NCBI GenBank assembly: GCA_043800555.1
Contig: JAZDMX010000003.1
Span: forward strand, 240,033 to 304,032
Direction of reading: 5' to 3'
Length of the DNA stretch: 64,000 nt
DNA from: Candidatus Omnitrophota bacterium
GTDB lineage: Bacteria; Omnitrophota; Gorgyraeia; Gygaellales; Profunditerraquicolaceae
Shown: positions 1 through 64,000 of the stretch, one piece after another
Numbering within the stretch: position 1 is the first letter of the stretch
Layout: the number at the start of each line of letters is the position of its first letter
Position numbers and translations under genes: made by a program
Notes under the pieces: generated by a model
Seen by the model: the letters and a program-made list of their open reading frames with translations, nothing else
The model's database searches: none
What the model was told of the DNA's origin: nothing

Positions 1-195
1 GGAAGGCGGGGTTACCCACCCGGATAAACAGGGTTACGCTTAGCCGGATCATTAAAGTATTTTACCGGGATAAAAAATTCATCGGGGCAAAGAACAGGCT
101 GGTTTTATCCGCGGGATTAGGCAGGGTTAAGATTATAGAAAATGTCCCTTGGGAAGTTATAGAAGCTGCTATAAGAAGCAGGATAAAATAGGTAG

Positions 196-684
196 TTAGG
201 AAGGGCTCAAGAGCTTAATAGTTTTGCCTTTAAATTCGATTTCCGCTGCGTCTATCCCGATCCTTTTGACCTTAGCGCCTTCGATCATGTCCCCCGTAAC
301 GACAATCTTATTGTTGATTAAGGCGTAGCTTTTGCCTTGTTCAAAAAACACGCCGTTTAAGACGAATTCTTCCTTATCGGCGAAGGCACTCTTTGCTATT
401 GGAGCAGGAGGGATGGTCTTTTTGGCAGGGGCCGGGTGAATTTGCGGTGTTGTTTGCGTCAGGACAATCTCAGTCTCGCGCGAAAGCGATTCTTCCCGGG
501 GGCCATAGTAGTTATACGCGTAATTGCCCAGGGCTAACCCCGCGCAGACTACGAAGATATAGACCAATAAGGGGTTGGTTTTTGTGCCGGCCGCTCCTGC
601 GCCCCGGGTTTTTTCTCCGTCAGCTCCACCTTGAGTTTTATGCGATATATGCATGCCTATTTTCTCCGGGTATTCTTTCTCCAA
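196..684 (-). CDS. hypothetical membrane-anchored protein (one N-proximal TM helix; C-terminal beta-rich domain faintly GspC/PilP-like)
   Basis: 162-aa ORF with hydrophobic segment LLVYIFVVCAGLALG; no catalytic motif recognised; transcribed divergently from the PilZ operon. Confidence 0.45.
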   Translation of the reverse strand: MEKEYPEKIGMHISHKTQGGADGEKTRGAGAAGTKTNPLLVYIFVVCAGLALGNYAYNYYGPREESLSRETEIVLTQTTPQIHPAPAKKTIPPAPIAKSAFADKEEFVLNGVFFEQGKSYALINNKIVVTGDMIEGAKVKRIGIDAAEIEFKGKTIKLLSPS

Positions 685-738
685 ACTCTATTATAACAAA
701 AACTATCCGGTTGTAAAGTTATGAAAATGCGGATGTTT

Positions 739-837
739 CGAAAATGGGGACGCGAAAATGGGGACGTTTCTACTTTTCTAGAAGCTAAGGCCGGAAAAGT
801 AGAAACGTCCCCATTTTCGCCAACGTCCCCATTTTCG
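739..837. repeat. long palindromic intergenic repeat, copy A (left arm carries a 14-nt tandem duplication CGAAAATGGGGACG x2, mirrored on the right arm)
   Basis: Near-perfect inverted repeat: ...GGGGACGTTTCTACTTTTC, 15-nt loop TAGAAGCTAAGGCCG, then GAAAAGTAGAAACGTCCCC...; the same arms recur at 5726, 46516 and 63891. Confidence 0.85.
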
Positions 838-865
838 CCTCCGGTTTTCATTTCAAAGAGCGTGA

Positions 866-894
866 TTGACAGGCTTTGGAAATTGTGCTATATT
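866..894 (+). promoter_or_regulatory. sigma70-type promoter candidate for the PilZ operon (TTGACA-17nt-TATATT)
   Basis: TTGACA at 866-871, TATATT at 889-894, about 45 nt upstream of the first CDS. Confidence 0.5.
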
Positions 895-940
895 TTGTAA
901 ATGGAATTAAGCCGCATCTTCTTCTTATGGGAGAGTCAGT

Positions 941-1288
941 TTGCCGGTGAATGCAGAAGCTAGAAGACGGGCTCAAAGGATAGGGCTGCGCGCCGAAATG
1001 CGCTACCACATAAGGGGTGGCGTATCGGAATTCGTTAACGTTGTCTCCAATAATATAAGTTCCACGGGGGTGAGTTTTAACGCAAGCAGCTATATCCCCC
1101 CGCAAACGCCGTTAATGCTGGAGATTGACGTTCTTTCCAGGGTCTTGCATCCAATCGGGAGAGTGGCCTGGTGCCAGGCTTTGCCGCACGCTTACCGTAA
1201 TAGCTTGGGGGTGGAATTCTTGGAGATGGATCCGTTGGAAAAGAATTACCTGGAAGATTATATCAACATGCAAAAAAGCAGGTTTTAG
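941..1288 (+). CDS. PilZ domain protein (c-di-GMP receptor)
   Basis: 115 aa; RRRAQR (RxxxR) and NISSTG (D/NxSxxG) PilZ signature motifs; TTG start. Confidence 0.75.
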   Translation: MPVNAEARRRAQRIGLRAEMRYHIRGGVSEFVNVVSNNISSTGVSFNASSYIPPQTPLMLEIDVLSRVLHPIGRVAWCQALPHAYRNSLGVEFLEMDPLEKNYLEDYINMQKSRF

Positions 1289-1308
1289 GGAAAGGAAAAA
1301 CAGAGAAG

Positions 1309-1500
1309 ATGGCAACCGAAGAGACTAAGGCGCCGGCTCAGGCCGAAGCTAAGCCGAAAGAAGAGAAGCAGACGAATTGTTTAAGCTGTAATAAACCGAT
1401 TAAGAAAATAAGGCGTTATTATCGCGACGGAAAATACTATTGCACTAAAAAATGCTGGTCTAATTTTATCCAGAAGGCTAAAGGCGAAGGTAACAAATGA
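1309..1500 (+). CDS. small zinc-ribbon protein (CxxC...CxxxC), Lys-rich
   Basis: 63 aa ORF; CLSCNK ... CTKKC; ATGA overlap with the next gene. Confidence 0.55.
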   Translation: MATEETKAPAQAEAKPKEEKQTNCLSCNKPIKKIRRYYRDGKYYCTKKCWSNFIQKAKGEGNK

Positions 1501-1877
1501 GCTCCGGAATCGAGAAAAGAAAGCACCCCAGGCTTAAGCAGAAGCTTCCTTTTAAGGTAGCGGCTAACGGGTATGATTTTTCAACGACTACCCAGAATAT
1601 CAGTTGTGTGGGCGCGTATTGCCGGATAAAGAAATACATACCTCCGTTTACTAGAGTAGCGATTAAATTGACCCTTCCGATTAAAAAAGCGGATAATAAG
1701 GCAAAACGCACGATTGACTGCGAGGGCGTAATCGTCAGGACCGAAGATAAGGATAACAGCGGTTTTAATATAGCTATCTTTTTTAACCGGATCAATGATT
1801 CCCAGCGTAAGATTATAAACGCGTACATAAACCAATTTTTGCCGCAGGGCGTATCCGCAGCAGCCTCTTTAAAGTAA
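1497..1877 (+). CDS. PilZ domain protein (c-di-GMP receptor)
   Basis: 126 aa; RKHPR and NISCVG PilZ motifs. Confidence 0.7.
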   Translation: MSSGIEKRKHPRLKQKLPFKVAANGYDFSTTTQNISCVGAYCRIKKYIPPFTRVAIKLTLPIKKADNKAKRTIDCEGVIVRTEDKDNSGFNIAIFFNRINDSQRKIINAYINQFLPQGVSAAASLK

Positions 1878-1880
1878 GAG

Positions 1881-2408
1881 ATGGGGAAAATAGCCCCCGA
1901 TAAACCCGTTAAGCTTATTATCGGTTTTATTTTTGGCGAAAAGGCATTCTTTGAGAAGGCAAAACTTGATCTAACCAGGCATTTCGGAAGGATTGACTTT
2001 GAAAGCGGGCCAATGCCTTTTACCGTGACCGGATATTACCGGGAAGAATTTGGCGAGGGCCTTTCAAGGGTATTCGTAAGTTTTTCCAAGTTCATCAAGC
2101 CGCAGCAAATTTCCGGCATAAAAATCCTCACTAATAAGATTGAAAAGAAGCTGACAAGAGAGTCAAAGCGCTTGGTTAATATTGATCCGGGTTACCTTGA
2201 TTTGGCTAAGCTTGTTTTGGCTTCGACCAAGGATTATGTCCACCGCATATATTTGAATAAAGGGATATTCGCCGAGATAACTTTGTTTTATCAGGATAAA
2301 AGTTTTCAGGATTGGAAGTGGACTTATCCTGATTTCCGGAGTAAAGAGTATATCGCGATGTTTAACCAGATCAGGAAATTATATGCAGAGCAGGCCCGGA
2401 AAGAATAA
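1881..2408 (+). CDS. DUF4416 family protein
   Basis: 175 aa; sequence pattern recalled for DUF4416; 26-nt overlap with the downstream radical SAM gene. Confidence 0.55.
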   Translation: MGKIAPDKPVKLIIGFIFGEKAFFEKAKLDLTRHFGRIDFESGPMPFTVTGYYREEFGEGLSRVFVSFSKFIKPQQISGIKILTNKIEKKLTRESKRLVNIDPGYLDLAKLVLASTKDYVHRIYLNKGIFAEITLFYQDKSFQDWKWTYPDFRSKEYIAMFNQIRKLYAEQARKE

Positions 2409-3369
2409 GCCGGTTTATTTAGAGTCATTTCAAAACGGCTTGCTTGATGAGGTGGCCGGAAGGCTTTTTGGTTCTTTAGAGTCTTGCGCGATCTGCCCCC
2501 GGAAATGCAAGGTAAACCGGCTAAACGGCGAAAAAGGTTTTTGCGGTTCAGGCTTAAAGCCTAAGGTGTACAGCTATATGGCGCATCACGGAGAGGAGCC
2601 GGCTATTTCAGGCTCGCGCGGTTCAGGCACAATATTTTTCTCGAATTGCAATATGGGTTGCGTATATTGCCAGAACTATGAATTCAGCCAAAATGGCTCC
2701 GGCAGGGAAGTCAGCTTTGAAGAGTTAGCCGGATTTATGCTGGAGTTGCAAGGCATGGGCTGCCACAATATTAATTTAGTTACGCCGACACATCTCCTGC
2801 CGCAAATCCTTAAGGCGTTAAGGATCGCTATTAGCGCCGGCCTGGATATCCCGTTAGTTTATAATACCGGCGGATACGAATCAGCCGGGATAATAAAATT
2901 ATTGAGGGGGATTATCGATATCTATTTACCGGATATGCGCTATGCCGGAGCAAGGCAGGCGATTGAGTTTTCCGGCGCGCCGGATTATCCGGAAAACAAC
3001 CGGGAATCCGTAAAAGAAATGTTTTGCCAGGCGGGGATAGCCAAAATGGATGGATCCGGAATAATTGAACGCGGCATAATCATAAGGCACCTTGTTTTGC
3101 CAGGCGGGGTTAGCGGGACAGAGGAAATCATGGAATTCATTTCTAAAGAGATTTCTTGCGAAACTTACGTAAGCTTGATGAGCCAGTATTTGCCGTATCA
3201 TAAAGCGGCGGAATTCAAAGGGATAAACCGCAGGTTAAAGTTTGGCGAATATAAAGAGGCGCAAAGGGCCATGGAAAAATACGGCTTGTATAACGGCTGG
3301 GTTCAGGAGTCATTCGGTTTGGAAAGGTTTGCGGGAGTAAACATAAAATCAGTGCTTAAAGATGAATAA
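2383..3369 (+). CDS. radical SAM protein, PflX-like (COG1313 family)
   Basis: 328 aa; N-terminal Cys cluster CAICPRKCKVNR...GFCG followed by the radical SAM motif CNMGCVYCQN. Confidence 0.8.
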   Translation: MQSRPGKNKPVYLESFQNGLLDEVAGRLFGSLESCAICPRKCKVNRLNGEKGFCGSGLKPKVYSYMAHHGEEPAISGSRGSGTIFFSNCNMGCVYCQNYEFSQNGSGREVSFEELAGFMLELQGMGCHNINLVTPTHLLPQILKALRIAISAGLDIPLVYNTGGYESAGIIKLLRGIIDIYLPDMRYAGARQAIEFSGAPDYPENNRESVKEMFCQAGIAKMDGSGIIERGIIIRHLVLPGGVSGTEEIMEFISKEISCETYVSLMSQYLPYHKAAEFKGINRRLKFGEYKEAQRAMEKYGLYNGWVQESFGLERFAGVNIKSVLKDE

Positions 3370-3883
3370 GGCGGATTTTCTTGGCAAGCTGTCAAAGGTA
3401 AAAGGCCTTTTATACCAGAAGCTTTTTAATATTAACGATACCGAGCAAAAAGTGGCCCTGGGTTTCGGCATAGGGGTATTTACCGGGATTTTACCGGGGG
3501 CCGGTCCTCTGGCAGCTTTGTTTTTGGCGGTACTTTTTAAGGTTAACCGTGCCAGCGCCCTTATCGGCAGCATCCTTACCAACACTTGGCTTAGCCTGGT
3601 AACTTTTCTCTTGGCAATCAAAATCGGTTCTGTTATATTTAGGGTTAGCTGGCAAGGCCTTAGAAGCGAATGGGCCTTTATCGCAAAGAACCCGGCTGGG
3701 AAGGATTTATTCACTATGCCTGTCTTGAAAGTTGCCCTCCCGGTGATAACCGGGTATTTTGTAATTTCTTTGTGTTTGGGCGGAATTTCTTATTTAATCG
3801 CGTTGATCGCGCTAAAAAACAGGCGCGCTGCCTGGCGCACGGGGATAACCGGTTCGCCGTATCCATGGCGCAAAAGGATTTAA
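3362..3883 (+). CDS. DUF2062 family membrane protein
   Basis: 173 aa; multiple TM helices; GILPGAGP motif typical of DUF2062. Confidence 0.6.
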   Translation: MNKADFLGKLSKVKGLLYQKLFNINDTEQKVALGFGIGVFTGILPGAGPLAALFLAVLFKVNRASALIGSILTNTWLSLVTFLLAIKIGSVIFRVSWQGLRSEWAFIAKNPAGKDLFTMPVLKVALPVITGYFVISLCLGGISYLIALIALKNRRAAWRTGITGSPYPWRKRI

Positions 3884-3887
3884 GATT

Positions 3888-4955
3888 ATGAAGAGTAAAG
3901 TGTATTTTACCCCCGTAGATTCTGCGGATAATATCCAGGATATAAACGTAAAGACCAAAAATCTGCTAAAGAAAAGCAGGCTTTTCGATTTTATCCAAAA
4001 GAAGGATAAAACGGCGCTAAAAATGCATTTTGGCGAAGAAGGAAATACCGGTTTTGTAAGGCCTGAACATGCGGGGGTTATTTGCCGTGAAATCCTTGAT
4101 AGGGGGGCGGAAGTTTTTCTATCGGACGCAAACACCCTTTACCGGGGAAGGCGCCTTGAGGCCGGAGAGCATTTGGCGCTTGCAAAGGAGCATGGTTTTG
4201 TCAAAGAAATTACCGGCGTAGATGTAATAATTCCTGATGACCATGATGCGCAAGCTAGCGTCGAAGTAGCGATTGGCCAGAAATTCATTAAAGCCGCTAA
4301 GGTTGCCCGTGTTTTTATCGAGGCGGATGCAATTGTCGCTTTAAGCCATTTTAAAGGGCATATATTGACCGGTTTCGGCGGCGCGGTTAAGAACATTGGA
4401 ATGGGTTGCGCTACCAGAGAAGGAAAGCTCGCCCAGCATTGCGATGTTTCGCCGGTTGTCTATTCGAATAAATGCATTGGTTGCGCAGAGTGCCGGAAGG
4501 TTTGCCCGGCAGGGGCAATCCGCATTGAAAATAAAAAGTCCGTAATAGATAAAGCAAAATGTATTGGTTGCGCAAGTTGTATGGCTGCTTGCTCTACTAT
4601 GGCGATGTTCATAGATTTTGCAGCAGGCGAAAAAACGCAAGATAAAATTGCGGAGTATTGTTGGGCTGTGCTTAGAGGCAAGAAGGCCAAGGCGGCCTTC
4701 ATTAACTTTGCGGTTAAAATCAATAAGGAATGCGACTGTTGGGGCGCAGAAAACCCCAGGATTGCCCCTGATGTCGGGATACTTGCTTCGCGGGATCCCG
4801 TAAGTATCGATAAAGCGAGTTTTGATTTGGTTAATAAGGCTTGCGAAAAGGATATTTTTAAAGCGACGCATCCGGATTCTAATGGGATGAAGCAGCTTGA
4901 ATATGCCCAGGAAATCGGTTTAGGCAGCCTTGATTACGATTTGGTTGCGGTATAA
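3888..4955 (+). CDS. DUF362 domain protein with two 4Fe-4S ferredoxin motifs
   Basis: 355 aa; CIGCAECRKVCP and CIGCASCMAAC (CxxCxxCxxxCP) motifs. Confidence 0.75.
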   Translation: MKSKVYFTPVDSADNIQDINVKTKNLLKKSRLFDFIQKKDKTALKMHFGEEGNTGFVRPEHAGVICREILDRGAEVFLSDANTLYRGRRLEAGEHLALAKEHGFVKEITGVDVIIPDDHDAQASVEVAIGQKFIKAAKVARVFIEADAIVALSHFKGHILTGFGGAVKNIGMGCATREGKLAQHCDVSPVVYSNKCIGCAECRKVCPAGAIRIENKKSVIDKAKCIGCASCMAACSTMAMFIDFAAGEKTQDKIAEYCWAVLRGKKAKAAFINFAVKINKECDCWGAENPRIAPDVGILASRDPVSIDKASFDLVNKACEKDIFKATHPDSNGMKQLEYAQEIGLGSLDYDLVAV

Positions 4956-4970
4956 GATTAAGGAGTAAGT

Positions 4971-5465
4971 ATGGCGAATTTCTCATTTGATATTGTTTCT
5001 GAAGTTGACCTGCAGGAAGTGGATAACGCGGTAAATCAAGCCTCTAAGGAACTGGCCCAGCGCTACGATTTTAAAGATAGCAAGGCTTCTATTGTTTTTG
5101 ACCGCAAGGAGGAGAAAATTACCCTGGTTGCGGACAATGATTTTAAGCTGCAGGCGCTTACTGATATGCTGCGAACGCGGCTAGCCAAAAGAGGGGTTTC
5201 CCTTAAATCCCTTAAATTTAACGAGGTTGAAAAGGCTTTCGAAGGCTATTTGCGGCAGTCCGTCCAAGTCTGTATGGGTATTGAAAAGGAAAAGGCAAAA
5301 GACCTGGTAGGGATTATAAAAGGCTTGGGTTTAAAAGCGCAAGCTCAAATAGAAGGTGAGAAGGTAAAGGTGAGCTCATCTAAAAAAGATGAACTTCAGG
5401 CGGTTATCGCGCATTTACGGGGTTTAGATTTTTCCATTCCCCTTAGTTTTGGTAATTACAGGTAA
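4971..5465 (+). CDS. yajQ: YajQ family nucleotide-binding protein (UPF0234; c-di-GMP binding reported in Xanthomonas)
   Basis: 164 aa; the N-terminus MANFSFDIVSEVDLQEVDNAVNQASKE matches the YajQ family. Confidence 0.85.
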   Translation: MANFSFDIVSEVDLQEVDNAVNQASKELAQRYDFKDSKASIVFDRKEEKITLVADNDFKLQALTDMLRTRLAKRGVSLKSLKFNEVEKAFEGYLRQSVQVCMGIEKEKAKDLVGIIKGLGLKAQAQIEGEKVKVSSSKKDELQAVIAHLRGLDFSIPLSFGNYR

Positions 5466-5471
5466 AATGAG

Positions 5472-5490
5472 AAAGGTGATTGTCACCTTT
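5472..5490. promoter_or_regulatory. perfect 8-3-8 palindrome AAAGGTGA-TTG-TCACCTTT (candidate operator)
   Basis: Lies between the yajQ stop and the RBS/start of the small CxxC protein. Confidence 0.3.
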
Positions 5491-5515
5491 CAGGCGTAGC
5501 AAAAAAGGAGGCAAT

Positions 5516-5680
5516 GTGGCGTATCAAAGTGGTGGTGGATTTGGTGGTGGGCCAAGGGAAATGCACAAAGCAACTTGTTCGGAATGTAAAAAGGAGTGCG
5601 AAGTCCCTTTTAAGCCCAGGGAAGACCGTCCGATATACTGCAAGGAATGTTATTCCAAGCGTAAGAACGAAGGACGTTAA
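5516..5680 (+). CDS. small Gly-rich zinc-ribbon protein (CxxC-x17-CxxC)
   Basis: RBS AAGGAGG at 5505-5511 then a GTG start; an in-frame TTG at 5480 is an alternative start. Confidence 0.5.
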   Translation: MAYQSGGGFGGGPREMHKATCSECKKECEVPFKPREDRPIYCKECYSKRKNEGR

Positions 5681-5725
5681 AGTATCAAAGTTAACTGTTG
5701 CCAGCCCCGCCTTCGGCGGGGCGGT

Positions 5726-5813
5726 AAAAACGGGGACGTTTCTAGCAAAAAACGGGGACGTTTCTGCTTTTCCGGCTTTAGGTCCTGGAAAAGTAGAAAC
5801 GTCCCCTTTTTTT
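5726..5813. repeat. palindromic intergenic repeat, copy B (partial left-arm duplication; ends in T7)
   Basis: AAAAACGGGGACGTTTCTAG + AAAAAACGGGGACGTTTCTGCTTTTCC, loop GGCTTTAGGTCCT, GGAAAAGTAGAAACGTCCCCTTTTTTT; preceded by a GC hairpin at 5704-5723. Confidence 0.85.
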
Positions 5814-5833
5814 GCGCAAGGCTTAATTTTAGA

Positions 5834-5861
5834 TTGACAAACTAGAAAATTGTGTTAGAAT
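5834..5861 (+). promoter_or_regulatory. sigmaA-type promoter of the hrcA operon (TTGACA-16nt-TAGAAT with TGn extension)
   Basis: TTGACA 5834-5839; TGTGTTAGAAT 5851-5861. Confidence 0.6.
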
Positions 5862-5867
5862 TTCACT

Positions 5868-5894
5868 TTAGCATTCTTAAGGTGAGAGTGCTAA
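5868..5894 (+). promoter_or_regulatory. CIRCE operator (HrcA binding site)
   Basis: TTAGCATTC-N9-GAGTGCTAA versus consensus TTAGCACTC-N9-GAGTGCTAA; located between the promoter and hrcA. Confidence 0.85.
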
Positions 5895-5913
5895 TACGAG
5901 AAAAGGTGTTTCT

Positions 5914-6654
5914 ATGGTAAAGAATGTTGAGCGTCAAGCCAGGAAAAGAGCGGTTCTATCTACTACTATTAACAAGTATATCCTGGAAGCTTGCCCTATT
6001 GCTTCCGAAGAGTTAGCCGAGCATTTTGATTTAAGTTCAGCTACCATAAGGAATATATTTAGCGAGTTGGAAGACGAAGGATACTTGACGCATCTTTATA
6101 CTTCAGGCGGAAGGGTCCCTACTGAAAAGGGTTACCGTTATTACGTTGATTCGCTTTTGCTGCAGATGCAGCTTATAGATGAGGAGAAGGAAAGGATCCT
6201 TTGGGAATACGAAAAAGAAGTTAAGTGCATGGAAGATGTTTTGGAAGAGACTTCCAGGTTGATTGAGCAGACAACGCATTATACCGGCATTGTTTCGCTT
6301 CTAGAGTGGCAGGACAAGATGTTTTATAAGGGGCTGAACCGGATACTGGAGCAGCCGGAATTCAAAGATGCCGATAAAATGCGGATGTTGATTAAGGCGG
6401 TTGAAGATAAGCGGCGCCTGTTAGAAGTTATCAACCGTGAACTGCCGGATGGGGCAAGGGTTTACATCGGTAGTGAACTGAACTGCCCCGAAATGGAAAA
6501 TTGCTCTTTGGTTGTTTCTAGTTATTGCCGTAAGAATAAACCCCAGGGCAGGCTGGCAGTCTTGGGCCCGGTGCGCATGGAATACCGGCGGATTATACCG
6601 ACTTTGGAATATATCTCGGGTGTATTAAGCGAAACTCTGGAGAATTTTGATTAA
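5914..6654 (+). CDS. hrcA: heat-inducible transcription repressor HrcA (short form, 246 aa)
   Basis: SSATIRN, GRVPTEKGYRYYVD, QPEF and EMENCSL motifs shared with B. subtilis HrcA; lacks about 90 aa of the central region. Confidence 0.85.
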   Translation: MVKNVERQARKRAVLSTTINKYILEACPIASEELAEHFDLSSATIRNIFSELEDEGYLTHLYTSGGRVPTEKGYRYYVDSLLLQMQLIDEEKERILWEYEKEVKCMEDVLEETSRLIEQTTHYTGIVSLLEWQDKMFYKGLNRILEQPEFKDADKMRMLIKAVEDKRRLLEVINRELPDGARVYIGSELNCPEMENCSLVVSSYCRKNKPQGRLAVLGPVRMEYRRIIPTLEYISGVLSETLENFD

Positions 6655-7211
6655 TGAACGGGCATAAGCAAAATAATAAGGAAGAAAAAAGCATACTATT
6701 AAAGGAAACCGAGTATTTGAGCTTGAAGGAAAAAGCGGAAATGGCGCAGGAATTTTCGGACAAATGCTTGCGCTTGCAGGCTGATTTTGAGAATATCCGT
6801 AAGCGTATTGAGCGGGAAAAACAGGATTTTGTAAAATTTGCCAATGAAGGTATTATTCTGGAGCTTTTAAATGTGTTGGATGATTTGGGGCGCAGCGTAA
6901 ACCTTGCGGAAACGCACAAAGAAGACCTGTCCGTATTTCTTAAAGGGGTGGAGATGATCCTGGCCCACCTTTATGAGATGCTTAAGGAATATGGGCTTAA
7001 GCCTATCGAGGCAGAAGGAAAGATGTTTGACCCCGCTTACCACGAAGCCTTGTTGCAGGTCGAAAATAAAGATTTGCCGGAGAATACGGTAGTCGAAGAA
7101 TTGCAAAAAGGGTACTTATTGAATGAGCGGGTCATCCGCACCGCAAAAGTTAAAGTTTCTAAGAAAGAGAATACTGATCTGGATTGTCCGCAGCGAGGGT
7201 CCGCTCAATAG
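6654..7211 (+). CDS. grpE: nucleotide exchange factor GrpE
   Basis: 185 aa; FENIRKRIEREK motif; TAATG overlap with hrcA. Confidence 0.9.
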   Translation: MNGHKQNNKEEKSILLKETEYLSLKEKAEMAQEFSDKCLRLQADFENIRKRIEREKQDFVKFANEGIILELLNVLDDLGRSVNLAETHKEDLSVFLKGVEMILAHLYEMLKEYGLKPIEAEGKMFDPAYHEALLQVENKDLPENTVVEELQKGYLLNERVIRTAKVKVSKKENTDLDCPQRGSAQ

Positions 7212-7244
7212 GGCATCCTTAGGGGGTTTTAAAAGGAGGTTTAT

Positions 7245-9128
7245 ATGGCAAAGGTTATTGGTATTGATTTGGGAACATCAAATTCGGCGGCAGCGGTTAT
7301 GGAAGGCGGCCGTCCTGTTATAATCCCTTCAGCCGAAGGAGCGGGAGTTGCTTCGGGAAAGGCGTTTCCTTCCTATGTTGCTTTTACTAAGGACAAGCAG
7401 CGCTTGGTTGGCGAACCGGCAAGGCGCCAGGCGGCAATAAATGCCGAAGGGACTATTCAGGCCGCTAAACGTAAGATGGGGACAGATTTTAAGTTTAAGG
7501 TTTTTGGCCAGGAATACTCTCCGCAGCAGATTTCAGCGTTTATTTTGCAGAAAATCAAACAAGACGCGGAGGCCTATTTAGGCGACAAAGTTGAAGAAGT
7601 AGTTATTACCTGCCCCGCATATTTTGACGATAACCAGCGCCAGGCTACAAAGGATGCCGGAGAAATAGCGGGTTTGAAGGTCTTACGCATAATTAACGAA
7701 CCTACGGCAGCCTGCCTTGCTTACGGCCTCGAAAAAGCGGGTAAGGAGCAGCGGATTATGGTTTTTGATTTAGGCGGCGGGACATTAGACGTTACTATTA
7801 TGGAAATGGCCCAAGGGGTTTTTGAAGTAAAATCTACCTCCGGAGATACGCAATTGGGCGGGACGGATATGGATAAGACCTTGCTTGAATATATAGCCGG
7901 GCAATTTAAACGCGAAACCGGAATTGACCTTATGAATGACAAAATGGCGGTTCAGAGGGTGCGCGAAGCGGCTGAAAAAGCCAAGATCGAGCTATCTTCA
8001 ACGGTAAGCACGGATATAAACCTTCCTTTTATTACTGCGGATGCTGCCGGCCCCAAGCATTTGACTATGTCCATTACCCGCGCTAAGCTCGAAGATCTTA
8101 TTTTGCCTATAATCGAACGATGCAAGCACCCGATAGAACAGGCAATAGCTGATGCGAAACTTACAGCTAAAGACATAGACAGGATCATTATGGTTGGCGG
8201 GCCGACCCGTATGCCTATAGTGCAGAAATTTGTGGAAGATTATGTCGGGAAAAAAATCGAACGCGGAGTTGATTCGATGGAGTGCGTGGCTTTGGGCGCG
8301 GCAATCCAGGCGGCGATCATTAAAGGAGACATGAAGGATGTTTTGCTTTTGGATGTAACTCCTTTATCGCTGGGGATTGAAACATTAGGAGGGGTAAGCA
8401 CCAAGCTTATCGAAAGAAATACCACTATCCCCACCCGGAAAAGCCAGGTTTTTTCTACGGCAGCCGATAGCCAGACCGCGGTAACTATCCGCGTGTTGCA
8501 GGGTGAGCGCCCAATGGCTGACGGAAACGTGGAATTGGGCAGGTTTGATCTGGTAGGAATTCCGGCTGCCCCCCGCGGGATCCCGCAAATCGAAGTAGCC
8601 TTTGATATCGATGCTAACGGGATAGTGCATGTCTCTGCAAAAGACCTGGGCACCGGTAAGGAGCAGTCCATCAAGATAAGCGCGCCGAAGAAGTTATCTA
8701 AGGAAGAAATCGATAAGATGGTCAAGGACGCAGAGAAGTTTGCCGCTGAAGACCTCAAAAAGAAAGAAGAGGTGGAGATTATTAACCAGGCGGATAACCT
8801 GGTTTATACCACCGAAAAATCGCTTAAGGATTACGGCGATAAAGTAAGCCAGGCGGAGCGGGCCGATATTGAGGCCAAGGCCAATGATTTGAAGGCCGCT
8901 ATTAAAGACAAAAATATGGAAAGAATCAAGAAGTTAATGGAAGAGCTAAGCCGCGCTTCCCATAAGCTTGCGGAAGAGGTTTATAAGCAGGCTGCGGCGA
9001 AACAGCAGAATACCCAGGCCAAAGCAGAGAATCCGCAAGACGGCCCGGCAACGGGCGAGGCCCCGGGGCAGGAAAAAAAAGAAGATATCATTGACGCGGA
9101 CTTTAAGGAAGAAAACGGAGGAAAATAG
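7245..9128 (+). CDS. dnaK: molecular chaperone DnaK (Hsp70)
   Basis: 627 aa; [17 protein letters not shown] and the ATPase/substrate-binding domains; strong RBS AAAGGAGG. Confidence 0.97.
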
Positions 9129-9193
9129 CCGGTAGCGCCTAGAAAGGGGTTCTTTTCCTATTAGCCGTTAACCGCAGCTTATTCTATCGTATA

Positions 9194-10321
9194 GTGAGCG
9201 TTAAAAGGGATTATTATGAAGTATTGGGCGTGCATAAGAATGCAAGCCTTGATGAAATCAAAAAGGTATACCGGGAGCTTGCGTTAAAATTCCATCCTGA
9301 CCGCGTTCCCCACGAGCAAAAAAAAGAAGCGGAGGAAAAGTTCAAAGATATTTCCGAAGCTTACGCCGTTCTTTCTGACGCCAATAAGCGCGCCCTCTAC
9401 GACCAGTATGGGCATTCCGGGATAGACCAGAAATACGCCCAGGAGGACATATTCAAGGGGGCTGATTTCAGTAGCGTCTTCCAGGATTTAGGGGATTATG
9501 GGCTTGGCGGAAGTGTTTTTGATGAGATATTCAGCGACCTGGGCTATGATTTCTTTGGAGGCAGGGGTTCTTCCCGCCAGGGTTCCGGGTCCGCCCGGCG
9601 CAGGGGAAGAGACCTGCAAATATCTGTCAGTATAAGTTTAAGGGAGGCGGCTTGCGGAATCGAGAAAACAATCACTGTCCCGCGCTATGAAAATTGCCCT
9701 GTTTGTTCCGGGACGGGCGCAAAACCGGGAACAAGGAAAATTACTTGCCCTCAATGCAGGGGGTCGGGCAGGACCGTAGTTTCAAAAGGGTATTTTCAAT
9801 TGGCCCAGACTTGTTCCCGCTGCGCAGGAGAAGGCTCAATAGTGCAGTCTCCATGCTCTGACTGCCAGGGGCAGGGCAGGCTAAAAGTCACGCGTAAGAT
9901 TAAAGTTAAGATACCCGCGGGAGTCGATACCGGTTCTAATTTGAGGGTCCGCGGAGAAGGAGAGGCCGGGGCGGTTTCAAAAGGAGATTTGTATGTTATT
10001 ATTGAAGTCCTGCCGGATGCGCTTTTCCAGAGGCACGATAATGATATTATGACCGAGGTGACCGTAAGCTTGATTAAAGCCATGCTGGGCGGGGATATTA
10101 TCGTCCCCACATTAAGCGGAAATGTAGATATGAAAATACCCGCGGGCACTCAAGGCGAAACTATTTTCCGGCTCCGGGGAAAAGGAATGCCGGATTTACG
10201 CGGAAGGGCCGCGGGGGATGAACTGGTCCGGGTAAAGGTAGAGATCCCCAAACGCTTGACTTCAGAGCAACGCAGGCTGATGGAAGAATTCGCCCGGATT
10301 TCCGGAGATAAATTGAGGTAA
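9194..10321 (+). CDS. dnaJ: molecular chaperone DnaJ
   Basis: 375 aa; J-domain HPD motif (KFHPDR); four CxxCxGxG zinc-finger repeats. Confidence 0.95.
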
Positions 10322-10345
10322 AAATCGAAGTTAAAGGAGAAAATA

Positions 10346-10609
10346 ATGCCGACTTATGAATATGAATGTAAAAACTGTAACAAGGTTTTTGATATATTCC
10401 AGAAAATGACTGATAAGCCCCTTGATAAATGCCCCAAGTGCCATAAGAAAATAAGCCGGCTTATCGGAGGAGGCTCGGGCGTAATTTTTAAAGGCCCCGG
10501 GTTTTACGCCACTGATTACCGTAAGCCAGAAGGCAAAAGCCCTAAATCCAAAGTTCCTTCCTGCGACACTCCTAAAGGAAATTGCGGCAGTTGCCCACAC
10601 GCCCATTAA
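10346..10609 (+). CDS. FmdB family zinc-ribbon protein
   Basis: 87 aa; MPTYEYECKNCNKVF...CPKC signature of the FmdB family. Confidence 0.7.
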   Translation: MPTYEYECKNCNKVFDIFQKMTDKPLDKCPKCHKKISRLIGGGSGVIFKGPGFYATDYRKPEGKSPKSKVPSCDTPKGNCGSCPHAH

Positions 10610-10614
10610 CATAT

Positions 10615-11892
10615 ATGATAAAAATCAAGCCGTTGAAGGCGGTCTATTACAATAAGGACAAAGTCAAGGATCTATCCGAGCTGACTTGTCCTCCTTATGA
10701 CGTAATTTCCCCGCTTGAGCAGGATTATTACTATAATCTTAATCCCCATAATTTTATTCATATCTTATTCGGCAAGGACATACCCGGGGAGGACAAATAC
10801 AAGAGGGCGGGGGTTTTATTTAACAGCTGGCTAAAGGAGAAGGTCCTTATCCAGGATGAAAAGCCGGCCATATATTTTTACAGCCAGCAGTATAATCTCA
10901 AAGGGGAGAAAAAGACCCGTTTGGGCTTTATCGCGCTTTTAGGCTTAGAAGAAAAGAATTCAGGCGTGTTCGGGCATGAACATACGCGGATAGAGGCAAA
11001 GGAAGACAGGCTTAATGTCCTTCGGAGCGTTCAGGCTAATTTGAGCCCGATCTTTATTGTTTCAAGGGACAATAAACGCGTAATCCAGCGGGTTTATTCC
11101 CGGCATATCAAGAATACGCCCGTGTTTATGGAGGCCAAAGACAAAGAGGATACCTTGCATAAAATCTGGAAGATCGATTCAAGCGAAATTTTGTCATTGA
11201 TCCAACAGGGGATGCAGGAGGAAGACGCCTTTATCGCCGACGGCCATCACCGTTACGAAGTTTCCTGCGCTTACAGGGATGAGGCCAAAATGAAGAAGGG
11301 GAGCCTCTCGAAGGACTCGAGCCTTAATTACACCTTAGCTTATTTTACGAATACCGATTGCCGCGGGCTATCGATATTGCCTATCCATCGTTTGTTGAAA
11401 CTGGAAGAACCTTTAGATATGGGAGGTTTCCTTGCGGAGTTAAAGGAATATTTCGATGTTGAGGAAATTAAGGAGAAGTCCCGGCTTTTCTTCCTTATGG
11501 AAAAAGGGGGCCGTTCAGAGCATCTCTTCGGCATGTATAAGGACAAGAAATACTGGCTTTTACGCCTGAAAAATATTAAAATCCTGGATAAGGCGCTTGG
11601 CGATAAGCCCAAGGAGTACCGTTCGCTGGATGTCGCTATTCTTAATCATATAATCCTTAAAGACATATTGGGTTATGATTCGGCGGGTAAGAACAACCTT
11701 AAATATAGCGCTTATAGCGATGATTTTATCGAGGCGCAAGACCAGGAGCCTTTAAGCATTTCTTTTTTCTTAAACCCCGTGAAAATGGAGCAAATTATTG
11801 CCGTGGCCCTGGATGGCAACAAGATGCCGGCGAAGTCGACTTATTTCTATCCGAAGGTATTATCGGGCTTGGTAATTAATAAGCATGACTGA
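10615..11892 (+). CDS. DUF1015 domain protein
   Basis: About 425 aa counted from ATG 10615 (MIKIKPLKA); the six-frame ORF extends upstream to 10582. Confidence 0.65.
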   Translation: MIKIKPLKAVYYNKDKVKDLSELTCPPYDVISPLEQDYYYNLNPHNFIHILFGKDIPGEDKYKRAGVLFNSWLKEKVLIQDEKPAIYFYSQQYNLKGEKKTRLGFIALLGLEEKNSGVFGHEHTRIEAKEDRLNVLRSVQANLSPIFIVSRDNKRVIQRVYSRHIKNTPVFMEAKDKEDTLHKIWKIDSSEILSLIQQGMQEEDAFIADGHHRYEVSCAYRDEAKMKKGSLSKDSSLNYTLAYFTNTDCRGLSILPIHRLLKLEEPLDMGGFLAELKEYFDVEEIKEKSRLFFLMEKGGRSEHLFGMYKDKKYWLLRLKNIKILDKALGDKPKEYRSLDVAILNHIILKDILGYDSAGKNNLKYSAYSDDFIEAQDQEPLSISFFLNPVKMEQIIAVALDGNKMPAKSTYFYPKVLSGLVINKHD

Positions 11893-12008
11893 TGGAAGGG
11901 GCTTAGCGCGGGTAGTTTAAAGCCAGGGCATAGAGAATAGGCGGTTATAAGCTTTACATCGATAAGGCCGGCCGGCAATTATGCGTTGTTAACTGTTGAG
12001 GTAAATTT

Positions 12009-12848
12009 ATGTCGCTTTTCGGTAAACCAAAATATACGATTGTCAGGGTTAAAAAGAAACAGATGCCTGAAGGGCTTTGGACCAAATGCGAAGAGTGCTC
12101 GGAAACCCTTTACAATAAGGCTATCGAAGAGAACCAGAGGGTGTGCCCTAAATGCGGGTATCATTTTTCCTTAAGCGCTTATGAACGGATCAGCGCGCTC
12201 TTAGATAAGGATACCTTTCAGGAGTATGATAAAGACATGCTTTCCGCCGATCCCCTGGATTTTAAAGGGCCAAAGACCTATAAAGAAAAACTGGCGCAGG
12301 ATCAGCTTGCTACCGGATTAAAAGACGCGGTCATTTCAGGGGAAGGCTTAATTGATGGAAAGAGAGTCATTGCCATTGTTACGGATTCGCGTTTCATTAT
12401 GGGATCGATGGGTTCGGTAGTTGGCGAAAAGATTACCCGGGCTATTGAAAGCGCAACCAAAGATAAGCTTCCGGTTATCATCGTCTCCGGTTCAGGCGGA
12501 GGGGCCAGGATGTATGAAGGGATGCTTAGCCTTATGCAGATGGCCAAGACTTGCGCGGCCTTGAAGTATCACCGTAAGTTAAAATTGCCGTATATATCCG
12601 TGCTTACCAATCCTACTATGGGAGGGGTCATGGCTTCTTTTGCCGGGGTTGGGGATATTATTATAGCCGAGCCCCACGCGTTAATCGGTTTTGCCGGGCC
12701 CAGGGTAATTGAGCAGACGATAAGGCAAAAGCTTCCGGCCGGTTTCCAGCGTTCCGAATTCCTGCTTGAGCACGGGCTTATTGATATGATTGTGCCAAGA
12801 AAGAACCTGAAACCTACTTTAAGCCATTTACTTGATTATTTAAGTTAA
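12009..12848 (+). CDS. accD: acetyl-CoA carboxylase carboxyltransferase subunit beta
   Basis: 279 aa; N-terminal zinc ribbon CEECSETLY...CPKCGYHF and a carboxyltransferase domain. Confidence 0.9.
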   Translation: MSLFGKPKYTIVRVKKKQMPEGLWTKCEECSETLYNKAIEENQRVCPKCGYHFSLSAYERISALLDKDTFQEYDKDMLSADPLDFKGPKTYKEKLAQDQLATGLKDAVISGEGLIDGKRVIAIVTDSRFIMGSMGSVVGEKITRAIESATKDKLPVIIVSGSGGGARMYEGMLSLMQMAKTCAALKYHRKLKLPYISVLTNPTMGGVMASFAGVGDIIIAEPHALIGFAGPRVIEQTIRQKLPAGFQRSEFLLEHGLIDMIVPRKNLKPTLSHLLDYLS

Positions 12849-12971
12849 ATTTAATATAATTATACCAAAGAGGATAACGCTTCCCGGGCAATGCCTGGCG
12901 GTTATAGGTTGAAGCCTCGGCTATCGCTTGGCGGGCATCAGCCCAAAGAATAATTTAAGAATAGGAGATAT

Positions 12972-14075
12972 ATGGCACAAGTAAGCTTAAGGAATGTTTG
13001 CAAAGTTTTTGGGGGAAACGTTAAAGCTGTGGATAACGTTAATATGGGCATCGAGAACAAGGAGTTTATGGTCTTGGTCGGGCCTTCCGGATGCGGGAAA
13101 TCAACGACCTTAAGGATGGTTGCCGGTCTTGAAGAAATAAGCTCGGGGGATATTTATATCGGGAACAAAAAGGTCAATGATGTCCCGGCAAAAGACAGGG
13201 ACATCGCTATGGTTTTCCAGAATTACGCGCTTTATCCGCATATGACTGTTTTTGAGAATATGTCTTTTGGTTTACGGTTAAGGAAAATCCCCCGGCCGGA
13301 AATTATGCAGCGCGTAAATGAAGCCGCGGATATTTTAGGCATAAAAAGGTTATTGCACCGCAGGCCTAAGGAGCTTTCCGGCGGAGAACGGCAGCGCGTA
13401 GCGGTAGGCAGGGCCATTGTCAGAAAACCTTTGGTATTTTTATTCGATGAGCCTTTAAGTAACCTTGACGCTAAGATGCGCGTTCAGATGCGCACCGAGA
13501 TCCATAAGCTGCATATCAGGCTTCAAACGACCATAATTTACGTCACACATGACCAGATAGAAGCTATGACCATGGGGGACCGCATAGCGGTAATGAAGGA
13601 TGGGGTTTTGAACCAGGTTGCCGACCCGATCACTGTTTACGACCATCCTAAGAATAAATTCGTTGCCGGTTTTATTGGTTCTCCGCCAATGAATTTTATG
13701 AACGGCAGGATCATCAAGAAAGACGGCCGGTTGTATTTCAATGAAGGCAAGGTCAGGGTAAAGCTTGTCGATGATATGCGCCAGAAGATGAATTCTTATG
13801 TTGACCGGGAGGTGATATTCGGCATCCGCTCGGAAGATATCTACGATAAGCTTTTTGTTTCGGAAGCCCCTCCGGAGAATATCGTAAGGGTCAATTGCGA
13901 AGTCTACGAACCGATGGGCTCGGAAGTCTATCTTTATTTGAATACCGGAAAGCATACTTTTATTGCCCGGGTTGGCGCGCATGACCGGCCAAAGATCAAC
14001 CAGGAAATGGATCTTGTTTTTGATATGAGCAAGGTCCATTTCTTTGATAAAGATAGCGAAGAAACGATAGTGTAA
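12972..14075 (+). CDS. ABC transporter ATP-binding protein, MalK/UgpC (sugar-type) family with C-terminal regulatory domain; no adjacent permease
   Basis: 367 aa; Walker A GPSGCGKST, signature LSGGERQRVAVGRA, Walker B LFDEPLSNLD. Confidence 0.85.
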   Translation: MAQVSLRNVCKVFGGNVKAVDNVNMGIENKEFMVLVGPSGCGKSTTLRMVAGLEEISSGDIYIGNKKVNDVPAKDRDIAMVFQNYALYPHMTVFENMSFGLRLRKIPRPEIMQRVNEAADILGIKRLLHRRPKELSGGERQRVAVGRAIVRKPLVFLFDEPLSNLDAKMRVQMRTEIHKLHIRLQTTIIYVTHDQIEAMTMGDRIAVMKDGVLNQVADPITVYDHPKNKFVAGFIGSPPMNFMNGRIIKKDGRLYFNEGKVRVKLVDDMRQKMNSYVDREVIFGIRSEDIYDKLFVSEAPPENIVRVNCEVYEPMGSEVYLYLNTGKHTFIARVGAHDRPKINQEMDLVFDMSKVHFFDKDSEETIV

Positions 14076-14180
14076 GGGGAAAAACCGTCCCGTTGTAAAA
14101 TCCAGCCTTTTCAACAAAGCGCAGGGCGGATTACGCCTTTGAAAACCAAGATAGCCTTAGTTCCTGGGCCGGGGGCTTGT

Positions 14181-15482
14181 ATGCCAAAAAATACTTTAGG
14201 GAAACATCCAGCCTTAAAGATAACCGGTTATGTCATTTTCCTCCTGTTTATTTATTTTCTCCTTCCGTTTTATTCAGTTAGCCGCCTGGGTTTCCTTGGC
14301 TTAGCAATTCTTTTTTTATTCTACCTCATTAATATTGCCGTTGGCGCAGCTATTTTCAAGAGGTATTCGGCAAGGATTTACTCTCTTGATTCCCTTATCC
14401 AGGGCTTGCGGGAGAAACTGAATCTTTTGAGCATTGAATATTGCAAGATCCAGGAGATTAATATCGCCTTGAATGAAAAACATAACCGTTATAACAGCCT
14501 TAGGGGGTTCCTGGAGAAAATAAACCAAAGCTTGGATTTAGGCAAAGTGGCCGATATCATAGCCAGCGGGGTCTTTTCCTTGATTGGCAATAGAAAATGC
14601 GTATGCCTTTTATACCTCGTAGATCCTCAAACGCAAAAACTTTCCCTTTTTAAGGCCAAAAAAGAGGAACCGGGCCTTATTATAAAATCAAAAGAGGGCA
14701 GTATCCTTGATCTTTGGGTCTTAAAGCATGCCAGCCCTCTTTTGATCGAGGACATTAAGAATGATTTCCGGTTTGACCTGGAAAAACTCAAGCTTCAGGA
14801 TCCACGGGATTTTTCTTCGCTAATATCTGCCCCCTTCATAGTCGAGAATAAATTCCTGGGGATAATAAGGCTGGATAATAAACAAGCGGGTTTCTTTACC
14901 CAGGACGACTTAAGGTTTTTGGTTTCCATTTCTGATTTGGGCAAGCTTGCCCTGGAAAGCAGTGAACTCTTTCGGAAGACCCAGGACCTGGCCATACATG
15001 ACTCATTGACCTTGCTTTACACAAAAGGGTATTTCTCCGAACGCCTGAAAGAAGAATTTAAAAGGTGCCTCCGGCAGGCTATGCCATTTTCGGTGCTTAT
15101 GCTGGATATCGACTTTTTCAAAAACTATAATGACAAATTCGGGCATGCCGCAGGGGACATAGTTTTAAAAGAAATCAGCCGGATTATCCGGGAGTCTTTG
15201 AGCAAGTTTAACGCTATAATTAGCCGTTTTGGAGGGGAGGAGTTTTGCGTTGGTTTAAGCGGTATGGATAAACATGGCGCATGCGACGTTGCCGAAGCAT
15301 TGCGGGAACGGATAGGAGAAGAAAAGATAATCTTAAGGCGCACGGTGAGCCATGTTAGCGTCTCTATTGGGGTGGCGAATTTTCCTGCCGATGTTACGGA
15401 AGAAGACGAATTAATCCGCGCTTCGGATAAGGCTTTATATAAGGCAAAAGAAAAGGGGAGAAACCGCGTATGCCATATATAG
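14181..15482 (+). CDS. membrane-anchored GGDEF diguanylate cyclase with GAF-like domain
   Basis: GGEEF active site (RFGGEEFCVGL); two N-terminal TM helices; an alternative TTG start lies at 14139. Confidence 0.8.
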   Translation: MPKNTLGKHPALKITGYVIFLLFIYFLLPFYSVSRLGFLGLAILFLFYLINIAVGAAIFKRYSARIYSLDSLIQGLREKLNLLSIEYCKIQEINIALNEKHNRYNSLRGFLEKINQSLDLGKVADIIASGVFSLIGNRKCVCLLYLVDPQTQKLSLFKAKKEEPGLIIKSKEGSILDLWVLKHASPLLIEDIKNDFRFDLEKLKLQDPRDFSSLISAPFIVENKFLGIIRLDNKQAGFFTQDDLRFLVSISDLGKLALESSELFRKTQDLAIHDSLTLLYTKGYFSERLKEEFKRCLRQAMPFSVLMLDIDFFKNYNDKFGHAAGDIVLKEISRIIRESLSKFNAIISRFGGEEFCVGLSGMDKHGACDVAEALRERIGEEKIILRRTVSHVSVSIGVANFPADVTEEDELIRASDKALYKAKEKGRNRVCHI

Positions 15483-16459
15483 CGATTTTAGCGCTTTCTA
15501 CAATATTCAGCGCATTTTTCATAGCGAGGATATTTAGAATAAGGAAACAAAAGAAATCCGGCAGGCTTAGAGACCTTGAATTTGAATGCGTCGGGTTGAA
15601 TAAAGAAAAGTTGAGGATGATGGAAGAAAACAGTCGCCTGAAGGATGCGACTGATGAAACAATCGCGCTTTATAACTTGACGAAAAATATTTGCGGCCCT
15701 TTGGATCAGGAGAAAGTATTTGCTGTTTTCAAAGAATCCGTAAGCGATTACCTCGGCGCGCAGGATTGCCGCTTGTTGGCAAAAGAAACGGATTTATCTA
15801 TTTACGGCGCTTTTACTATCCTGCCCTTAATTATACAAAAGGATATTGCCGGGTATCTGGCCATCCGGGGCATATCCGGCAATGATGCGGAGAAATTCCA
15901 GATTCTTGCCCAACAGTTTCTGGTCGGCTTTAAAAGAGCGCTTTTATATAAAAAAATGCAGGAGTTATCCATTACCGACAGCTTGACGCGTTTGTTTAGC
16001 CGGAGGCATTTTTTAGAGAGGTTTGCAGAAGAATTGCGGCGTTCCGGGAAATTTAAATATAATTTTTCTTGCCTTATGATTGACATCGATAAATTCAAGG
16101 ATTTTAACGATAAATACGGCCATTTGGTTGGCGATGCCATACTAAGGGAAGTGGCCGGAGCCATCAAAGAAGCTATCCGCCAAATTGATTTTGTGGGCAG
16201 GTACGGAGGAGAGGAGTTTTCCGTGATCTTGGTTGAGACGGGTAAGCAGGAGGCTCGTTTTGCGGCAGAACGTTTGCGGGTAGCGGTAGAGTCAAAGAAC
16301 ATCAAGGTTTATGACGAAGAATTGAAGGTTACCGTAAGTATAGGCATAGCTACTTTTCCTGATGACGGGATAACCCTGGAAGCAGCCATAGAAGGAGCGG
16401 ACAAGGCCTTGTATCAGGCAAAAGCAGCCGGCAGGAACAGAGTAAAATATTTATCGTAA
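15470..16459 (+). CDS. GGDEF diguanylate cyclase (N-terminal TM plus coiled coil)
   Basis: 329 aa; RYGGEEFSVIL; 13-nt overlap with the upstream GGDEF gene. Confidence 0.8.
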   Translation: MPYIAILALSTIFSAFFIARIFRIRKQKKSGRLRDLEFECVGLNKEKLRMMEENSRLKDATDETIALYNLTKNICGPLDQEKVFAVFKESVSDYLGAQDCRLLAKETDLSIYGAFTILPLIIQKDIAGYLAIRGISGNDAEKFQILAQQFLVGFKRALLYKKMQELSITDSLTRLFSRRHFLERFAEELRRSGKFKYNFSCLMIDIDKFKDFNDKYGHLVGDAILREVAGAIKEAIRQIDFVGRYGGEEFSVILVETGKQEARFAAERLRVAVESKNIKVYDEELKVTVSIGIATFPDDGITLEAAIEGADKALYQAKAAGRNRVKYLS

Positions 16460-16503
16460 ATGGCTTGTAAAATCCGGGATTTTAATATAAAATACTGGTT
16501 TAT

Positions 16504-17424
16504 ATGAATAAGAAATTTATTATCGGAATCGACTTAGGGGGGACTAACCTGAAAGTCGCCCTTTTGGACTTAAATTACCATATAAAAGATAGGGAAATGT
16601 TAAGTACCCGCACTTTTATGGAGAAAGGCCAGCTTATCTCCGGTATTGTCCATTCCGTAAACAGATTTATAAAGTATAACAATTTAAGCAAGGCGGAGGT
16701 TTTAGGGGTAGGTTTGGGCCTGCCCGGCCCAACCGATGCCGACAACGGCGTGGTTCATTTTTTCCCCAATATTCCGGGATGGAAAGAAGTAAAACTAAGG
16801 GGTATTTTAATAAAAAAACTCGCCCTGCCCGTTATTTTGGATAATGACGCCAAGCTTATGACTATCGCGGAGCATAGGCTTGGCGCAGCGCGCGGTTTTA
16901 ATAATGTTTTGTGTATGACCCTGGGTACCGGTATCGGCGGCGGGCTGATCATTAATGGAAAACTTTATAGGGGTTTTAATAATGTTGCCGGTGAAGTAGG
17001 GCATGTGCCGATCAATGAAAAAGGCGTTTCCTGTAATTGCGGGGCTTCAGGCTGCCTGGAGGCTTACGTGGGAAACCGCAGGATCGCTTTTGAAGCCAGG
17101 AAGTCTTTTAAACGCAATATAACGCTTGAAGAATTAAGCGGTTTGGCTGCCAAGCATAATAAAATTGCGGTGGACGTTTGGCGTAAAATAGGCGGCCATT
17201 TAGGTTTTGCTTTGGCAGGGGTAGTTAATTTGTTGAATTTGGACGCGATAGTGATTGGCGGAGGAGTGGCTGAAGCAGGAAAGGTTTTGTTCGATAATAT
17301 AAACAGCGCGCTCCAAGCTCAAGCCATGAGCGTGCAGGCCAGGCGGGTAAAGGTGTTGAAGGCGAAATTGGGAAGCGAAGCGGGTATAATCGGCGCCGCG
17401 ATAATGGTTAAAGAGGGTTTATAA
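16504..17424 (+). CDS. ROK family sugar kinase (glucokinase-like)
   Basis: 306 aa; IGIDLGGTNLKVAL N-terminus; CNCGASGCLE zinc motif of ROK kinases. Confidence 0.8.
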   Translation: MNKKFIIGIDLGGTNLKVALLDLNYHIKDREMLSTRTFMEKGQLISGIVHSVNRFIKYNNLSKAEVLGVGLGLPGPTDADNGVVHFFPNIPGWKEVKLRGILIKKLALPVILDNDAKLMTIAEHRLGAARGFNNVLCMTLGTGIGGGLIINGKLYRGFNNVAGEVGHVPINEKGVSCNCGASGCLEAYVGNRRIAFEARKSFKRNITLEELSGLAAKHNKIAVDVWRKIGGHLGFALAGVVNLLNLDAIVIGGGVAEAGKVLFDNINSALQAQAMSVQARRVKVLKAKLGSEAGIIGAAIMVKEGL

Positions 17425-17479
17425 AACACGGGCAGCGTAACCGATAGCTGGCAAAAACGCTTAAGCGCGGAGGGAATAA

Positions 17480-18124
17480 ATGAAAATTTTCATCGATACT
17501 GCCAATATCCAGGAGATAAAAGAAGCGGTAAGCCTGGGAGTCATTGACGGGGTAACGACTAATCCTTCATTGATCGCTAAAGAGAATAGGCCCGCAAATG
17601 AATTATTGCAAGAGATTTGCGCTATAGCCGCCGGACCGGTGAGCGCGGAGGTAATAAGCCTGGAAGCCGAAGGGATGCTTAAAGAAGCCCGCCTCTTAAG
17701 GAAAATCGGCGATAATATTGTGGTCAAGGTGCCGCTGACCAAGGATGGCCTGAAAGCGGTAAAGATTTTGTCAAAAGAAGGAATAAGGACAAATGCGACT
17801 TTATGTTTCTCGGCGAACCAGGCCTTATTGGTGGCTAAAGCCGGGGCAGATTTCGTATCGCCTTTTATCGGCAGGCTGGATGACCTAAGCCAGGAAGGCA
17901 TGGAATTAATCCGCAACATTAAGGCAATTTATAGAAATTACGCTTTTAAGTCCGAGATAATCGTTGCCTCGGTGCGCAATCCCCTCCATGTATTGGATGC
18001 GGCGCTTATAGGCGCGGACATCGCCACTGTCCCTTTCGGAGTGATTGAGCAGCTTCTTAAGCATCCCCTGACGGATATCGGCATCCAGAGATTTCTGGAA
18101 GATTACAGAAAGATACCAAAATAA
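17480..18124 (+). CDS. tal: short-form transaldolase / fructose-6-phosphate aldolase family
   Basis: 214 aa; [16 protein letters not shown]...GVTTNPSLI. Confidence 0.85.
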
Positions 18125-20416
18125 ATGCTGAAGAAGCTACCTTTTCTTATTTCTGTTACGGTATTCTTTTGCGCGCTCCCCTGCCTCTTTGCCGAAAACC
18201 TCCTTAAGGCAGGCTCAAAGTCCCAACCAATGACCATTAACGGGGATACTGTTGAATATTCCGCTGATTCGCAGGAAGTTACCGCTTCGGGAGAGGTGGA
18301 GATAATTTCAGGGGATACGAAACTTACCTGTCAGAAACTTACCGTAAATATGCAAACAAAAGTAGGGATAGCCTCCGGGCATGCCAGGCTCCAGGACAGC
18401 AAGGGCATAGTCGAAGGGGAGAAGCTGATTTATAATTTTCAGGATAAAACCGGGACTTTAGTTGACGCGCAATTCCGGGCAAATCCGTTTTTTGGCAAAG
18501 CCAAAAGAGTGGAGAGAGAAAGCGAAAAAGAATTCGTGGCCTATTATGGCTATGCTACTACCTGCAGCTTTGACCGGCCGCACTACCGCATAAGTTCCAA
18601 GCGGATAAACGTCATACCTAATGAATTGATCCAGACTAAAGACGACTATCTTTATTTGAGTTCCTTTCCCTTAATGTATCTGGCCCGCTTTAACCAGATG
18701 TTTGATAAACCGGTTATGCATGTCAGTGTCCTGCCGGGTAAACGTAAGGACTGGGGGCCTTATTTATTGAGCGTATGGGAGTATAACCTGGCCAATAACG
18801 TTTATGCAAGGGCCTATCTGGATTACCGTAATAAATTGGGTTGGGCAGAGGGTTTGGGGTTAAACTACGCTAAAACAGCGGTAGGCGACGGGGACATGAA
18901 ATTTTATTATACCGCTGAAAGCTCAAAAAACTACCCTGCTTCTCCCGGTGTCAATATAAGCGGCGACTATCAGCGTTATCTTATACGCTTGCGCCATAAA
19001 TGGGATATCGATAGCCAGACTAATTTTATCGCCCAGTTTTATAAAATCGGGGATGAAAAAAGGAAGCATGTTGACCCGAATAGCGATTTCCTGCAGGATT
19101 ATTTCTACCGGGAATTTGAAAAGGATTCCGAGCCGTTAACCTACGGTTTGTTCCATCACAGTTTCTCTTATTCAAGCATTGATATGCTGGTGCAGAAACG
19201 CGTCAATCATTGGTATGATCAGCTGGAAAAATTACCGGAGATAAAATATACGCTTCCCAGTTTGCAATTCGGCGAAACCCCTTTCTACGTGGAGAACGGG
19301 TCCACTTTTACTACTTTTAACAAGAATCCGGATACCGTCCCTACTTCGGCTAATACCATTAAAATGTCCAGGTTTGATTCCGCGGGAAAGATCTCGCTTC
19401 CCTCTAAGGTCGCTTTCTTCTGGTTTACCCCGTTTGTAAAGCTACAGGAAACGATTTATGATAAAGGCGCTACCGGAGACAGCGTTCCGGCCAGGACGAT
19501 ATTTTACGCGGGCGCCGACTTAAGCACCAAGTTTTACCGGTTATTTGATACCAAATCCGACTTTCTTGGCCTGGATTTAAACGGCTTAAGGCATATAATT
19601 ACCCCCTCTATAGGGTATTCTTATAATCCGGAGCCGACTATCTCCAGCAATAAACTATACCAGATTGATAGCACCGATTCGATTACTTCCAGTAATGCCG
19701 CCATCCTGGAATTATCGAACAAATTACAGACAAAGCGTAAAGATAAAGATGGTATTGAAAAAAGCCTGGACTTGGTAGATTTTAAAATCTCTAGCCGGTA
19801 TGCGTTTAGCCCCCAGGTTGTTTACGGGACTAATATTATCTATCAGAATAATATCGCCGTTAACGAAACTGACGTTGCCAATAAATATAAAAAAGGCGCT
19901 TCTTTTTCGGATGTCCTTTTTAAGCTCAAGCTGCTTCCTTATTCCTGGCTTAGGATTGAAGCCGACGCTACTTATAAGCATTCGGGGGTCCCCAGCGACG
20001 CGGATTACGAGAATTATAACCATTTCTCGCTTGCCAATTACGATATTTATTTTGATTTCGACAAGGATCGTTCATTTGGATTGGGCCAGCGTTACGCCAG
20101 AAAAGGCCAAAACCAGATAACCGCCAGCTTTAAATGGCGGTTCAACCCAAAATGGAAATTTTCCATATATGAGCGGTATAATTTGAAGGGTTATCTCGAC
20201 ACTTCGGTTTATCCCAATACAAACGTCGGGCAATGTTCGCTGGAACAGCAGATTACCATTACCAGGAACCTGCATTGTTGGGATATGGAGTTGACATGGG
20301 ACACAAGTAAAAATAACGGCTCCACGGTTTATTTGCTTTTTAGGTTAAAGGCGTTTCCTGAGAATGAGTTTGGATTTAACCAGAGCTATAACAGGCCTAA
20401 GTCCGGTTCACAGTAA
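18125..20416 (+). CDS. lptD: LPS-assembly protein LptD (OstA family)
   Basis: 763 aa; signal peptide; an OstA N-terminal domain (GDTVEYSADSQEVTASGEVEI...KLIYN) and a large beta-barrel C-terminus. Confidence 0.8.
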   Translation: MLKKLPFLISVTVFFCALPCLFAENLLKAGSKSQPMTINGDTVEYSADSQEVTASGEVEIISGDTKLTCQKLTVNMQTKVGIASGHARLQDSKGIVEGEKLIYNFQDKTGTLVDAQFRANPFFGKAKRVERESEKEFVAYYGYATTCSFDRPHYRISSKRINVIPNELIQTKDDYLYLSSFPLMYLARFNQMFDKPVMHVSVLPGKRKDWGPYLLSVWEYNLANNVYARAYLDYRNKLGWAEGLGLNYAKTAVGDGDMKFYYTAESSKNYPASPGVNISGDYQRYLIRLRHKWDIDSQTNFIAQFYKIGDEKRKHVDPNSDFLQDYFYREFEKDSEPLTYGLFHHSFSYSSIDMLVQKRVNHWYDQLEKLPEIKYTLPSLQFGETPFYVENGSTFTTFNKNPDTVPTSANTIKMSRFDSAGKISLPSKVAFFWFTPFVKLQETIYDKGATGDSVPARTIFYAGADLSTKFYRLFDTKSDFLGLDLNGLRHIITPSIGYSYNPEPTISSNKLYQIDSTDSITSSNAAILELSNKLQTKRKDKDGIEKSLDLVDFKISSRYAFSPQVVYGTNIIYQNNIAVNETDVANKYKKGASFSDVLFKLKLLPYSWLRIEADATYKHSGVPSDADYENYNHFSLANYDIYFDFDKDRSFGLGQRYARKGQNQITASFKWRFNPKWKFSIYERYNLKGYLDTSVYPNTNVGQCSLEQQITITRNLHCWDMELTWDTSKNNGSTVYLLFRLKAFPENEFGFNQSYNRPKSGSQ

Positions 20417-20528
20417 ATTGGTTTTTTGCGGTTTTAATACATATTAGCCTTTAAAAGGCGCGATAGGCGGTTTTAGGCCGGCTGTATCGGGTGCCGGATG
20501 ATACTGCGGCCGCTATCTAAGAAAAAGG

Positions 20529-21833
20529 GTGCTGATGAATATTTCTATAATTGGTTCGGGTTATGTGGGGTTAGTTAGCGGAGCTTGCCTGGCCGAGGCA
20601 GGCAATAAGGTTATTTGCGTGGATAACGATAAGGCCAAGATTAAAAGCCTGAAAAAAGGATCGATGCCGATATATGAACCCGGTTTAAAAGAGTTGATAG
20701 GGCGGAATGTCCGGGATAAGAGGTTGTATTTCAGCTCAAAGATAAAGGACGCTGTCAGGAGCTCGGAAATAATTTTTATTACCGTGGGTACGCCGCCGCT
20801 TGAGAATGGCGAAGCCGACCTGACCGGGATTGAAAAGGTGGCCCGCAATATTGCCAAGAATATGAATGGCTATAAACTTATTGTCGAGAAATCCACGGTG
20901 CCGGTTGAGACCGGGAATTGGGTGAAACATACTATCGCCACCTATATTAAAAACAAGGCAGAATTCGACGTAGCTTCAAACCCCGAATTTCTAAGAGAAG
21001 GCCAGGCCGTCAATGATTTCATGAATCCCGATCGCATCGTTATCGGGGTTGAATCTGAAAAGGCCAGAGGCCTGTTGGCGAGATTATATAAACCCTTCAA
21101 AGCGCCCCTTGTGGTTACCAATATCAAGTCGGCAGAGTTAATAAAGCATGCCTCCAACGCTTTTTTGGCCACCAAGATTTCATTCATCAACGCCGTAGCC
21201 TGTGTTTGCGACCGGGTAGGCGCCGATGTGGAAGAAGTGGCTAAGGGAATGGGGTTGGATAAACGGATAGGCCCAAGCTTCTTAAAGGCGGGTATCGGTT
21301 ACGGCGGGTCGTGCTTTCCTAAAGACCTGGATGCCTTTGTGCATATTTCCGACAAGATCGGTTACGATTTCAATTTACTTAAGTCCGTTAAGAAAATAAA
21401 CGAAGGGCAAATGGGTTTTATGCTTAAGAAGATAAGAGATTCATTGTGGATAATCAAAAATAAGACAATCTGCGTTTTGGGCCTGGCTTTTAAATCCGAT
21501 ACCGATGATATCCGGAATTCTTCGGCCATAGAATTAATCAAGGCGCTGCAGAAAGAAGGGGCTAAGATCAGGGCCTATGACCCAAAGGCGATGAAGAAAG
21601 CAAAGCGGGAGTTAAAGAAAACTACTTTTTGCGCCGATGCCTATTCAGCCTGCCGCGGCTCTGATTGCCTTTTGATCGCTACCGAGTGGGATGAATTCAG
21701 GAAGTTGGATTTCCGCAGGGTAAAAAAGATGCTTAAGCGGCCCTTAATTATCGACGGGCGCAATCTCCTTGAGCCTAAGGGCCTGGAAAAGTCCGGGTTT
21801 TGTTATGTCGGAGTAGGCAGGAAGAAAGAATGA
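20529..21833 (+). CDS. ugd: UDP-glucose 6-dehydrogenase
   Basis: 434 aa; NAD-binding IIGSGYVGLVSGACLA; catalytic GGSCFPKD. Confidence 0.9.
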   Translation: MLMNISIIGSGYVGLVSGACLAEAGNKVICVDNDKAKIKSLKKGSMPIYEPGLKELIGRNVRDKRLYFSSKIKDAVRSSEIIFITVGTPPLENGEADLTGIEKVARNIAKNMNGYKLIVEKSTVPVETGNWVKHTIATYIKNKAEFDVASNPEFLREGQAVNDFMNPDRIVIGVESEKARGLLARLYKPFKAPLVVTNIKSAELIKHASNAFLATKISFINAVACVCDRVGADVEEVAKGMGLDKRIGPSFLKAGIGYGGSCFPKDLDAFVHISDKIGYDFNLLKSVKKINEGQMGFMLKKIRDSLWIIKNKTICVLGLAFKSDTDDIRNSSAIELIKALQKEGAKIRAYDPKAMKKAKRELKKTTFCADAYSACRGSDCLLIATEWDEFRKLDFRRVKKMLKRPLIIDGRNLLEPKGLEKSGFCYVGVGRKKE

Positions 21834-23110
21834 TTAATAATAAGAAATTGAAAATTGCCGTTGTGGGCCTGGGCTATGTCGGGTTCCCCTTAGCTATTGA
21901 ATTTGCCAAAAAGGGGGTCCTGGTAGCCGGAGTTGAGATAGACCAGGGCCGTCTCGCTCATATAAGGCGCAAGGAATCCTATATTACGGATGTCGCAACC
22001 CGGCAATTAAGGGGCGTCTTAGAGAAGAAAACATTCAGCGCTACTTCCGATTTTTCTGTTTTAAAAGAATGCAGCGCGGTATTGGTTTGCGTCCCCACTC
22101 CTTTAAAAAGAAAATATCTTCCGGATATATCTTATATAAAGGATTCGCTCGGTTCTGTCGCCAGGAACATAAAGAAAGGGGCCTTGGTCATTCTGGAGAG
22201 CACGACTTATCCGGGCACGACCGAAGAGGTGATACTTCCGATATTTAAAAGCCAAAACCTGGAGCACGGGAAAGACTTTTATCTTTGTTTTTCACCCGAA
22301 AGAATTGACCCGGGAAACAAGGATTTTCCCGTAAACAAGATTCCTAAAGTAGTCGGCGGATTAAATGCGAAGGCAACCCGCATGGCTCTTTCTCTTTATA
22401 GGATTATCATCGATAAGGTTGTCCCTGTTTCTAGCCCTCGGGCGGCTGAAACCGTCAAGTTGCTTGAAAATACTTTTCGTCTGGTTAATATCGGGCTGAT
22501 AGACGAATTGGCGATGATGTGCCACAAGATGAAAATCGATATCTGGGAAATTATCCGGGCGGCTTCTACCAAGCCTTTTGGATTCATGCCCTTTTACCCG
22601 GGCCCCGGAGTGGGTGGCCATTGCATACCGAAAGACCCCCTATACTTGTATTGGAAGGCTAAAAGCTTCGGGTTTAATTCCCGTTTTATCCGCTTGGCCT
22701 CCGGTATAGTAAATTATATGCCTGAATATGTAGCCTTAAGAATCGAAGAGGAACTTTTAAAAAGGGGCCTGAAGTTAAAAGGTTCTTCTATCCTTGTGTC
22801 AGGGGTAACCTACAAAAAAGACGTTAAAGACTTACGCAAGTCCCCCAGCATAGATATAATCAAGGAACTGAAGAAGAGGGGTGTAAGGGTAACGTATTCC
22901 GACCCTCTAATACCCTATTTGAATATTGACCAGGTTCACTTGAGGTCGATTCCAATAACTAAAAGCGCTCTGGCTAGGTTTGATTGCCTAGTCGTGGCTA
23001 CGGACCATTCTAATGTTGACTATAAAACGATATTTAGCGCCTCAAAGCTTATTTTTGACACCCGCTGTGTATACAGGGATACGATTGATGACAAATTGGT
23101 GAGGCTATGA
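21830..23110 (+). CDS. nucleotide-sugar dehydrogenase (WecC/Cap5O-like UDP-N-acetyl-D-mannosamine dehydrogenase family)
   Basis: About 427 aa from ATG 21830 (ATGA overlap with ugd); VVGLGYVGFPLA and GGHCIPKD motifs. Confidence 0.8.
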   Translation: MINNKKLKIAVVGLGYVGFPLAIEFAKKGVLVAGVEIDQGRLAHIRRKESYITDVATRQLRGVLEKKTFSATSDFSVLKECSAVLVCVPTPLKRKYLPDISYIKDSLGSVARNIKKGALVILESTTYPGTTEEVILPIFKSQNLEHGKDFYLCFSPERIDPGNKDFPVNKIPKVVGGLNAKATRMALSLYRIIIDKVVPVSSPRAAETVKLLENTFRLVNIGLIDELAMMCHKMKIDIWEIIRAASTKPFGFMPFYPGPGVGGHCIPKDPLYLYWKAKSFGFNSRFIRLASGIVNYMPEYVALRIEEELLKRGLKLKGSSILVSGVTYKKDVKDLRKSPSIDIIKELKKRGVRVTYSDPLIPYLNIDQVHLRSIPITKSALARFDCLVVATDHSNVDYKTIFSASKLIFDTRCVYRDTIDDKLVRL

Positions 23111-24051
23111 AGGCAACGGTTTTTATAACAGGCGGAGCCGGGTTTATCGGGTCGCATCTTTGTTCTAAGCTGATTAAATCGGGGCACCGGGTCATTTGCG
23201 CCGATAACCTTATTACCGGCAGTTTGAAGAATATAAGCCCATTATTGAATGACAAGAAGTTTGTTTTTAAGAAGCAGGATGTTTCCCGGGCGTTTAATAT
23301 CAAGGAGAAGGTAGGTTACGTTTTGCATTGCGCATCCCTGGCTTCTCCCGAGGATTATTTGCGTTTTCCGGTAGAAACGCTTAAGGTCGGCTCTTGGGGG
23401 ACGCATAACGCTTTAGGTTTGGCAAAAAAGAATAAAGCTGTTTTTATGCTTTTTTCCACTTCCGAGGTCTATGGCGACCCCTTAATCCATCCGCAAAAAG
23501 AGAGTTACTGGGGTAACGTAAATAGCGTCGGAGAACGCGGCTGCTATGATGAATCCAAGCGTTTTTCCGAAGCCCTGACTATGGCCTATCGCCGCGTCCA
23601 TAAGCTGGATACCCGCATCGCCAGGATATTTAACACTTACGGCCCGGGAATGCGGGCGGATGACGGCCGCGTTGTCCCCAATTTCATCAATCAGGCTTTA
23701 GCCGGCAAGCCCCTGACTGTTTACGGCAAGGGGATTCAGACGCGCAGCTTCTGTTATATAGATGATTTGACTGAAGGATTGTGCCGCCTGATGCTTAAAC
23801 CTATCCATGAGCCGGTTAATTTAGGCAATCCCCGTGAATTTAGCGTTATGCAATTGGCAAAAATCGTGCTGAAGCTGGCCGATTCCAAAAGCAAGATTGT
23901 CTTCAGGCCTTTGCCGCAGGATGACCCCCGCCAGCGCCGGCCGGATATCCATAGGGCTAGGGCGCTTTTAAAATGGGATCCTAAAGTTTCCCTTGAAGAA
24001 GGCCTGGCCAAAACTATGCCTTTTTTTAGCCATTCCCTAAAGCCTAAGTAA
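23107..24051 (+). CDS. UDP-glucuronate decarboxylase (UDP-xylose synthase), SDR family
   Basis: 314 aa; GGAGFIGSHL Rossmann motif; YxxxK catalytic motif (YDESK). Confidence 0.85.
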   Translation: MKATVFITGGAGFIGSHLCSKLIKSGHRVICADNLITGSLKNISPLLNDKKFVFKKQDVSRAFNIKEKVGYVLHCASLASPEDYLRFPVETLKVGSWGTHNALGLAKKNKAVFMLFSTSEVYGDPLIHPQKESYWGNVNSVGERGCYDESKRFSEALTMAYRRVHKLDTRIARIFNTYGPGMRADDGRVVPNFINQALAGKPLTVYGKGIQTRSFCYIDDLTEGLCRLMLKPIHEPVNLGNPREFSVMQLAKIVLKLADSKSKIVFRPLPQDDPRQRRPDIHRARALLKWDPKVSLEEGLAKTMPFFSHSLKPK

Positions 24052-24098
24052 GAGAAAAACTCTTTTTATCCCAAAATTCAACCAAAGAAAGCGCTTTC

Positions 24099-24128
24099 TT
24101 GACAAGGGGTATATTTATATGTTATACT
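24099..24128 (+). promoter_or_regulatory. promoter candidate for cvpA (TTGACA-18nt-TATACT), overlapped by the 12-bp perfect palindrome GAAAGCGCTTTC (24087-24098)
   Basis: Sequence motifs only. Confidence 0.35.
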
Positions 24129-24186
24129 TTACCGATTTAGCCCCTTTAAACCTTAAGCCCTAAACCAGCAAGAAAGGCCTAACCCT

Positions 24187-24771
24187 ATGTTATTAAATAT
24201 TTTAAAGCAAATTAATTGGGTGGATATCGGAGTGTTGCTTTTGGCAATAAGGATTTGCCTTACCGCTGTTAAGAATGGCTTCCCTATCGAGTTATTCAAG
24301 TTTATCGGCACGCTGGCGGCGATTTACCTTTCTTCGCATTATTACATTATTGTTTCGGATTATATAGCCGATTTGCTTTCTTTGAGCAATAAGCTCCCCC
24401 TGGAATTTCTGGATTTCATCGTTTTTGTGCTCATCGCTATAGGCAGCTACGTTATATTTGCGTTATTGCGCGGCATATTCGGCAGCCTCTTAAAGATGGA
24501 GGCCGTATCTACCTTAAATAAATGGGGCAGCCTGGTTTTAGGCCTGGCTAGGGCGTCTTTTTTGGCCAGCTTGATTATTTTCTCGATGTTTATTTCGAGC
24601 GTAAATTATTTTAAGAATAGCGTAAGGGCGTCTTATTGCGCTAAACGCTTATTTGTAATTTGCCCGGGCACCTATACGTGGCTATGGAATAAAGTAACCT
24701 CTAAGTTCATAACCTTCGAAAGATTCAACGATAATATAAATTCGGTAAACGAGGAGTTCTGGAAGGGTTAA
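24187..24771 (+). CDS. cvpA: CvpA family membrane protein
   Basis: 194 aa; four TM helices; N-terminal pattern typical of CvpA. Confidence 0.6.
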   Translation: MLLNILKQINWVDIGVLLLAIRICLTAVKNGFPIELFKFIGTLAAIYLSSHYYIIVSDYIADLLSLSNKLPLEFLDFIVFVLIAIGSYVIFALLRGIFGSLLKMEAVSTLNKWGSLVLGLARASFLASLIIFSMFISSVNYFKNSVRASYCAKRLFVICPGTYTWLWNKVTSKFITFERFNDNINSVNEEFWKG

Positions 24772-24959
24772 GCATTCTTGCCTTAAGGATATTTAAGGCG
24801 GTTATGTAGCTGCCTGCTAAAGAGGTAGAGGGAGTAGCCGGCAGGTGGTATTTGGAGCCCTGCCTGTAAGCTATTGCCGCCGGATTGCCTGGGGAGAATG
24901 TTAATTAAGCCGGGAATGAAGGTATAGGCGCAAATCGCAAATATGAAAGAAGGTGGCGG

Positions 24960-25829
24960 ATGAAATTGTCCCGTTTTTATGAGCTAGTTGTGGAGAATGG
25001 CTTAAAGTGCGACCCGAGGGCCGATAAAGCGGCGGTAAAATCATACCCGGATTCCGCCTTGCTTTACGGCGATCCCGATACGCAAGTAAGGAAAATCCTT
25101 ATCGGGGTGGATATGGAGGTCGGCGAATTGCTTTTGGCTGACAGGATCCGCCAGAAAGAAGGCCTGGATTTAGTGATTTCTCATCATCCCGAGGGAAAGG
25201 CATACGCGCTTTTGCATGAAGTCATGCGCCTGCAGGTAGATTTGTTGACGCAGGCCGGCGTTTGCGGAGTTGTCGCCAAAAAGCTTTTAGATGAAAGGAT
25301 GAACGAAGTAGCCCGCAGGATCCTTCCCCAGAATCATTCGCGTTCGGTTGATGCCGCGCGCCTTTTGAATATGCCGTATATGTGCATGCATACGCCGGCG
25401 GATAACCAGGTGTACCGTTTTCTTGAGAAATTAATGCGGTCCAGGAAACCCAGGGCCGTCAAGGACATAGTAAGGATTTTGCTTGAGGTCCCGGAATACC
25501 GCCAGGCGGAAATGAACGAATGCGGCCCGCGGATAATCCTGGGATCGCCTAACCGGCCCGCAGGCAAGATCTTCTTTGAAATGACCGGCGGGACCGAAGG
25601 GCCCAAAGAAGCATTCGCCCAGCTTTATAAGGCCGGGGTAAGGACGCTTATTTCAATGCATTTAAGCGAGGAGCATCTTAAAAAAGCCAAAGAGGCGTCT
25701 TTAAGCGTCGTGATCGCCGGGCACATCTCAAGCGACGTTTTGGGCCTGAATCTTTTGTTGGATAGGATTGAAAAGGAAGAAAGGCTGGAAGTTATAGGTT
25801 GTTCGGGATTTAAGAGGGTGAGAAGGTGA
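24960..25829 (+). CDS. Nif3-like dinuclear metal-centre protein (YbgI/GTP cyclohydrolase 1 type 2 family)
   Basis: 289 aa; ISHHP, MHTPAD and AGHISSD motifs align with the metal-binding His/Asp of the Nif3 family. Confidence 0.6.
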   Translation: MKLSRFYELVVENGLKCDPRADKAAVKSYPDSALLYGDPDTQVRKILIGVDMEVGELLLADRIRQKEGLDLVISHHPEGKAYALLHEVMRLQVDLLTQAGVCGVVAKKLLDERMNEVARRILPQNHSRSVDAARLLNMPYMCMHTPADNQVYRFLEKLMRSRKPRAVKDIVRILLEVPEYRQAEMNECGPRIILGSPNRPAGKIFFEMTGGTEGPKEAFAQLYKAGVRTLISMHLSEEHLKKAKEASLSVVIAGHISSDVLGLNLLLDRIEKEERLEVIGCSGFKRVRR

Positions 25830-25830
25830 T

Positions 25831-27597
25831 ATGCCGGGCATGATCCCTGAAAATATATTGGATGAAGTTTTGAGCCGGGTTGATATCGTTGAAGTTATCA
25901 GCTCCTGTATCCCTCTTAAACGGGTTGGCCGTAACTTTAAGGCTTGCTGCCCGTTTCATCACGAGAAAACCCCTTCTTTTATGGTTTCGCCCGAACGCCA
26001 GATATATCATTGTTTTGGCTGCGGAGAGTCCGGAAACGCTTTTAAGTTTCTGATGCGCCATGAACGCATGGATTTCCCGGAAGCAGTGGAATTCCTGGCG
26101 AAAAAGGCGGGGGTTATCCTGGAGAAGAAAGAGCTTCGCGAGGACAAAACCCAGGGATTATCCAGCCGGTTATATAAAATCAACGAATTAGCCGCAAACT
26201 TCTACGCCAATAACCTGAATTCTAAAGAGGGTTCCGGGGCAGCCGACTATTTAATCAAGCGCCGGATAAAACGGGAGACCTGCATTGGGTTAAAAATCGG
26301 TTTTGCTCCCGTTAAATGGGACGGTTTGATTAATTACCTGCGTTCCAAATCAATAAGCTTGGACCTGATGGAGAAGGCCGGCCTTATTATAAGCAAGGAA
26401 GGCGGAGGCTATTATGACAGGTTTAGGAACCGCGTACTATTTCCTATTTTTGACGCTAAGGATCGCGTTTTAGGTTTTGGGGGAAGGGTTTTGGATAACA
26501 GCCTGCCTAAATACCTTAATTCTCCGGAAACTCCCGTTTATTCCAAGGGCAAGAATTTATACGGGTTTAACCTGGCCAAGGATGCTATAAGGGAAAATGA
26601 TTTTGTGGTAATAGTGGAAGGATACTTCGATTTTTTGATCCCTTACCAGGAGGGGCTGAATTGTATCGTAGCTTCATTAGGGACCGCCCTTACCGTCGAA
26701 CAGGTAAGGCTGCTGAAAAGATATACCCATAACGTAGTTATGATTTATGACGCGGATACTGCCGGGGAATTGGCCACGTTGCGCAGCCTCGATATATTTA
26801 TCGAAGAAGAGATGAACGTAAGGATTTGTTCTTTGCCAAAAGACCTGGATCCGGATTTGTTTGTGCGTAAATACGGGATAGCGGCCCTGCAAGAAAAGAT
26901 TGTTTCTGCGCAAGGAATATTGGATTATAAGCTCGGGGTCTTAAAAAGCCGCCATAGCATAAAAGAGATAGAGGGCGTAGCCAAGGTTTCCAGTTTAATG
27001 CTTGAAACTATTGCTAAATTCAAGAACGCGATAATGAAATCGGGACACATAAAGAAACTGGCCCAGGAGCTAAACCTTAGGGAAGAAGACTTGCTTGAAG
27101 AAGCTAAGAAAATAAAATCGCCTAAAGCCTCTTTGGGCCGGATTGAGCCGGCTTCAAGGAAAATCACCCGTAACGTTAACCCGACGGAGAAATTGCTTAT
27201 GTCGCTGATGCTGGAAGAAAACAGCCTTATCGAGCGGATAAGAAGCAGGCTGAATCCCTCGGATTTTCAGGATGAGCGGATATCCAGCATAGTTTCTATT
27301 ATGTTTGATCTGGCCAAGCAGGGTAAGAAAGTAGGGCCGCAGGTTTTAATGAACCATCTGGGGGACGGCATTTCGGAATTAGTTTGCGAATCCGTGTTTT
27401 TGCCTCCGGCCGCCGACTCGGAGAGCCATAAAGAAAAGGTGCTTGAGGATTGTATCCGGCGCATGAAGAGCGAAAGCTCGAGGCTGGAAAGGCACAGGCT
27501 GCATGAACAGATAAAACTCGCGCAAAATTCGGGGGATACCGAACGCCTCTTGAGCCTTACGGAAGAATTTCACTTGTTAATCAAAAAGAGAAAGTAG
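25831..27597 (+). CDS. dnaG: DNA primase DnaG
   Basis: 588 aa; zinc ribbon CPFHHEKTPSFMVSPERQIYHCFGCG; TOPRIM domain. Confidence 0.93.
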   Translation: MPGMIPENILDEVLSRVDIVEVISSCIPLKRVGRNFKACCPFHHEKTPSFMVSPERQIYHCFGCGESGNAFKFLMRHERMDFPEAVEFLAKKAGVILEKKELREDKTQGLSSRLYKINELAANFYANNLNSKEGSGAADYLIKRRIKRETCIGLKIGFAPVKWDGLINYLRSKSISLDLMEKAGLIISKEGGGYYDRFRNRVLFPIFDAKDRVLGFGGRVLDNSLPKYLNSPETPVYSKGKNLYGFNLAKDAIRENDFVVIVEGYFDFLIPYQEGLNCIVASLGTALTVEQVRLLKRYTHNVVMIYDADTAGELATLRSLDIFIEEEMNVRICSLPKDLDPDLFVRKYGIAALQEKIVSAQGILDYKLGVLKSRHSIKEIEGVAKVSSLMLETIAKFKNAIMKSGHIKKLAQELNLREEDLLEEAKKIKSPKASLGRIEPASRKITRNVNPTEKLLMSLMLEENSLIERIRSRLNPSDFQDERISSIVSIMFDLAKQGKKVGPQVLMNHLGDGISELVCESVFLPPAADSESHKEKVLEDCIRRMKSESSRLERHRLHEQIKLAQNSGDTERLLSLTEEFHLLIKKRK

Positions 27598-27606
27598 GAA
27601 AAGAAG

Positions 27607-29133
27607 ATGAGAAAGAAAGCGTACCCGGCTAAAGACCTGGAAAAAATTATAGCATTAGGCAAGCAAAAAGGTTTTCTTACTTACGATGAAGTAAATGAGC
27701 TGCTCCCCGAAGACCTTTCTTCCTCCGACGATATGGATCATTTGTTTGAGTTGCTGGGGAATGAAGATATACAGGTAGTTGAGCGCGAAGAAGATAAGGC
27801 CGCAGATAAAGAAGGTTCTTTGATAAGAGAGGAATCTTTAACCGAACAGCTAAAATCGGAAGAGAAATTCCTTCCTTTGGATGACCCGGTAAAAATGTAC
27901 CTTAAGCAGATGGGTTCTATTTCTTTGCTCTCCCGGGAGCATGAAATTGAATTGGCGAAAAAGATTGAAGAGGCCGAAGATAAATTTAAGCGGGCCTCTT
28001 TAAGTTCTAAGCTTGTGCGCAACGAAACGATCCTGGTGGCTAATGAAATTGTCGAGGGCAAGCTTAACCTGGAAGAAGTGGTCAAAGAGGATATTAAGGC
28101 AAAAAAGATAAATGTCGCTTCCAAAATAAAAAGGATCCTTAAAAAGCTTAAAACTACCCGTAGCGATGCCGTTGCGGTTGAGCTGCTTTTGGAGTTTAAT
28201 TTCGTGACTTCGGTGGTGGAGGCGGCGGTGCGTAAGCTTAATCGGCTTTTAAAAGAGTTTGAGCATATCCGTAAATCCGCGCGCGAGCTGGCAAGGAAGA
28301 AAATTATACTGAAAGAATTGGGAGAACCGGTAAATAAGATTAAAGAGCAGATGAAGCTGGTTAAATCTATGAACGTCAGGTTTAACCGTTGCAAGAAAAA
28401 GTTAGTCGAGGCGAATTTAAGGCTGGTGGTAAGCATAGCCAAGAAATACACCAACAGGGGTTTATCGTTTCTGGATTTGATCCAGGAAGGCAATATCGGG
28501 CTTATGCGCGCCGTAGAAAAGTTCGAATATAAAAGGGGCTATAAATTTTCAACTTACGCTACCTGGTGGATAAGGCAGGCAATTACCCGTTCTATTGCCG
28601 ACCAGGCGCGCACCATAAGGATACCCGTGCATATGACCGAGACAATCAATAAAATTATCCGTTATTCCCGCGTTTTTGTCCAGGAGAACGGCCGCGAGCC
28701 TTTACCCGAAGAGATCGCCCATAAAATGCGCCTGCCGCAGGAGAAGGTAAAAACGATATTAAAGATTGCCCAGGAACCGATCTCCCTGCAAATGCCGATT
28801 GGCGACGAGGGGGATACGCATTTTGGAGATTTTATCCAGGATAAAAAGGCAGTTTCTCCGGCAAACGAAACTGTCCGTTCAATGTTAAAAGATGAGATGA
28901 ATTCCGCTTTAAGCACGCTTACCGACAGGGAGAAGAAGATCCTCGTTTTGCGTTTTGGCATTCAAGACGGTTCAAACCGCACCTTGGAAGAGGTGGGCAA
29001 TGTTTTCCGGGTTACCCGTGAAAGGGTGCGGCAGATCGAGGCCAAGGCGTTAAAGAAGCTTCGGCACCCCACGCGTTCAAGAAGGTTAAGGACTTTTCTG
29101 GATATGACTCTTGCTCATCAAAGAGAGTATTAA
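27607..29133 (+). CDS. rpoD: RNA polymerase sigma factor RpoD (sigma70)
   Basis: 508 aa; regions 1.1-4 including the -10 recognition helix [17 protein letters not shown] and region 4 [14 protein letters not shown]. Confidence 0.95.
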
Positions 29134-29406
29134 TTATCGGATTAGCCCTTAACGCAAGGCTTCTCAAATTGTTTTCTTCCGGCAAAGCCCGCTATAAATC
29201 CTGACGGTTTCCCAGCCTTTGGCTTGCTTGCGGCTACCGCAGATGGCAATAATCAGGAATCAGCCTTTTAGCGAGAAAATAGTTGCCAAAAACCCCAGAT
29301 AATAGTATCATACTATGTTAAGTTGTTAAAGCCTGATTCCCGGATGACTTATTTTGGCGAATTGTCGGGGGGATGAGCGGCTAATGGGCAAACGAACCGT
29401 TTTACG

Positions 29407-29478
29407 GGGCCTATAGCTCAGCGGTAGAGCAGGAGACTCATAATCTCTTGGTCGGAGGTCCGAATCCTTCTGGGCCCA
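29407..29478 (+). tRNA. tRNA with anticodon CAU; overall similarity to E. coli ileX (tRNA-Ile2, lysidine) suggests Ile2 rather than elongator Met
   Basis: Cloverleaf: acceptor GGGCCTA/TGGGCCC, anticodon loop CTCATAA, T-loop TCCGAAT; no encoded CCA. Confidence 0.85.
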
Positions 29479-29562
29479 CATTAAATATTATTTATTGGCC
29501 AGGGTTTTATAGCCGCCTCAAGCGGAATCACGAAAAGAAATACCCCCGGCAGGGACAAATAC

Positions 29563-29636
29563 CGGGCATTTAGCTCAGCTGGTTAGAGCGCCACATTCAC
29601 ATTGTGGAGGCCAGAGGTTCAAGTCCTCTAATGCCC
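29563..29636 (+). tRNA. tRNA-Val (anticodon CAC)
   Basis: Acceptor GGGCATT/AATGCCC, anticodon stem-loop CCACA-TTCACAT-TGTGG, T-loop TTCAAGT. Confidence 0.85.
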
Positions 29637-29739
29637 ATTTCTCAAACAAGGCCGGGTATAATTTCTGCCGCAGGCTCTTTATAAGGGCCGGCTGCGGATG
29701 AGTTTAGGGCGCCAACTAATATAGCGGAAGGAGAAAAAA

Positions 29740-30465
29740 TTGCCGGAAACTAGCCTCAAGTCGCAATTGACAAACTTGATTAAATTGCAGGCGGTAGATA
29801 CTCAAATATACGCTTTGCAATCGGAAAAATCCCTTAAGCCGCGGGAAGTAATGGCGTTAGAAACTTCTTTTGAAGAGAAAAAGGCGAAGTTGGCCGAGCT
29901 GGATAAGAAATCCCTGGATCTTCAGAAACAGAGAAAAGATAAGGAACTGGAGCTGGCTTCAAAAGATGAGGCAATCAAGAAGCTGCAGGGGCAGCTCTAC
30001 GGGCTTAAAACAAATAAAGAGTATCAAACTATGCTGCAGCAGATCCAAGATGCTAAGGCCGACGCTTCCGTGATTGAAGATAAGGTCTTGGAGCTCTTTG
30101 ATGCTGCCGATAATGTCAGGAAAGAAGCCGAGAAGGAAAAAGACAGGCTGAAAGAAGAAGAGTCAGTATTCTTAGGCGGGAAGAAGAAGATAGACGAAAG
30201 GGTCAGGGAGATCGACGAGCGCCTTAGTTGCCTGCAGGCGCAGAGAAAACAGGCTTTGCAGGAAGTCGAGCCTAAGGTTTTAATCCAATACGAAAGGATA
30301 TTGTCCAATCGCGACGGTTTGGCCATTGTTACGGTCAAGGGGAATTCTTGCGGAGGTTGCAACATGTTTGTCCCTCCCCAAGTCATAAACTTGATAAAAA
30401 TGTATGACCATATAATTACCTGCGAGATGTGCAACAGGATCCTGTATATAGAGGAGCCCTGCTAG
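29740..30465 (+). CDS. COG1579-type coiled-coil protein with C-terminal C4 zinc ribbon
   Basis: 241 aa; long coiled coil followed by CGGCNMFVPPQ...CEMCNRIL. Confidence 0.75.
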   Translation: MPETSLKSQLTNLIKLQAVDTQIYALQSEKSLKPREVMALETSFEEKKAKLAELDKKSLDLQKQRKDKELELASKDEAIKKLQGQLYGLKTNKEYQTMLQQIQDAKADASVIEDKVLELFDAADNVRKEAEKEKDRLKEEESVFLGGKKKIDERVREIDERLSCLQAQRKQALQEVEPKVLIQYERILSNRDGLAIVTVKGNSCGGCNMFVPPQVINLIKMYDHIITCEMCNRILYIEEPC

Positions 30466-30504
30466 AAGCAATCATAACGGTGGTTACGAAGGTTTTTTAC
30501 TGAT

Positions 30505-30917
30505 ATGAGGGAACTTGAGATTTATATTGATGGCGCATCCAAAGGTAACCCGGGCCAAGCGGAATCGGCGTGGTTATCCTGCGCCAAGGGGAAACTTTAA
30601 AGAATATCTCTGTTTACATAGGGCAGGCGACCAATAACATCGCCGAGTATACGGCTTTGATATACGCGCTTCAAGAGGCCTTGCTCTTAAAAGCGCAGAT
30701 ACTGAAAATCAGTACGGATAGCCAGCTTTTGGCTCGCCAGATGAACAAAGTTTACAAGGTTAAACATGAGAATATAATCGGCCTTTATAACCAGGCCTTA
30801 AATCTATTGGCCGGATTTAAAGAGGTTTCTATAAAAGATATCCCGCGGCAGGAGAATCAAGCCGCAGATCGGCTGGCAACTCAGGCGATTAAGAACGAAT
30901 TAAGAAAAGTTCTTTAA
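30505..30917 (+). pseudogene. rnhA: RNase HI family gene interrupted by an apparent 1-nt deletion in a C/G homopolymer near 30555 (pseudogene or sequencing error)
   Basis: Frame 1 reads MRELEIYIDGASKGNPG...stop at 30598; the -1 frame continues PSGIGVVILRQGETLK... to 30917. Restoring one C gives the canonical DGASxGNPGPxGxGVVI motif. Confidence 0.7.
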
Positions 30918-30963
30918 AATAAGGGCCAGGCCCCGTATATGGGCTGTCGGGGATTTTTTACAG

Positions 30964-31456
30964 GGCAGGCGGAATGTGGTCGCCCGTTATTGAATAAATG
31001 GCGGGAGGAAAGTCCGGGCTCCGGAGGACAGCGTAGTAGGCTAACCCCTACCCTTCGGTAAACTTACCGAAGAGGATTATCCCTTGGCGTTGGCTTGAGA
31101 AAGCCGCGGCAGGGGGTCATTGCCTGAAGACGTAAGCCTAAGGCGATGAGAGCCACAGAGACGAGGATCGTTGGTGCCGCTGATTTTGTTTTGCTGGTAG
31201 CGTTGGTTTACCGGCGCGATTCAGTTTTTAATCAGCGGGATCAGCGGGGAGTGAAACGAGGCAATCTCTGCGCGGAGCAAGGCGAATAGGAGATGATCTG
31301 TCATTAATTTGGCAGAACGCGTTTGTCCGGCGCGTTATTAAATCTCGGGTATTAAGCTGCTTGAGCTTTGACGGCAACGTTAAGGTCGAGAGGAATGATC
31401 ACTAATCGGCGCGAAGAAATCGCACCAAGACAGAACCCGGCTTATTTCGCCTGCCC
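30964..31456 (+). ncRNA. rnpB: RNase P RNA (rnpB), bacterial type A with extra insertions (about 490 nt)
   Basis: P4 GGAAAGTCCGGGCTCC at 31007-31022; GGAGCAAGGCGAATAGG; GCTTGAGC; 3' ACAGAACCCGGCTTA; P1 pairing GGGCAGGCG/CGCCTGCCC. Confidence 0.8.
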
Positions 31457-31559
31457 ATTTAAATGTTGGAATAATCAGAGGCCGGTAGCTTATGGCCTTA
31501 TAGCCAGTAGCCGGAATTATAACCGGCTACCGGCTAAGTATCGTTAAAGGAGGAAACAA

Positions 31560-32312
31560 ATGTCCGGTCATTCTAAATGGAAGACGAATAAGGGAAAGAA
31601 AATGGTGGCAGACGCCAAGAAAGGGGCGACTTATACCAAGATAATCAAGGAGCTTACGATTATTGCCCGCGAAGGCGGCGGAAACCCGGATACAAACCCC
31701 CGGTTAAGGGCTGTTATGCAAAAGGCGAAAGAAGCGAATATGCCTTCTGATAACGTGAAAATGGCGATTAAGCGGGGAACAGGGGAATTGCCCGGGGTTG
31801 TTTATGAGACATGCATGTATGAAGCGTATGGGCCGGGAGGAGTAGCGATGATGATCGAGGTCCTTACCGATAATAAGAACCGCGCCAGCGCCGAAATACG
31901 CAATATTATGTCAAAAAAAGGCGGCAGCTTTGCCGGGGCGGGCTCGGTCAGCTGGATGTTTACGATGAAGGGTTATTTCCTGATTGATAAGGGCCAGGCC
32001 AAAGAAGATGAATTGATGAACATAGTCCTGGATGCCGGCGCCGAAGATATGAAATCAGATGAAAAGAATTTTGAAATATTCTGCGCTCCTCAGAATTTCG
32101 AGAAGGTAAGGCAGGCCATAGAGGCAAAAGGGATCAAGCCCCAAGACGCCGAAGTTACCATGGTGCCTTCTTCAAGCATTAAACTGGCCGGTAACGACGC
32201 CAAGCAGCTGCTTTCATTGATTGACACTCTTGAAGAGCATGATGACGTGCAGCAGGTTTACGCTAATTTCGACATACCTGATGAGTTGATGGATCAGTTG
32301 GCGCAGGAATAG
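31560..32312 (+). CDS. yebC: YebC/PmpR family transcriptional regulator
   Basis: 250 aa; MSGHSKWKTNKGKK N-terminus. Confidence 0.9.
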   Translation: MSGHSKWKTNKGKKMVADAKKGATYTKIIKELTIIAREGGGNPDTNPRLRAVMQKAKEANMPSDNVKMAIKRGTGELPGVVYETCMYEAYGPGGVAMMIEVLTDNKNRASAEIRNIMSKKGGSFAGAGSVSWMFTMKGYFLIDKGQAKEDELMNIVLDAGAEDMKSDEKNFEIFCAPQNFEKVRQAIEAKGIKPQDAEVTMVPSSSIKLAGNDAKQLLSLIDTLEEHDDVQQVYANFDIPDELMDQLAQE

Positions 32313-32371
32313 TCGATGGATCCCGTTAGGGATAAAACTTTGACGGGTTCTCTAAGGGGATTTCTGACAGG

Positions 32372-32872
32372 ATGAAGATACTGGGGGTTGATCCTGCTTT
32401 GGCTGTTACGGGTTACGGGTTAATCAAGGTCGAAGGCAATAAATTGGCCTTGATAGAAGCCGGAATAATTTCTACTTGCGCTAAAGATTTAGTAACTACC
32501 CGCCTGGATAAGATATACCGGGCAATGATTAAATTAATTTGTGACAGTTCTCCGGATGTCCTGGTTTTGGAGAAAATATACGCGCATTACCGGCACCCGG
32601 TGACGTCGTATATCTTAGGGCAGGCGCGCGGAGTAATATGCCTGGCTGCGGCGACAAAAGATATACCCCTGGTAGAATACGCGGCTACGCGGGTAAAAAA
32701 AGCGGTAGTAGGCAAAGGCCTGGCCCCAAAAACTCAAATGCAGAGGATGGTAGCCGGCTTACTTGGCTTGAAGGAGATACCTAAATATAGCGATGTTACC
32801 GATGCTTTGGGGTTGGCTATAGCCCATAGTTATATAAGCAAGGCCAATCGTTACGGGCTGATAAGCGCATAA
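32372..32872 (+). CDS. ruvC: crossover junction endodeoxyribonuclease RuvC
   Basis: 166 aa; MKILGVDPALAVTGYGLI. Confidence 0.9.
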   Translation: MKILGVDPALAVTGYGLIKVEGNKLALIEAGIISTCAKDLVTTRLDKIYRAMIKLICDSSPDVLVLEKIYAHYRHPVTSYILGQARGVICLAAATKDIPLVEYAATRVKKAVVGKGLAPKTQMQRMVAGLLGLKEIPKYSDVTDALGLAIAHSYISKANRYGLISA

Positions 32873-32890
32873 GGTTAGGGCTATTTAAAG

Positions 32891-33517
32891 ATGATTTCGA
32901 GGATTACCGGCAAAATTATCGATAAAGGGAACAATTATTTAGTGCTGGATTTGAATGGCCTTGCCTATCAAGTTTTTGTCCCGGCCACGGTAATGCAGAG
33001 GATAGGCGATTTCTCGGGAGCGGACCAGCTGATAAGCCTGCGGACTTTTCATTATTTGCAGGTTGACCAGTCTAAAAGCGTCCCGTTTTTAATCGGATTT
33101 ATAAATGATATTGAAAAAGATTTCTTTGAAATTTTCATTACTGTTTCGGGGATCGGGCCGCGCGCGGCTTTGAAGGCCCTTAATAAGCCAATATCCGAGA
33201 TTGCCCGGGCAATTGACGAAGGGGACCTGGCTTTTTTGAGGTCGCTCCCCGGTATAGGCGAGCAAAGGGCTAAAGAGGTAATTGCCAAGCTGCAGAATAA
33301 AGTCGGCAGATTCGGCCTTATCCAGGACCGTGCGGTTAAAGCCGGATTCACTAAGCCCGGGGGCATTATTGAGGAGGCCCTGGCAGTGCTTATGCAGCTG
33401 GAATATAAGAAATCCGAAGCAATGAATATGATAAAAAAGTCTATTGAATCGGCCCCCGATACGGATACGACCGAAGAGCTATTGAATTTAGTATATAAGC
33501 AGAGGAAGGCAAAATAA
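32891..33517 (+). CDS. ruvA: Holliday junction branch migration protein RuvA
   Basis: 208 aa; MISRITGKI...; helix-hairpin-helix motifs GIGPRAA and LPGIGEQRA. Confidence 0.9.
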   Translation: MISRITGKIIDKGNNYLVLDLNGLAYQVFVPATVMQRIGDFSGADQLISLRTFHYLQVDQSKSVPFLIGFINDIEKDFFEIFITVSGIGPRAALKALNKPISEIARAIDEGDLAFLRSLPGIGEQRAKEVIAKLQNKVGRFGLIQDRAVKAGFTKPGGIIEEALAVLMQLEYKKSEAMNMIKKSIESAPDTDTTEELLNLVYKQRKAK

Positions 33518-33601
33518 ATTTCTCCGGATTAATCCCCCGCAGGCATTGATATGGGCGGGATTTTGTGAATGGCGCGGCTTGTTTAGCCGCGGACCTGTAA
33601 A

Positions 33602-34207
33602 ATGGCAGATACCAGGAAATCGGTGATTGAAGCGCTTTTATTGGCCAGCGAAAAGCCTTTGGCCTTGGAGCAGATACGGCTTGTTTTGGATAACGCCGGT
33701 AACGATGAAATCCGTAAGCTGCTCGATGAATTGAAAACGGAGTATGAGCAATCTTGCCGGGGCATCCGCCTGGCCGAGATAGCCGGCGGGTTTCAGATGA
33801 TTACCGCATCGGAATTCGCCCCCTTTTTGAGAAAACTTTTCAAAAACAGGCATATCGAAAGATTGTCCAAGCCCGCCTTGGAGACTCTGGCTATTGTCGC
33901 GTATAAGCAGCCTTTAACGAAATCGGAGATTGAATTATTAAGGAATGTCAACATTGACGGGGTGATGAAGAGCCTCTTGGCTAAGGGCCTGATTAGGGTC
34001 GCCGGCAGGAAAAAGGCCCCGGGGAGGCCTTGCGTTTACGGGACTACCCGGATCTTCTTGGAGTATTTCGGATTGAAATCTTTGGATGATTTGCCTGAAA
34101 TCGATGATTTTCCCGCGATGGCCAAAAAAAGCAACCTTACCGATATTGAATTGGAAGAGGAGAATAAAGCGGAGGTAATGAATGAGCCTCAAAGCACTGC
34201 GCAGTAA
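33602..34207 (+). CDS. scpB: segregation and condensation protein B
   Basis: 201 aa; IEALLLASEKPL and ScpB winged-helix repeats. Confidence 0.85.
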   Translation: MADTRKSVIEALLLASEKPLALEQIRLVLDNAGNDEIRKLLDELKTEYEQSCRGIRLAEIAGGFQMITASEFAPFLRKLFKNRHIERLSKPALETLAIVAYKQPLTKSEIELLRNVNIDGVMKSLLAKGLIRVAGRKKAPGRPCVYGTTRIFLEYFGLKSLDDLPEIDDFPAMAKKSNLTDIELEEENKAEVMNEPQSTAQ

Positions 34208-35243
34208 AATAGATAATTTAGATAAAGAGATAATCGGGCTTTTGAATAAGCGCGCCGCAGTTACCCTGGATGTGGCCAGAGAAAAGAATAAGAGCGGGAA
34301 GAGTATTTACGCCCCGGAGAGAGAAAGGGAGGTTTTAAACAAGATAACTTTCTTGAGCCGGGGGCCTTTAACCGCCAAAGCGCTAGAGGCTATTTATCGC
34401 GAGATAATGTCTTCTTCTTTAGCGTTAGAAAAAAACCTGAAGATAGCGTATATGGGGCCGGAAGCCTCTTTTAGCAATTTGGCCGCCCTAAAAAGATTTG
34501 GTTCGCAGGTAAGCTATGTAGCCTGCGCCGGAATTTCTGATGTTTTCGCGGATGTGGAAAGGGATGTTGCTGATTACGGGGTCGTGCCGGTAGAAAATTC
34601 CATTGAAGGAGCGGTTACGCATACCCTGGATATGCTGGTTGATTCCGATTTAAAGATTTGCTCGCAGATAATCCTGGACGTGGCGCACAATCTTTTGGCT
34701 AATTGCCCTAAAGACAGGATCAGGCGGGTATATTCCAACCCGCAGGTTTTAGGCCAATGCCGAATCTGGCTTCAGGAGAATCTGCCTCATGCCGAACAAA
34801 TTGAGGTTTCTAGCACTACGCGCGCTGCGCAAATTTCCGCAAAAGAGAAAAACAGCGCTTGCATAGCGTCATTATTGGCGGGTAAGGTTTATAAATTGAA
34901 GGTAGTTGCCCGGGACATAGAAGATTCGCCGCATAATATAACGCGTTTTTTCGTTGTTGGCAAGGCTCAAGCGGGTAAGACCGGGCGCGATAAAACTTCT
35001 ATCCTGTTTTCTATCAAGGACAAAGTAGGGGCGCTTCAGGATATGCTGATGCCATTTAAGAAATGCGGCATAAACCTGACTAAGATTGAATCCCGCCCAT
35101 CCAAGAAGCGGGCCTGGGATTATTATTTCTTTGTGGACCTGCAAGGCCACCAGCAGGAGCCCCGGGTCCAGAAAGCGCTCCGGGAGCTGGAGAATAAATG
35201 TAAATTCCTGAAGGTGTTAGGTTCGTATCCGACCGGAGAATAA
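34182..35243 (+). CDS. pheA: bifunctional chorismate mutase / prephenate dehydratase
   Basis: 353 aa; N-terminal chorismate mutase helix region, prephenate dehydratase core and C-terminal ACT domain. Confidence 0.85.
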   Translation: MSLKALRSKIDNLDKEIIGLLNKRAAVTLDVAREKNKSGKSIYAPEREREVLNKITFLSRGPLTAKALEAIYREIMSSSLALEKNLKIAYMGPEASFSNLAALKRFGSQVSYVACAGISDVFADVERDVADYGVVPVENSIEGAVTHTLDMLVDSDLKICSQIILDVAHNLLANCPKDRIRRVYSNPQVLGQCRIWLQENLPHAEQIEVSSTTRAAQISAKEKNSACIASLLAGKVYKLKVVARDIEDSPHNITRFFVVGKAQAGKTGRDKTSILFSIKDKVGALQDMLMPFKKCGINLTKIESRPSKKRAWDYYFFVDLQGHQQEPRVQKALRELENKCKFLKVLGSYPTGE

Positions 35244-35304
35244 GCCCCGGTATCAAATCCAATCCGGAAAGGCTTAAAGCGCTATTGGCGCAAGGATAAA
35301 TAAA

Positions 35305-36393
35305 ATGCAATTCGTAAGAAGAAACATATTAAACGTGCTGCCGTATAAGGCGGGTAAGCCCATCGAAGAGGTAAAGAGGCAATTGGGTTTAAAGGAAGTG
35401 ATAAAGATGGCTTCCAATGAAAACCCGCTGGGGGCTTCGCCTAAAGCGGTTGAGGCTATCCGTAAAGCTAGTTTTGGGGTAAATCGTTATCCGGATTCCC
35501 AGGGGTTTTATTTAAAAAGAAAGCTTGCCAAGGTTTTGAACGTTAATGCAACTAACCTGGTTTTGGGTAACGGCTCGGATGAGTTAATCGATATTATCAT
35601 TAAGACCTTCGTTGAAGACGATGAAAATATCGTTACCTCCGACACCACCTTCCTGGAGTATGAGGTTAGCGCTTCTGTGTATGGGCGTAAATTAATCAAG
35701 GTGCCTTTGCGCTATTTTAAATACGACCTCGAATCGATGCGCAAAAGAATCGATAAGAAGACCAAGCTGGTTTTTATCGCCAACCCCAATAACCCCACGG
35801 GCACTTATGTAACTAAGTATGAGCTCCGTGATTTTATCTCCGGTTTGCCGCAAAATACCTTATTGGTTATGGATGAGGCTTATGACGCTTTTATCGATGT
35901 GAATGATTTTCCCTCTATGCCGGCTAAGTTTAACGGCAAAAATACCATTATATTAAAAACATTTTCCAAATCCTATGGCCTAGCCGGTTTGCGCATAGGT
36001 TACGCCGTGCTTAATGCGGAATTGGCCGGGGCTATGGAGAGGGTAAGGCAGCCCTTTAATATTAATTCTTTGGCGCTTGCCGGCGCCTCGGCAGCTCTTG
36101 ATGACAGGGAATTCTTGCGTAAAACGCGTAAAGTAATCCTGGAGGGGAAAGATTACCTTTACGATAACCTAAAGAAGCTGGGTTTGGCTTATGTGCCGAC
36201 TGTCGCGAATTTCATACTTGTCGATATTGCCCAGGATGGGGTAGAGTTATTCAACAAAATGTTAAAATTCGGGGTCATTGTGCGCGACATGAAACAGTAT
36301 GGATTGAATAATTTTATCCGGGTAACCATAGGGACAAAGAAGGAAAACGAAAGGTTTATCAAGGTTTTAAAGAAAATCTTGCGCAAGGCTTAA
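35305..36393 (+). CDS. hisC: histidinol-phosphate aminotransferase
   Basis: 362 aa; class II aminotransferase; PLP-lysine motif FSKSYGLAGLRIGY. Confidence 0.85.
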   Translation: MQFVRRNILNVLPYKAGKPIEEVKRQLGLKEVIKMASNENPLGASPKAVEAIRKASFGVNRYPDSQGFYLKRKLAKVLNVNATNLVLGNGSDELIDIIIKTFVEDDENIVTSDTTFLEYEVSASVYGRKLIKVPLRYFKYDLESMRKRIDKKTKLVFIANPNNPTGTYVTKYELRDFISGLPQNTLLVMDEAYDAFIDVNDFPSMPAKFNGKNTIILKTFSKSYGLAGLRIGYAVLNAELAGAMERVRQPFNINSLALAGASAALDDREFLRKTRKVILEGKDYLYDNLKKLGLAYVPTVANFILVDIAQDGVELFNKMLKFGVIVRDMKQYGLNNFIRVTIGTKKENERFIKVLKKILRKA

Positions 36394-36478
36394 AGGCTTT
36401 GCGGGTTGCGGGCTTAGGCAAAATTCCCGCGGCTAAACCGGCAGCGTAACCGATAACCCTAAAGCAAGGAGAGCATAA

Positions 36479-37495
36479 ATGATTATAGTTTTAAGGCCCG
36501 AGGCTACTGATGCCCAGGTTAACCACATAATCGAAAAGGTAAAAAAACTGGGATTGATCCCGCATGTGTCAAAAGGCACGGAGCGCACTATTATTGGCGT
36601 TATCGGGCCGGAAGATGTTTTGCGCGTGACGCCATTAGAGGTCTTTGCCGGCGTGGAGAGGGTCATACCGGTTTTAGCGCCGTATAAGCTTGTTTCGCGC
36701 GAATTTAAATCGGTTGATTCGGTAATAGATTTGGGAAAAGGGGTTAAAATCGGCGGAAAGAAATTGGCGGTTATGGCCGGGCCTTGCGCCATAGAAAATA
36801 TCGATATATTGCGCAAGATCGCCGCTGAAGTAAAAAAGGCCGGCGCGCTTGTTTTGCGCGGCGGGGCTTTCAAGCCGCGCACTTCTCCTTACAGTTTTCA
36901 GGGCCTGGGGGAAGAGGGGTTAAAGATCCTGAAGCAGGTGGGCGATGAAATGGGCATGGTTACCGTAAGCGAGGTTATGGATACCCGGGATGTGGAATTA
37001 ATGACGCGTTATGTGGATATGCTGCAGATCGGCGCCCGCAATATGCAGAATTTTAATCTTTTGAAAGAAGTCGGGATGACAAAAAAGCCGGTTCTATTGA
37101 AAAGGGGGTTGTCCTCGACTGTAAAAGAAATGCTTATGTCTGCCGAATACATCTTATCCGGCGGGAATTTTAACGTGGTGCTCTGCGAGCGGGGAATAAG
37201 GACTTTTGAGGATTCTACCCGGAATACCCTGGACATAAGCGCAATCCCGGTAGTTAAGCAGCTTTCGCATTTGCCTATAGTGGTTGACCCTTCGCATGCG
37301 GCCGGGAAATGGGGCTTGGTTGGCCCGCTCTCCAAAGCCGGGATCGCGGTTGGCGCCGATGGCTTGATTATCGAAGTGCATACTTCTCCGGAAGACGCTA
37401 TGTCGGATGGGACCCAATCCTTGATACCGTCAAATTTCGCGGGTTTGATGGGGGAGCTGAGAAATTTGGCTAAAACAATAGGAAGAGAAATATAA
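36479..37495 (+). CDS. 3-deoxy-7-phosphoheptulonate (DAHP) synthase, type I-beta with N-terminal regulatory domain
   Basis: 338 aa; [27 protein letters not shown]. Confidence 0.85.
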
Positions 37496-38325
37496 TGCGC
37501 CTGTTTAATAAGGTTGCGATTATCGGGACCGGTTTAATCGGCGGATCGCTGGGGTTATTAATAAAGAAAAATAAGCTGGCGGGGCAGGTAGTCGGGGTAA
37601 GCCGGCATAAAAAGAGCCTCGATTTAGCGTTGAAAATGAAGGCGATCGACCGGGGTTCGGTATCTTTTGATATTATTAAAGGTTCTGACCTTTTGATCCT
37701 GGCTGTCCCCGTGGATACGCTGATCAGCCTGAAAGAGCGGATCCGTAAGGCCGCGGGAAGAAATTGCCTGGTTACTGACGTCGGAAGCACTAAAGCGCAG
37801 ATCGCAAGGCATTTAAGCGCGATTTTCCCGAATTATGTCGGAAGCCATCCTTTGGCCGGATCGGAAAAACGCGGGATCCTAAACGCAGGGCCGGGTATCT
37901 TTAAGGGTTCTTTATGCGTCCTGACGCCGGATAAAAAAACTATGCCCGGGGCCCTGGCAAAAATAAAGGCGCTCTGGGTTAAGTTAGGAGCCAGGGTCGT
38001 TTGCCTGTCTCCGGAAAAGCACGATAAGGTTTTGTCTTTTACCAGCCATCTTGCTCATCTAGCCGCATTTTCCCTGATAAAAAGCGTTCCGCTTAATTAT
38101 TTGAAATTTGCTTCCAGCGGCCTTAGGGATACTACCCGGATTGCCGCTTCGGACCCCGGGCTTTGGCAGGGGATATTCCTGACGAATAAAACCGAGTTGC
38201 TTAAGGCCTTAAGGTTATTCGAATTAAATTTAAAGGAAATAAAATACGCTATAGCCAAAAATGACAAAGGCAGGCTTGCGGGTATCTTGAAGCAGGCCCA
38301 GGAAAAAAGAAACATTCTCGGATGA
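37495..38325 (+). CDS. tyrA: prephenate dehydrogenase
   Basis: 276 aa; NAD-binding VAIIGTGLIGGS; GSHPLAG motif. Confidence 0.8.
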   Translation: MRLFNKVAIIGTGLIGGSLGLLIKKNKLAGQVVGVSRHKKSLDLALKMKAIDRGSVSFDIIKGSDLLILAVPVDTLISLKERIRKAAGRNCLVTDVGSTKAQIARHLSAIFPNYVGSHPLAGSEKRGILNAGPGIFKGSLCVLTPDKKTMPGALAKIKALWVKLGARVVCLSPEKHDKVLSFTSHLAHLAAFSLIKSVPLNYLKFASSGLRDTTRIAASDPGLWQGIFLTNKTELLKALRLFELNLKEIKYAIAKNDKGRLAGILKQAQEKRNILG

Positions 38326-38981
38326 TTATCGCTATAGATGGCCCCGCGGGCGCAGGCAAAAGCACTGTTGCTAAACTGCTCGCCAAAAAAATTAAATTTC
38401 TTTATATCGATACGGGAGCTATGTACCGGGCGCTCACCTTAAAAGCTTTGGAGTCGGGCTTGGATATAGGCGATAGCGCCGGGATTATCGAGCTGGCTTT
38501 AAATACCAGTATTAGCCTGGTTAATGATCCTGACGGCGCCTTAAGGGTGTTTTTGGACGGCCGCGATGTTTCCAGCGATATCCGCCAGCCGTCGGTAACC
38601 AGGTTTGTTTCGGATGTCGCCAAGATCGGGCGGGTGCGCGAAATTATGGTAGGGCTGCAGAGAGCGCTCGGCAGCCGGGGGGATTCCGTTTTGGATGGCC
38701 GGGATATCGGGACCGTGGTTTTCCCGGATGCCGAAAAGAAATTTTACGTGGATGCGGATTTTAAAGAACGGGTAAGCCGCAGGCATAAAGAGTCCGTAGG
38801 CCTTGGGCAAAATGTTTCATTGGAAGACGTCTCCGGGGACCTGTCCAACCGCGACAATATCGATTCTAACCGTAAAATCGCCCCGCTTAAAAAAGCCGAT
38901 GACGCTATTTACGTGGATACGACGCATTTGAGCATAGAAGAAGTAGTGGGCAGGTTATTAAAAGAAGTCCGTCAAGAATGA
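38322..38981 (+). CDS. cmk: (d)CMP kinase
   Basis: 219 aa; IIAIDGPAGAGKSTVAK P-loop. Confidence 0.9.
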   Translation: MIIAIDGPAGAGKSTVAKLLAKKIKFLYIDTGAMYRALTLKALESGLDIGDSAGIIELALNTSISLVNDPDGALRVFLDGRDVSSDIRQPSVTRFVSDVAKIGRVREIMVGLQRALGSRGDSVLDGRDIGTVVFPDAEKKFYVDADFKERVSRRHKESVGLGQNVSLEDVSGDLSNRDNIDSNRKIAPLKKADDAIYVDTTHLSIEEVVGRLLKEVRQE

Positions 38982-39086
38982 CCTATCGCTAAATCCCGCT
39001 ATAGAGCATGACCCGGGGTGTGCCATCAATCTTGAATTTGGAACCGGCGTTTAGGAATTCATTCGTCATGGGAAACCGCATTAATT

Positions 39087-40883
39087 ATGGACAAATCTCT
39101 TATCCGCAATTTTAGTATTATTGCCCACATAGACCATGGGAAGTCAACTCTCGCCGACCGTATCCTGGAAATAACCGGCGCGGTCGATAAAAGGCATAAG
39201 GGCACCCAGCTTCTTGACGATATGGAACTGGAGCGTGAGCGCGGGATCACGATTAAGGCATCCATGGTGAGGTTGTCGTATGCTTCTTCTGACGGAAAAG
39301 AGTATGTGTTGAATTTAATCGATACCCCGGGCCACGTAGATTTTACCTATGAAGTATCCAAGTCTCTGGCTGCCTGTGAAGGCGCGGTCCTGGTAATTGA
39401 CGCCGGCCAGGGGATTGAGGCCCAAACAGTAGCCAACTATTATATTGCCCTGGAGAATAACCTTGAAATTATACCTGTTTTGAATAAAATTGATTTGGTT
39501 TCTATCGATATCCCCAAGGTAAAGAGGCAGATCGTCAGCGTCCTGGGTTTTAAGGAGGAGGATATAATCCCGGTTTCGGCAAAGGTTGGCACCGGCGTTA
39601 AGGATGTCTTAGAAAGGATAATCCGGTTGATACCGGCTCCCAGCGGGCAAGACAGCCATCCCTTGAAAGCCCTTGTGTTTGACTGCCGCTTTGACCCTTA
39701 TAAGGGCGTGGTGGTTTTTGTCAGGATTGTCGACGGCTGCATTACTGGCTCCACCCAGTTGAAGATGATGCATTCCGGCGAAGTTTACAAGATAGAAGAA
39801 TTAGGCGTATTCAAAAACCTGAAATATTCGGCGGTTGATTCTTTGACCTGCGGGGAAGTCGGCTATTTTACCGCTAACATACGCCAGCCGAGGCAGATAA
39901 TTATCGGAGATACGATAACCGACGTCAAGAACCCCTGCGTAAAGAGCCTGCCCGGTTACCGCTCGCCAAAACCTCTCGTATTTTGCGGCATATACCCGGT
40001 GAATCCGGGGGATTTTCCGGATTTACGCGATGCCATGGATAAATTAAAATTATCGGATGCGTCGTTTGTTTTTGAGCCGGAGAATTCGCAATCTTTCGGA
40101 TCGGGCTTTCGCTGCGGATTCTTAGGGTTATTGCACATGGAGATAGTCCAGGAACGGCTGGAAAGGGAATACGGCTTGAATTTAATACTTACGGTGCCCA
40201 ATGTAGTTTATAGGGTAATCCTGGCAAACGGAGAGATATTGGAAGTAGATACGCCGGCAAAATTACCCCCCCAGCAGGATATCCGGGAGGCGCAGGAGCC
40301 TTATGCCGGATTATTGATGATAATCCCCGTGGATTCGATAGAAGCGGTTTGCGATTTTACCAAATCCCGGCGGGGAGTTTTCCAGTCTAATGAATATTTG
40401 AGCGAAGACAGGGTAAAGCTTGTTTTTAACATACCGCTTTCGGAGATTATAGTAGATTTTTACGACCGGATAAAATCGCTGACTAAAGGTTACGGCTCAT
40501 TGGATTACGAATTCAAGGATTACCTTGTAACCAAGCTCGTAAAATTAGATATCCTTTTGAACGGTAATGCCTGCGACGCCTTTTCATCCCTGATGTCTAA
40601 GGATAAGGCGTATTCCCGGGCGCACGCCCTTGTTGCAAAACTTAAAGAACTGATCCCGCGCCAACTCTTTGAAGTTTCGATTCAGGCCGCTATAGGCAGC
40701 CAGATTTTGGCGTCGGAAAAAGTGCGTTCGGTCGGTAAACACGTTACCGCTAAATGTTACGGCGGAGATATTACGCGAAAGCGCAAGCTTTGGGAAGAAC
40801 AGAAAAAAGGCAAGAAGCGCCTTAAGCAATTCGGAAGAGTTGAAATTCCGCAGGAAGCATTCTTGGAGGTGTTGAGGATATGA
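39087..40883 (+). CDS. lepA: elongation factor 4 (LepA)
   Basis: 598 aa; NFSIIAHIDHGKSTLADR G-domain; the LepA-specific C-terminus. Confidence 0.95.
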   Translation: MDKSLIRNFSIIAHIDHGKSTLADRILEITGAVDKRHKGTQLLDDMELERERGITIKASMVRLSYASSDGKEYVLNLIDTPGHVDFTYEVSKSLAACEGAVLVIDAGQGIEAQTVANYYIALENNLEIIPVLNKIDLVSIDIPKVKRQIVSVLGFKEEDIIPVSAKVGTGVKDVLERIIRLIPAPSGQDSHPLKALVFDCRFDPYKGVVVFVRIVDGCITGSTQLKMMHSGEVYKIEELGVFKNLKYSAVDSLTCGEVGYFTANIRQPRQIIIGDTITDVKNPCVKSLPGYRSPKPLVFCGIYPVNPGDFPDLRDAMDKLKLSDASFVFEPENSQSFGSGFRCGFLGLLHMEIVQERLEREYGLNLILTVPNVVYRVILANGEILEVDTPAKLPPQQDIREAQEPYAGLLMIIPVDSIEAVCDFTKSRRGVFQSNEYLSEDRVKLVFNIPLSEIIVDFYDRIKSLTKGYGSLDYEFKDYLVTKLVKLDILLNGNACDAFSSLMSKDKAYSRAHALVAKLKELIPRQLFEVSIQAAIGSQILASEKVRSVGKHVTAKCYGGDITRKRKLWEEQKKGKKRLKQFGRVEIPQEAFLEVLRI

Positions 40884-41458
40884 CGACTAAGAAGAAATCA
40901 GTATTAAGGGAGTGGTTGGAAGCGGCTATTTTTGCGGCGTTTTTGGCATTTTGCGTTATCCGTCCGTTTATTGTCCAGGCGTTTAAAATACCGACCGGTT
41001 CTATGCACCCGACTCTTTTAGAGGGCGATTTAATTTTAGTTAATAAATTCATTTACGGGGCGAAAGTCCCGTTTACCAAATACCGGCTTCCGGCGGTAAG
41101 AGAAATACGAAGGGGGGACGTGGTAGTATTCATTTACCCGCAGGACGATAAGAAGGATTTCATCAAGAGGATGGTTGGCTTGCCGGGAGATGCCATTGAG
41201 ATTAAAAGCGGGACGGTTTATGTTAACGATAAGCCCTTGGCTGAACCGGTTTTTAACCAGCGGTATTATTACAATAGGGGAGATTTCGGGCAAGAGGGCC
41301 AGAGGATAGTCGTGCCCGCGGATAGTTATTTTGTTTTGGGCGATAACTCGGGTTCATCCAAAGACAGCCGTTACTGGGGATTTGTGCCTAAAGACAATAT
41401 TTTAGGCCAGGCTATGGTTATATACTGGCCTCCCCAACGGATAAGGGTGTTAAAATGA
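40880..41458 (+). CDS. lepB: signal peptidase I
   Basis: 192 aa; catalytic IPTGSMHPTL (Ser) and KR box region; GDNSGSSKDSRYWG. Confidence 0.85.
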   Translation: MTTKKKSVLREWLEAAIFAAFLAFCVIRPFIVQAFKIPTGSMHPTLLEGDLILVNKFIYGAKVPFTKYRLPAVREIRRGDVVVFIYPQDDKKDFIKRMVGLPGDAIEIKSGTVYVNDKPLAEPVFNQRYYYNRGDFGQEGQRIVVPADSYFVLGDNSGSSKDSRYWGFVPKDNILGQAMVIYWPPQRIRVLK

Positions 41459-41471
41459 GAGAAGGCGCTAA

Positions 41472-42035
41472 ATGAACATCGCCAATAAGATTTCCACCTT
41501 CAGGATTTTAAGCGTGCCGTTTTTTATCGCCTCCTTGGCGTATTACTGCCCTCAAAGAAACTACCTAAGGTTTATAGCGTTAGGTATTTTTATGCTGGCA
41601 GCGCTTTCGGATGCGGCTGACGGTTATATGGCCAGAAAATCAAAACAGCAGTCAAAAGCCGGGCTTATACTGGATCCTTTGGGGGATAAATTGCTGCTTA
41701 TGAGCGCTTTTATCTGCCTCTATGCCAACACGTATCTGTCTCCCAGGTTCCCGCTTTGGGTGATCCTTATCGTAATCAGCCGCGATGTAATTATAATCCT
41801 GGGGGCGATTGTCGTTTATATCGTAAAGCAGAATATCAATATCATACCTACTTACTGGGGAAAAATATCCACTATCGCTCAAGTGCTGGCGGTCGTCTCC
41901 GTTTTGCTGCAGCTAAAATATTCTCCCTTTTTCTGGTGGTTGGCAGTGGCCTTTACGGTGATATCCGGGGCTCTTTACGTAAACAGGGGGTTTATCCTAC
42001 TCTATGGCTTGGACGGTTCTCGGAATAATCATTAG
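41472..42035 (+). CDS. pgsA: CDP-alcohol phosphatidyltransferase (PgsA-like)
   Basis: 187 aa; DAADGYMARK...LDPLGDK (CDP-OH_P_transf motif). Confidence 0.75.
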   Translation: MNIANKISTFRILSVPFFIASLAYYCPQRNYLRFIALGIFMLAALSDAADGYMARKSKQQSKAGLILDPLGDKLLLMSAFICLYANTYLSPRFPLWVILIVISRDVIIILGAIVVYIVKQNINIIPTYWGKISTIAQVLAVVSVLLQLKYSPFFWWLAVAFTVISGALYVNRGFILLYGLDGSRNNH

Positions 42036-42633
42036 TTATATTTTTGGCTCGATTCCCACTGCTTATATTTTCGGAAGGGTTATAAAGGGAGTTGATATCC
42101 GTAAATTCGGCTCCGGCAATGTGGGCGCCACCAACGCCTTCAGGCTTTTAGGCAAAGGCTGGGCAGTAGTCGTATTGGCCTTAGATATATTAAAAGGGTT
42201 CTTGCCGGTAGTAATCATACCGGCCTCTATAGGCATAAGAGCCGGTGTTTCGCTGGAAACATTTTGCATGCTTGCCGGCATAAGCTGTATCTGCGGGCAT
42301 AACTGGAGCATTTTCCTGGGTTTTAAGGGAGGCAAAGGGGTGGCTACGACTTTAGGGGTTTTACTGGGGCTTTCAATTAAGATAGCCGGTTTGAAGGCCA
42401 TCTTGGGCGTAGCTATTCTGATCTGGCTGGCCGTATTTATTATCAGCAGGATTATTTCCCTGGCTTCTGTTTTGGCGGCCTTGAGCTTTCCCGTATTAAC
42501 GGTTTTATTCAAACAATCCATCAGTTTAACCTCGATAGTTACGCTTTTAGCCGTATTTATCATATACCGCCATAGGTCCAACATCAAGAGGATACTTAAT
42601 GGCAAAGAACCCCGCTTAAGCTTCAAGAAATAA
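42004..42633 (+). CDS. plsY: glycerol-3-phosphate acyltransferase PlsY
   Basis: 209 aa; GSIPTAYIFGR...GSGNVGATNAFR. Confidence 0.85.
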   Translation: MAWTVLGIIISYIFGSIPTAYIFGRVIKGVDIRKFGSGNVGATNAFRLLGKGWAVVVLALDILKGFLPVVIIPASIGIRAGVSLETFCMLAGISCICGHNWSIFLGFKGGKGVATTLGVLLGLSIKIAGLKAILGVAILIWLAVFIISRIISLASVLAALSFPVLTVLFKQSISLTSIVTLLAVFIIYRHRSNIKRILNGKEPRLSFKK

Positions 42634-43167
42634 CCCAGCCTTGCCATAAAATCATTCCATCTGCCAATCCGATGACCAGTCAAGCCGGAAACCGCTTTCT
42701 TTTTTAGCCGTAATTGCATTGAAAGCGGACCGGGAAGTGTTTATACTTTTCTTAAAGGGCGTGTTTATTCTTTAGGCCGCTAATCTCACTGTGCGGGAGC
42801 TATGGGGCCGGAGCGTAATCCGGTAAAAGAATGCGGGATTTATTGTTTAAAAACTTGATTTCTACCGACCGCAGGCGAAAAATAATCGCCAGTTCCGAAG
42901 TTGCGGAAAAACAGGGTATGCGCAGCACTATACGCCGGCATTTCATTTGCCTGGTTAAAGAAGCCGGAGATGGGCACAATATCCAGAAACCGCTTCCGCA
43001 TATTCGCATTATTAAGGAGCACAACACCCAGGAGCGCAGGGAAAAGTTTTTTTGTAAGATTAAGGGCAGCCTTTGCGCCGTAAGTAACGGTAAATTATTC
43101 TTGCTTATATTTATGCATACCCTTAAAATCGACCTTGTAGCAACCCGCCAGGAAGCAATCTAATTGT

Positions 43168-46100
43168 TTATTCCAGGTATATGTCGATTTTTTCGAATTG
43201 ACGCGCCCTTACTTTTTCGGCGTAAGGAGAGTTAATAACGGGGGAGTTTATTTCCACGGGGCCTTCTTGGCCTCCAAGGATAATCTGCGTAATTTTCGCC
43301 GGGCCTTTTCCTTGGGCCCGGCATTGCTTGCCGGCGGAGTTTGGCCCAGGGGAGGATTCAAAGGTATCTTTGCGCCTCGGGTTGTGGTAGGTTACCTTGA
43401 TCTTGCTTAAGAAATTAAAAGTATAGTCGCCTTTTTTATCGAATAGCCAACCGGCAAGTTTTGGCTCAAACTTTAGCGCAAGTTTTCCGTCTTTGATAAA
43501 AAAGGGATTCATCCCGGCGTTAATCTTTAGCCAAATCTCCAGGAACTCGGCGGTTGAGCCTGAAAGCCGCGCGACAAAGCCGTTTCCATGGAGCTTCTTG
43601 TCCGGGAACGCGCTGCTTACCAAAAATGAAGAATTCTCCAGTATGCTTCTTCCGTAACGTTGAGGCTCCTGGAAGGGGATAAGGCAATTCTTGAAATCCT
43701 CGTAAAATTCCTTATACAAGCCGGCTTTTAAAAGCTCAAGAATGTATTTATACTCCATATGGATCCATATTGATTCGTTCTCCAGCCATCCGGGAGTAAA
43801 AACGCGGCATCTGCCGATTTCTTCCGGCATGCCTGCTAACGCCGCCGTTACTTTATACATTTTAAGTTTTTTATCAAAAAGTTCGCATTTCCTTGTCCCT
43901 TCATGTATCTTCCGGGCATGGCTTTGGCTATCCGCCAGCCGGAGCGCGTGCACTTGGGCTTCTAGAAATAGCGGGAGGCCGGACTGTTTAAACTCGGTAG
44001 GTTTTATAAAATGATTGTCCGCGCTCTCGTATCGGGTAACTTCATTTATAAAATAACCGCAATAAACATTTTCTCTTGTGTCTTTAGCTTTTAGGATGCC
44101 CAGGTCTATCTTTTTAAGCGCGGTATCGATAATGCCGGTTATTTCAGGCGCCGGGACATCCAATTCAATCCCGCCGACCCCCATTTTTGTCAAGGAGCGG
44201 TAGTCTTCTTTGAGGGAATGGGATTCGTCCCACCAGGCGTAGTCATCGGCCTTATTGTCAAAATAATCAAGGGTTAAGCGGTTAAGCTCCGTAAGCAGTT
44301 TAAGTATTTCTTCGGTAACCGCCAGTTTTTCTATGCCCGTTTGATTTATAGCATCTTTAATGAAAAGCGCCAGGCGTTTCAACTCGAATGTTTCGCATAA
44401 AGACGAACCGAACAAAGCGGGAAGGCCGTTCAGAGAGTCAAACCAGTTGGGCTTATCGGCTTCCATTTCTACGCCGATTCCAAACGGGTCAAGCGAGGCG
44501 AATTTGTTGCCGAAAAGGCACAGAAGTTTATTAATTAAGGAGGTCTGATATATTTGGGTTTGGCCCGGCATGATCCTCACCAGGTGCGCCGGGGCCTTGC
44601 GTTTGTGCAGCATTTCTTTTTTGGCGTTATCGCAGGCGACTGAATGTAATTGCCGGGGTTTGCCGTTATACAGCAGGTATTTTTCGTTTCTTGCCTTGAC
44701 AACTTCGGAATTATCAAAGAAGGTAAAAATCCTGTCGCAGAAAACAATTTGTTTTAGTTTTTCAGGATAAACTTCCAGGTAGCTTGAAAGCAGGTCAAGG
44801 TTGTAATGCCAATGGTCGGTCCAAAACCCCTCACCGTGCTCTGCTTCGCTTATTTTAAAAGAGCCGGCGATGATTAAATCCAGTAATTCATCGTAAGGTA
44901 TGCGTAACTTTATCTGGTTATCCTCTATAAAGTGGATTACTTCGCCGGGAGAGAAGGGCTTGCTTAAGAATGAGATTATTCTTTCTTTATTCTTCTTAAG
45001 GCAAATTCCCTCTAGTTTTGCCTTAAGGGTTTCTTTGTCTTTGATTGCGAAGCTGGAGCCTTTTACTATCAGGGGGTTAAATCCGTCTAGCTGGATCAAA
45101 TTAATAAGCGAGGCCAGGTTTTCTTCTTTGATTTCAGGGTTGAACCAGATATCGTTCCTGCGGTTTTGGTTTAAGTCGCGGTAATTGCCGTTTCCCTGGG
45201 AAAAGTAGGTAGGCGCAAGCTGAAACCTGTTATAGTCTCTTTCGGGATCGCCGTGTTTACGGGAATAAAGGTGGAAGGTAGTCTTGCCGGAGCCGGATTC
45301 TTGGGCATCCAGCGAGGCGCTATCCGGGGCTTTAGATTGCCGGCCGGAGAAGATAAAAGGATAGCCGCCGCGCATCAGGTTATCCAGGTAAGTCTGCCGG
45401 CAATACAGATCAAACTTTTTACTTCCGGAAGCGGTATGAATATCATCGGCTAGCTTGCGTATCAGCCGGGTATTTTCCTCATTTTTGCCCTTAAGATAGC
45501 CGGAGGAAATGATTTTAGGGATAGATTCGTTCAGTGTTTCAAGGTTGCGCATATAACCGATAACCGAGTAAAAAGTTTTTTCCTCTTTTTTCTTCAGCTT
45601 AAGGCTGGCAAAAGAGAATGCGCAAGGGGTCTTGCTGTTTACTTCCGCGCTGATTTTCAGGCGCTTGTTTTTAATAAAGTTGACCGGGCAGGAAAAATCG
45701 ACGATTTCCCCGAAAACATTCTCAGGGTCAACTATCGGGGGGGCCAATTTTGCTTTTTCCCCCTCCAGGGAAAAGCCAAGGTAGAAATTTCCTTCATTGA
45801 TATGGATGACTTCCGGGCGGTCAACCGGGTCAACCTTAAGCCGGTAGAAGGGGGCTTTGTTTTTGATGTTTTCAACGCCTATCCAGGCTTCGATTGTCCG
45901 GGACATTTTCTTAAGGAAGAAATTATTCGTTCCAAACGAGGCTATTTGAGGCAGCCCGTCAATCAATTCAATGGATTTATCTTTGCTGCCGGTATTTTCA
46001 ATCCTTAAGATCCTGGCCAGCCCCGCGTAATTATCGCAAGGGATGTTGAAGTATCCAACTTTTACCCTGAGGCCTAAGGAAAGGTTTGTTTCTTCAAGGG

Positions 46101-46512
46101 CCAGCCCCGCGGGATTAATCAGCATTTTATTGGTTAAATTATAGCCGAGATTGCTGAAGCCGTTATGAAAAGGCTCATAAAAAACGGTTTTATTCCGGGA
46201 TGTTATCTTGATAAAAGTGCGGAATCCCTGGGTGCTTACAAGCTGCCAGGCCTTATTTGCCGGGAGGAATTCCAATATGGGATGGTCTTTATCTTTAACC
46301 CCGAAACTTGAAATGGCCTGGCCCCGGTTGACATAAAAAGTCCACATCGGGATTCCATATCTACCGGCTATCCCGGGGAAGAAATTGGAGAAGGGCTTGG
46401 AGTAGTTATAGTTTTCTATAACAAACTCTCCGGTTTCATTCAAATAATATTTGGGTACCTTATTTTGCGCCTTCATAACAGGGTATTCTACCTGATTTAA
46501 GCCTTTTGTCAA
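43168..46512 (-). CDS. large (1114 aa) glycoside hydrolase/phosphorylase candidate of the (alpha/alpha)6-barrel, GH94-like clan; the size is compatible with GH161/GH149-type beta-1,3-glucan phosphorylases
   Basis: Uninterrupted 1114-aa ORF. GNYRDLNQN resembles the GH94 G(F)RDSNQD catalytic region, and W..HWHYNLDLL resembles the downstream WNDCLN region. The family assignment is tentative. Confidence 0.55.
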   Translation of the reverse strand: MTKGLNQVEYPVMKAQNKVPKYYLNETGEFVIENYNYSKPFSNFFPGIAGRYGIPMWTFYVNRGQAISSFGVKDKDHPILEFLPANKAWQLVSTQGFRTFIKITSRNKTVFYEPFHNGFSNLGYNLTNKMLINPAGLALEETNLSLGLRVKVGYFNIPCDNYAGLARILRIENTGSKDKSIELIDGLPQIASFGTNNFFLKKMSRTIEAWIGVENIKNKAPFYRLKVDPVDRPEVIHINEGNFYLGFSLEGEKAKLAPPIVDPENVFGEIVDFSCPVNFIKNKRLKISAEVNSKTPCAFSFASLKLKKKEEKTFYSVIGYMRNLETLNESIPKIISSGYLKGKNEENTRLIRKLADDIHTASGSKKFDLYCRQTYLDNLMRGGYPFIFSGRQSKAPDSASLDAQESGSGKTTFHLYSRKHGDPERDYNRFQLAPTYFSQGNGNYRDLNQNRRNDIWFNPEIKEENLASLINLIQLDGFNPLIVKGSSFAIKDKETLKAKLEGICLKKNKERIISFLSKPFSPGEVIHFIEDNQIKLRIPYDELLDLIIAGSFKISEAEHGEGFWTDHWHYNLDLLSSYLEVYPEKLKQIVFCDRIFTFFDNSEVVKARNEKYLLYNGKPRQLHSVACDNAKKEMLHKRKAPAHLVRIMPGQTQIYQTSLINKLLCLFGNKFASLDPFGIGVEMEADKPNWFDSLNGLPALFGSSLCETFELKRLALFIKDAINQTGIEKLAVTEEILKLLTELNRLTLDYFDNKADDYAWWDESHSLKEDYRSLTKMGVGGIELDVPAPEITGIIDTALKKIDLGILKAKDTRENVYCGYFINEVTRYESADNHFIKPTEFKQSGLPLFLEAQVHALRLADSQSHARKIHEGTRKCELFDKKLKMYKVTAALAGMPEEIGRCRVFTPGWLENESIWIHMEYKYILELLKAGLYKEFYEDFKNCLIPFQEPQRYGRSILENSSFLVSSAFPDKKLHGNGFVARLSGSTAEFLEIWLKINAGMNPFFIKDGKLALKFEPKLAGWLFDKKGDYTFNFLSKIKVTYHNPRRKDTFESSPGPNSAGKQCRAQGKGPAKITQIILGGQEGPVEINSPVINSPYAEKVRARQFEKIDIYLE

Positions 46513-46515
46513 AGG

Positions 46516-46581
46516 AAAAAGGGGGACGTTTCTACTTTTCCCGCGGCTAAAGCTAGAAAAGTAGAAACGTCCCCATTTTTT
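46516..46581. repeat. palindromic intergenic repeat, copy C (simplest form: A5-stem-loop-stem-T6)
   Basis: AAAAAGGGGGACGTTTCTACTTTTCC, loop CGCGGCTAAAGCTA, GAAAAGTAGAAACGTCCCCATTTTTT. Confidence 0.85.
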
Positions 46582-46601
46582 CGTCTTTTATATGAATGTG
46601 T

Positions 46602-46633
46602 TTGACTTTTGGGCCGGGGAATGTTACTATATT
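46602..46633 (+). promoter_or_regulatory. promoter candidate for gatCAB (TTGACT ... TACTAT/TATATT)
   Basis: TTGACT 46602-46607; TACTAT 46625-46630 (17-nt spacer). Confidence 0.35.
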
Positions 46634-46656
46634 TGCCTATAACTATAAGGAGCGCT

Positions 46657-46944
46657 ATGAGTATCGACAAAAAAACAGTGGAAGCTGCGGCGCATCTGGC
46701 GCGCCTTGAGCTGGATGCGCAAGAGTCGGATAAATTATCCGGGCAATTAGAGCATATTTTAGCCTTTATTGATAAATTAAGCTCTATAAATACCGATAAT
46801 ATTGCGCCTACGAGCCATATCCTTGCGTTAAACAATGTATTAAGAAAAGATGAGCCTCGGGCCTGCCTGCCGGTGGAAAAGGCGCTAAAGAATGCCCCCG
46901 GAAAAGAGGGCAGCTTTTTTGTGGTCCCCCGGATAATTGAATAA
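46657..46944 (+). CDS. gatC: Asp-tRNA(Asn)/Glu-tRNA(Gln) amidotransferase subunit C
   Basis: 95 aa from ATG 46657 after RBS AAGGAG (MSIDKKTVEAAAHLARLEL); the six-frame ORF start at 46609 is upstream of the RBS. Confidence 0.85.
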   Translation: MSIDKKTVEAAAHLARLELDAQESDKLSGQLEHILAFIDKLSSINTDNIAPTSHILALNNVLRKDEPRACLPVEKALKNAPGKEGSFFVVPRIIE

Positions 46945-46945
46945 A

Positions 46946-48370
46946 ATGGAACTTTATAAATTAACCGCTCACGAACTTATTGAAAAATTAAAGAATAAGG
47001 AAATAACTTCCGGACAGGTCTTTTCAGATTTAAAGAAGCGGATAGAAGAAGTAGACCCCAAAGTTAAGGCTTATGTCAGGATGGCCCCGGCTGCCCTTGA
47101 GGCCCAAGGCCCGGGGAGCTTTAACGGCGTCCCTGTCTCCGTAAAAGACAACATCTGCACCGAAGGTTATAACACTGAATGCTGCTCAAAGATCCTGGAT
47201 GGTTTTAACCCTCCATATAGCGCTACTGTAATTAACAAAATAATCGCATCCGGCAATAGTTTCCTGGGGTTAAAATGCAATATGGATGAGTTTGCTTTTG
47301 GTTCATCCACGGAAAATTCCTGTTATGGCCCGACGCATAATCCCTGGGGTTTGGAATATGTCCCGGGAGGCTCTTCCGGCGGCTCTGCGGCGGCAGTGGC
47401 CGCAGATGAGGCCATTTGGGCCCTGGGTTCAGATACAGGCGGTTCAATCAGGCAGCCGGCGTCTTTTTGCGGAGTGGTCGGGTTGAAACCGACTTATGGC
47501 AGGGTTTCGCGTTTCGGTTTGGTTGCTTTCGCTTCCAGCCTGGATCAAATTGGCCCGTTGGCCAAGGATGCCCGGGATGCAGCGCTCCTGATGAATATAA
47601 TTTCAGGCTACGACCCGCATGACCCGACATCTGTCAATATCCCGGCCCCGGATTACACAAAAGGATTAACAGGCGATATTAAGGGGGTTAAAATTGGGGT
47701 CCCGAAGGAATATTTCGTGGAAGGATTGGACCCTGAAGTGAAATCGATAATCGAGGAGGCCGTAAATAAATTAAAAACTTTAGGCGCGCAATTTAAAGAA
47801 GTGTCGCTTCCTCACACCGAATACGCGGTCCCGGTTTATTATATCCTGGCTACGGCTGAAGCCAGCTCAAACCTCGCCCGTTTTGACGGCGTGCAGTATG
47901 GCCTAAGGGCCGAATCCCGGAATGTAATCGATATGTATAAAAAGACGCGCCGGTTTGGGTTTGGCGATGAGGCAAAGCGCAGGATAATCCTGGGGACTTT
48001 TGCCCTTTCGCACGGTTATTACGACGCTTATTATTTACGGGCGCTTAAGGTGCGCACGCTTATTAAACAGGATTTTGATGATGTATTTAAGGGTTTTGAT
48101 TGCATCCTTACCCCTACCGCCCCAACTACCGCATTTAGAATCGGGGAGAAGGCGCTTGAGCCGCTTAAAATGTACCTTTCGGATATTTATACCATATCGG
48201 CTAATTTGGCAGGGGTCCCGGCGATATCCGTCCCTTGCGGCTTTACTAAAAAAGGCTTTCCGGTGGGCTTGCAAATTTTAGGTAAACATTTTGATGAAGG
48301 GACGCTTTTGCGCTTAGCCCATGCTTACGAGCAGAATACCGGATGGCGCAAAATAAAACCAAAATTATGA
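46946..48370 (+). CDS. gatA: Asp-tRNA(Asn)/Glu-tRNA(Gln) amidotransferase subunit A
   Basis: Amidase signature GGSSGGSAAAVA; ATG 46946 (MELYKLTAHEL); an in-frame TTG at 46937 is an alternative start. Confidence 0.93.
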   Translation: MELYKLTAHELIEKLKNKEITSGQVFSDLKKRIEEVDPKVKAYVRMAPAALEAQGPGSFNGVPVSVKDNICTEGYNTECCSKILDGFNPPYSATVINKIIASGNSFLGLKCNMDEFAFGSSTENSCYGPTHNPWGLEYVPGGSSGGSAAAVAADEAIWALGSDTGGSIRQPASFCGVVGLKPTYGRVSRFGLVAFASSLDQIGPLAKDARDAALLMNIISGYDPHDPTSVNIPAPDYTKGLTGDIKGVKIGVPKEYFVEGLDPEVKSIIEEAVNKLKTLGAQFKEVSLPHTEYAVPVYYILATAEASSNLARFDGVQYGLRAESRNVIDMYKKTRRFGFGDEAKRRIILGTFALSHGYYDAYYLRALKVRTLIKQDFDDVFKGFDCILTPTAPTTAFRIGEKALEPLKMYLSDIYTISANLAGVPAISVPCGFTKKGFPVGLQILGKHFDEGTLLRLAHAYEQNTGWRKIKPKL

Positions 48371-49806
48371 AATATGAACCAGTCATAGGCCTGGAAGTCC
48401 ATTTGCATTTAAATACAAAAACCAAGGCTTTCTGCGGATGCCCTACGGATTTTGGAAAAGAGCCAAATTCGCAAACCTGCCCTGTTTGCTTAGGCCTTCC
48501 CGGTTCTTTGCCGGTTTACAATCAGCTTGCCCTGGAGTATGCTATAAGAGTCGCTCTTTCCTTAAGCTGCCAGGTGCGGGAGTATACTAAATTTGACCGT
48601 AAGAATTATTTCTATCCTGACCTGCCCAAGAATTATCAAATTTCGCAATACGATCTTCCTTTGTCTTCTTGCGGTTATCTTGATATCGAACTAAATGGCC
48701 TGGTCAAGCGTATCGGCATAACGCGCGTGCATATGGAAGAAGACGCGGGGAAGCTTATCCATCAGGATAATTGTAGCTTCTTAGATTTTAACCGCGCGGG
48801 CGTCCCGCTTTTAGAGATTGTAAGCGAGCCGGATATGAATTCTCCGGAAGAAGCCTACGAGTATTTATCCAGCCTGAAAAGCACTATTCAATACCTTGAT
48901 GTTTCGGATTGCGATATGGAGAAAGGTTCGCTGCGTTGCGATGCCAATATCTCATTAAGGCCGGCAGGAGAAAAAACTCTCGGGGTAAAAACAGAATTAA
49001 AGAATATGAATTCATTCAAGGGGGTTAAAGACGCTTTAAGTTATGAAATCAGCCGCCAGGGGCAAATACTGGATTCCGGCAAGCAGCTTACGCAGGAAAC
49101 GCGGCTTTGGGATGCTAAGGCCCAGGAAACAGTTTCGATGCGCACTAAAGAGGGGGCCAAGGATTACCGTTATTTTCCGGAGCCGGATTTACCTCCTTTT
49201 GTGATCAAAGAGGATAAAATCGCGGAAATCGGTAAAAGCCTACCCGAATTGCCAAAAGCAAAAACGCGCCGTTTCATTGAAGAATACGGTTTATCCGGAT
49301 ATGACGCTAAGGCCCTGGCTAGTTCCAGGGCTGTTAGTGAATTTAGCGAAGAGGCGATGAAGAAATACCCGGATACAAATAAGAAACCGGTAGCCAATTG
49401 GATAATCGGGCCCCTGGCTGCTTTGGCATCCGGGCATAATTGCCAGGCCCATGAACTGAAGATTTCGCCCGCTAACCTTATCGGGCTGATTGAATTAGTT
49501 GAAAAGGAACAGGTTATTTCTCATCTTGCCGGAAAAGCTGTTTTGGAAGAAATGCATAAGACCGGGCAAGCGGCCCGGGAAATAATCGAAGAAAAAAACC
49601 TGGCCCAGGTTTCCGATTCAGCCAGCCTAAATAGCGTCATTGAAGAAGCAATCAAAGAAAACCCCAAGTCGGTTTCCGACTTTAAAGCCGGCAAGGCTAA
49701 CGCGGTTATGTTCCTGGTAGGCCAGGCAATGCGTAAAAGCTCCGGCAAGGCAAACCCTAAGGCCTTGCAAGAGCTGATAAAGAAAAGGCTGGAAAGTGCG
49801 CAATAA
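48367..49806 (+). CDS. gatB: Asp-tRNA(Asn)/Glu-tRNA(Gln) amidotransferase subunit B
   Basis: MKYEPVIGLEVH aligns with the canonical GatB N-terminus (ATGA overlap with gatA); an in-frame ATG at 48343 is an alternative start. Confidence 0.93.
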   Translation: MKYEPVIGLEVHLHLNTKTKAFCGCPTDFGKEPNSQTCPVCLGLPGSLPVYNQLALEYAIRVALSLSCQVREYTKFDRKNYFYPDLPKNYQISQYDLPLSSCGYLDIELNGLVKRIGITRVHMEEDAGKLIHQDNCSFLDFNRAGVPLLEIVSEPDMNSPEEAYEYLSSLKSTIQYLDVSDCDMEKGSLRCDANISLRPAGEKTLGVKTELKNMNSFKGVKDALSYEISRQGQILDSGKQLTQETRLWDAKAQETVSMRTKEGAKDYRYFPEPDLPPFVIKEDKIAEIGKSLPELPKAKTRRFIEEYGLSGYDAKALASSRAVSEFSEEAMKKYPDTNKKPVANWIIGPLAALASGHNCQAHELKISPANLIGLIELVEKEQVISHLAGKAVLEEMHKTGQAAREIIEEKNLAQVSDSASLNSVIEEAIKENPKSVSDFKAGKANAVMFLVGQAMRKSSGKANPKALQELIKKRLESAQ

Positions 49807-51016
49807 ACTGATTTTTTCGTCAGCCCTGGTAATTTTACTTTTCGGCTCGGCATCATTGGCAATTTCTTTTGAGCGCAATAAACGGGACGATCTATACCGG
49901 CAAGTTGAGATCTTTTCGGATGTCCTGGCGATAGTGGATTCCGAGTATGTTGATGAAGTAAAGCCAAAAGACGAGATCTATGGCGCGCTAAAAGGGATGG
50001 TTTCATCTTTAGACCCGCATAGCCAGTTTATGGATCCGCAGGCTTATAATGAATTAAAAGAAGATACCGAAGGAAAATTTGGCGGCCTGGGAATTGAAAT
50101 TTCCGTTAGAAACGGAGGGCTCGTCATAATTAGCCCCCTAGAAGGCACTCCTGCCTGGAAAGCAGGGCTTAAGCCCGGGGATAAAATTGTTAAGATCAAC
50201 GCTGTTTCAACTAGCGGCATTGGCTTGGATGAGGCAATGAGAAAACTGCGCGGTAATCCGAAAGAAGCAGTCAGCCTTACCGTATCAAGGGGGCCCGGGA
50301 AAAAGCTTCTGGAATTTAAGATTACGCGCGCGATTATTAAAATCAACGATATAAAGCAAGCAAAAATATTAGAAGACGGGATCGGCTATATCCAGATTGT
50401 AGAATTCCGGGAGTCTACTCCTAAGGATTTCAATGTTGCCATTGAAAAATTGTCCGGGCTTGGGATAAAAGCGTTGATACTGGATTTACGCAATAACCCG
50501 GGCGGTTTGATGGAGAGCGCCCTGGAGATAACCGGAAAATTCATACCCGAAGGAAAATTAATTGTTTCCTCTAAAGGCCGGAAGCAAAATCAAAACCTTG
50601 AGTTTAAGTCAGAAGATAAGCATCCGCTCCTTAAGCTGCCTCTGGCAATTTTAATTAACGCGGGATCTGCTTCCGGAAGCGAAATTATTGCCGCGGCCTT
50701 GCAAGATTACAAGCGGGCGTTAATATTGGGGGAAAAGTCATTTGGCAAGGGTTCGATTCAGACGGTTATCCCTTTAAGCGACGGTTCAGCCCTAAGGCTG
50801 ACTACCAGTAAATATTTTACTCCCCTGGGAAAGGGGATCGACGGCAAAGGGGTATCTCCGGATGTCCTTATAGGCAATCCGGCTGATGATGAGGAAAAAG
50901 AAATTATCGAAGGGCCCGGGTTGGGCCAGGAGCCTGATAAAGGCAAGAAAGCGCCGGATTACAAGTCAGACCCCGCGGTAATGGCCGCGGTAAATTTATT
51001 AAAAACAAAACAATGA
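49796..51016 (+). CDS. ctpA: S41 family carboxyl-terminal processing protease
   Basis: 406 aa; PDZ domain; catalytic region GSASGSEI...K; GTG start overlapping gatB. Confidence 0.85.
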   Translation: MRNKLIFSSALVILLFGSASLAISFERNKRDDLYRQVEIFSDVLAIVDSEYVDEVKPKDEIYGALKGMVSSLDPHSQFMDPQAYNELKEDTEGKFGGLGIEISVRNGGLVIISPLEGTPAWKAGLKPGDKIVKINAVSTSGIGLDEAMRKLRGNPKEAVSLTVSRGPGKKLLEFKITRAIIKINDIKQAKILEDGIGYIQIVEFRESTPKDFNVAIEKLSGLGIKALILDLRNNPGGLMESALEITGKFIPEGKLIVSSKGRKQNQNLEFKSEDKHPLLKLPLAILINAGSASGSEIIAAALQDYKRALILGEKSFGKGSIQTVIPLSDGSALRLTTSKYFTPLGKGIDGKGVSPDVLIGNPADDEEKEIIEGPGLGQEPDKGKKAPDYKSDPAVMAAVNLLKTKQ

Positions 51017-51777
51017 AGAGAATTATAGGCCTAATCTTGATTTTGATTTTGGCGATGGCTGTGGTTTCCGTATTTACGCCCAAGCCCAGGAAAGCCATGA
51101 AGGCGCGCCCGAAGGCCATTAAGGGCAAAATTGCCATTGTTTTGGATGATTGGGGCTATAACCTGAATGATTTACAGCTTAGCGACGGGTTAAGCTATCC
51201 GTTTACTGCCGCGGTTTTGCCGGAAGCAACCCACACCGGGGAGGTTTCCAGGCGGCTGCATTCCCGGGGGCGCGAAATTATCCTGCATCTTCCTATGGAG
51301 CCGGAGGTGGCAAACGGCCTGGAGAAGAATACAATTATGGTTTATATGGATAAGGATGATATCTTGAGGATCCTGGACCGGGATTTAGCCAATGTTGTTT
51401 ATGCTAAAGGGGTATCCAACCATATGGGTTCAAAAGCGACTTGCGACGCAAAGACTATGGCGGTAATCTTCGGTGAACTGAAAAAACGGCACCTCTTCTT
51501 TTTAGACAGTTTTGTCACATCCAAAACCGTTTGCCGGGAACTGGCGCGAAAGCTGAAACTGGTTTCATACAGGCGGGATGTATTCTTGGACAACATAGAA
51601 GAGAAGGGGTATATTAAAAAACAGATCCTTATATTGAAAAATAAGGCTAAAGCGCATGGATTCGCCGTGGGGATAGGCCATGACCGCCAGATTACCTTGG
51701 AAGTCCTGAAGGAGGTTATGCCTAAGCTGGCCAAAGAAGGTTACGAATTCGTGTTTTTATCGGAGCTGAAAGAATGA
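51013..51777 (+). CDS. divergent polysaccharide deacetylase family protein (YibQ-like)
   Basis: 254 aa; N-terminal TM; IAIVLDDWGYN motif. Confidence 0.75.
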   Translation: MKRIIGLILILILAMAVVSVFTPKPRKAMKARPKAIKGKIAIVLDDWGYNLNDLQLSDGLSYPFTAAVLPEATHTGEVSRRLHSRGREIILHLPMEPEVANGLEKNTIMVYMDKDDILRILDRDLANVVYAKGVSNHMGSKATCDAKTMAVIFGELKKRHLFFLDSFVTSKTVCRELARKLKLVSYRRDVFLDNIEEKGYIKKQILILKNKAKAHGFAVGIGHDRQITLEVLKEVMPKLAKEGYEFVFLSELKE

Positions 51778-51859
51778 TTTTCGATTTGCCAGGGGAGTTT
51801 ATCCTTGATAACGGAAGCATCCGAAACGCCGCAGGCTCACCAGGCATAGGAGCCCGGCG

Positions 51860-52837
51860 ATGATAGTTTTAGGCATAGAGACATCCTGCGATGAGACCTC
51901 GGCGGCAGTAGTTGAAGATGGCAGGAAAATCTTAGCTAATTCCGTTGCCTCAAGCCTTGAATTCCATAAGAAATACGGGGGGGTTGTCCCCGAGATAGCT
52001 TCCCGTATGCAGATGGAAACAATTACCGGCATTACGGAGAGCGCCGTAAAGAAATCAAAGATACGCTTAAAGGATATTGATTTAATCAGCGTAACTAACG
52101 GCCCGGGGCTTATCGGCTCATTATTGGTAGGAGTATCATTCGCTAAATCCTTGAGCCTGTGCCTGGAGAAGCCGCTGTTGGGAGTCAACCATGTGCATAG
52201 CCATTTTTACGCTAGTTTTCTTTCCGGGAAAAAGATAAAATTGCCTTTTACGGCTTTAGTCGTTTCCGGCGGGCATACGAATTTATATTATGTCCGGGAT
52301 TTTGATAAGATTGAATTGCTTGGCCAAACCCAGGATGATGCCTGCGGAGAGGCCTTTGATAAAGCGGCTAAGATCCTGGGGCTGGGATATCCCGGCGGCC
52401 CGGCGATCGAGAAAATAGCGGAAACAGGCGATCCCGGGAAAATAAAATTTAAATGCTCGGGGACAAAAAATGAGTTGGATTTCAGCTTTAGCGGGATAAA
52501 AACCGCGGTTTTATATTATTCCCGGGATAACCGGGCATCTCCAATCAGGGATATCGCCGCTTCCTTCCAGGAAACGGTCATAGACGCCCTTATTAAAAAG
52601 TCTTTGTTAGCCTGTAAAATTAAGAAAACAAACAGGCTGGTTATCGGAGGCGGGGTTGTGGCGAACAGGCGTTTGAGAGAGAAATTCTATCAAGCTGGCC
52701 AAGGAGCAGGCCTGGATTGTTATTTCCCTCAAATTACGCTCTGCATGGATAATGCCGCGATGGTCGCGGGGTTGGGGTATCAGTTGTTTAAAAAAGGATA
52801 CCGGTCGGATTTAGGTATGGCCATAGGATTAAGTTAA
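51860..52837 (+). CDS. tsaD: tRNA N6-adenosine threonylcarbamoyltransferase TsaD
   Basis: 325 aa; MIVLGIETSCDETSAAV; HxxxH metal motif (HVHSHFYA). Confidence 0.9.
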   Translation: MIVLGIETSCDETSAAVVEDGRKILANSVASSLEFHKKYGGVVPEIASRMQMETITGITESAVKKSKIRLKDIDLISVTNGPGLIGSLLVGVSFAKSLSLCLEKPLLGVNHVHSHFYASFLSGKKIKLPFTALVVSGGHTNLYYVRDFDKIELLGQTQDDACGEAFDKAAKILGLGYPGGPAIEKIAETGDPGKIKFKCSGTKNELDFSFSGIKTAVLYYSRDNRASPIRDIAASFQETVIDALIKKSLLACKIKKTNRLVIGGGVVANRRLREKFYQAGQGAGLDCYFPQITLCMDNAAMVAGLGYQLFKKGYRSDLGMAIGLS

Positions 52838-52848
52838 GGGAGGCAAGC

Positions 52849-53301
52849 ATGCTCACGGATAACCAGATAATCTTACGGTTGGTATTGACTGTTATTTTAA
52901 GCGGTTTAATCGGGTTCGAGAGGCAGTCTCACGGTAGGACCGCAGGGCTACGCACTCATATACTGGTTGCTTTAGGATCCTGTCTTATAATGTTGACATC
53001 TATCCATGTTTTTGATATATATAAAGAAATAACCAAGCTTGACCCGGCGAGGATTGCCGCCGGAGTAATTACCGGTATCGGTTTCCTGGGCGCAGGGACC
53101 ATTATCCGCGAACAAGAAGGGGTAAGGGGCTTAACTACGGCAGCCAGCCTTTGGGTGATCGCCGGAATCGGCCTTGCCTGCGGATGCGGTTTCTTAAACG
53201 CTGCCATTTACGCCACGGTTTTGGCCCTGGTAGTCCTTTTTTTGTTAAGGCATATCGAGTTGCTGGTTTTTAGCGAAAACAGGGAAAAGCGTAAAAACTA
53301 G
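52849..53301 (+). CDS. mgtC: MgtC/SapB family membrane protein
   Basis: 150 aa; LGFERQ...GLRTH motif. Confidence 0.8.
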   Translation: MLTDNQIILRLVLTVILSGLIGFERQSHGRTAGLRTHILVALGSCLIMLTSIHVFDIYKEITKLDPARIAAGVITGIGFLGAGTIIREQEGVRGLTTAASLWVIAGIGLACGCGFLNAAIYATVLALVVLFLLRHIELLVFSENREKRKN

Positions 53302-53331
53302 GCGGATTACACAGATTACAGGAGGTGAAAT

Positions 53332-53835
53332 ATGGCTTTTAAAAAGAAACTGGAAGAAAAGGTTTTGGATGTTGATGCCTCCATGCAGGGGACTTTAAGT
53401 TTTAAGGACGCGGTGAATTTGCGCATTAATGGAAAATTCGAAGGGACACTGGAGACTAAGGGGAATTTGACCGTTGGCCCGGCCGCCGTGGTTAACGCGG
53501 ATATAATCGGAGATAATATTATTATCGGAGGCAGGGCCAAGGGAAGAATTACGGCAAAAGAAAGGTTGACCATTTTACCTACGGCAATTGTAGAGGGGAA
53601 TATTTTTCCGGCGAAGTTAAATATTGCCGAAGGGGCTATTTTAGAAGGCCGCTGCTATATGCTGCATGACTTTTTGAATGCCGAGGAGTTATCAAGGTAC
53701 CTGGAAGTGGACCTTAATTCTGTTATGGAATGGGCCAGTTCCGGCAAAGTCCCGGGCTATAAAGAAGGCAACGACTGGAAGTTCGAAAGAAAGGCGATTG
53801 ATTCCTGGGTGGCGTCGGGAAAAATAGATAAATAG
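53332..53835 (+). CDS. bactofilin (polymer-forming cytoskeletal, DUF583) fused to a C-terminal excisionase-type helix-turn-helix (HTH_17-like) domain
   Basis: 167 aa; beta-helical repeat region VGPAAVVNADIIGDNIIIGGRAKGRITAKERLTILPTAIVEGNI...; C-terminal EELSRYLEVDLNSVMEWASSGKVPGYKEGNDWKFERKAIDSWV matches the HTH_17 pattern. Confidence 0.7.
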   Translation: MAFKKKLEEKVLDVDASMQGTLSFKDAVNLRINGKFEGTLETKGNLTVGPAAVVNADIIGDNIIIGGRAKGRITAKERLTILPTAIVEGNIFPAKLNIAEGAILEGRCYMLHDFLNAEELSRYLEVDLNSVMEWASSGKVPGYKEGNDWKFERKAIDSWVASGKIDK

Positions 53836-53845
53836 GAATTAACCT

Positions 53846-54157
53846 ATGGCGGAAGATAAACTTTTAACGGTCAGAGAAGTTTCGGTGTTGCTGCGTGTTT
53901 CGGAAAAAGAGGTTATGGGCCTGGCTGAAACAGGCGTGATCCCGGCGTATAAGGTCGGGGGAGTTTACATAAGGTTTAAGAAAGAGCAGGTTTTAAGCTA
54001 CCAGAGGTCCTATCGGCCGTTAAGCGTTAAAACAGATTCCGGCCCCAAGAAAAGCCTTTTTTTCGATAACCTAAGCGATTTTTTTTATTTCAATGATTTT
54101 TATATATTGGCGATCACCCTTATGGTTTTATTGCTTTTGATAATCCTGCGGGGTTAA
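53846..54157 (+). CDS. excisionase-type HTH (HTH_17-like) protein with C-terminal transmembrane anchor
   Basis: 103 aa; LLTVREVSVLLRVSEKEVMGLAETGVIPAYKVGGVYIRFKKEQV; C-terminal hydrophobic FYILAITLMVLLLLIIL. Confidence 0.6.
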   Translation: MAEDKLLTVREVSVLLRVSEKEVMGLAETGVIPAYKVGGVYIRFKKEQVLSYQRSYRPLSVKTDSGPKKSLFFDNLSDFFYFNDFYILAITLMVLLLLIILRG

Positions 54158-54169
54158 ATTATTAAAATA

Positions 54170-54853
54170 ATGCCTTCGAGATCCGGTTTTTGTGATTTAG
54201 GTTTTGCCAAGGTGGACATTAACAGGAAAAAACGCCGTGGGTTTGCTGAAGTAATCTATTGCCCGGGCAAAACACGGGAACATCTCAAAAGCATTTCCCG
54301 CCAGTTGATAAAAAACAAACAGGACCTTTTGCTTACCCGTTTAGAGAGGCAGGTTTACGATTACCTTAAGAAGGAGATCCCCGGTTTAAAATATAATGCT
54401 TTGGCAAAAACCGCTTTCCTGGCAGCTAAAAAAACCGCTCTTTGCAAAAAAGGCCTGGTTTTAGTCATATCGGCGGGCACAGCCGACCTTCCGGTAGCCG
54501 AGGAGGCAGTGGTGACCCTTGAAATAATGGGCAACAAGGTAGAACGGCTTTATGATGTCGGCGTAGCCGGAGTGCACCGGGTTATGCGCCACGAACCGCT
54601 TTTAAGGAAAGCTAAGGTAATTATCGTGGTAGCCGGGATGGAAGGCGCGCTAGCCAGCTTAGTGAGTGGCTTGGTAAGGGCCCCGGTTATTGCCGTTCCG
54701 ACCAGTTGCGGATACGGCTCTAGCTTTCGAGGGTTATCGGCGTTATTAGCTATGCTAAACAGCTGTTCTCCGGGGATAGCTACGGTCAATATCGATAATG
54801 GATTTGGCGCCGGGTATTTTGCCAGCTTGGTAAATAATCAAATATATGGCTAA
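54170..54853 (+). CDS. larB: nickel-pincer cofactor biosynthesis protein LarB (PurE-like NaAD carboxylase/hydrolase)
   Basis: 227 aa; SAGTADLPVAEEA...ERLYDVGVAGVHR...VVAGMEGAL...IAVPTSCGYG...LNSCSPGIATVNIDNGFGA aligns closely with LarB. Confidence 0.85.
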   Translation: MPSRSGFCDLGFAKVDINRKKRRGFAEVIYCPGKTREHLKSISRQLIKNKQDLLLTRLERQVYDYLKKEIPGLKYNALAKTAFLAAKKTALCKKGLVLVISAGTADLPVAEEAVVTLEIMGNKVERLYDVGVAGVHRVMRHEPLLRKAKVIIVVAGMEGALASLVSGLVRAPVIAVPTSCGYGSSFRGLSALLAMLNSCSPGIATVNIDNGFGAGYFASLVNNQIYG

Positions 54854-55271
54854 TAGAAAAATGCAAGAAAAGATAAATTTAAAGGAAGCTGTAAAGTTTC
54901 ACGGGCATTTGGGCCCTTATTTGGTTTTAGGGATGCTTGCCGGAAACCTGGCATTAAGAAAGGCCGGAGCCAATAAACATTTTGGCTTAAAAGTTTTGGT
55001 TTACGGTGCTGACAAAAGGCCGAAATCCTGCCTTATTGACGGTTTGCAATTATCTACCGGGGCTACTTACGGCAAAGGGAACATTCAAAAGCGCCCGGGC
55101 AAAGATATTAAAATAATAATCAAGAATTTAAAAAGCGGTAAAGAAGTTGTCATTACCCTGAATGAGCAATTAAGGGTAAAATTATCTGCCCTAAAAGGGC
55201 ACAGCGAGTCGGAAAGGTTCGCTAAGTGGCTATTAAGGTCTGATTTCCGGAAAATACTTGAATTAAAATGA
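54846..55271 (+). CDS. FmdE/FwdE family protein (formylmethanofuran dehydrogenase subunit E-like domain)
   Basis: 141 aa; FHGHLGPYLVLG motif (FHGHxCPGxxxG in FmdE). Confidence 0.6.
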   Translation: MANRKMQEKINLKEAVKFHGHLGPYLVLGMLAGNLALRKAGANKHFGLKVLVYGADKRPKSCLIDGLQLSTGATYGKGNIQKRPGKDIKIIIKNLKSGKEVVITLNEQLRVKLSALKGHSESERFAKWLLRSDFRKILELK

Positions 55272-55323
55272 ATCTAGCCGGGGTTTAGAGGCTTCCGGCT
55301 ACAGCAAACGGGGGTATGCAACT

Positions 55324-56661
55324 ATGGCTTTATCGGGCTTAGATATTTACAAGCTGTTGCCGAAAACAAATTGCCGCGAATGCGGTTTCGCTACCTGCCT
55401 TGCGTTTGCCATGCAATTGGCCAAGAAGGCGGTCGGCATAGATAAATGCCCTTATCTGACTTCTGAAGTCAGGGAGAAATTGGAGGCCCAGTCTCAGCCG
55501 CCGATAAAATTGATTACTATCGGTTCCGGGGAAGCGCGCCTTGAGATTGGCAACGAAAGCGTTATGTTCAGGCACGAGGAGAAATTTTACCGCCCTGCCG
55601 GAGTGGGCTTTATCATCCCGGACAATATTTCCGACGCGGAGATTCAATCCCGGGTTGATAAGATCAATAATTTGAAATTTGAAAGGATCGGCCAGGAGCT
55701 TAAGGCCAATTTAATCGCTATTCGCCAAAATGCTTCCTCCGAGAGGTTTATTGCCGCGGTAAAGCTTGTGTCCGCCGCCACCTCTTTGGGTTTAGTCTTA
55801 ATGAGTGATGACGCGCAAGGCCTGAAAGGGGCTTTGGAGCATTTGAAAGGCAGGAGGCCTTTGATCTATCACGCTACCGAAGAAAATCTTGCTGCCTTTG
55901 CGCAGTTAGCCGGAGAATATAAAGTGCCGTTGGCCGCGCAGGCCAAAGGCCTGGAGGAGTTAAGCGCATTGACCGTTGAATTGGCCAAACGGGGGGCCGG
56001 GGATTTAGTTATAGAGACCGGCAATAAGCCGGTATCCGGGAAAATCTGGGATTTGACGCAAAGCCGCAGGCTTGCCCTAAAGAAATCCAACCGCTCCCTC
56101 GGGTATCCGTCTATAGTCGTTATCGATAACAGCGATCCTTACGAAGAAATACAGGAGGCGGCCACTTATATATCGAAATACGCCGGTATTGTCCTGGTTA
56201 AAAGCATCGAAACCTGGGCAGCCTTATCGCTTTTAACATTACGGCAAAACATTTATACCGACCCGCAAAAGCCGCTGCAAATTGAGCCTAAGCTTTATCC
56301 GGTAGGCCAGGTCAGCGATAAATCGCCGGTATTGATTACTACGAATTTCTCCCTTTCGTATTACACTGTCCTGGGTGAAGTTGAGGCCAGTAAAATACCT
56401 TCTTACATTATCAGCGTAGATACCGAGGGGATGTCGGTATTGACCGCTTGGGCAGCCGAAAAATTTACTCCCCATAAAATTACCGAGTCAATCGGAAAAT
56501 TCGGGGTTAAAGACGCGGTTTCGCATAGGCGCCTGGTTATCCCGGGTTATGTGGCGGTAATGAGCGGGGAATTGCAAGATGTCTCCGGCTTTGAGGTTAT
56601 CGTCGGCCCTAAAGAAGCGGCGGGTTTGCCCGTATTCCTTAAAAACCTCCGATATGAATAA
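55324..56661 (+). CDS. acsC: corrinoid iron-sulfur protein large subunit (AcsC / CdhE gamma subunit)
   Basis: 445 aa; N-terminal [4Fe-4S] motif CRECGFATCLAFAMQLAKK...CPY as in Moorella AcsC. Confidence 0.9.
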   Translation: MALSGLDIYKLLPKTNCRECGFATCLAFAMQLAKKAVGIDKCPYLTSEVREKLEAQSQPPIKLITIGSGEARLEIGNESVMFRHEEKFYRPAGVGFIIPDNISDAEIQSRVDKINNLKFERIGQELKANLIAIRQNASSERFIAAVKLVSAATSLGLVLMSDDAQGLKGALEHLKGRRPLIYHATEENLAAFAQLAGEYKVPLAAQAKGLEELSALTVELAKRGAGDLVIETGNKPVSGKIWDLTQSRRLALKKSNRSLGYPSIVVIDNSDPYEEIQEAATYISKYAGIVLVKSIETWAALSLLTLRQNIYTDPQKPLQIEPKLYPVGQVSDKSPVLITTNFSLSYYTVLGEVEASKIPSYIISVDTEGMSVLTAWAAEKFTPHKITESIGKFGVKDAVSHRRLVIPGYVAVMSGELQDVSGFEVIVGPKEAAGLPVFLKNLRYE

Positions 56662-58552
56662 ATTTAAGGTTACTTTTTTGCCCGATAACAAAACCGTGGA
56701 AGTTGCCAGGGATACCACTATTTTGGCTGCTGCGGTTTCCTGCGGGGTGTTCATAAAGTCGGATTGCGCGGGAGACGGGGTTTGCGGCAGGTGCAAGGTT
56801 ATAGTGAAAAAAGGCGATTGCCTAAGCCATCCGACCGGCATAATAAGCGCCGAAGAGAGAAAGCGCCAGATACACTTAGCTTGCATTACTACGGTCCATA
56901 GCGATCTGGAGGTGGAAATTCCTTTAGAATCCAGGATAGAGCCGGCCTTAGCGGCCAAAGGCATTTATTCCGGCCCCGAAGACCTGGAGCAGGGAAAGAA
57001 TGCCGTAAACGATAAGGCCTTTAAGCACTCGCCTTTATCCACAAAATTATACCTTGAATTACCCGTCCCGGATTTAAATGATACTACTAGCGACCTGGAA
57101 CGCCTTTTCCGGGGTATCCGTAAGGCGCAGGGCCTGCCGGTTGTGCAAACAGGTTTAAGCAATATCCGGCAGCTGGGCGAATTATTGCGGGATTCCGGCT
57201 GGAAGGTGACCGTTACCCTGGGGAAAAGAAACGATACCCTGGAGGTTGTCCTGGTTGAACCGGGTAATACCTCCGGTAAGAATTTTGGCGTTTGTTTTGA
57301 TATCGGCACTACTACGATTTCCGGGCAACTGGTGGATTTGAATTCTAAGGAAGTCTTGGGGACAAAAGCGGCTTACAATAAACAGGCAAGTTTTGGTTCG
57401 GACGTAATCACGCGCATCATTTATTCGCGCCGGGAAGAAGGAATGGAAAGGCTGCATGAAGCGGTAACCGAAACAATGAACCAGATGATTAAAGAATTGA
57501 TTGCCGGGCATAATCTGGATTTAAACGACGTTACTTCTGTTGTCTGCGCCGGAAATACCACGATGATACATTTATTGCTCCGGCTGGACCCTACCTACAT
57601 AAGGAAAGAGCCCTATGTCCCGACGGCGAATTTCCTCCCGGTGTTGAGGTCTTCGGAGGCGGGGATAATTATTAATCCGCGCGGGCTGTTATCTTGCGTT
57701 CCCGGGGTATCCGGCTATGTGGGAGGAGATACCACCTCCGGGGTTTTATCCAGCGGATTATATAAGGAAAAACAGTTAAGCCTTTTAATCGATATCGGGA
57801 CCAACGGGGAAATCTGCCTTGGAAACAAGGATTTCCTGGTTGCCTGCGCCGCTTCAGCCGGCCCGGCATTCGAAGGAAGCGGGGTATGCTGCGGGATGCG
57901 CTCCTCAAGCGGGGCTATCCAGAAAGTTAAAATCGATCCCAAGGATTTTTCGGTTAGTTTTTCGACTATCGCAGGGGCACCTGCCCGCGGCATATGCGGT
58001 TCCGGCTATATCGATTTGATCGCCGCGATGCTTGAGTCCGGGGTTATGGATAAGAGCGGGAAAATTAAGCTGGATAATCATAAGCGAGTGCGCGACTCCG
58101 CTTCGGGCAAGGAATTTGTCCTGGTTTTTAAAGAAGATTCGGGTATCCCGGGGGACATAGTTATTAATGAAGCGGATATAGAAAACTTAAAGCGGGCGAA
58201 AGCGGCTATTTATTCCGCCGCATCCGTTTTGGTAAAACATATGGATTTAGGATTTAAGGAGATAGAGAGGGTTTTCATAGCCGGAGGATTCGGCACTTCT
58301 CTTAATATTGAAAGCGCCATAAAGATAGGGCTTCTGCCGGAACTGGAAAGAAAAAGGTTTATTTTTGTCGGTAACAGCGCTCTTGCCGGGGCCCGGCAGA
58401 TGCTTTTATCGGCAGAGGCGGCAAAAACAGCCGAAGAGATTGCCGCCAAGATTACCTATTTTGAATTGTCCGTCGATTCTTCCTATATGGATGAATATAT
58501 GGCGGCTTTGTTTTTTCCGCATACTGACTTAGAAAGGTTTTTGAATAAATAA
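56654..58552 (+). CDS. reductive activator of CoFeSP (RACo/AcsV): N-terminal 2Fe-2S ferredoxin domain plus ASKHA ATPase domain
   Basis: 632 aa from ATG 56654 (MNKFKVTF; overlaps the acsC stop); 2Fe-2S Cys cluster CAGDGVCGRCKV; the six-frame ORF extends upstream to 56579 without an RBS. Confidence 0.8.
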   Translation: MNKFKVTFLPDNKTVEVARDTTILAAAVSCGVFIKSDCAGDGVCGRCKVIVKKGDCLSHPTGIISAEERKRQIHLACITTVHSDLEVEIPLESRIEPALAAKGIYSGPEDLEQGKNAVNDKAFKHSPLSTKLYLELPVPDLNDTTSDLERLFRGIRKAQGLPVVQTGLSNIRQLGELLRDSGWKVTVTLGKRNDTLEVVLVEPGNTSGKNFGVCFDIGTTTISGQLVDLNSKEVLGTKAAYNKQASFGSDVITRIIYSRREEGMERLHEAVTETMNQMIKELIAGHNLDLNDVTSVVCAGNTTMIHLLLRLDPTYIRKEPYVPTANFLPVLRSSEAGIIINPRGLLSCVPGVSGYVGGDTTSGVLSSGLYKEKQLSLLIDIGTNGEICLGNKDFLVACAASAGPAFEGSGVCCGMRSSSGAIQKVKIDPKDFSVSFSTIAGAPARGICGSGYIDLIAAMLESGVMDKSGKIKLDNHKRVRDSASGKEFVLVFKEDSGIPGDIVINEADIENLKRAKAAIYSAASVLVKHMDLGFKEIERVFIAGGFGTSLNIESAIKIGLLPELERKRFIFVGNSALAGARQMLLSAEAAKTAEEIAAKITYFELSVDSSYMDEYMAALFFPHTDLERFLNK

Positions 58553-58618
58553 ATACCGCGCAAGGTTGATTCTGTGCCCGTCTTTTCTTTAATCGCCTGC
58601 GCTATGCGCCAAAATAAT

Positions 58619-59371
58619 ATGGGCCAAATAATAGCAATGGCGGGAAAAGGAGGCGTAGGTAAAACCACGATTGCCGGCCTTCTGGTGCGCCTGATCAAGG
58701 AAAAGAAACTCGGCTCGATCCTGGCTGTTGACGCCGATGCCAACAGTAATCTTGGCGAATCCTTGGGAGTCGAGGTAAAGGAGGATTTGGGGCGCATACT
58801 TGATGATATAGGCATAAACCCTGGGATCGTCCCGGTAAATATGGGAAAAGACGCCTTTATCGAATACCGCGCCCATTCGGCAATTATTGAAGCGGGCGGT
58901 TTTGACCTTTTGGCTATGGGTAAACCCGAAGGCCCGGGTTGTTATTGTTATCTGAATAATGCTTTACGCAATGTTATGGATAAATTAGTCAAAGGCTACG
59001 ACTTTGTGATTATTGACAATGAGGCCGGTTTAGAGCATTTAAGCCGCCGCACCAGCCGCCAGGTAGATGTAATGCTAGTTGTTACGGATCCTTCTGCCGC
59101 GGGCTTAAGGTCGGCTAAAAGAATATCCGGGCTTACGAAAGAATTAAATATCAAAGCCGCTAAAGAATTCTTGATCGTTAATCGTTCCAGCGGCAATATC
59201 CGCCCGGATATATTGGAGGGCTTGCGCCTGGAATGTTTGGGGTTTTTACCGATTGACCCGGAAATCGACAATTTAAGCAGGCAGGGCGCTTCCTTAATGA
59301 ATTTAGGCGATGATAACCTAACCTTGAACGCTTTAGGCAAATTAGGAGAAAAAATATGGCTTTGCAACTAG
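58619..59371 (+). CDS. cooC: CooC-type Ni-insertion ATPase (CODH/ACS maturation factor)
   Basis: P-loop AMAGKGGVGKTT; CxC motif (GCYCYL) of CooC; ATG 58619 chosen, with in-frame alternatives upstream at 58574 and 58604. Confidence 0.8.
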   Translation: MGQIIAMAGKGGVGKTTIAGLLVRLIKEKKLGSILAVDADANSNLGESLGVEVKEDLGRILDDIGINPGIVPVNMGKDAFIEYRAHSAIIEAGGFDLLAMGKPEGPGCYCYLNNALRNVMDKLVKGYDFVIIDNEAGLEHLSRRTSRQVDVMLVVTDPSAAGLRSAKRISGLTKELNIKAAKEFLIVNRSSGNIRPDILEGLRLECLGFLPIDPEIDNLSRQGASLMNLGDDNLTLNALGKLGEKIWLCN

Positions 59372-60297
59372 TGACGGAAAAATGGACAGGAGAGGTTTCG
59401 GCGGCGGCGATTGGCGCAACCAGCCAGGAAGGCGGAACGCGGGATCATTCGATAATAATCGGCGGGGAGAGGTCATTGCCTTGCTTATTCAATGAAGGCG
59501 CTATCCCAAATAAGCCCCGGATTGCCTTTGAAATAGCCGATATTGCGCCTAATGATTGGCCAGCTGAAGCCGCTAAGCCTTACGCTAAAGCGCTTAATGA
59601 CCCTTTGGAATGGGCGCAGATGTGTGTCCGGGATTTTAAGGCCCCGGCCTTATGCGTAAGATTATCAGGCGCTCATCCGGATTTCGGCGATAAAACCCCC
59701 GAAGAAGAGGCTTGCTTTATAAAAGGGCTCCTGGAGAAATTCGGAGTGCCTTTGATAATTTTAGGTTGCGGGGATGACGCTAAAGACAACCTGCTTCTTC
59801 CTGCGGTTTCCGAAGCAGCCAGGGGGGAGCGTTGTTTGATAGGTTCAGCGGTCCAGGATAATTATAGAACTATTGTCGCCAGCGTTTTGGCCGACGGGCA
59901 CAATGTTATCGCCGAAAGCCCCATAGATATCAATATCGCCAAGCAATTGAACATATTGATTTCGGATATGGGGCTGGCTTTGGAGCGCATTGTTATGAAC
60001 CCGACTATCGGGGCTTTGGGCTACGGCCTGGAATACGCGTATTCTATTATGGAGCGCGCCCGGCTGGCAGCGCTTGCCGGGGATAAAACCCTGGCTTGCC
60101 CGTTTATTTGCTTTGTGGGGCAGGAGTCATGGAGGGCCAAGGAAACTAAGGCGGAGGGTTTAGCCGACCAGGGGGTCATCTGGGAAACGCTTACGGCAAC
60201 CGCTTTAATCCAGGCAGGAGCGGATTTGTTGATTATGCGGCATCCTAAGGCGGTAGAGAAAGTAAGTAAATACATAGATAAGTTGTTTGAAGGATAG
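59356..60297 (+). CDS. acsD: corrinoid iron-sulfur protein small subunit (AcsD / CdhD delta subunit)
   Basis: 313 aa; aligns along its length with Moorella AcsD (LGNAEQ/IGSAVQ, SPLDINICKQLNIL/SPIDINIAKQLNIL, LLMRHP). Confidence 0.9.
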   Translation: MALQLVTEKWTGEVSAAAIGATSQEGGTRDHSIIIGGERSLPCLFNEGAIPNKPRIAFEIADIAPNDWPAEAAKPYAKALNDPLEWAQMCVRDFKAPALCVRLSGAHPDFGDKTPEEEACFIKGLLEKFGVPLIILGCGDDAKDNLLLPAVSEAARGERCLIGSAVQDNYRTIVASVLADGHNVIAESPIDINIAKQLNILISDMGLALERIVMNPTIGALGYGLEYAYSIMERARLAALAGDKTLACPFICFVGQESWRAKETKAEGLADQGVIWETLTATALIQAGADLLIMRHPKAVEKVSKYIDKLFEG

Positions 60298-60331
60298 CTC
60301 CTTTTGCTATCCGAAACCTAGGGGAGTTAAC

Positions 60332-61120
60332 TTGTTTATTATCGGTGAACTGATTAACGGAATGTATGCCAATGTCGCCAGGGCGATTAAAGAGCGCGAT
60401 AAGCCGGGAATCCAAAAATGCGCCTGGGAGCAGATTAAAAACGGCGCGGATGCCCTGGATATTAATTGCGGCCCGGCTTCCAAGCTGCCGCTTATTGATA
60501 TGGCTTGGCTGGTGGAAAGCGTGCAGGAGGTTACGGATAAGCCGCTATGCCTTGATTCAAGCAACCCGCAAGTTATTGAAGCCGGGTTAAAAGCGGCCAG
60601 GAACAAAACTATCATTAATTCCGTTACGGCGGACGCTGAAAAGCTGGATACGATCATTCCTTTGGCCAAAGAATACGGTTCGCTGCTTATCGGGATCACT
60701 ATTAATAAAAAGGGTGTCCCGCAAAATAAGGACCAAAGGCTGGAATTAGCGGCCGCGATTGTGGCTTCTTGCCTTGACAAAGATTTTCCGGTGGACAACC
60801 TTTATCTTGACCCGATACTATTGCCGGTTAATGTGGCCCAAGCGCAGTTAAAGGGTATTTTAGAGTCGATCCGGGATTTTAAGGTTATCTCCGAGCCGTC
60901 TCCTAAGACGACTTTGGGCTTAAGCAACGTATCGCAGGGGGCCAATTCCCGCGGCCTGATTAACCGCGAGTTTCTGGTTATGGCTATCGCCTATGGCCTG
61001 GATTCGGCTATATTGGACCCAAACGATAAAGGGCTTATGGACGCCTTGATTACCGCCGAGTTGATTTTAAACAAGAACATATACTGCGATTCATACTTAG
61101 AGGCATATAAAAAGAAATAA
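60332..61120 (+). CDS. acsE: methyltetrahydrofolate:corrinoid/iron-sulfur protein methyltransferase (AcsE, MeTr)
   Basis: 262 aa from TTG 60332 after RBS GGGGAG; LFIIGELINGM, LDINCGP, LCLDSSN, LYLDPILLPVNVAQ, TTLGLSNVSQG align with Moorella MeTr. Confidence 0.88.
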   Translation: MFIIGELINGMYANVARAIKERDKPGIQKCAWEQIKNGADALDINCGPASKLPLIDMAWLVESVQEVTDKPLCLDSSNPQVIEAGLKAARNKTIINSVTADAEKLDTIIPLAKEYGSLLIGITINKKGVPQNKDQRLELAAAIVASCLDKDFPVDNLYLDPILLPVNVAQAQLKGILESIRDFKVISEPSPKTTLGLSNVSQGANSRGLINREFLVMAIAYGLDSAILDPNDKGLMDALITAELILNKNIYCDSYLEAYKKK

Positions 61121-61226
61121 AGCCGGTTGCTTGCCTTGCGGGAGGTTTACGGAATAATTATTATTTCTTGAGTTAACTTGACTTTATTGCTAATATAACT
61201 GATGTCAAAACCTGATTTCAATATAC

Positions 61227-61303
61227 GCCGGAGTAGCTCAGCCTGATAGAGCACGCGGCTCATACCCGCTTGGTCGGAGGTTTAAATCCTCTCTCCGGCA
61301 CCA
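61227..61303 (+). tRNA. tRNA with anticodon CAU (probably elongator Met; anticodon loop CTCATAC), with the 3' CCA encoded
   Basis: Acceptor GCCGGAG/CTCCGGC-A-CCA; D-loop AGCCTGATA; unusual T-loop TTTAAAT. Confidence 0.85.
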
Positions 61304-61400
61304 TAATTATTTTTGCGGCGGGGCTTGATCCGGCCGCTTAAGCGATAGGAAGCCTTTTAGGAGAAAAATCCGCTGCCGCCTTAAAGCGCTGGAAATAAAA

Positions 61401-61826
61401 ATGGAAAATCCCGAAATAGTTTTGCTCAAAAATCGCATTTCGGATCTGGAGGCCGGGTTAACCGCCTGCCAAAGATACAAAGAAATCGTAAATAACGCCA
61501 ATAGCATTATTATGCTTATGGATACCAAAGGCAGGATTACCTTTCTTAATCCTTACGCGCAAAGGTTCTTCGGGTTTTACGAAAAAGAAATACTTGGAAG
61601 AAGCGTAGTCGGTTCTATAGTTTCCGAGAAGGATTTATCCGGGCAGGACTTAGCTGGCATGATCGATGACATTGTGAAAAATCCCGAAAGCCATTCCGTA
61701 AACGAGAATGAAAATACGCGCAGTAACGGGGAAAAAGTGCGTATTTTATGGACGAATAAAGCAATAATCAGTAACGATGGCAGCATCAAAGAAATTTTAT
61801 GCGTCGGAAATAAAATTACCGCGTAG
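61401..61826 (+). CDS. stand-alone PAS domain protein
   Basis: 141 aa; PAS S-box pattern (NNANSIIMLMDTKGRITFLNPYAQRFFGF...). Confidence 0.65.
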   Translation: MENPEIVLLKNRISDLEAGLTACQRYKEIVNNANSIIMLMDTKGRITFLNPYAQRFFGFYEKEILGRSVVGSIVSEKDLSGQDLAGMIDDIVKNPESHSVNENENTRSNGEKVRILWTNKAIISNDGSIKEILCVGNKITA

Positions 61827-61872
61827 ATTGCTATGGCCCTAAAGAGGCGTGGTTAAAGGAAAGGGTGACGAT

Positions 61873-62274
61873 ATGAAAATAATACCGGCGGTTTTTTGTT
61901 GGGCTATGATATTTGCCCCTGTTTGCGCTTTTGCCGCAGGCGCGGATATGCGTATGCAGGAAATAAAATCAGGGTTTCAGGAAATCGACGCGGATAAGAA
62001 CGGTTTTATAACGCCGCAGGAAATGCAGGCGTATCAGGAAAAGAAGTTTAACGGGCTGGATAAGGATAGAAATGGCTTTATTGACAAAGATGAATTGAGC
62101 CGGGATAAATCGAAAGTCCTTGATAAGGCCGATCGAAACAATGACCGGAAAGTAAGCAAGGACGAATCCGTTTCGCAATTCCAAGAATATTTTGACCGGC
62201 TTGATGCCGATAAAGACGGCAAGGTCTCGGAAGACGAGTATACGGATTATTGGAAGATAAGGATGAAATTCTAA
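61873..62274 (+). CDS. secreted EF-hand calcium-binding protein (four DxDxDG-type loops)
   Basis: Signal peptide MKIIPAVFCWAMIFAPVCAFA; DADKNGFIT, DKDRNGFID, DRNNDRKVS, DADKDGKVS; ATG 61873 follows an RBS, and the track start at 61849 lies upstream. Confidence 0.7.
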   Translation: MKIIPAVFCWAMIFAPVCAFAAGADMRMQEIKSGFQEIDADKNGFITPQEMQAYQEKKFNGLDKDRNGFIDKDELSRDKSKVLDKADRNNDRKVSKDESVSQFQEYFDRLDADKDGKVSEDEYTDYWKIRMKF

Positions 62275-62280
62275 AAGAGA

Positions 62281-62520
62281 ATGGAAGCTAAGCCGAAAGG
62301 TAAATGGTATTTTAAGACAGCGTCCTTAATAGCCGGGTTTTTGCTGGTGGGGCCGTTTGTTTTGCCGTTAATTTGGTCTAATCCGGATTTTTCCGGAAGA
62401 AAGAAAATTATCCTTACCGCGGTAATTATCATTTTATCCTGCCTGTTGTTTGCTCTGGGAGCCGGTTCGCTTAAATACCTGGTGGATTCTTACCAACAGT
62501 TAAATAATATGACCTTTTAA
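62281..62520 (+). CDS. small two-TM membrane protein, hypothetical
   Basis: 79-aa ORF; two hydrophobic helices. Confidence 0.4.
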   Translation: MEAKPKGKWYFKTASLIAGFLLVGPFVLPLIWSNPDFSGRKKIILTAVIIILSCLLFALGAGSLKYLVDSYQQLNNMTF

Positions 62521-62538
62521 AAAGGGAAGGTGAAAAAA

Positions 62539-62573
62539 CAGGGGCGGAATAGAATTCCGCCCCTGTTTTTTTT
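62539..62573. terminator. bidirectional rho-independent terminator between convergent genes
   Basis: A6-CAGGGGCGGAAT-AGA-ATTCCGCCCCTG-T8: perfect 12-bp GC-rich stem flanked by A and T runs. Confidence 0.75.
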
Positions 62574-63843
62574 AACGCTTCCTGTTTTGGTTATTCGCCA
62601 GGGCGTAGAGGATTTGCGACGTGGAAATAAAAATAACCGCTTCTATTGCTATCGCCGCTGCCGCGGCCCCCAGGTATGAAAAATTATAAATAAAAACAAA
62701 TATCAGCGGGAGGCCGAAAATGGCGGCTAAAATATGTATTCTTGAGTATATGTCCGGCCTGCCGCAGACAAGCAAAAACTGGATTTTAAATGCGTTGGCG
62801 CTGATAAAAAATACGGATAAAAGCAGCATCCTTAAGCTTATGACGGCCTCGGGAAAGTCCGAGCCGCAGGCAAGCCTTACGATAAACGGCGAGGCAAAGA
62901 AGATTACCGGGACAGCCGCCAGGTAAATTAAGGTCGTAGAACGCTGGACCTTATGCATTAAATTTAAGGCCCTTCTTTTGCTCTTGGCAAAAATCCAGCT
63001 TATCCGGGGAAAAAGCGCTTGCGAAAGCGCGGTCAACGGGAACGTCTGGACGACTCCGGCGATCTTTTCAGCGATCGAATAAAATCCGGTGATTGTATTG
63101 TTGGTAAGCAGCCCGACGGCAAAAATACGCGTCGCGGTATAAGTATTTATCGCTACCACTGAAATAAATATTCCCCAGCCCGTCCTTAGTTCCTGTTTTA
63201 TGTCGTGGTAGCTTTGAAATACGAACTCCAGGTCAAACTCCTTAAAGGCTATGTAGAGGCCAAAAATTCCGGTGACTATGAAAAATAAGGAATTCAAAAG
63301 AGGGACCAGTATGTAATCATCCGGCGCCCTTACGAAGATAAAAACGGAAATCGCGTAAATTAGCCCGCCGATTATGTTGATAATCGTTATAAATTTCATT
63401 TTCTCGGTCCCCTGGAAAAGCCAGACAGGGAAAAGGGTGTTTCCTATTACCGCCCCGAAACTGAATAAATAAAGGAGCCAGTCGCTTTTGAATTTGGGAA
63501 CGACGTTTATCAATACGAGCAGGATTAAGTAGCTTAAGGCGGCAAGGATGAATTTTACGGTCATCACGGAGGAGAATATCGTGGAAGCCTGCTTAAGCTC
63601 TTTGCATAAAGAAATTTTCCGGGTTGCGGTCAAGCTAAAACCGTAGTCCGTAAGGATCATAAAATATTGGATAAAGGCTTGCGCAAAGGCGATTAAGCCG
63701 AATTTTTCCGGTCCGATGATCCTGATTAAGTATGGTAATACTATAAGGGGCAGAAGGTAATTGATGCACTGCAGGGTAGAAAGCGAGGCAAAGTTTTCTA
63801 ATACGAGCTTCTTATCTTTCTGGCTTATAACTTTATGCCGCAT
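62572..63843 (-). CDS. Wzx-like oligosaccharide/polysaccharide flippase (MOP superfamily)
   Basis: 423 aa; about 12 TM helices; N-terminal pattern typical of polysaccharide biosynthesis/export flippases. Confidence 0.75.
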   Translation of the reverse strand: MRHKVISQKDKKLVLENFASLSTLQCINYLLPLIVLPYLIRIIGPEKFGLIAFAQAFIQYFMILTDYGFSLTATRKISLCKELKQASTIFSSVMTVKFILAALSYLILLVLINVVPKFKSDWLLYLFSFGAVIGNTLFPVWLFQGTEKMKFITIINIIGGLIYAISVFIFVRAPDDYILVPLLNSLFFIVTGIFGLYIAFKEFDLEFVFQSYHDIKQELRTGWGIFISVVAINTYTATRIFAVGLLTNNTITGFYSIAEKIAGVVQTFPLTALSQALFPRISWIFAKSKRRALNLMHKVQRSTTLIYLAAVPVIFFASPFIVRLACGSDFPEAVISLRMLLLSVFFISANAFKIQFLLVCGRPDIYSRIHILAAIFGLPLIFVFIYNFSYLGAAAAAIAIEAVIFISTSQILYALANNQNRKR

Positions 63844-63890
63844 AGCCTTAATTTACTATCCTAAGGCCCAAAAGTCAATCTTAAAGTAGG

Positions 63891-64000
63891 AAAAAGGGGG
63901 ACGGAAAAAGGGGGACGTTTCTACTTTTCCCGCGCTAAAGCCAGAAAAGAAAAAGGGGGACGTTTCTACTTTTCCCGCGCTAAAGCCAGAAAAGTAGAAA
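63891..64000. repeat. palindromic repeat, copy D: tandemly expanded (left arm + loop repeated twice), truncated by the window end
   Basis: AAAAAGGGGGACG | GAAAAAGGGGGACGTTTCTACTTTTCC-CGCGCTAAAGCCA-GAAAAG | AAAAAGGGGGACGTTTCTACTTTTCC-CGCGCTAAAGCCA-GAAAAGTAGAAA... Confidence 0.85.

What the first reader, a model, noticed from the sequence alone, without database searches (positions are those of the whole stretch)
739..837. Family of long palindromic intergenic repeats (at least 4 copies in 64 kb) with conserved 25-nt arms and a variable 13-15-nt loop
There are four copies, at 739-837, 5726-5813, 46516-46581 and 63891-64000+. They share the arm AAAAA(G/C/T)GGGGACGTTTCTACTTTTC(C) and its exact reverse complement GAAAAGTAGAAACGTCCCCATTTT. 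The arms are separated by loops containing GCTAAAGC or its inverse. Loop polarity shows copy B is inverted relative to C and D. The structure of an A-run, a perfect stem and a T-run looks like a bidirectional intrinsic terminator. Copies A and C, however, sit in divergent promoter regions rather than at gene 3' ends. This pattern suggests a MITE/REP-like mobile or recombinogenic element, or a structured RNA or protein-binding site. The repeats are not CRISPR and not IS-associated, and the family may be lineage-specific.
Basis: seen in the sequence. Interest (0 to 1): 0.7.

Follow-up and report, generated by a model that had tools for sequence, protein, structure and literature searches.

The report
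REPIN-like repeats of a tyrosine transposase
The four long intergenic palindromes are real. They are gene-less miniature copies of the inverted ends that flank a domesticated "RAYT-like" tyrosine transposase gene in related bacteria, so they belong to a known kind of small mobile repeat, seen here in a little-studied phylum (Omnitrophota).

Summary
Four copies lie at 739-837, 5726-5813, 46515-46581 and 63890-64000 (cut by the window end). The 19-nt arm occurs 8 times against 0.02 expected.

The window is from a Candidatus Omnitrophota MAG. Each arm is X-GGGGACGTTTC-X'. The same 11-nt core, paired as a palindrome, occurs in more than 112 loci across several phyla, with lineage-specific flanks.

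The only recurrent neighbouring gene is a Y1 HUH transposase with motifs NHVH, WQ and YIELNP. That places it in TnpAY1 subclass 2.1, also called Group 1 RAYT or "TIRYT". In 54 of 66 assessable metagenome loci this gene is bracketed by inverted copies of the core: one about 70-120 bp upstream, the other at or overlapping the stop codon. Clostridial relatives only 35% identical show the same bracket.

The window copies are therefore left end, 13-15 nt spacer, right end: REPIN-like doublets.

The site of copy C is empty in three syntenic relatives. In a fourth relative a different family variant fills it, which argues for mobility.

Di Nocera et al. (2013) described such TIR families (motif GGGGWSAS), so this is a new member of a known kind. 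The cognate gene of this genome was not seen. Mobilisation by that enzyme and any terminator or insulator role are inferred.

The parts
739..837 (.). Copy A. Outer half-unit 739-752 (CGAAAATGGGGACG), left arm 753-778, loop 779-793, right arm 794-819, spacer CCAA, outer half-unit 824-837.
   Evidence: inverted repeat I5: 27-nt arms, 100% complementary. It lies between divergent promoters: minus strand 717-690 and plus strand 866-894. The neighbouring genes are an unknown 162-aa ORF and a PilZ-domain gene.
5726..5813 (.). Copy B, with its loop inverted relative to A, C and D. Extra unit 5726-5746, left arm 5747-5773 (one mismatch, TGC for TAC), loop 5774-5786, right arm 5787-5813.
   Evidence: I6. 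It lies after the zinc-ribbon gene 5519-5680 and that gene's GC hairpin at 5703-5725. It ends 20 nt upstream of the -35 box of the hrcA-grpE-dnaK promoter at 5834-5861.
46515..46581 (.). Copy C, the plain doublet. Left arm 46515-46540, loop 46541-46555, right arm 46556-46581.
   Evidence: I15. It starts 2 nt from the -35 hexamer (46512-46507) of the minus-strand promoter of the 1102-aa gene. It ends 20 nt before the gatCAB promoter at 46602-46630. The orthologous site is empty in L203, L204 and L205.
63890..64000 (.). Copy D, cut by the window end. Half-unit 63890-63903, 45-nt unit (X-core-X'-loop-X) 63904-63948, a second identical unit 63949-63993, then the start of the right arm 63994-64000.
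   Evidence: direct repeat D1: two 45-nt copies, 100% identical. It starts 11 nt from the -35 box (63878) of the flippase gene promoter.

Best explanation
The four palindromes are non-autonomous, REPIN-like doublets. Each is the left and the right terminal inverted repeat of a 'TIRtron' joined by a 13-15 nt spacer in place of the gene. A TIRtron is a single-copy gene for a RAYT-like Y1 HUH tyrosine transposase (TnpAY1 subclass 2.1, Group 1 RAYT, TIRYT) together with its flanking repeats.

The repeat unit is X-GGGGACGNTTC-X'. The 11-nt core is conserved across phyla. The 6-9 nt flanks are lineage-specific and mutually complementary.

Inferred mechanism, by homology with E. coli TnpA-REP and IS200/IS605 enzymes: the Y1 enzyme, encoded elsewhere in the genome, recognises the core in folded single-stranded DNA. 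It cuts and rejoins that DNA, which copies or moves the doublet without a target-site duplication. Survivors accumulate where they do no harm, in intergenic DNA just outside promoters or after genes.

The long hairpin with A and T runs probably also stops transcription in both directions. That would be a by-product or a secondary benefit, not the reason the family exists.

Shown: the repeat family, its anatomy, its link to the Y1 gene in relatives, and an empty versus filled site.

Inferred: mobilisation by the Y1 enzyme, the single-stranded substrate, and any terminator or insulator role.
For: Repeat and origin:
- The repeat is real and far above chance.
- The window is from an Omnitrophota MAG.
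- The doublet pattern is found in more than 112 loci. By my count of the record titles these are 57 Bacillota, 22 Omnitrophota, 14 Aminicenantes, 11 'Planctomycetales', 4 Actinomycetota, 1 Parcubacteria and 3 unclassified.

Link to the gene:
- Among 1913 ORFs near those loci, the one mobile-element-type family found beside the repeats (in 3 loci; a few housekeeping families recur more often) is a Y1_Tnp protein. Its Pfam PF01797 hit has E 1.7e-18.
- The only sequence relative with a solved structure is E. coli TnpA-REP, 4ER8.
- Its motifs NHVH, WQ and YIELNP match subclass 2.1 in Quentin 2018 (PMC6006769).
- In 6 of 6 fetched assemblies and 54 of 66 assessable metagenome loci, the gene has a plus-strand core within 40-170 bp (mostly 70-120 bp) upstream and a minus-strand core at -15 to +60 bp from the stop, mostly 0-27 bp.
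- Core variants (T, G or C at position 8) mostly match between the two ends.
- Clostridial 309-aa relatives, 35% identical, are bracketed the same way by GGGGAC[A/G]NTTCTCAA.
- In MAG CAWDSS01 the gene and 10 doublets with the same arms sit in one genome, 7 of them within 24 kb of the gene.

Mobility:
- The gatC / 1102-aa-gene intergenic region is 111-112 bp and empty in L203, L204 and L205. It is 181 bp with copy C in the window, and 222 bp with a different variant (GGGGACACTTTCC) in L206.
- Loops are homologous between copies and occur in both orientations.
- No target-site duplication is visible.

Unit structure:
- Same-arm X:X' complementarity is 4.65 contiguous pairs against 2.67 +/- 0.12 when permuted.
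- The covariation score is 0.374 against 0.183 shuffled (0 of 500 shuffles reach it) and is best in the chosen register.

Prior description of this kind: Di Nocera 2013 (PMC3733652).
Against: - No Y1 gene lies in the 64-kb window (tblastn). The rest of this MAG could not be reached, so a cognate enzyme in this genome is assumed, not shown.
- No enzyme of subclass 2.1 has been tested biochemically, as far as the papers read here say.
- Quentin 2018 found no REP-like sequence near subclass 2.1 genes. Bertels 2017 linked only Groups 2 and 3 to REPINs.
- The single-arm hairpin of the window's own copies is not stable: -1.3 to -2.7 kcal/mol as DNA, no better than shuffles. The X/X' relation may instead reflect two half-sites on duplex DNA.
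- Mobility rests on one orthologous site. Loss by precise deletion cannot be excluded.
- 12 of 66 homologue loci lack the bracket at the thresholds used.
Confidence: 0.75

Rival explanations
1. They are host-encoded bidirectional intrinsic terminators or transcriptional insulators, fixed at these sites. Their similarity would reflect selection for one efficient hairpin design.
For: - Each is a perfect 25-27 bp stem flanked by an A run and a T run, so either strand gives a hairpin followed by a U run.
- Copy B follows a gene whose own GC hairpin lacks a T run.
- Across 91 classifiable loci elsewhere, 54 lie between tandem genes and 27 between convergent genes. Only 10 lie between divergent genes.
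Against: - Copies A and C lie between divergent promoters, and copy D lies upstream of a promoter, where no transcript needs to end.
- The site of copy C is empty in three syntenic relatives.
- Terminators do not share an 11-nt core across phyla, and they do not bracket a transposase gene.
- Loops of 13-15 nt and stems over 20 bp fall outside the usual terminator design, and the scan did not call them.
Confidence: 0.1
2. They are operator or binding sites for a transcription factor or nucleoid protein that co-regulates the adjacent promoters as a regulon.
For: - All four copies end 2-28 nt upstream of a -35 hexamer.
- They carry repeated half-units, like iterons.
- The inverted X/X' flanks could be dimer half-sites.
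Against: - The neighbouring genes are functionally unrelated: PilZ, hrcA-dnaK, gatCAB and a flippase.
- hrcA already has its own CIRCE operator.
- The gatCAB promoter of close relatives works without the site.
- Elsewhere most copies lie after genes.
- The motif tracks a transposase gene, not a regulator.
Confidence: 0.05
3. They are MITEs derived from a classical (DDE) insertion sequence, or genes for a structured small RNA.
For: They have terminal inverted repeats, are short and occur in several copies. The fold is very stable.
Against: - No target-site duplication is present at A, B or C.
- No DDE transposase recurs near the copies.
- The ends match those of a Y1 gene.
- There is no Rfam hit.
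- A perfect palindrome with equal sequence on both strands and no promoter of its own is not what small-RNA genes look like.
Confidence: 0.04

Closest known systems
TIR repeat families of 'TIRtrons' / TIRYT genes (Di Nocera, De Gregorio and Rocco 2013, PMC3733652). These correspond to TnpAY1 subclass 2.1 (Quentin 2018) and Group 1 RAYT (Bertels 2017).
   Same: - A RAYT-like Y1 gene is flanked by inverted repeats at fixed distances, one overlapping the 3' end of the gene.
- The repeats begin with a GGGG motif: published GGGGWSAS, here GGGGACGN. L206 and the Clostridial relatives have GGGGACAS.
- Copies are dispersed in the genome as singles, dimers and clusters.
- The protein motifs are NHVH, WQ and YIELNP.
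   Different: - The host phylum (Omnitrophota) is not in the published sets.
- The core reads G, not A, at position 7.
- The published work gives an 8-nt motif. It does not report the 11-nt core shared across phyla, the complementary flanks, or an empty-site comparison.
- Quentin 2018 reported no REP-like sequences for this subclass.
REPIN-RAYT systems (Bertels and Rainey 2011, PMC3116915) and E. coli REP/BIME with TnpA-REP (Messing 2012, PMC3479197; Corneloup 2021, PMC8266576).
   Same: - Two inverted repeat units separated by a short spacer form a long hairpin.
- The copies are intergenic and dispersed.
- The cognate gene is a single-copy Y1 HUH gene bracketed by the same repeats.
- There is no target-site duplication.
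- The only solved structure related by sequence is TnpA-REP, 4ER8.
   Different: - There is no conserved GT[AG]G tetranucleotide at the foot of the hairpin. GTAG in the window's arm is ATAG, ACAG, GGAG or AAAG in relatives.
- The conserved element is an 11-nt core inside the arm.
- The protein belongs to a different RAYT group. It scores 63 bits against the NCBIfam REP_Tyr_transpos cut-off of 80.
IS200/IS605 insertion sequences (for example IS608).
   Same: They use the same kind of catalytic domain (Y1 HUH, Pfam PF01797). Their ends carry secondary structure, and they leave no target duplication.
   Different: - IS200 ends are hairpins in the same orientation on one strand, not inverted repeats.
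- The Tyr motif is Y...Q there and YIELNP here.
- IS200 genes are multi-copy and often sit next to tnpB. Here the gene is mostly single-copy, and it is the ends that multiply.
CGTC-tagged REPs (Di Nocera 2013).
   Same: The core contains CGTC (GAAACGTCCCC). The units form head-to-head dimers and occur in many phyla.
   Different: CGTC REPs are a CGTC tag followed by an 8-9 bp stem, a 4-5 nt loop and a CCA tail, with no associated transposase. Here CGTC lies inside an 11-nt core and a transposase gene is associated.
Rho-independent bidirectional terminators.
   Same: Both are a hairpin flanked by an A run and a T run.
   Different: - The stem is 25-27 bp and the loop 13-15 nt.
- The sequence is shared between sites and between phyla.
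- Half of the window's copies are not at gene 3' ends.
- The element is absent from the orthologous site in relatives.

Membership tests
TIRtron / TIRYT repeat family (TnpAY1 subclass 2.1, Group 1 RAYT) | The associated protein is a Y1 HUH enzyme with the subclass 2.1 motifs (NHVH or NH[YF]H; W[EQ]; YIELNP or Y[IV]HLNP). | tested here: met
   In alignment A1, H60 and H62 are invariant, and the consensus reads NHxH (NHVH in the query), HLWQ and YIELNP. Pfam Y1_Tnp hits at E 1.7e-18. The motif table is from PMC6006769. This was tested on relatives' proteins, not on a protein of the window.
TIRtron / TIRYT repeat family (TnpAY1 subclass 2.1, Group 1 RAYT) | The gene is bracketed by terminal inverted repeats of the same sequence as the dispersed repeats. 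| tested here: met
   Met in 54 of 66 assessable metagenome loci and in L113-L118. In MAG CAWDSS01 the gene and 10 doublets sit in one genome. Clostridial relatives L199-L202 show the same bracket.
TIRtron / TIRYT repeat family (TnpAY1 subclass 2.1, Group 1 RAYT) | The repeats carry the published motif GGGGWSAS. | tested here: inconclusive
   The window core GGGGACGT fits 6 of 8 positions (G for A at position 7, T for S at position 8). L206 (GGGGACAC) and L200/L201 (GGGGACAG) fit fully. The published sequences in Figure 9 could not be read.
TIRtron / TIRYT repeat family (TnpAY1 subclass 2.1, Group 1 RAYT) | A cognate Y1 gene is present in the same genome as the repeats. | not testable with these tools
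   No Y1 gene lies in the 64-kb window. The remaining 240 kb of the contig and the rest of the MAG could not be fetched.
Canonical REP / REPIN (RAYT Groups 2 and 3) | A conserved 5' GT[AG]G tetranucleotide sits at the foot of the REP hairpin. | tested here: not met
   The window arm reads AAAAGTAGAAACG, but the same position is ATAG, ACAG, GGAG or AAAG in relatives. The conserved part is GGGGACGNTTC.
Canonical REP / REPIN (RAYT Groups 2 and 3) | Two inverted units separated by a short spacer fold into one long hairpin. | tested here: met
   Copy C folds at -26.1 kcal/mol as DNA, z -7.8.
Canonical REP / REPIN (RAYT Groups 2 and 3) | The protein reaches the curated score for REP-associated tyrosine transposase. 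| tested here: not met
   NCBIfam NF047646 gives 63.0 and 53.8 bits against a cut-off of 80.
Mobile element (any) | Presence/absence polymorphism at orthologous sites. | tested here: met
   One site was tested. It is empty in L203, L204 and L205, filled in the window, and filled by another variant in L206. The other three copies were not tested.
IS200/IS605 insertion sequence | A multi-copy transposase gene with a Y...Q motif, tnpB nearby, and end hairpins in the same orientation. | tested here: not met
   The Tyr motif is YIELNP. Most protein clusters are seen on 1 contig. The ends are inverted. No tnpB-like neighbour recurs.
DDE-type MITE | A target-site duplication flanks the terminal inverted repeats. 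| tested here: not met
   The flanks are ATGTTT / CCTCCG (A), GGCGGT / GCGCAA (B) and CAAAGG / CGTCTT (C).
Intrinsic terminator | It lies at the 3' end of a transcription unit and transcripts end there. | tested here: inconclusive
   By position, only copy B lies after a gene. A, C and D lie upstream of promoters. Whether transcripts end there cannot be tested with these tools.

The most novel reading that the evidence does not exclude
Group 1 RAYT / subclass 2.1 Y1 enzymes were reported by two large surveys to lack REP-type partners. They may in fact run a REPIN-like system across many bacterial phyla. Its recognition element would be one nearly invariant 11-nt core, GGGGAC[G/A]NTTC, held between co-varying complementary flanks, like the conserved loop of a Rep-type nicking origin. 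It would persist in streamlined genomes such as Omnitrophota and sometimes insert in frame inside genes such as gatA. If so, the core would be the nick or recognition site of an untested branch of HUH enzymes.
Probability: 0.3. Interest if true: 0.6.

Novelty: new member of a known kind. Interest (0 to 1): 0.45.

Why it matters
- It places a conspicuous unannotated repeat of an uncultivated phylum into a known mechanism class: RAYT-type domesticated transposases and their miniature repeats.
- It shows that the largest and least understood RAYT group (Group 1, subclass 2.1) does have cognate repeats with a core conserved across phyla. That gives biochemists a defined substrate to test.
- For annotation, these elements create spurious ORFs (5514-5837) and can be mistaken for terminators or operators.
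- For genome evolution, they are candidate markers of insertion and loss, and possible insulators between closely packed promoters.

Tried and rejected
- Rfam, at gathering thresholds, on the window and on five related loci: no family covers the repeats.
- Literature search for the core as a string: only unrelated primers.
- Literature search for Omnitrophota together with RAYT or REPIN: nothing.
- parS, CIRCE, LexA and other operator consensus sequences, Tn3-family 38-bp ends, integron attC and CRISPR repeats: considered from memory and rejected, because the sequences do not match or a defining feature (gene association, target duplication, array structure) is absent.
- CGTC-tagged REPs: the architecture differs.
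- A conserved neighbouring gene other than the Y1 gene: none among 1913 ORFs.
- Phage carriage: 0 hits in the viral contigs.
- Fetching the rest of the window's contig: both look-ups failed.
- A nick at GGGGACG^TTTC, suggested by the 14-nt half-units of copies A and D: dropped. Partial units in other lineages usually include the whole core, and the filled-site junction does not fit.
- A stable single-arm hairpin in the window's own copies: not supported by energy.

Full report
**1. Observation.**
The 19-nt arm GGGGACGTTTCTACTTTTC, with up to 3 mismatches, occurs 8 times, all in these loci, against 0.02 expected. The exact 11-nt core GGGGACGTTTC occurs 9 times, again only there. Arms are 25-29 nt and 93-100% complementary. 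The loops (13-15 nt) are homologous between copies, and copy B is inverted relative to A, C and D. As RNA the complete copies fold at -40 to -75 kcal/mol, z -7.6 to -12.4. As DNA copy C folds at -26 kcal/mol.

Copy A carries an outer 14-nt half-unit on each side. Copy B carries an extra 21-nt unit. Copy D, cut by the window end, carries a half-unit and a tandem 45-nt duplication. No Rfam family matches.

**2. Where the window comes from, and the setting of the copies.**
Ten window proteins are identical to NCBI proteins of one Candidatus Omnitrophota MAG, on a 304,210-bp contig.

- Copy A lies between two divergent promoter-like sites scoring 11 of 12, next to a PilZ gene.
- Copy B lies after a small zinc-ribbon gene (5519-5680) and 20 nt before the promoter and CIRCE operator of hrcA-grpE-dnaK-dnaJ.
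- Copy C lies 2 nt from the -35 hexamer of a 1102-aa gene and 20 nt from the gatCAB promoter.
- Copy D lies 11 nt from the -35 hexamer of a flippase gene.

The neighbouring genes have nothing in common. Only copy B is at a gene's 3' end.

**3. The same core elsewhere.**
I scanned one genome per species for GGGACGTTTCT-N15-45-AGAAACGTCCC. My rough estimate of the chance expectation is about 2 hits. By my count of the record titles these are 57 Bacillota, 22 Omnitrophota, 14 Aminicenantes, 11 labelled Planctomycetales, 4 Actinomycetota, 1 Parcubacteria and 3 unclassified. The few Actinomycetota and Parcubacteria hits could be chance.

Reading the matches shows a common plan: X, GGGGACGTTTCT, X', loop, X, AGAAACGTCCCC, X'. 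X is 6-9 nt and lineage-specific: GAAAAT here, GGGACA, GTGCAA, GAGACA, GGCCAG and others elsewhere. Extra X-core units are often stacked outside. The flank before the core is complementary to the flank after it on the same arm, which the long palindrome does not require. The longest contiguous match averages 4.65 against 2.67 +/- 0.12 when partners are permuted between lineages. On a gap-free alignment of 103 distinct arms the covariation score is 0.374 against 0.183 for shuffles (0 of 500 reach it), and it is highest in the chosen register. In the window's own copies this single-arm hairpin is not stable. So the relation may reflect a hairpin that presents the core in its loop, or two inverted half-sites on duplex DNA. 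I cannot tell which.

**4. The associated gene.**
I clustered 1913 ORFs from the 112 loci. Apart from a few housekeeping families that recur by chance, the one mobile-element-type family next to the repeats, found in 3 loci, was a Y1 HUH transposase. It matches Pfam Y1_Tnp at E 1.7e-18. It scores 63 bits against NCBIfam 'REP-associated tyrosine transposase', below the cut-off of 80. It has 2942 relatives, mostly about 225 aa, single-contig and from Omnitrophota.

In every one of six fetched assemblies the gene is bracketed by the core: X-GGGGACG[T/G/C]TTC-X' upstream, and the reverse complement at or overlapping the stop codon. A metagenome scan for relatives gave 80 loci. Of the 66 with both flanks readable, 54 have both cores in that arrangement. 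The variable core position mostly matches between the two ends.

Clostridial relatives are 309 aa, 35% identical, and some sources name them 'REP element-mobilizing transposase RayT'. They are bracketed in the same way by GGGGAC[A/G]NTTCTCAA, with further copies nearby. In MAG CAWDSS01 the gene and ten doublets with the same arms are in one genome. The window itself has no such gene, and I could not reach the rest of its assembly.

**5. Mobility.**
The gatCAB operon and the 1102-aa gene are divergent neighbours in four relatives whose 1102-aa protein is 72-77% identical. The intergenic region is 111-112 bp with no repeat in L203, L204 and L205. It is 181 bp in the window, the difference being copy C. 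It is 222 bp in L206, where a different variant of the family (core GGGGACACTTTCC, with an extra half-unit) sits a few bases away. The flanks align on both sides of the gap.

Two independent insertions is the simplest reading, because the two elements differ in core and flanks. No target duplication is visible at A, B or C. Closely related strains also differ in the number of tandem units (L200 against L201, L123 against L125). Across the other loci, 54 copies lie between tandem genes, 27 between convergent genes and 10 between divergent genes. That is the pattern published for REPs.

**6. Mechanism.**
- Shown: the window's palindromes are the two ends of this gene's flanks joined without the gene.
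- From established knowledge: Y1 HUH enzymes (IS608 TnpA, E. coli TnpA-REP) bind folded single-stranded DNA and cut and rejoin it through a tyrosine. They leave no target duplication (PMC3479197, PMC8266576, PMC6006769). The only sequence-related solved structure is TnpA-REP.
- Inferred: the enzyme of this genome recognises the conserved core and mobilises the doublets in trans. The hairpin with U runs also terminates or insulates transcription.

I considered a nick at GGGGACG^TTTC, suggested by the half-units, and dropped it.

**7. Comparison with what is known.**
The protein motifs NHVH, WQ and YIELNP place it in TnpAY1 subclass 2.1, which is Bertels' Group 1. Di Nocera et al. 2013 called such genes TIRYT. 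They described their flanking inverted repeats, many sharing GGGGWSAS, and found moderately abundant families of these repeats arranged as singles, dimers and clusters. The present family fits that description. Its core differs from the published motif at position 7, while L206 and the Clostridial copies fit it exactly.

It is not a canonical REP or REPIN. There is no conserved GT[AG]G, and the protein falls below the curated RAYT score. Quentin 2018 reported no REP-like sequence for subclass 2.1. Bertels 2017 linked only Groups 2 and 3 to REPINs, giving Group 1 flanking 16-mers about 12 copies. No paper in the library links Omnitrophota with RAYT or REPIN.

**8. Verdict.**
This is a real repeat family, explained as a new member, in a new phylum, of a known kind. 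What goes beyond the literature I could read is:
- the 11-nt core shared across phyla;
- the complementary flanks;
- the regularity of the bracket in Omnitrophota;
- the empty-site evidence.

The main gap is that the cognate gene in this genome was not seen and no enzyme of this subclass has been tested.

Noticed in passing
window 5869-5895: A CIRCE-type operator (TTAGCATTC-N9-GAGTGCTAA) lies between the promoter at 5834-5861 and hrcA (5914-6654), followed by grpE, dnaK and dnaJ. This is the classical HrcA heat-shock arrangement, in an Omnitrophota genome.
   Followed up: partly
window 5514-5837: The 107-aa ORF listed here is spurious. It reads through a terminator-like hairpin and through copy B. 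The real gene is a small CxxC...CxxC zinc-ribbon protein in another frame, 5519-5680.
   Followed up: yes
L206 3290-3345 (inside gatA, 2034-3488 minus strand): Tandem GGGGACTGTCCCC units, a self-complementary variant of the same core, lie inside gatA. They add about 10 amino acids in frame at a variable loop of GatA (484 aa against 473-477 in relatives). This is an intragenic insertion like the published intragenic REPs and RPEs.
   Followed up: partly
L206 3852-3945, compared with window 46515-46581: The same gatC / 1102-aa-gene intergenic site is occupied in a relative by a different variant of the family (core GGGGACACTTTCC, plus a half-unit). This suggests repeated colonisation of a permissive spot between two -35 boxes.
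   Followed up: partly
L200 15760-15870 against L201 15771-15900; L123 against L125 upstream of the Y1 gene: Near-identical strains or metagenome contigs differ by one tandem repeat unit (3 against 4, and 2 against 3). The arrays therefore change by slippage on short time scales.
   Followed up: no
L102 4100-4145; L038 7528-7565; many of L119-L198: A conserved leader lies between the left repeat and the start codon of the Y1 gene: the motif AGTTAGATT, then a hairpin (ccctcttccac...gtggaaggggg) that covers the ribosome-binding site. It may control translation of the transposase.
   Followed up: no
window 46476-46512 (minus strand): The 1102-aa gene (named cellobiose phosphorylase by NCBI, with no Pfam hit) starts 8 nt after its -10 hexamer, so its mRNA is probably leaderless. 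The same spacing is kept in relatives L203-L206.
   Followed up: no
window 30963-31460; 29407-29478; 29564-29637; 61227-61300: RNase P RNA (bacterial class A, 134.9 bits) and three tRNA genes.
   Followed up: no
L082, L059, L084, L074, L076, L079 (positions): Several doublets in other genomes fall inside very long ORFs by a naive ORF call. They may be further in-frame intragenic insertions.
   Followed up: no

What the first reader, a model, noticed from the sequence alone, without database searches (positions are those of the whole stretch)
866..5465. Eight-gene overlapping operon combining c-di-GMP receptors with an rSAM/DUF module: PilZ, Zn-ribbon, PilZ, DUF4416, PflX-like radical SAM, DUF2062, DUF362 (4Fe-4S), YajQ. 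Candidate undescribed system
The genes overlap or abut each other (ATGA overlaps, a 26-nt overlap and 3-4-nt gaps) behind one strong promoter, TTGACA-17-TATATT. This implies co-translation as one unit. The operon encodes three predicted c-di-GMP effectors: two single-domain PilZ proteins and YajQ. These bracket a radical SAM enzyme of the PflX/COG1313 type, a DUF4416 protein overlapping it, a DUF2062 polytopic membrane protein and a DUF362 ferredoxin-like Fe-S protein. None has an assigned pathway role. Two GGDEF cyclases lie 9 kb downstream. No AMMECR1/MEMO partner, which is the usual context for PflX-like enzymes, is present. A second-messenger-gated, membrane-associated radical-SAM redox module is a plausible but uncharacterised function.
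Basis: partly seen in the sequence, partly recalled or inferred. Interest (0 to 1): 0.72.

Follow-up and report, generated by a model that had tools for sequence, protein, structure and literature searches.

The report
Conserved PilZ and radical-SAM operon
This is a real, tightly packed operon from an uncultured Omnitrophota bacterium, but only six of its genes (two c-di-GMP-sensor proteins, a zinc-ribbon protein, DUF4416, a radical-SAM enzyme and a membrane protein) stay together across the phylum; the other three genes are passengers, and nothing yet shows that the six work as one machine.

Summary
The genes, junctions, Pfam assignments and the TTGACA-17-TATATT promoter are all present, and the promoter is conserved in five relatives. 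A ninth gene (a CxxC-x17-CxxC zinc finger) and a hairpin/T-run terminator complete the unit.

In 80 Omnitrophota species genomes, PilZ–Zn-ribbon–PilZ–DUF4416–rSAM–DUF2062 is conserved (PilZ2 74/76, rSAM 66/68, DUF2062 43/50). The closest relatives carry 1–3.5 kb of other genes between DUF2062 and DUF362/YajQ, so this genome appears to have lost them.

Synteny is weak evidence here. Unrelated upstream genes are equally conserved (aroB 47/55, SPOR 42/48). Other genes are often inserted inside the enzyme half: an M48 peptidase in 20/73 loci and an acyl-CoA ligase in 12/57. Outside the phylum, DUF4416 (7 contexts) and the rSAM (5 contexts) never sit beside each other, a PilZ gene or DUF2062.

The parts
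752..842 (.). REP-like palindromic repeat element upstream of the promoter. It is not part of the operon's function and marks the 5' boundary.
   Evidence: The two arms are 27 nt long and perfectly complementary. The fold energy is -69 kcal/mol, z = -11.3. Related copies lie at 5721-5815, 46517-46579 and 63906-63969: 9 motif matches against 0.02 expected.
866..894 (+). Sigma-70-type promoter with an extended -10 box (TTGACA-17-TGcTATATT)
   Evidence: It matches 11 of 12 positions. The -35 box is invariant and the -10 box is conserved at the same position in L001, L002, L004, L005 and L016.
941..1288 (+). PilZ1, a single-domain PilZ protein (115 aa, TTG start, GGAGAG ribosome-binding site). Conserved core.
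   Evidence: PF07238, 37.7 bits. RxxxR is present in 57/57 orthologues and [DN]xSxxG in 55/57. It lies next to the Zn-ribbon gene in 56/57 loci.
1309..1500 (+). Basic zinc-ribbon protein (63 aa, CxxC-x17-CxxxC). Conserved core.
   Evidence: The four cysteines are kept in 76/76 orthologues. Median identity is 65%. The only family match is a sub-threshold LIM hit.
1497..1877 (+). PilZ2, a single-domain PilZ protein (126 aa), joined to the Zn-ribbon gene by an ATGA overlap. Conserved core.
   Evidence: PF07238, 44.6 bits. RxxxR is present in 74/77 orthologues and [DN]xSxxG in 76/77. The Zn-ribbon to PilZ2 junction is tight in 75/75 loci.
1881..2408 (+). DUF4416 protein (175 aa). Conserved core. 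It has an alpha/beta sandwich fold with a weak resemblance to HPPK.
2383..3369 (+). PflX-type radical SAM enzyme (328 aa). It has a CX3CX2C motif (C89, C93, C96) plus four invariant N-terminal cysteines (C35, C38, C42, C54). Conserved core.
3362..3883 (+). DUF2062 polytopic membrane protein (173 aa). It is the last gene of the conserved core.
   Evidence: PF09835, 71.6 bits. Present downstream in 43/50 species. The junction with the rSAM is tight in 38/57 loci and interrupted in 18/57.
3888..4955 (+). DUF362 protein with an inserted 2x[4Fe-4S] ferredoxin domain (355 aa). Passenger gene.
   Evidence: PF04015, 138.7 bits, plus Fer4. It lies within 10 kb of DUF4416 in only 2/44 species.
4971..5465 (+). 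YajQ/DUF520 protein (164 aa). Passenger gene.
   Evidence: PF04461, 199.8 bits; NF003819, 190 bits. It lies within 10 kb in only 5/44 species.
5480..5680 (+). Its likely start is GTG 5516. Passenger gene.
   Evidence: PF23477, 67.5 bits; TIGR04272, 66.3 bits. Sequence read. It lies within 10 kb in 5/44 species.
5701..5815 (+). 3' boundary of the unit: a short G+C hairpin, then a REP-like 22-bp hairpin followed by a T7 run. This is a likely intrinsic terminator.
   Evidence: Fold energy -54.1 kcal/mol, z = -6.3. Sequence read. The next promoter is at 5834-5861.

Best explanation
This is one real transcription unit but not one eight-part system. It is a composite.

(1) A six-gene block is inherited throughout Omnitrophota: PilZ1, a basic zinc-ribbon protein, PilZ2, DUF4416, a PflX-type radical-SAM enzyme and a DUF2062 membrane protein.

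(2) Three unrelated housekeeping genes follow it: DUF362 Fe-S protein, YajQ and a CxxC zinc finger. They abut the block only in this genome, most simply because genes that separate them in close relatives were lost.

The block itself has two parts. The PilZ-Zn-ribbon-PilZ trio is almost never split (one insertion among 132 junctions). I infer that it is a c-di-GMP receptor unit. The binding motifs are shown; binding itself and the target are not. The enzyme half (DUF4416, rSAM, DUF2062) tolerates inserted genes. Outside the phylum, DUF4416 and the rSAM each occur alone in unrelated neighbourhoods. I therefore regard them as separate housekeeping-type proteins rather than obligate partners.

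My working guess for the enzyme half is a membrane or envelope-lipid process. This rests on inference from the accessory and fused genes. The rSAM is a PFL-activase-like enzyme with a probable second Fe-S cluster and an unknown substrate. DUF4416 is probably a small phosphate- or nucleotide-handling enzyme. DUF2062 is an integral membrane component. Control of these enzymes by c-di-GMP is possible but unproven.
For: Composite nature:
- Census over 80 species genomes: PilZ2 74/76, Zn-ribbon 73/75, PilZ1 51/69, rSAM 66/68, DUF2062 43/50. By contrast DUF362 is 2/44, YajQ 5/44, CxxC 5/44 and hrcA 0/38.
- The nearest relatives L001, L004 and L005 have two to four other genes between DUF2062 and DUF362/YajQ, drawn from a HisKA-like membrane protein, a lipoprotein, a bestrophin-like protein and CstA.

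Two sub-modules (junction statistics):
- PilZ1/Zn-ribbon is tight in 56/57 loci and Zn-ribbon/PilZ2 in 75/75.
- PilZ2/DUF4416 is interrupted in 8/77, DUF4416/rSAM in 21/73 and rSAM/DUF2062 in 18/57.
- The inserted genes are an M48 BepA/LoiP-like lipoprotein (20 loci), a long-chain fatty-acid-CoA ligase (NF004837, 510 bits against a 476 cut-off; 12-14 loci), a SagB-type nitroreductase (7 loci), a BamD-like lipoprotein with a 700-aa protein (3-4 loci), and two-component genes.

Synteny is not specific to this block. Unrelated upstream genes are equally conserved: aroB 47/55, SPOR 42/48, HD-GYP 42/46.

Independence outside the phylum:
- None of 7 DUF4416 contexts (KSB1, Planctomycetota, Synergistota and unclassified lineages) has an rSAM, PilZ or DUF2062 gene nearby.
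- None of 5 rSAM homologues at 37-46% identity (Methylocystis, Monoglobus, Vescimonas, Collinsella, Natronorubrum) has such neighbours.

c-di-GMP receptors: the motifs are conserved across orthologues.

Envelope/lipid lead:
- DUF4416 is fused to AnmK (42-member cluster, Poribacteria), to an RfaE-type adenylyltransferase (Synergistota) and to an M48 peptidase.
- DUF4416 neighbours include an acyl ligase with PlsY and GpsA (L087), GpsA (L083), and AccD with LptD (L081).
- DUF2062 is listed in flexirubin-type lipid-pigment clusters.

rSAM fold. DUF4416 invariant charged residues.
Against: - Stop/start overlaps are common inside the core. DUF4416/rSAM overlap in 44/73 loci and rSAM/DUF2062 in 31/57. 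This is typical of proteins made in fixed ratio.
- Same-strand order is kept over DUF4416 identities as low as 50%.
- In the divergent genome L078 the block is broken, yet PilZ-domain genes still sit directly upstream of both DUF4416 and the rSAM; the one before the rSAM looks like a STAS-PilZ fusion (read by eye).
- Only 7 and 5 out-of-phylum contexts were sampled, and the rSAM ones come from large replicons filed as plasmids.
- The envelope/lipid theme was not tested statistically, and envelope genes are common.
- No experiment exists for any component.
Confidence: 0.55

Rival explanations
1. The six-gene core is a single functional system. The c-di-GMP-loaded PilZ1 and PilZ2, bridged by the zinc-ribbon protein, dock onto and gate a membrane-associated pathway. 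In that pathway DUF4416, the PflX-type rSAM and DUF2062 act in sequence on one substrate, perhaps a lipid or envelope precursor.
For: - The order is conserved across the phylum on the same strand, with frequent overlapping stop/start codons.
- One conserved promoter sits ahead of PilZ1.
- PilZ motifs are intact in nearly all orthologues.
- In L078, PilZ genes remain next to both halves after the block was split.
- A fatty-acid-CoA ligase is inserted precisely between the rSAM and DUF2062 with tight junctions in 12-14 species.
Against: - Unrelated flanking genes (aroB, SPOR, HD-GYP) are just as syntenic.
- The enzyme half is interrupted by unrelated genes in 10-32% of species, depending on the junction.
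- L014 has no rSAM homologue between DUF4416 and DUF2062.
- DUF4416 and the rSAM have no shared neighbourhood in any of the 12 out-of-phylum contexts.
- Small pilZ genes are reported next to quite different Omnitrophota loci (bioRxiv 10.1101/2023.11.21.568195).
Confidence: 0.25
2. The genes have no functional relationship at all. The block is phylogenetic inertia: housekeeping genes packed into one operon in a streamlined genome. The PilZ trio serves another target, for example the divergently transcribed ExeA/GspB-like secretin-assembly genes or type IV pili.
For: - The conserved block extends about 7 kb upstream through HD-GYP, SPOR, SH3 and aroB genes. An ExeA-like (AAA_22) and GspB-like pair is transcribed divergently from PilZ1 in 30-32 of about 62 species.
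- Outside the phylum, DUF4416 sits in tight operons with many unrelated genes, including folE, purB, a thiL-like gene and phoU.
- PilZ proteins are classical regulators of pili and secretion (established knowledge).
Against: - Downstream of DUF2062 the synteny stops abruptly, whereas the six genes persist. Some selection is therefore keeping them together.
- Overlapping reading frames are maintained.
Confidence: 0.15
3. One reading: all eight genes form one c-di-GMP-gated, membrane-associated radical-SAM redox module. DUF362 is its Fe-S electron carrier and YajQ is a third c-di-GMP receptor.
For: In this genome the genes are contiguous, with gaps of 4-15 nt, and have no evident internal promoter or terminator. 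NCBI's curated model names the YajQ family as c-di-GMP-binding.
Against: - DUF362 accompanies the core in 2/44 species and YajQ in 5/44.
- Where present, they are separated from the core by 0.9-6 kb of unrelated genes.
Confidence: 0.05

Closest known systems
Glycyl-radical-enzyme activases (pyruvate formate-lyase activating enzyme, PflA; PDB 3c8f)
   Different: Identity is only 17%. The equivalog HMMs fail: TIGR02493 scores 21.5 against 231.75, and NF008356 scores 16.4 against 375. The enzyme is about 80 residues longer and has four invariant N-terminal cysteines, probably a second cluster. No glycyl-radical enzyme is in the operon, and none of the annotated genes in the homologues' neighbourhoods is a glycyl-radical enzyme.
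AmmeMemoRadiSam system radical SAM enzyme (TIGR04337)
   Same: Both belong to the broad PFL-activase-like branch. By my recollection, TIGR04337 enzymes also have an N-terminal Cys-rich segment before the CX3CX2C motif; this was not tested.
   Different: The enzyme scores 17.6 bits against a cut-off of 220. No AMMECR1 or Memo gene is in the operon. It is a different family, so the absence of those partners carries no information.
Single-domain PilZ c-di-GMP receptors (for example MapZ, PlzA, DgrA)
   Same: Both proteins pass the Pfam PilZ model. They keep RxxxR and [D/N]xSxxG, the motifs that contact c-di-GMP.
   Different: Here two diverged paralogues always flank a basic CxxC...CxxxC zinc-ribbon protein. 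I know of no such trio described, and their target is unknown.
YajQ family (Xanthomonas XC_3703, E. coli YajQ)
   Same: There is a full-length match above the curated cut-off: NF003819, 190 bits against 146.
   Different: It is not linked to the conserved core (5/44 species). c-di-GMP binding is documented for only some family members (established knowledge, not tested here).
6-hydroxymethyl-7,8-dihydropterin pyrophosphokinase (HPPK/FolK)
   Different: No sequence or profile support: hhalign probability 0.1, and no PDB hit at E <= 10. The Foldseek E-values are not significant. ACT and ribosomal-protein-S6-type ferredoxin folds score nearly as well.
DUF2062 genes of flexirubin / aryl-polyene-type lipid pigment clusters
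   Same: It is the same Pfam family. In those clusters the gene also sits beside an AMP-binding ligase and acyltransferases, as it does in about 12 Omnitrophota loci.
   Different: No polyketide-like synthase, ACP or LolA genes are present here. The role of DUF2062 is unknown in those clusters too.

Membership tests
PilZ domain c-di-GMP receptors (PF07238) | Match to the family HMM above the gathering score | tested here: met
   37.7 bits (PilZ1) and 44.6 bits (PilZ2) against a cut-off of 22.5
PilZ domain c-di-GMP receptors (PF07238) | RxxxR and [D/N]xSxxG ligand-contact motifs | tested here: met
   Window sequences: RRAQR and NISSTG in PilZ1; RKHPR and NISCVG in PilZ2. Orthologues: 57/57 and 55/57 for PilZ1; 74/77 and 76/77 for PilZ2.
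PilZ domain c-di-GMP receptors (PF07238) | Actual binding of c-di-GMP | not testable with these tools
   Needs ITC, DRaCALA or a similar assay
Radical SAM superfamily (PF04055) | CX3CX2C cluster motif, HMM match and partial TIM-barrel fold | tested here: met
Glycyl-radical-enzyme activases (PflA/NrdG type) | Match to the equivalog models | tested here: not met
   TIGR02493 21.5 against 231.75; TIGR02495 24.8 against 131.15; NF008356 16.4 against 375
Glycyl-radical-enzyme activases (PflA/NrdG type) | Cognate glycyl-radical enzyme encoded nearby | tested here: not met
   None among the nine operon genes. None is named among the annotated genes of the five out-of-phylum neighbourhoods.
AmmeMemoRadiSam system | rSAM matching TIGR04337, with AMMECR1 and Memo partners | tested here: not met
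   17.6 bits against 220. No such domains are in the operon. The rest of the genome was not searched.
YajQ family (NF003819 / PF04461) | Full-length HMM match above the curated cut-off | tested here: met
   190.4 bits against 146; PF04461 199.8 bits
DUF4416 (PF14385), DUF2062 (PF09835), DUF362 (PF04015) | HMM match above the gathering score | tested here: met
   208.2, 71.6 and 138.7 bits
HPPK (FolK) superfamily, considered for DUF4416 | Sequence or profile homology | tested here: not met
   hhalign probability 0.1. Profile searches of the PDB found nothing at E <= 10.
HPPK (FolK) superfamily, considered for DUF4416 | Shared fold | tested here: inconclusive
   DUF362 2/44 and YajQ 5/44, against 66/68 for the rSAM
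Known anti-phage defence systems (PADLOC) | Match of any component to a defence-system model | tested here: not met
   The only hit is a ferredoxin-motif match of DUF362 to BrxP at 20.6 bits

The most novel reading that the evidence does not exclude
The six-gene core is an undescribed, Omnitrophota-wide effector pathway. A PilZ-Zn-ribbon-PilZ complex senses c-di-GMP and switches a membrane-anchored trio that remodels an envelope lipid or precursor. The trio consists of a PFL-activase-like rSAM with two clusters, an HPPK-like phosphotransferase (DUF4416) and DUF2062. This would be the first radical-SAM enzyme placed under direct c-di-GMP control.
Probability: 0.15. Interest if true: 0.75.

Novelty: new variant of a known kind. 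Interest (0 to 1): 0.4.

Why it matters
If the core proved to be one system, it would link c-di-GMP signalling to radical-SAM chemistry. It would also give first functional handles on three large orphan families:
- DUF4416: 2,410 representative clusters at 50% identity.
- The PflX-type rSAM: more than 8,000 clusters at 90% identity, with homologues found here in Bacteria and Archaea.
- DUF2062.

As it stands, the value is more modest. The work defines the true conserved unit and removes two of the proposed parts. It shows that synteny within Omnitrophota is a poor guide to function. It also gives testable leads: a never-split PilZ-Zn-ribbon-PilZ trio, a probable auxiliary cluster in the rSAM, a charged invariant site in DUF4416, and recurrent envelope/lipid neighbours.

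Tried and rejected
- **Literature.** There are no papers for DUF4416 or COG1313. 'pflX' returned only unrelated hits. DUF2062 appears only in gene lists. 'Omnitrophota' with 'PilZ' found only a report of pilZ genes beside giant genes.
- **Solved structures by sequence.** Nothing for DUF4416. For the rSAM, only the PFL-AE cluster loop (E = 0.004).
- **HPPK homology of DUF4416.** Fold searches are suggestive and the profile comparison is negative. I kept it as a lead only. No folK gene in the held sequences could be used to build a better profile.
- **DUF4416 as a glycyl-radical-type substrate of the rSAM.** I considered this because a highly conserved loop (116-131, including G128) is modelled with low confidence. 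I rejected it as the main reading for three reasons. The family's invariant residues are mostly charged and look like an active site. No RVxG[FWY]-type glycyl-radical motif (as I recall that motif) is evident in the loop. The out-of-phylum rSAM neighbourhoods contain no DUF4416, and none is on the plasmid-collection replicons.
- **RiPP cluster** (SagB-type dehydrogenase, M48 peptidase, rSAM, small Cys-rich protein). Rejected. The SagB-like and M48 genes are optional inserts. The Zn-ribbon protein is far too conserved to be a precursor peptide.
- **Defence system.** No PADLOC support.
- **Riboswitch or other known RNA in the leader.** Rfam gave only spurious miRNA-like hits on the REP hairpins.
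- **Metagenome scan with a diverse DUF4416 alignment.** The afdb50 fold library was unavailable. The window's own DUF4416 is not on record in the contig index.
- **Plasmid-collection tblastn for DUF4416 and DUF2062.** No matches.

Full report
**Source.** The DUF4416 and rSAM proteins of the window are 100% identical to proteins of a 'MAG: Candidatus Omnitrophota bacterium' on a 304-kb contig.

**Observation.** Every domain call is confirmed by Pfam above its gathering score: PilZ twice, DUF4416, Radical_SAM, DUF2062, DUF362 with two 4Fe-4S motifs, and DUF520/YajQ. NCBIfam adds the YajQ equivalog.

The promoter TTGACA-17-TATATT at 866-894, with a TG extension, is the joint best sigma-70-like site in 7.5 kb. 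It is conserved in position in five related genomes.

The junctions are as compact as stated, with corrections. There is one ATGA overlap, a 26-nt overlap, an 8-nt overlap, gaps of 3 and 4 nt, and also gaps of 20 and 15 nt. A ninth gene was missed: a CxxC-x17-CxxC zinc-finger protein at 5480-5680, probably starting at GTG 5516.

The unit ends at a strong hairpin followed by a T7 run at 5745-5815. The next promoter, at 5834-5861, belongs to hrcA-grpE-dnaK-dnaJ. A sequence that matches my recollection of the CIRCE operator lies at 5868-5894.

**What is conserved.** A scan of one genome per GTDB species with a DUF4416 alignment found 361 loci. The best 80 were fetched, and all are Omnitrophota, though some records are labelled Planctomycetales or Patescibacteria. 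I mapped the window's proteins onto them.

The order PilZ1, Zn-ribbon, PilZ2, DUF4416, rSAM, DUF2062 is kept almost everywhere. Counts are among loci with enough flanking DNA:

| Gene | Loci with gene near DUF4416 |
|---|---|
| PilZ2 | 74/76 |
| Zn-ribbon | 73/75 |
| PilZ1 | 51/69 |
| rSAM | 66/68 |
| DUF2062 | 43/50 |
| DUF362 | 2/44 |
| YajQ | 5/44 |
| CxxC protein | 5/44 |
| hrcA | 0/38 |

The closest relatives are L001, L004 and L005, with DUF4416 at 68-77% identity. Each has two to four other genes between DUF2062 and DUF362/YajQ, drawn from a HisKA-like membrane protein, a small lipoprotein, a bestrophin-like protein and CstA. The window's eight- or nine-gene arrangement is therefore specific to this genome, most simply explained by a deletion.

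**How much the synteny means.** The conserved region does not stop at PilZ1. Further upstream, on the same strand as the operon, lie HD-GYP (42/46), SPOR (42/48), SH3 (33/51) and aroB (47/55). These are functionally unrelated to the block, yet conserved as often. Between aroB and PilZ1 sits a divergently transcribed pair, ExeA-like AAA_22 and GspB-like, present in about half the species. Gene order in this phylum is thus conserved well beyond functional units.

Inside the block the junctions differ:

| Junction | Tight | Room for an inserted gene (gap over 400 nt) |
|---|---|---|
| PilZ1/Zn-ribbon | 56/57 | 1/57 |
| Zn-ribbon/PilZ2 | 75/75 | 0/75 |
| PilZ2/DUF4416 | 67/77 | 8/77 |
| DUF4416/rSAM | 52/73 | 21/73 |
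| rSAM/DUF2062 | 38/57 | 18/57 |

The inserted genes are:
- an M48 BepA/LoiP-like lipoprotein peptidase (20 loci)
- a long-chain fatty-acid-CoA ligase (12-14 loci)
- a SagB-type nitroreductase (7 loci)
- a BamD-like lipoprotein with a 700-aa protein (3-4 loci)
- a histidine kinase with a response regulator

A NIL-domain protein (14 loci) or a HisKA-like membrane protein (11 loci) often follows DUF2062 directly.

On the other side, stop/start overlaps are frequent: DUF4416/rSAM in 44/73 loci and rSAM/DUF2062 in 31/57. In the divergent genome L078 the block is split, yet PilZ-domain genes still precede both DUF4416 and the rSAM.

**Outside the phylum.** DUF4416 is a large family, with 2,410 representative clusters at 50% identity. 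I examined seven contexts in KSB1, Planctomycetota, Synergistota and unclassified lineages. None has an rSAM, PilZ or DUF2062 gene nearby.

The neighbours differ from case to case:
- folE
- a thiL-like AIRS gene with gpsA
- an acyl ligase with plsY and gpsA
- an N-acetyltransferase, thioredoxin, accD and lptD
- purB
- phoU with PHO4
- an SDR and a PCC-domain gene

Fusions exist with AnmK (a 42-member cluster, Poribacteria), an RfaE-type adenylyltransferase (Synergistota), a membrane M48 peptidase, and a Mut7-C ubiquitin-like domain.

tblastn against the plasmid collection found rSAM homologues at 37-46% identity in Methylocystis, Monoglobus, Subdoligranulum, Vescimonas and Collinsella, and in two haloarchaea. 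The five neighbourhoods I inspected share nothing with each other or with the window. Both families thus behave as widespread stand-alone genes, and their adjacency was seen only in Omnitrophota.

**The parts.**
- *PilZ1 and PilZ2.* Both carry RxxxR and [D/N]xSxxG, and nearly all orthologues keep them. c-di-GMP binding is therefore a sound inference.
- *Zn-ribbon protein.* It is basic, keeps its four cysteines in 76/76 orthologues, and is among the best-conserved members of the block at a median identity of 65%.
- *DUF2062.* It is a polytopic membrane protein. Elsewhere, genes of this family are listed in flexirubin-type lipid-pigment clusters beside AMP-binding ligases.

**Reading.** The best-supported view is a composite operon. 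A conserved PilZ-Zn-ribbon-PilZ receptor unit is co-transcribed with three orphan proteins. Their accessory and fused genes point, weakly, to membrane lipid or envelope biogenesis. In this genome three passenger genes are added.

Whether c-di-GMP controls the rSAM is open, and I put the integrated six-gene system at about 0.25. The trio's target could equally be the neighbouring ExeA/GspB-like secretin-assembly genes. Small pilZ genes are reported beside other Omnitrophota loci.

No known defence system or RNA family is involved. I found no literature on this cluster.

**Verdict.** It is an uncharacterised but ordinary-looking conserved operon built from known domain families. Interest is moderate (0.4). 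The decisive work is phylogenetic profiling, complex prediction and c-di-GMP/rSAM biochemistry.

Noticed in passing
window 752-842, 5721-5815, 46517-46579, 63906-63969: A dispersed REP-like palindromic repeat with core AAAAnGGGGACGTTTCTAC, forming 22-40-bp hairpins. Copies flank the operon on both sides. There are 9 motif matches against 0.02 expected. The downstream copy ends in a T7 run and probably acts as the terminator.
   Followed up: partly
window 684-941, compared with L005 7626-8995: In about half the related genomes (32/64) an ExeA-like AAA_22 ATPase gene lies between the GspB-like gene (window 196-684, minus strand) and PilZ1. In the window that gene is absent and the REP-like element sits in its place, suggesting a repeat-associated deletion.
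   Followed up: partly
window 5834-5894: hrcA has its own strong promoter (TTGACA-16-TAGAAT, 5834-5861). It is followed by a near-perfect CIRCE-like inverted repeat, TTAGCATTC-N9-GAGTGCTAA, at 5868-5894, which would be the HrcA operator. The CIRCE consensus is from my memory and was not tested.
   Followed up: no
L005 2711-7648 and the equivalent stretch in the other loci: An upstream block of HD-GYP, SPOR, SH3 and aroB genes is conserved across Omnitrophota (42/46, 42/48, 33/51, 47/55). As I recall, it resembles the aroK-aroB-damX arrangement next to pilus or secretin genes in Proteobacteria. This would be an example of ancient synteny without a shared function.
   Followed up: partly
P0143/P0283 (Poribacteria), P0178/P0297 (Synergistota), P0200 (L084 7001-8623), P0215: DUF4416 occurs fused to anhydro-MurNAc kinase (AnmK), to an RfaE-type heptose-1-phosphate adenylyltransferase domain, to a membrane M48 peptidase, and to a Mut7-C ubiquitin-like domain. 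In 20 Omnitrophota loci an M48 lipoprotein gene follows DUF4416. The DUF4416-M48 link therefore recurs independently.
   Followed up: partly
L087 5219-9190; L083 7001-9576: In two distant non-Omnitrophota lineages, DUF4416 lies in a tight operon ending in gpsA. One has an acyl ligase upstream and plsY in between; the other has a thiL-like AIRS gene in between. This is a possible phospholipid-synthesis link. In the window, plsY is 40 kb away at 42025-42630.
   Followed up: partly
L084 6456-8623: GTP cyclohydrolase I (folE) overlaps the start of a DUF4416-M48 fusion gene by 4 nt. This is curious given the weak HPPK-like (folate pathway) fold of DUF4416, but it is a single case.
   Followed up: no
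L078 7362-18176: A divergent Omnitrophota genome has at least six apparent PilZ-domain genes within 10 kb, identified by eye from their RxxxR and [DN]xSxxG motifs. One looks like a STAS-PilZ fusion (16472-17185) and lies directly upstream of the rSAM. A gene that looks like GAF-ANTAR follows the rSAM. None of these domain calls was checked with an HMM.
   Followed up: no
window 5471-5491: A 9-bp hairpin (GAAAGGTGA...TCACCTTTC) lies between YajQ and the CxxC gene. The scan lists it as a minus-strand terminator-like site. It could mark a processing or attenuation point within the transcript.
   Followed up: no
window 10582-11892 and 14139-16459: A DUF1015 protein follows dnaJ. Further on are two adjacent, overlapping GGDEF genes, the first with a GAF domain. 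accD, TAL and lptD lie in the same 20 kb, and these three families also neighbour DUF4416 in the unclassified bacterium L081.
   Followed up: no

What the first reader, a model, noticed from the sequence alone, without database searches (positions are those of the whole stretch)
53332..54157. Bactofilin fused to an excisionase-type HTH DNA-binding domain, followed by a membrane-anchored HTH_17 protein: possible DNA-tethering cytoskeletal pair
Bactofilins polymerise into membrane-associated filaments. They normally recruit DNA-segregation factors through adaptors, for example PadC-ParB in Myxococcus. Here the bactofilin core (DUF583 beta-helix) carries its own C-terminal HTH_17-like domain (...MEWASSGKVPGYKEGNDWKFERKAIDSWV). 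The next gene, 10 nt downstream, encodes a second HTH_17-like domain with a C-terminal TM helix. A filament with intrinsic DNA-binding capacity plus a membrane DNA anchor is not a described arrangement, as far as I recall.
Basis: partly seen in the sequence, partly recalled or inferred. Interest (0 to 1): 0.65.

Follow-up and report, generated by a model that had tools for sequence, protein, structure and literature searches.

The report
Bactofilin–winged-helix fusion with membrane-anchored partner
Bacteria of the uncultivated phylum Omnitrophota carry a very strongly conserved gene pair, a filament-forming bactofilin fused to an excisionase-type winged-helix domain followed by a small membrane-anchored protein with the same kind of domain, which probably forms a membrane-bound platform for DNA or for each other, though actual DNA binding is unproven and the usual DNA-reading arginine is missing.

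Summary
ORF 53332-53835 (167 aa) is Pfam Bactofilin (res 11-108, E 6.5e-24) plus HTH_17 (114-163, E 1.5e-9). ORF 53846-54157 (103 aa), 10 nt downstream, is HTH_17 plus a C-terminal TM helix.

It is not a one-off. There are 1765 90%-identity clusters, all Omnitrophota where a source names them, and at least 147 species genomes, including Ca. Velamenicoccus archaeovorus. The partner gene is adjacent in 80/80 loci. It is also adjacent in 4 of 5 divergent lineages whose other neighbours differ completely, so the pair is the conserved unit. The fusion is the best-conserved gene of its neighbourhood in 54/72 loci.

Bactofilin hallmarks are kept: a beta-helix fold, L/F at the polymerisation Phe position, and an N-terminal MAFKKK resembling the membrane-targeting consensus MFSKKKK.

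DNA binding is not established. The fused domain is net acidic across the 80 orthologs and in 29 of the 31 wider family members aligned. The position of BldC's essential base-contacting Arg30 is Glu/Asp in 80/80 fusions and Asp/Glu in 73/80 partners. Basic wing residues are conserved.

Best reading (about 0.42): a membrane-attached polymer displaying winged-helix domains that, with the tail-anchored partner, tethers DNA. The main rival is that the domains are protein-protein modules. Pipelines annotate both domains, but I found no paper describing the fusion. It is a new variant of a known kind.

The parts
53320..53327 (+). Shine-Dalgarno AGGAGGTG for the fusion gene
   Evidence: Read directly from the sequence. 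An AAGGAGG-type motif at the same distance is the only conserved upstream element in the orthologous loci printed.
53332..53835 (+). Bactofilin-HTH_17 fusion gene (167 aa)
   Evidence: ORF. Pfam Bactofilin plus HTH_17, both above the gathering score. 1765 homologous clusters, and the top 120 all carry PF04519+PF12728. AF2 pLDDT 84.9.
53332..53352 (+). N-terminal MAFKKKL peptide, a membrane-targeting-sequence-like motif
   Evidence: Conserved in 80 orthologs: F/L/I/M at position 3 and K/R at 4-5. Divergent relatives all begin with a hydrophobic residue followed by a basic cluster. The published global bactofilin MTS consensus is MFSKKKK, and F2, K4 and K7 are needed in BacA (PMC12448750). Membrane binding itself is inferred.
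53362..53661 (+). Bactofilin beta-helix core (residues 11-110)
   Evidence: Pfam 84.5 bits. phmmer against BacA 2n3d and the Thermus bactofilin 6ria. Foldseek TM 0.84 to 2n3d. Position 104, which aligns with BacA F130 and TtBac F105, is L39/F38/I3 of 80. C108 and M110 are invariant.
53662..53670 (+). Very short linker (L-H-D) between the core and the winged helix
   Evidence: 4 residues between M110 and L115 in this clade, against 7-21 in 16 of the 18 divergent family members (alignment A1).
53671..53820 (+). C-terminal HTH_17 / excisionase-MerR-type winged helix (residues 114-163), net acidic
   Evidence: Pfam HTH_17 38.4 bits. TIGR01764 scores 25.8 bits, below its 28.8 cutoff. Foldseek to BldC 6ama gives rmsd 1.4 A over 49 residues. 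Net charge -3 here and mean -2.8 over 80 orthologs. The BldC Arg30 equivalent is E133, and it is E/D in 80/80.
53846..54157 (+). Partner gene: a tail-anchored HTH_17 protein (103 aa)
   Evidence: ORF. Pfam HTH_17 40 bits, and TIGR01764 35.4 bits against a 28.8 cutoff. 494 homologous clusters; those that carry a source name are Omnitrophota/Omnitrophica. Adjacent to the fusion gene in 80/80 loci and in L081, L084, L085 and L086.
53861..54013 (+). Partner winged helix (residues 6-56) with a basic wing
   Evidence: AF2. Foldseek to BldC 6amk gives rmsd 1.1 A and TM 0.87-0.89. In the wing, R43 is 80/80 and K36, K45 and K46 are conserved. The Arg30 equivalent is D/E in 73/80.
54014..54055 (+). Variable, disordered linker of the partner (residues 57-70)
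   Evidence: The wider block 57-78 has a mean column conservation of 0.37. pLDDT is below 50 for residues 59-69.
54056..54151 (+). Juxtamembrane aromatic motif DFFYFNDFY plus C-terminal transmembrane helix (residues 71-102)
   Evidence: D78-Y86 is invariant in the 25-sequence alignment A2. Helices at 71-82 and 84-102. Hydropathy above 1.6 in 80/80, with 0-4 residues after the TM.
52849..53301 (+). Short MgtC-family membrane protein, a frequently linked upstream neighbour and possibly a third component
   Evidence: Pfam MgtC E 9.9e-41. Directly upstream in 79/80 loci and in the divergent locus L081. Absent in L084-L086, so it is not obligatory.

Best explanation
A two-protein, membrane-bound winged-helix platform built on a bactofilin polymer.

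Shown:
- The fusion has a complete bactofilin beta-helix with a hydrophobic L/F at the polymerisation-interface position.
- It has an N-terminal MAFKKK peptide like the bactofilin membrane-targeting sequence.
- It has an excisionase/MerR-type winged helix attached by a 4-residue linker.
- The co-directional gene 10 nt downstream encodes the same fold on a disordered tether, ending in a tail-anchor TM helix with essentially no extracytoplasmic part.
- The pair is conserved as a unit across Omnitrophota.

Inferred:
- The fusion polymerises on the inner face of the membrane.
- Bactofilin filaments are non-polar, with head-to-head and tail-to-tail contacts. The C-terminal winged helices would therefore be presented in twos at each tail-to-tail junction, roughly every two subunits.
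- The tail-anchored partner sits in the same membrane patch.
- Together they hold chromosomal DNA at the membrane. Many weak, wing-mediated contacts would be made effective by multivalency.

On this reading the module is a one-polypeptide equivalent of scaffold-plus-adaptor systems such as BacNOP-PadC-ParB or DivIVA-RacA, or of the Noc DNA-membrane tether. The DNA-binding step is the weakest link.
For: - Domains and folds.
- Polymerisation residue: BacA F130 and TtBac F105 both align with position 104, which is L39/F38/I3 of 80. F130R abolishes BacA assembly (PMC12448750).
- Membrane-targeting peptide: MAFKKK against the consensus MFSKKKK.
- Partner topology: the partner is tail-anchored with 0-4 residues outside in 80/80. 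Any function must therefore be cytoplasmic and membrane-proximal, not periplasmic like the usual bactofilin clients.
- Pair conserved as a unit: 80/80 syntenic loci, plus 4 of 5 divergent lineages with unrelated flanking genes.
- Strong purifying selection on both domains alike. Column conservation is 0.79 for the core and 0.77 for the HTH. The fusion is the most conserved gene of its neighbourhood in 54/72 loci.
- Closest structures are DNA-bound architectural wHTH proteins, including the chromosome anchor RacA.
- Conserved basic residues around the wing. Fusion: K139, K144, K/R150, R153 (80/80), K154. Partner: K21, K36, R43 (80/80), K45, K46. W134 and S130 also match the phosphate-contacting W31 and T27 of BldC.
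Against: - The fused wHTH is net acidic in all 80 orthologs (mean -2.8, range -5 to -1) and in 29 of 31 wider family members.
- Of BldC's five basic DNA-contact residues only one stays basic. The essential Arg30 position is E/D in 80/80 fusions and D/E in 73/80 partners, and the H46 position is D/N/E.
- No conserved operator or repeat lies upstream. The GATTACA direct repeat in this window is not conserved.
- The 4-residue linker may place the wHTH on the C-terminal polymerisation face. The model's pTM of 0.63 leaves the domain orientation undefined.
- Nothing here demonstrates polymerisation, membrane binding or DNA binding.
Confidence: 0.42

Rival explanations
1. The winged helices are protein-protein modules and do not bind DNA. 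The acidic wHTH on the bactofilin docks onto the tail-anchored partner, through its basic wing or its wHTH, or back onto the bactofilin core. The partner would then be the membrane receptor, nucleator or client of the polymer, as RodZ's HTH is for MreB.
For: - Acidic net charge, and loss of the Arg30, K26, K33 and H46 equivalents in the fusion.
- The partner's wing is strongly basic, mean +3.7.
- Strict co-occurrence of the two genes.
- This fold is used for protein binding elsewhere: CbpM-CbpA (3ucs) and the TniQ N-terminal domains appear among the structural neighbours.
- In B. subtilis the HTH protein BacR binds the bactofilins BacE/F. The predicted interface lies near its HTH, and binding lowers its DNA affinity (PMC13649987).
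- That RodZ's HTH binds MreB is from my own knowledge, not checked here.
Against: - The fusion already has its own membrane-targeting-like peptide.
- The partner's linker charge is not consistently complementary (range -4 to +4).
- Most characterised HTH_17 domains bind DNA.
- Conserved wing lysines and arginines in both proteins are what a minor-groove binder would keep.
Confidence: 0.3
2. A BacR-like regulatory switch. The wHTH is a transcription factor whose access to DNA is controlled by polymerisation and membrane sequestration of the bactofilin. The tail-anchored protein would be a membrane-sequestered co-regulator. The output is gene regulation, not physical tethering.
For: - BacR (DUF4004) is encoded in an operon with bactofilins. 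It binds DNA, is recruited to the membrane by BacE/F and relocates to the nucleoid on cell-wall stress (PMC13649987).
- Its HTH motif '...SYGQLYRWKR' looks MerR/HTH_17-like.
- The Omnitrophota fusion would be the covalent version of that pairing.
Against: - A covalently attached domain with a 4-residue linker cannot leave the polymer.
- No conserved operator lies upstream of the operon.
- Pfam DUF4004 does not hit either protein at E<=1.
- The recognition-helix Arg of the 'YRW' motif is Glu here.
- The extreme conservation and strong SD fit an abundant structural protein better than a regulator.
Confidence: 0.15
3. A mobile-element or defence gene: an excisionase (recombination directionality factor) or a MADS MAD1-like component that happens to carry a beta-helix.
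For: Weak generic hits to NCBIfam antiphage_MADS1 (44.3 bits), PADLOC mad1 (18-19 bits) and PHROG excisionase families.
Against: - All these scores are far below the curated cutoffs (MADS1 cutoff 80).
- No integrase or defence genes flank the pair.
- The locus sits in a phylum-wide syntenic housekeeping block: ctpA, a YibQ-like divergent polysaccharide deacetylase (my reading of the ORF, not HMM-checked), tsaD, mgtC, the pair, larB, acsC.
- No match in 50,697 phage records, and no fusion in 72,556 plasmids.
Confidence: 0.02

Closest known systems
Canonical bactofilins (C. crescentus BacA, T. thermophilus BacA; Pfam PF04519)
   Same: A full-length beta-helix domain, a hydrophobic residue at the F130/F105 polymerisation position, and a short N-terminal hydrophobic-plus-lysine peptide like the MTS.
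   Different: Canonical bactofilins end in a short disordered tail. They recruit clients, usually bitopic cell-wall enzymes, non-covalently. Here a folded 50-residue winged helix is fused 4 residues after the core.
B. subtilis BacR (YhbD, DUF4004) with bactofilins BacE/BacF (PMC13649987)
   Same: An HTH protein genetically linked to bactofilins and physically bound by them at the membrane. The HTH motif is of the '..YRW' MerR-like type.
   Different: BacR is a separate soluble protein with a DUF4004 C-terminal region. It binds DNA reversibly and regulates its own operon. The Omnitrophota domain is covalently fused, is HTH_17 and not DUF4004 (no Pfam hit), is acidic, and comes with a tail-anchored second wHTH.
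M. xanthus BacNOP-PadC-ParB/ParA (PMC5703909)
   Same: A bactofilin scaffold connected to chromosomal DNA, positioning it in the cell.
   Different: There the link is indirect, through the adaptor PadC and the ParB-parS complex. Neither protein of the pair matches a ParB, ParA or PadC family in the Pfam or NCBIfam scans.
B. subtilis RacA-DivIVA and Noc (DNA-membrane or DNA-pole tethers)
   Same: RacA's DNA-binding domain is a MerR-like wHTH and is among the structural neighbours of both domains (5i44). The concept is the same: a DNA-binding domain coupled to a membrane-associated scaffold or amphipathic peptide. The RacA-DivIVA and Noc mechanisms are from my own knowledge.
   Different: RacA uses an Arg equivalent to BldC R30 for a YpG contact (PMC5859096). 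Here that position is Glu/Asp. The scaffold is a bactofilin, not DivIVA, and there is no ParB/CTPase fold as in Noc.
BldC / Xis / RdfS small wHTH proteins (HTH_17, TIGR01764)
   Same: The same alpha1-alpha2-beta-hairpin-alpha3 fold, with rmsd 1.1-1.5 A. These proteins act as head-to-tail multimers on DNA, a mode that a polymeric scaffold could mimic.
   Different: They are free, basic proteins. BldC's aligned stretch counts about +6 by hand from the alignment. They have Arg/Lys/His DNA contacts that are largely replaced here. There is also no recombinase context.
RodZ-MreB
   Same: A membrane-anchored protein whose cytoplasmic HTH binds a cytoskeletal polymer and not DNA. This is the model for the protein-protein rival. 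It is from my own knowledge.
   Different: RodZ has an XRE-type HTH, an N-in bitopic topology with a periplasmic domain, and it partners actin-like MreB.

Membership tests
Bactofilin (PF04519) | Match to the family HMM above the curated threshold over the whole domain | tested here: met
   84.5 bits against a cutoff of 27.9, profile positions 2-97 of 98.
Bactofilin (PF04519) | Right-handed beta-helix fold like BacA | tested here: met
   The AF2 model has beta-strands over 11-105 with pLDDT about 90 or more. Foldseek to 2n3d gives TM 0.84 and rmsd 2.2 A, and 6rib gives TM 0.76.
Bactofilin (PF04519) | Hydrophobic residue at the end-on polymerisation interface (BacA F130 / TtBac F105) | tested here: met
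   Both Phe residues align with position 104. That position is L39/F38/I3 in 80 orthologs.
Bactofilin (PF04519) | N-terminal membrane-targeting sequence (consensus MFSKKKK) | tested here: inconclusive
   MAFKKKL is conserved and resembles the consensus (PMC12448750). It is shifted by one residue, and membrane binding is untested.
Bactofilin (PF04519) | Nucleotide-independent self-assembly into filaments | not testable with these tools
   Needs purified protein and EM. A multimer prediction was not possible.
HTH_17 / excisionase-type winged helix (PF12728, TIGR01764) | HMM match above the curated threshold | tested here: met
   PF12728 scores 38.4 bits (fusion) and 40.0 bits (partner) against a cutoff of 27. 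For TIGR01764 the partner scores 35.4 against 28.8 and passes. The fusion scores 25.8 and falls just below.
HTH_17 / excisionase-type winged helix (PF12728, TIGR01764) | alpha1-alpha2-beta1-beta2-alpha3 MerR-like wHTH fold | tested here: met
   DSSP of the models. rmsd 1.1-1.5 A to BldC, Xis and RdfS.
HTH_17 / excisionase-type winged helix (PF12728, TIGR01764) | Basic DNA-contact residues on the recognition helix and wing (as in BldC: K26, R30, K33, H46, R47, R48) | tested here: not met
   Fusion equivalents are N/S, E/D (80/80), N/S, D/N/E, W and K/R. Partner equivalents are K, D/E (73/80), E, Y, L and R (with contacts from PMC5859096). At least one DNA-binding relative, the terminase 7lxs, also lacks the Arg, so this lowers but does not exclude DNA binding.
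HTH_17 / excisionase-type winged helix (PF12728, TIGR01764) | DNA binding | not testable with these tools
   No coordinates, electrostatics or binding assay were available.
Excisionase / recombination directionality factor | Association with an integrase or mobile element | tested here: not met
   The pair sits in a conserved housekeeping synteny with no integrase. There is no phage match and no plasmid fusion.
MADS MAD1 (NF047737) / BldC (NF033787) / MamR (NF040990) | Score at or above the NCBIfam equivalog/subfamily cutoff | tested here: not met
   MADS1 scores 44.3 and 37.0 against a cutoff of 80. BldC scores 13.7 and 17.6 against 77. MamR scores 14.3 against 100. PADLOC mad1 scores 18-19 bits.
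BacR / DUF4004 | DUF4004 domain | tested here: not met
   No Pfam DUF4004 hit at E<=1 for either protein.
Tail-anchored membrane protein (partner) | A single TM helix at the extreme C-terminus with the N-terminal domain cytoplasmic | tested here: met
   The 19-residue hydropathy window exceeds 1.6 in 80/80, with 0-4 residues after it. The AF2 helix spans 84-102 of 103. Topology is inferred.

The most novel reading that the evidence does not exclude
The pair is a minimal, self-contained chromosome-membrane attachment or organisation system for ultra-small Omnitrophota cells. A cytoskeletal polymer would bind DNA directly through a built-in array of winged helices. A tail-anchored second winged helix would clamp the DNA to the bilayer. 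This would be the first bactofilin that contacts DNA without an adaptor.
Probability: 0.2. Interest if true: 0.8.

Novelty: new variant of a known kind. Interest (0 to 1): 0.55.

Why it matters
- Known bactofilins act as scaffolds that recruit separate client proteins.
- A phylum-wide bactofilin with a covalently attached winged helix and an obligate tail-anchored winged-helix partner would be a new mode of client coupling. This holds whether the target turns out to be DNA or the partner protein.
- The module is more conserved than the universal tRNA-modification enzyme TsaD encoded two genes upstream. It is therefore likely central to the cell biology of Omnitrophota, an uncultivated phylum of nanobacteria for which the Omnitrophota papers searched here mention no cytoskeletal component.
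- Together with B. subtilis BacR, it supports a more general link between bactofilins and MerR-like HTH proteins.
- The proteins are small and lend themselves to heterologous tests.

Tried and rejected
1. Conserved operator upstream. The GATTACA-CA-GATTACA direct repeat at 53305-53319 is not conserved in the orthologous loci examined; only the SD is.
2. Promoter and terminator scans give counts at shuffle expectation, so they give no information on the operon.
3. Recent duplication of the two HTH domains is rejected. BLASTP finds no alignment, and family HMMs cross-hit only at E about 1e-3.
5. The afdb50 fold library was unavailable.
6. An apparent fusion on a Leptospira borgpetersenii plasmid (H1, 83% query coverage) is a plain bactofilin. 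The tblastn alignment runs through its stop codon.
7. The defence, excisionase and MamR readings all score below cutoff and lack the right context.
8. Expression evidence for the Velamenicoccus ortholog: no mention of it in the three held supplementary files of PMC12583861, one of which was truncated when stored.
9. The partner-less divergent variant P0291/P0139, with an HTH of net +3 and an integrase nearby, belongs to a tiny family (3 hits). It gives no broader taxonomic spread.
10. No second bactofilin or related HTH lies in the 64-kb window.
Full report
**What is there**

The two ORFs are exactly as described. Gene 1 (53332-53835, +, 167 aa) follows a strong AGGAGGTG Shine-Dalgarno. Gene 2 (53846-54157, +, 103 aa) starts 10 nt after its stop.

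Pfam assigns gene 1 a full-length Bactofilin domain (residues 11-108, 84.5 bits, E 6.5e-24) and an HTH_17 domain (114-163, 38.4 bits, E 1.5e-9). Gene 2 has HTH_17 (6-56, 40 bits). All are above the gathering scores. NCBIfam's 'excise' domain model passes for gene 2 and falls just short for gene 1. The hits to MADS1, BldC and MamR are far below their cutoffs.

phmmer links the core to the solved bactofilins 2n3d and 6ria. An AlphaFold2 model (pLDDT 84.9) shows a beta-helix followed directly by a helix-helix-hairpin-helix domain. Foldseek matches the core to BacA (TM 0.84). It matches the C-terminal domain to BldC, RdfS, Pukovnik Xis and RacA (rmsd about 1.4-2 A), and also to the protein-binding MerR-like CbpM.

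The partner model has a winged helix (6-56), a disordered tether (57-70), a juxtamembrane helix (71-82) and a C-terminal TM helix (84-102). Its closest structures are BldC (rmsd 1.1 A), Xis, RacA and the TniQ N-terminal domains.

**Distribution**

- The window protein is 100% identical to a protein of a Candidatus Omnitrophota MAG. The search returned 1765 clusters. The top 120 are 79-100% identical, almost all exactly 167 aa, and all carry both Pfam domains. Pipelines name them 'polymer-forming cytoskeletal protein' or 'excisionase family DNA binding protein'.
- A scan of one genome per species found 147 genomes with a relative. Of the best 80, most are labelled Omnitrophota or Omnitrophica. 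About ten carry other labels ('uncultured Planctomycetales', 'Margulisiibacteriota', 'bacterium') but share the same synteny, which I read as mislabelling. The set includes the complete genome of Ca. Velamenicoccus archaeovorus at 58% identity.
- In a library clustered at 50% identity, about 25 representatives have the full architecture, out of 9498 hits at E<=0.001, most of them plain bactofilins. The fusion is therefore rare among bactofilins but common in this phylum.
- The only taxon name recovered for the divergent members is 'PVC group bacterium'. A partner-less variant has just three relatives, and the only one that carries a taxon name is again Omnitrophica.
- There is no phage match. 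The single plasmid hit that seemed to cover the HTH is a plain Leptospira bactofilin.

**The gene pair is the unit**

tblastn of the window's neighbours against the 80 loci shows a phylum-wide syntenic block. It runs ctpA, a YibQ-like divergent polysaccharide deacetylase (my reading of the ORF, not HMM-checked), tsaD, mgtC, the fusion, the partner, larB, (fmdE), acsC and a 657-aa ORF that I take to be RACo. The partner is adjacent in 80/80 and MgtC in 79/80.

Five divergent lineages were examined. The flanking genes are completely different in each: BatD/TPR/PDZ, an intein protein/GreA, DnaE/a hybrid kinase, and SPOR/TPR-PDZ. A 94-114-aa HTH_17 gene with a C-terminal TM helix still follows the fusion in four of the five. 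MgtC is kept in one of them.

The fusion is the most conserved gene of its neighbourhood in 54 of 72 loci. Its mean identity is 73.8%, against 61.8% for TsaD and 53.4% for the partner. Core and HTH are equally constrained, at 0.79 and 0.77.

**Bactofilin hallmarks**

- The polymerisation-critical Phe of BacA (F130) and of the Thermus protein (F105) both align with position 104. That position is Leu or Phe in 77 of 80 orthologs and Ile in the rest.
- The N-terminus MAFKKKLEEK is conserved. Divergent relatives all start with a hydrophobic residue followed by a basic cluster. This resembles the published membrane-targeting consensus MFSKKKK, in which F2, K4 and K7 are needed and membrane binding and polymerisation reinforce each other (PMC12448750).
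- The core-to-HTH linker is 4 residues in this clade but 7-21 residues in 16 of the 18 divergent members. The short linker raises the question of whether the winged helix crowds the tail-to-tail interface. The model's pTM of 0.63 does not settle this.

**Is the winged helix a DNA binder?**

- The fused domain is net acidic in all 80 orthologs (mean -2.8, range -5 to -1) and in 29 of the 31 wider family members aligned. The partner's HTH is about +1, with an acidic recognition helix (-2.5) and a basic wing (+3.7).
- In BldC the DNA contacts are K26, T27, T29, R30, W31, K33, H46, R47 and R48. R30A and H46E abolish binding, and RacA uses the equivalent Arg (PMC5859096).
- Mapped onto these proteins, the R30 position is Glu/Asp in 80/80 fusions and Asp/Glu in 73/80 partners. 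K26 and K33 become Asn/Ser in the fusion, and H46 becomes Asp/Asn/Glu.
- Against that, W134, S130, K139, K144, K/R150, R153 (80/80) and K154 are conserved in the fusion. K21, K36, R43 (80/80), K45 and K46 are conserved in the partner. A DNA-binding terminase HTH also lacks the Arg. Wing or backbone contacts remain plausible, especially when multiplied on a polymer.
- No conserved operator lies upstream. The local GATTACA repeat is not conserved.

**Mechanism**

I favour, at about 0.42, a membrane-attached bactofilin polymer. The N-terminal peptide would sit on the membrane. Because bactofilin filaments are non-polar, winged-helix pairs would sit at the tail-to-tail junctions. With the tail-anchored partner, this forms a multivalent platform that holds DNA at the membrane. 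A partner with no periplasmic part fits a cytoplasmic task and not the usual cell-wall-enzyme client role.

The main rival, at about 0.30, is that the winged helices mediate protein-protein contacts between the two proteins or with the core. Precedents are CbpM, TniQ and B. subtilis BacR, whose HTH region is predicted to contact BacE/F and whose DNA binding drops on bactofilin binding (PMC13649987). RodZ-MreB is a further precedent from my own knowledge.

A BacR-like regulatory switch scores about 0.15. It is disfavoured by the covalent 4-residue tether and the lack of an operator. Mobile-element and defence readings are excluded by context and scores.

**Novelty**

Full-text searches for bactofilin with helix-turn-helix, Omnitrophota or excisionase returned no description of this fusion. 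The two main Omnitrophota genomics papers do not mention bactofilins or cytoskeletal genes.

Databases annotate both domains automatically, so the architecture is visible, but I found no study of it. I rate it a new variant of a known kind: a bactofilin scaffold with a built-in, and a partnered, winged helix. It is of moderate to good interest, and the key claim of DNA binding is still open.

Noticed in passing
window 49796-58552; loci L001-L080: A ten-gene co-directional block is syntenic across most of the 80 Omnitrophota species loci: ctpA, a YibQ-like deacetylase (my reading), tsaD, mgtC, the fusion, the partner, larB, (fmdE), acsC and a 657-aa ORF. This holds although the functions look unrelated. 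FmdE is present in only 33/80.
   Followed up: partly
window 52849-53301 (MgtC); L081 4535-4972: A short MgtC-family membrane protein (150 aa, membrane domain only) lies directly upstream of the fusion in 79/80 loci. It is also there in one divergent lineage with otherwise different flanks. It may be a third component of the module.
   Followed up: partly
window 54170-61120: LarB (nickel-pincer cofactor biosynthesis, 285.7 bits) and an FmdE-like protein sit immediately upstream of ORFs that look like Wood-Ljungdahl genes. By my reading of the translations these are AcsC-like, RACo-like, CooC-like, AcsD-like and AcsE-like; they were not HMM-checked. The LarB link to this cluster is conserved in 70/80 loci.
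   Followed up: no
window 53305-53319: A direct repeat GATTACA-CA-GATTACA lies just upstream of the SD of the fusion gene. It is not conserved in the orthologous loci examined, so it is probably chance.
   Followed up: yes
loci L002, L003, L007 (upstream of the fusion gene): Several orthologous loci have GC-rich hairpins in the mgtC-fusion intergenic spacer, for example CCCGCGC...GCGCGGG in L002 and GATACCGCAC...GTGCGGTATC in L003. The window lacks these. They may be terminators, attenuators or REP-like elements.
   Followed up: no
protein P0153 (253 aa): A close relative of this bactofilin core (47% identity over residues 8-123) carries a C-terminal PilZ domain in place of the HTH. The same core is therefore used with alternative C-terminal effector domains.
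   Followed up: partly
proteins P0188 (231 aa) and P0233 (135 aa): These proteins are made of two or three tandem HTH_17 domains, and those domains are among the closest relatives of the fused HTH. Their origin and context are unknown.
   Followed up: no
window 53653-53661 (residues C108-M110 of the fusion): Cys108 and Met110, at the C-terminal cap of the beta-helix just before the HTH, are invariant in 80/80 orthologs. Their role is unexplained.
   Followed up: no
window 54077-54103 (partner residues 78-86): The aromatic-acidic juxtamembrane motif D-F-F-Y-F-N-D-F-Y is invariant in 25 aligned partners and recognisable in divergent ones (DLFYFNDFY, DFWRYNGFY, DFWKYSDIY). It is more conserved than the TM helix itself. 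Its function is unknown.
   Followed up: partly
window 43168-46512 (- strand): A 1114-aa ORF on the opposite strand interrupts an otherwise co-directional housekeeping region. It was not analysed.
   Followed up: no
locus L087 (P0291): A partner-less bactofilin-HTH_17 variant has a basic HTH (net +3, Lys at the Arg30 position). It sits near a phage-type integrase and a DUF1016 gene, so it may be a mobile, genuinely DNA-binding offshoot.
   Followed up: partly
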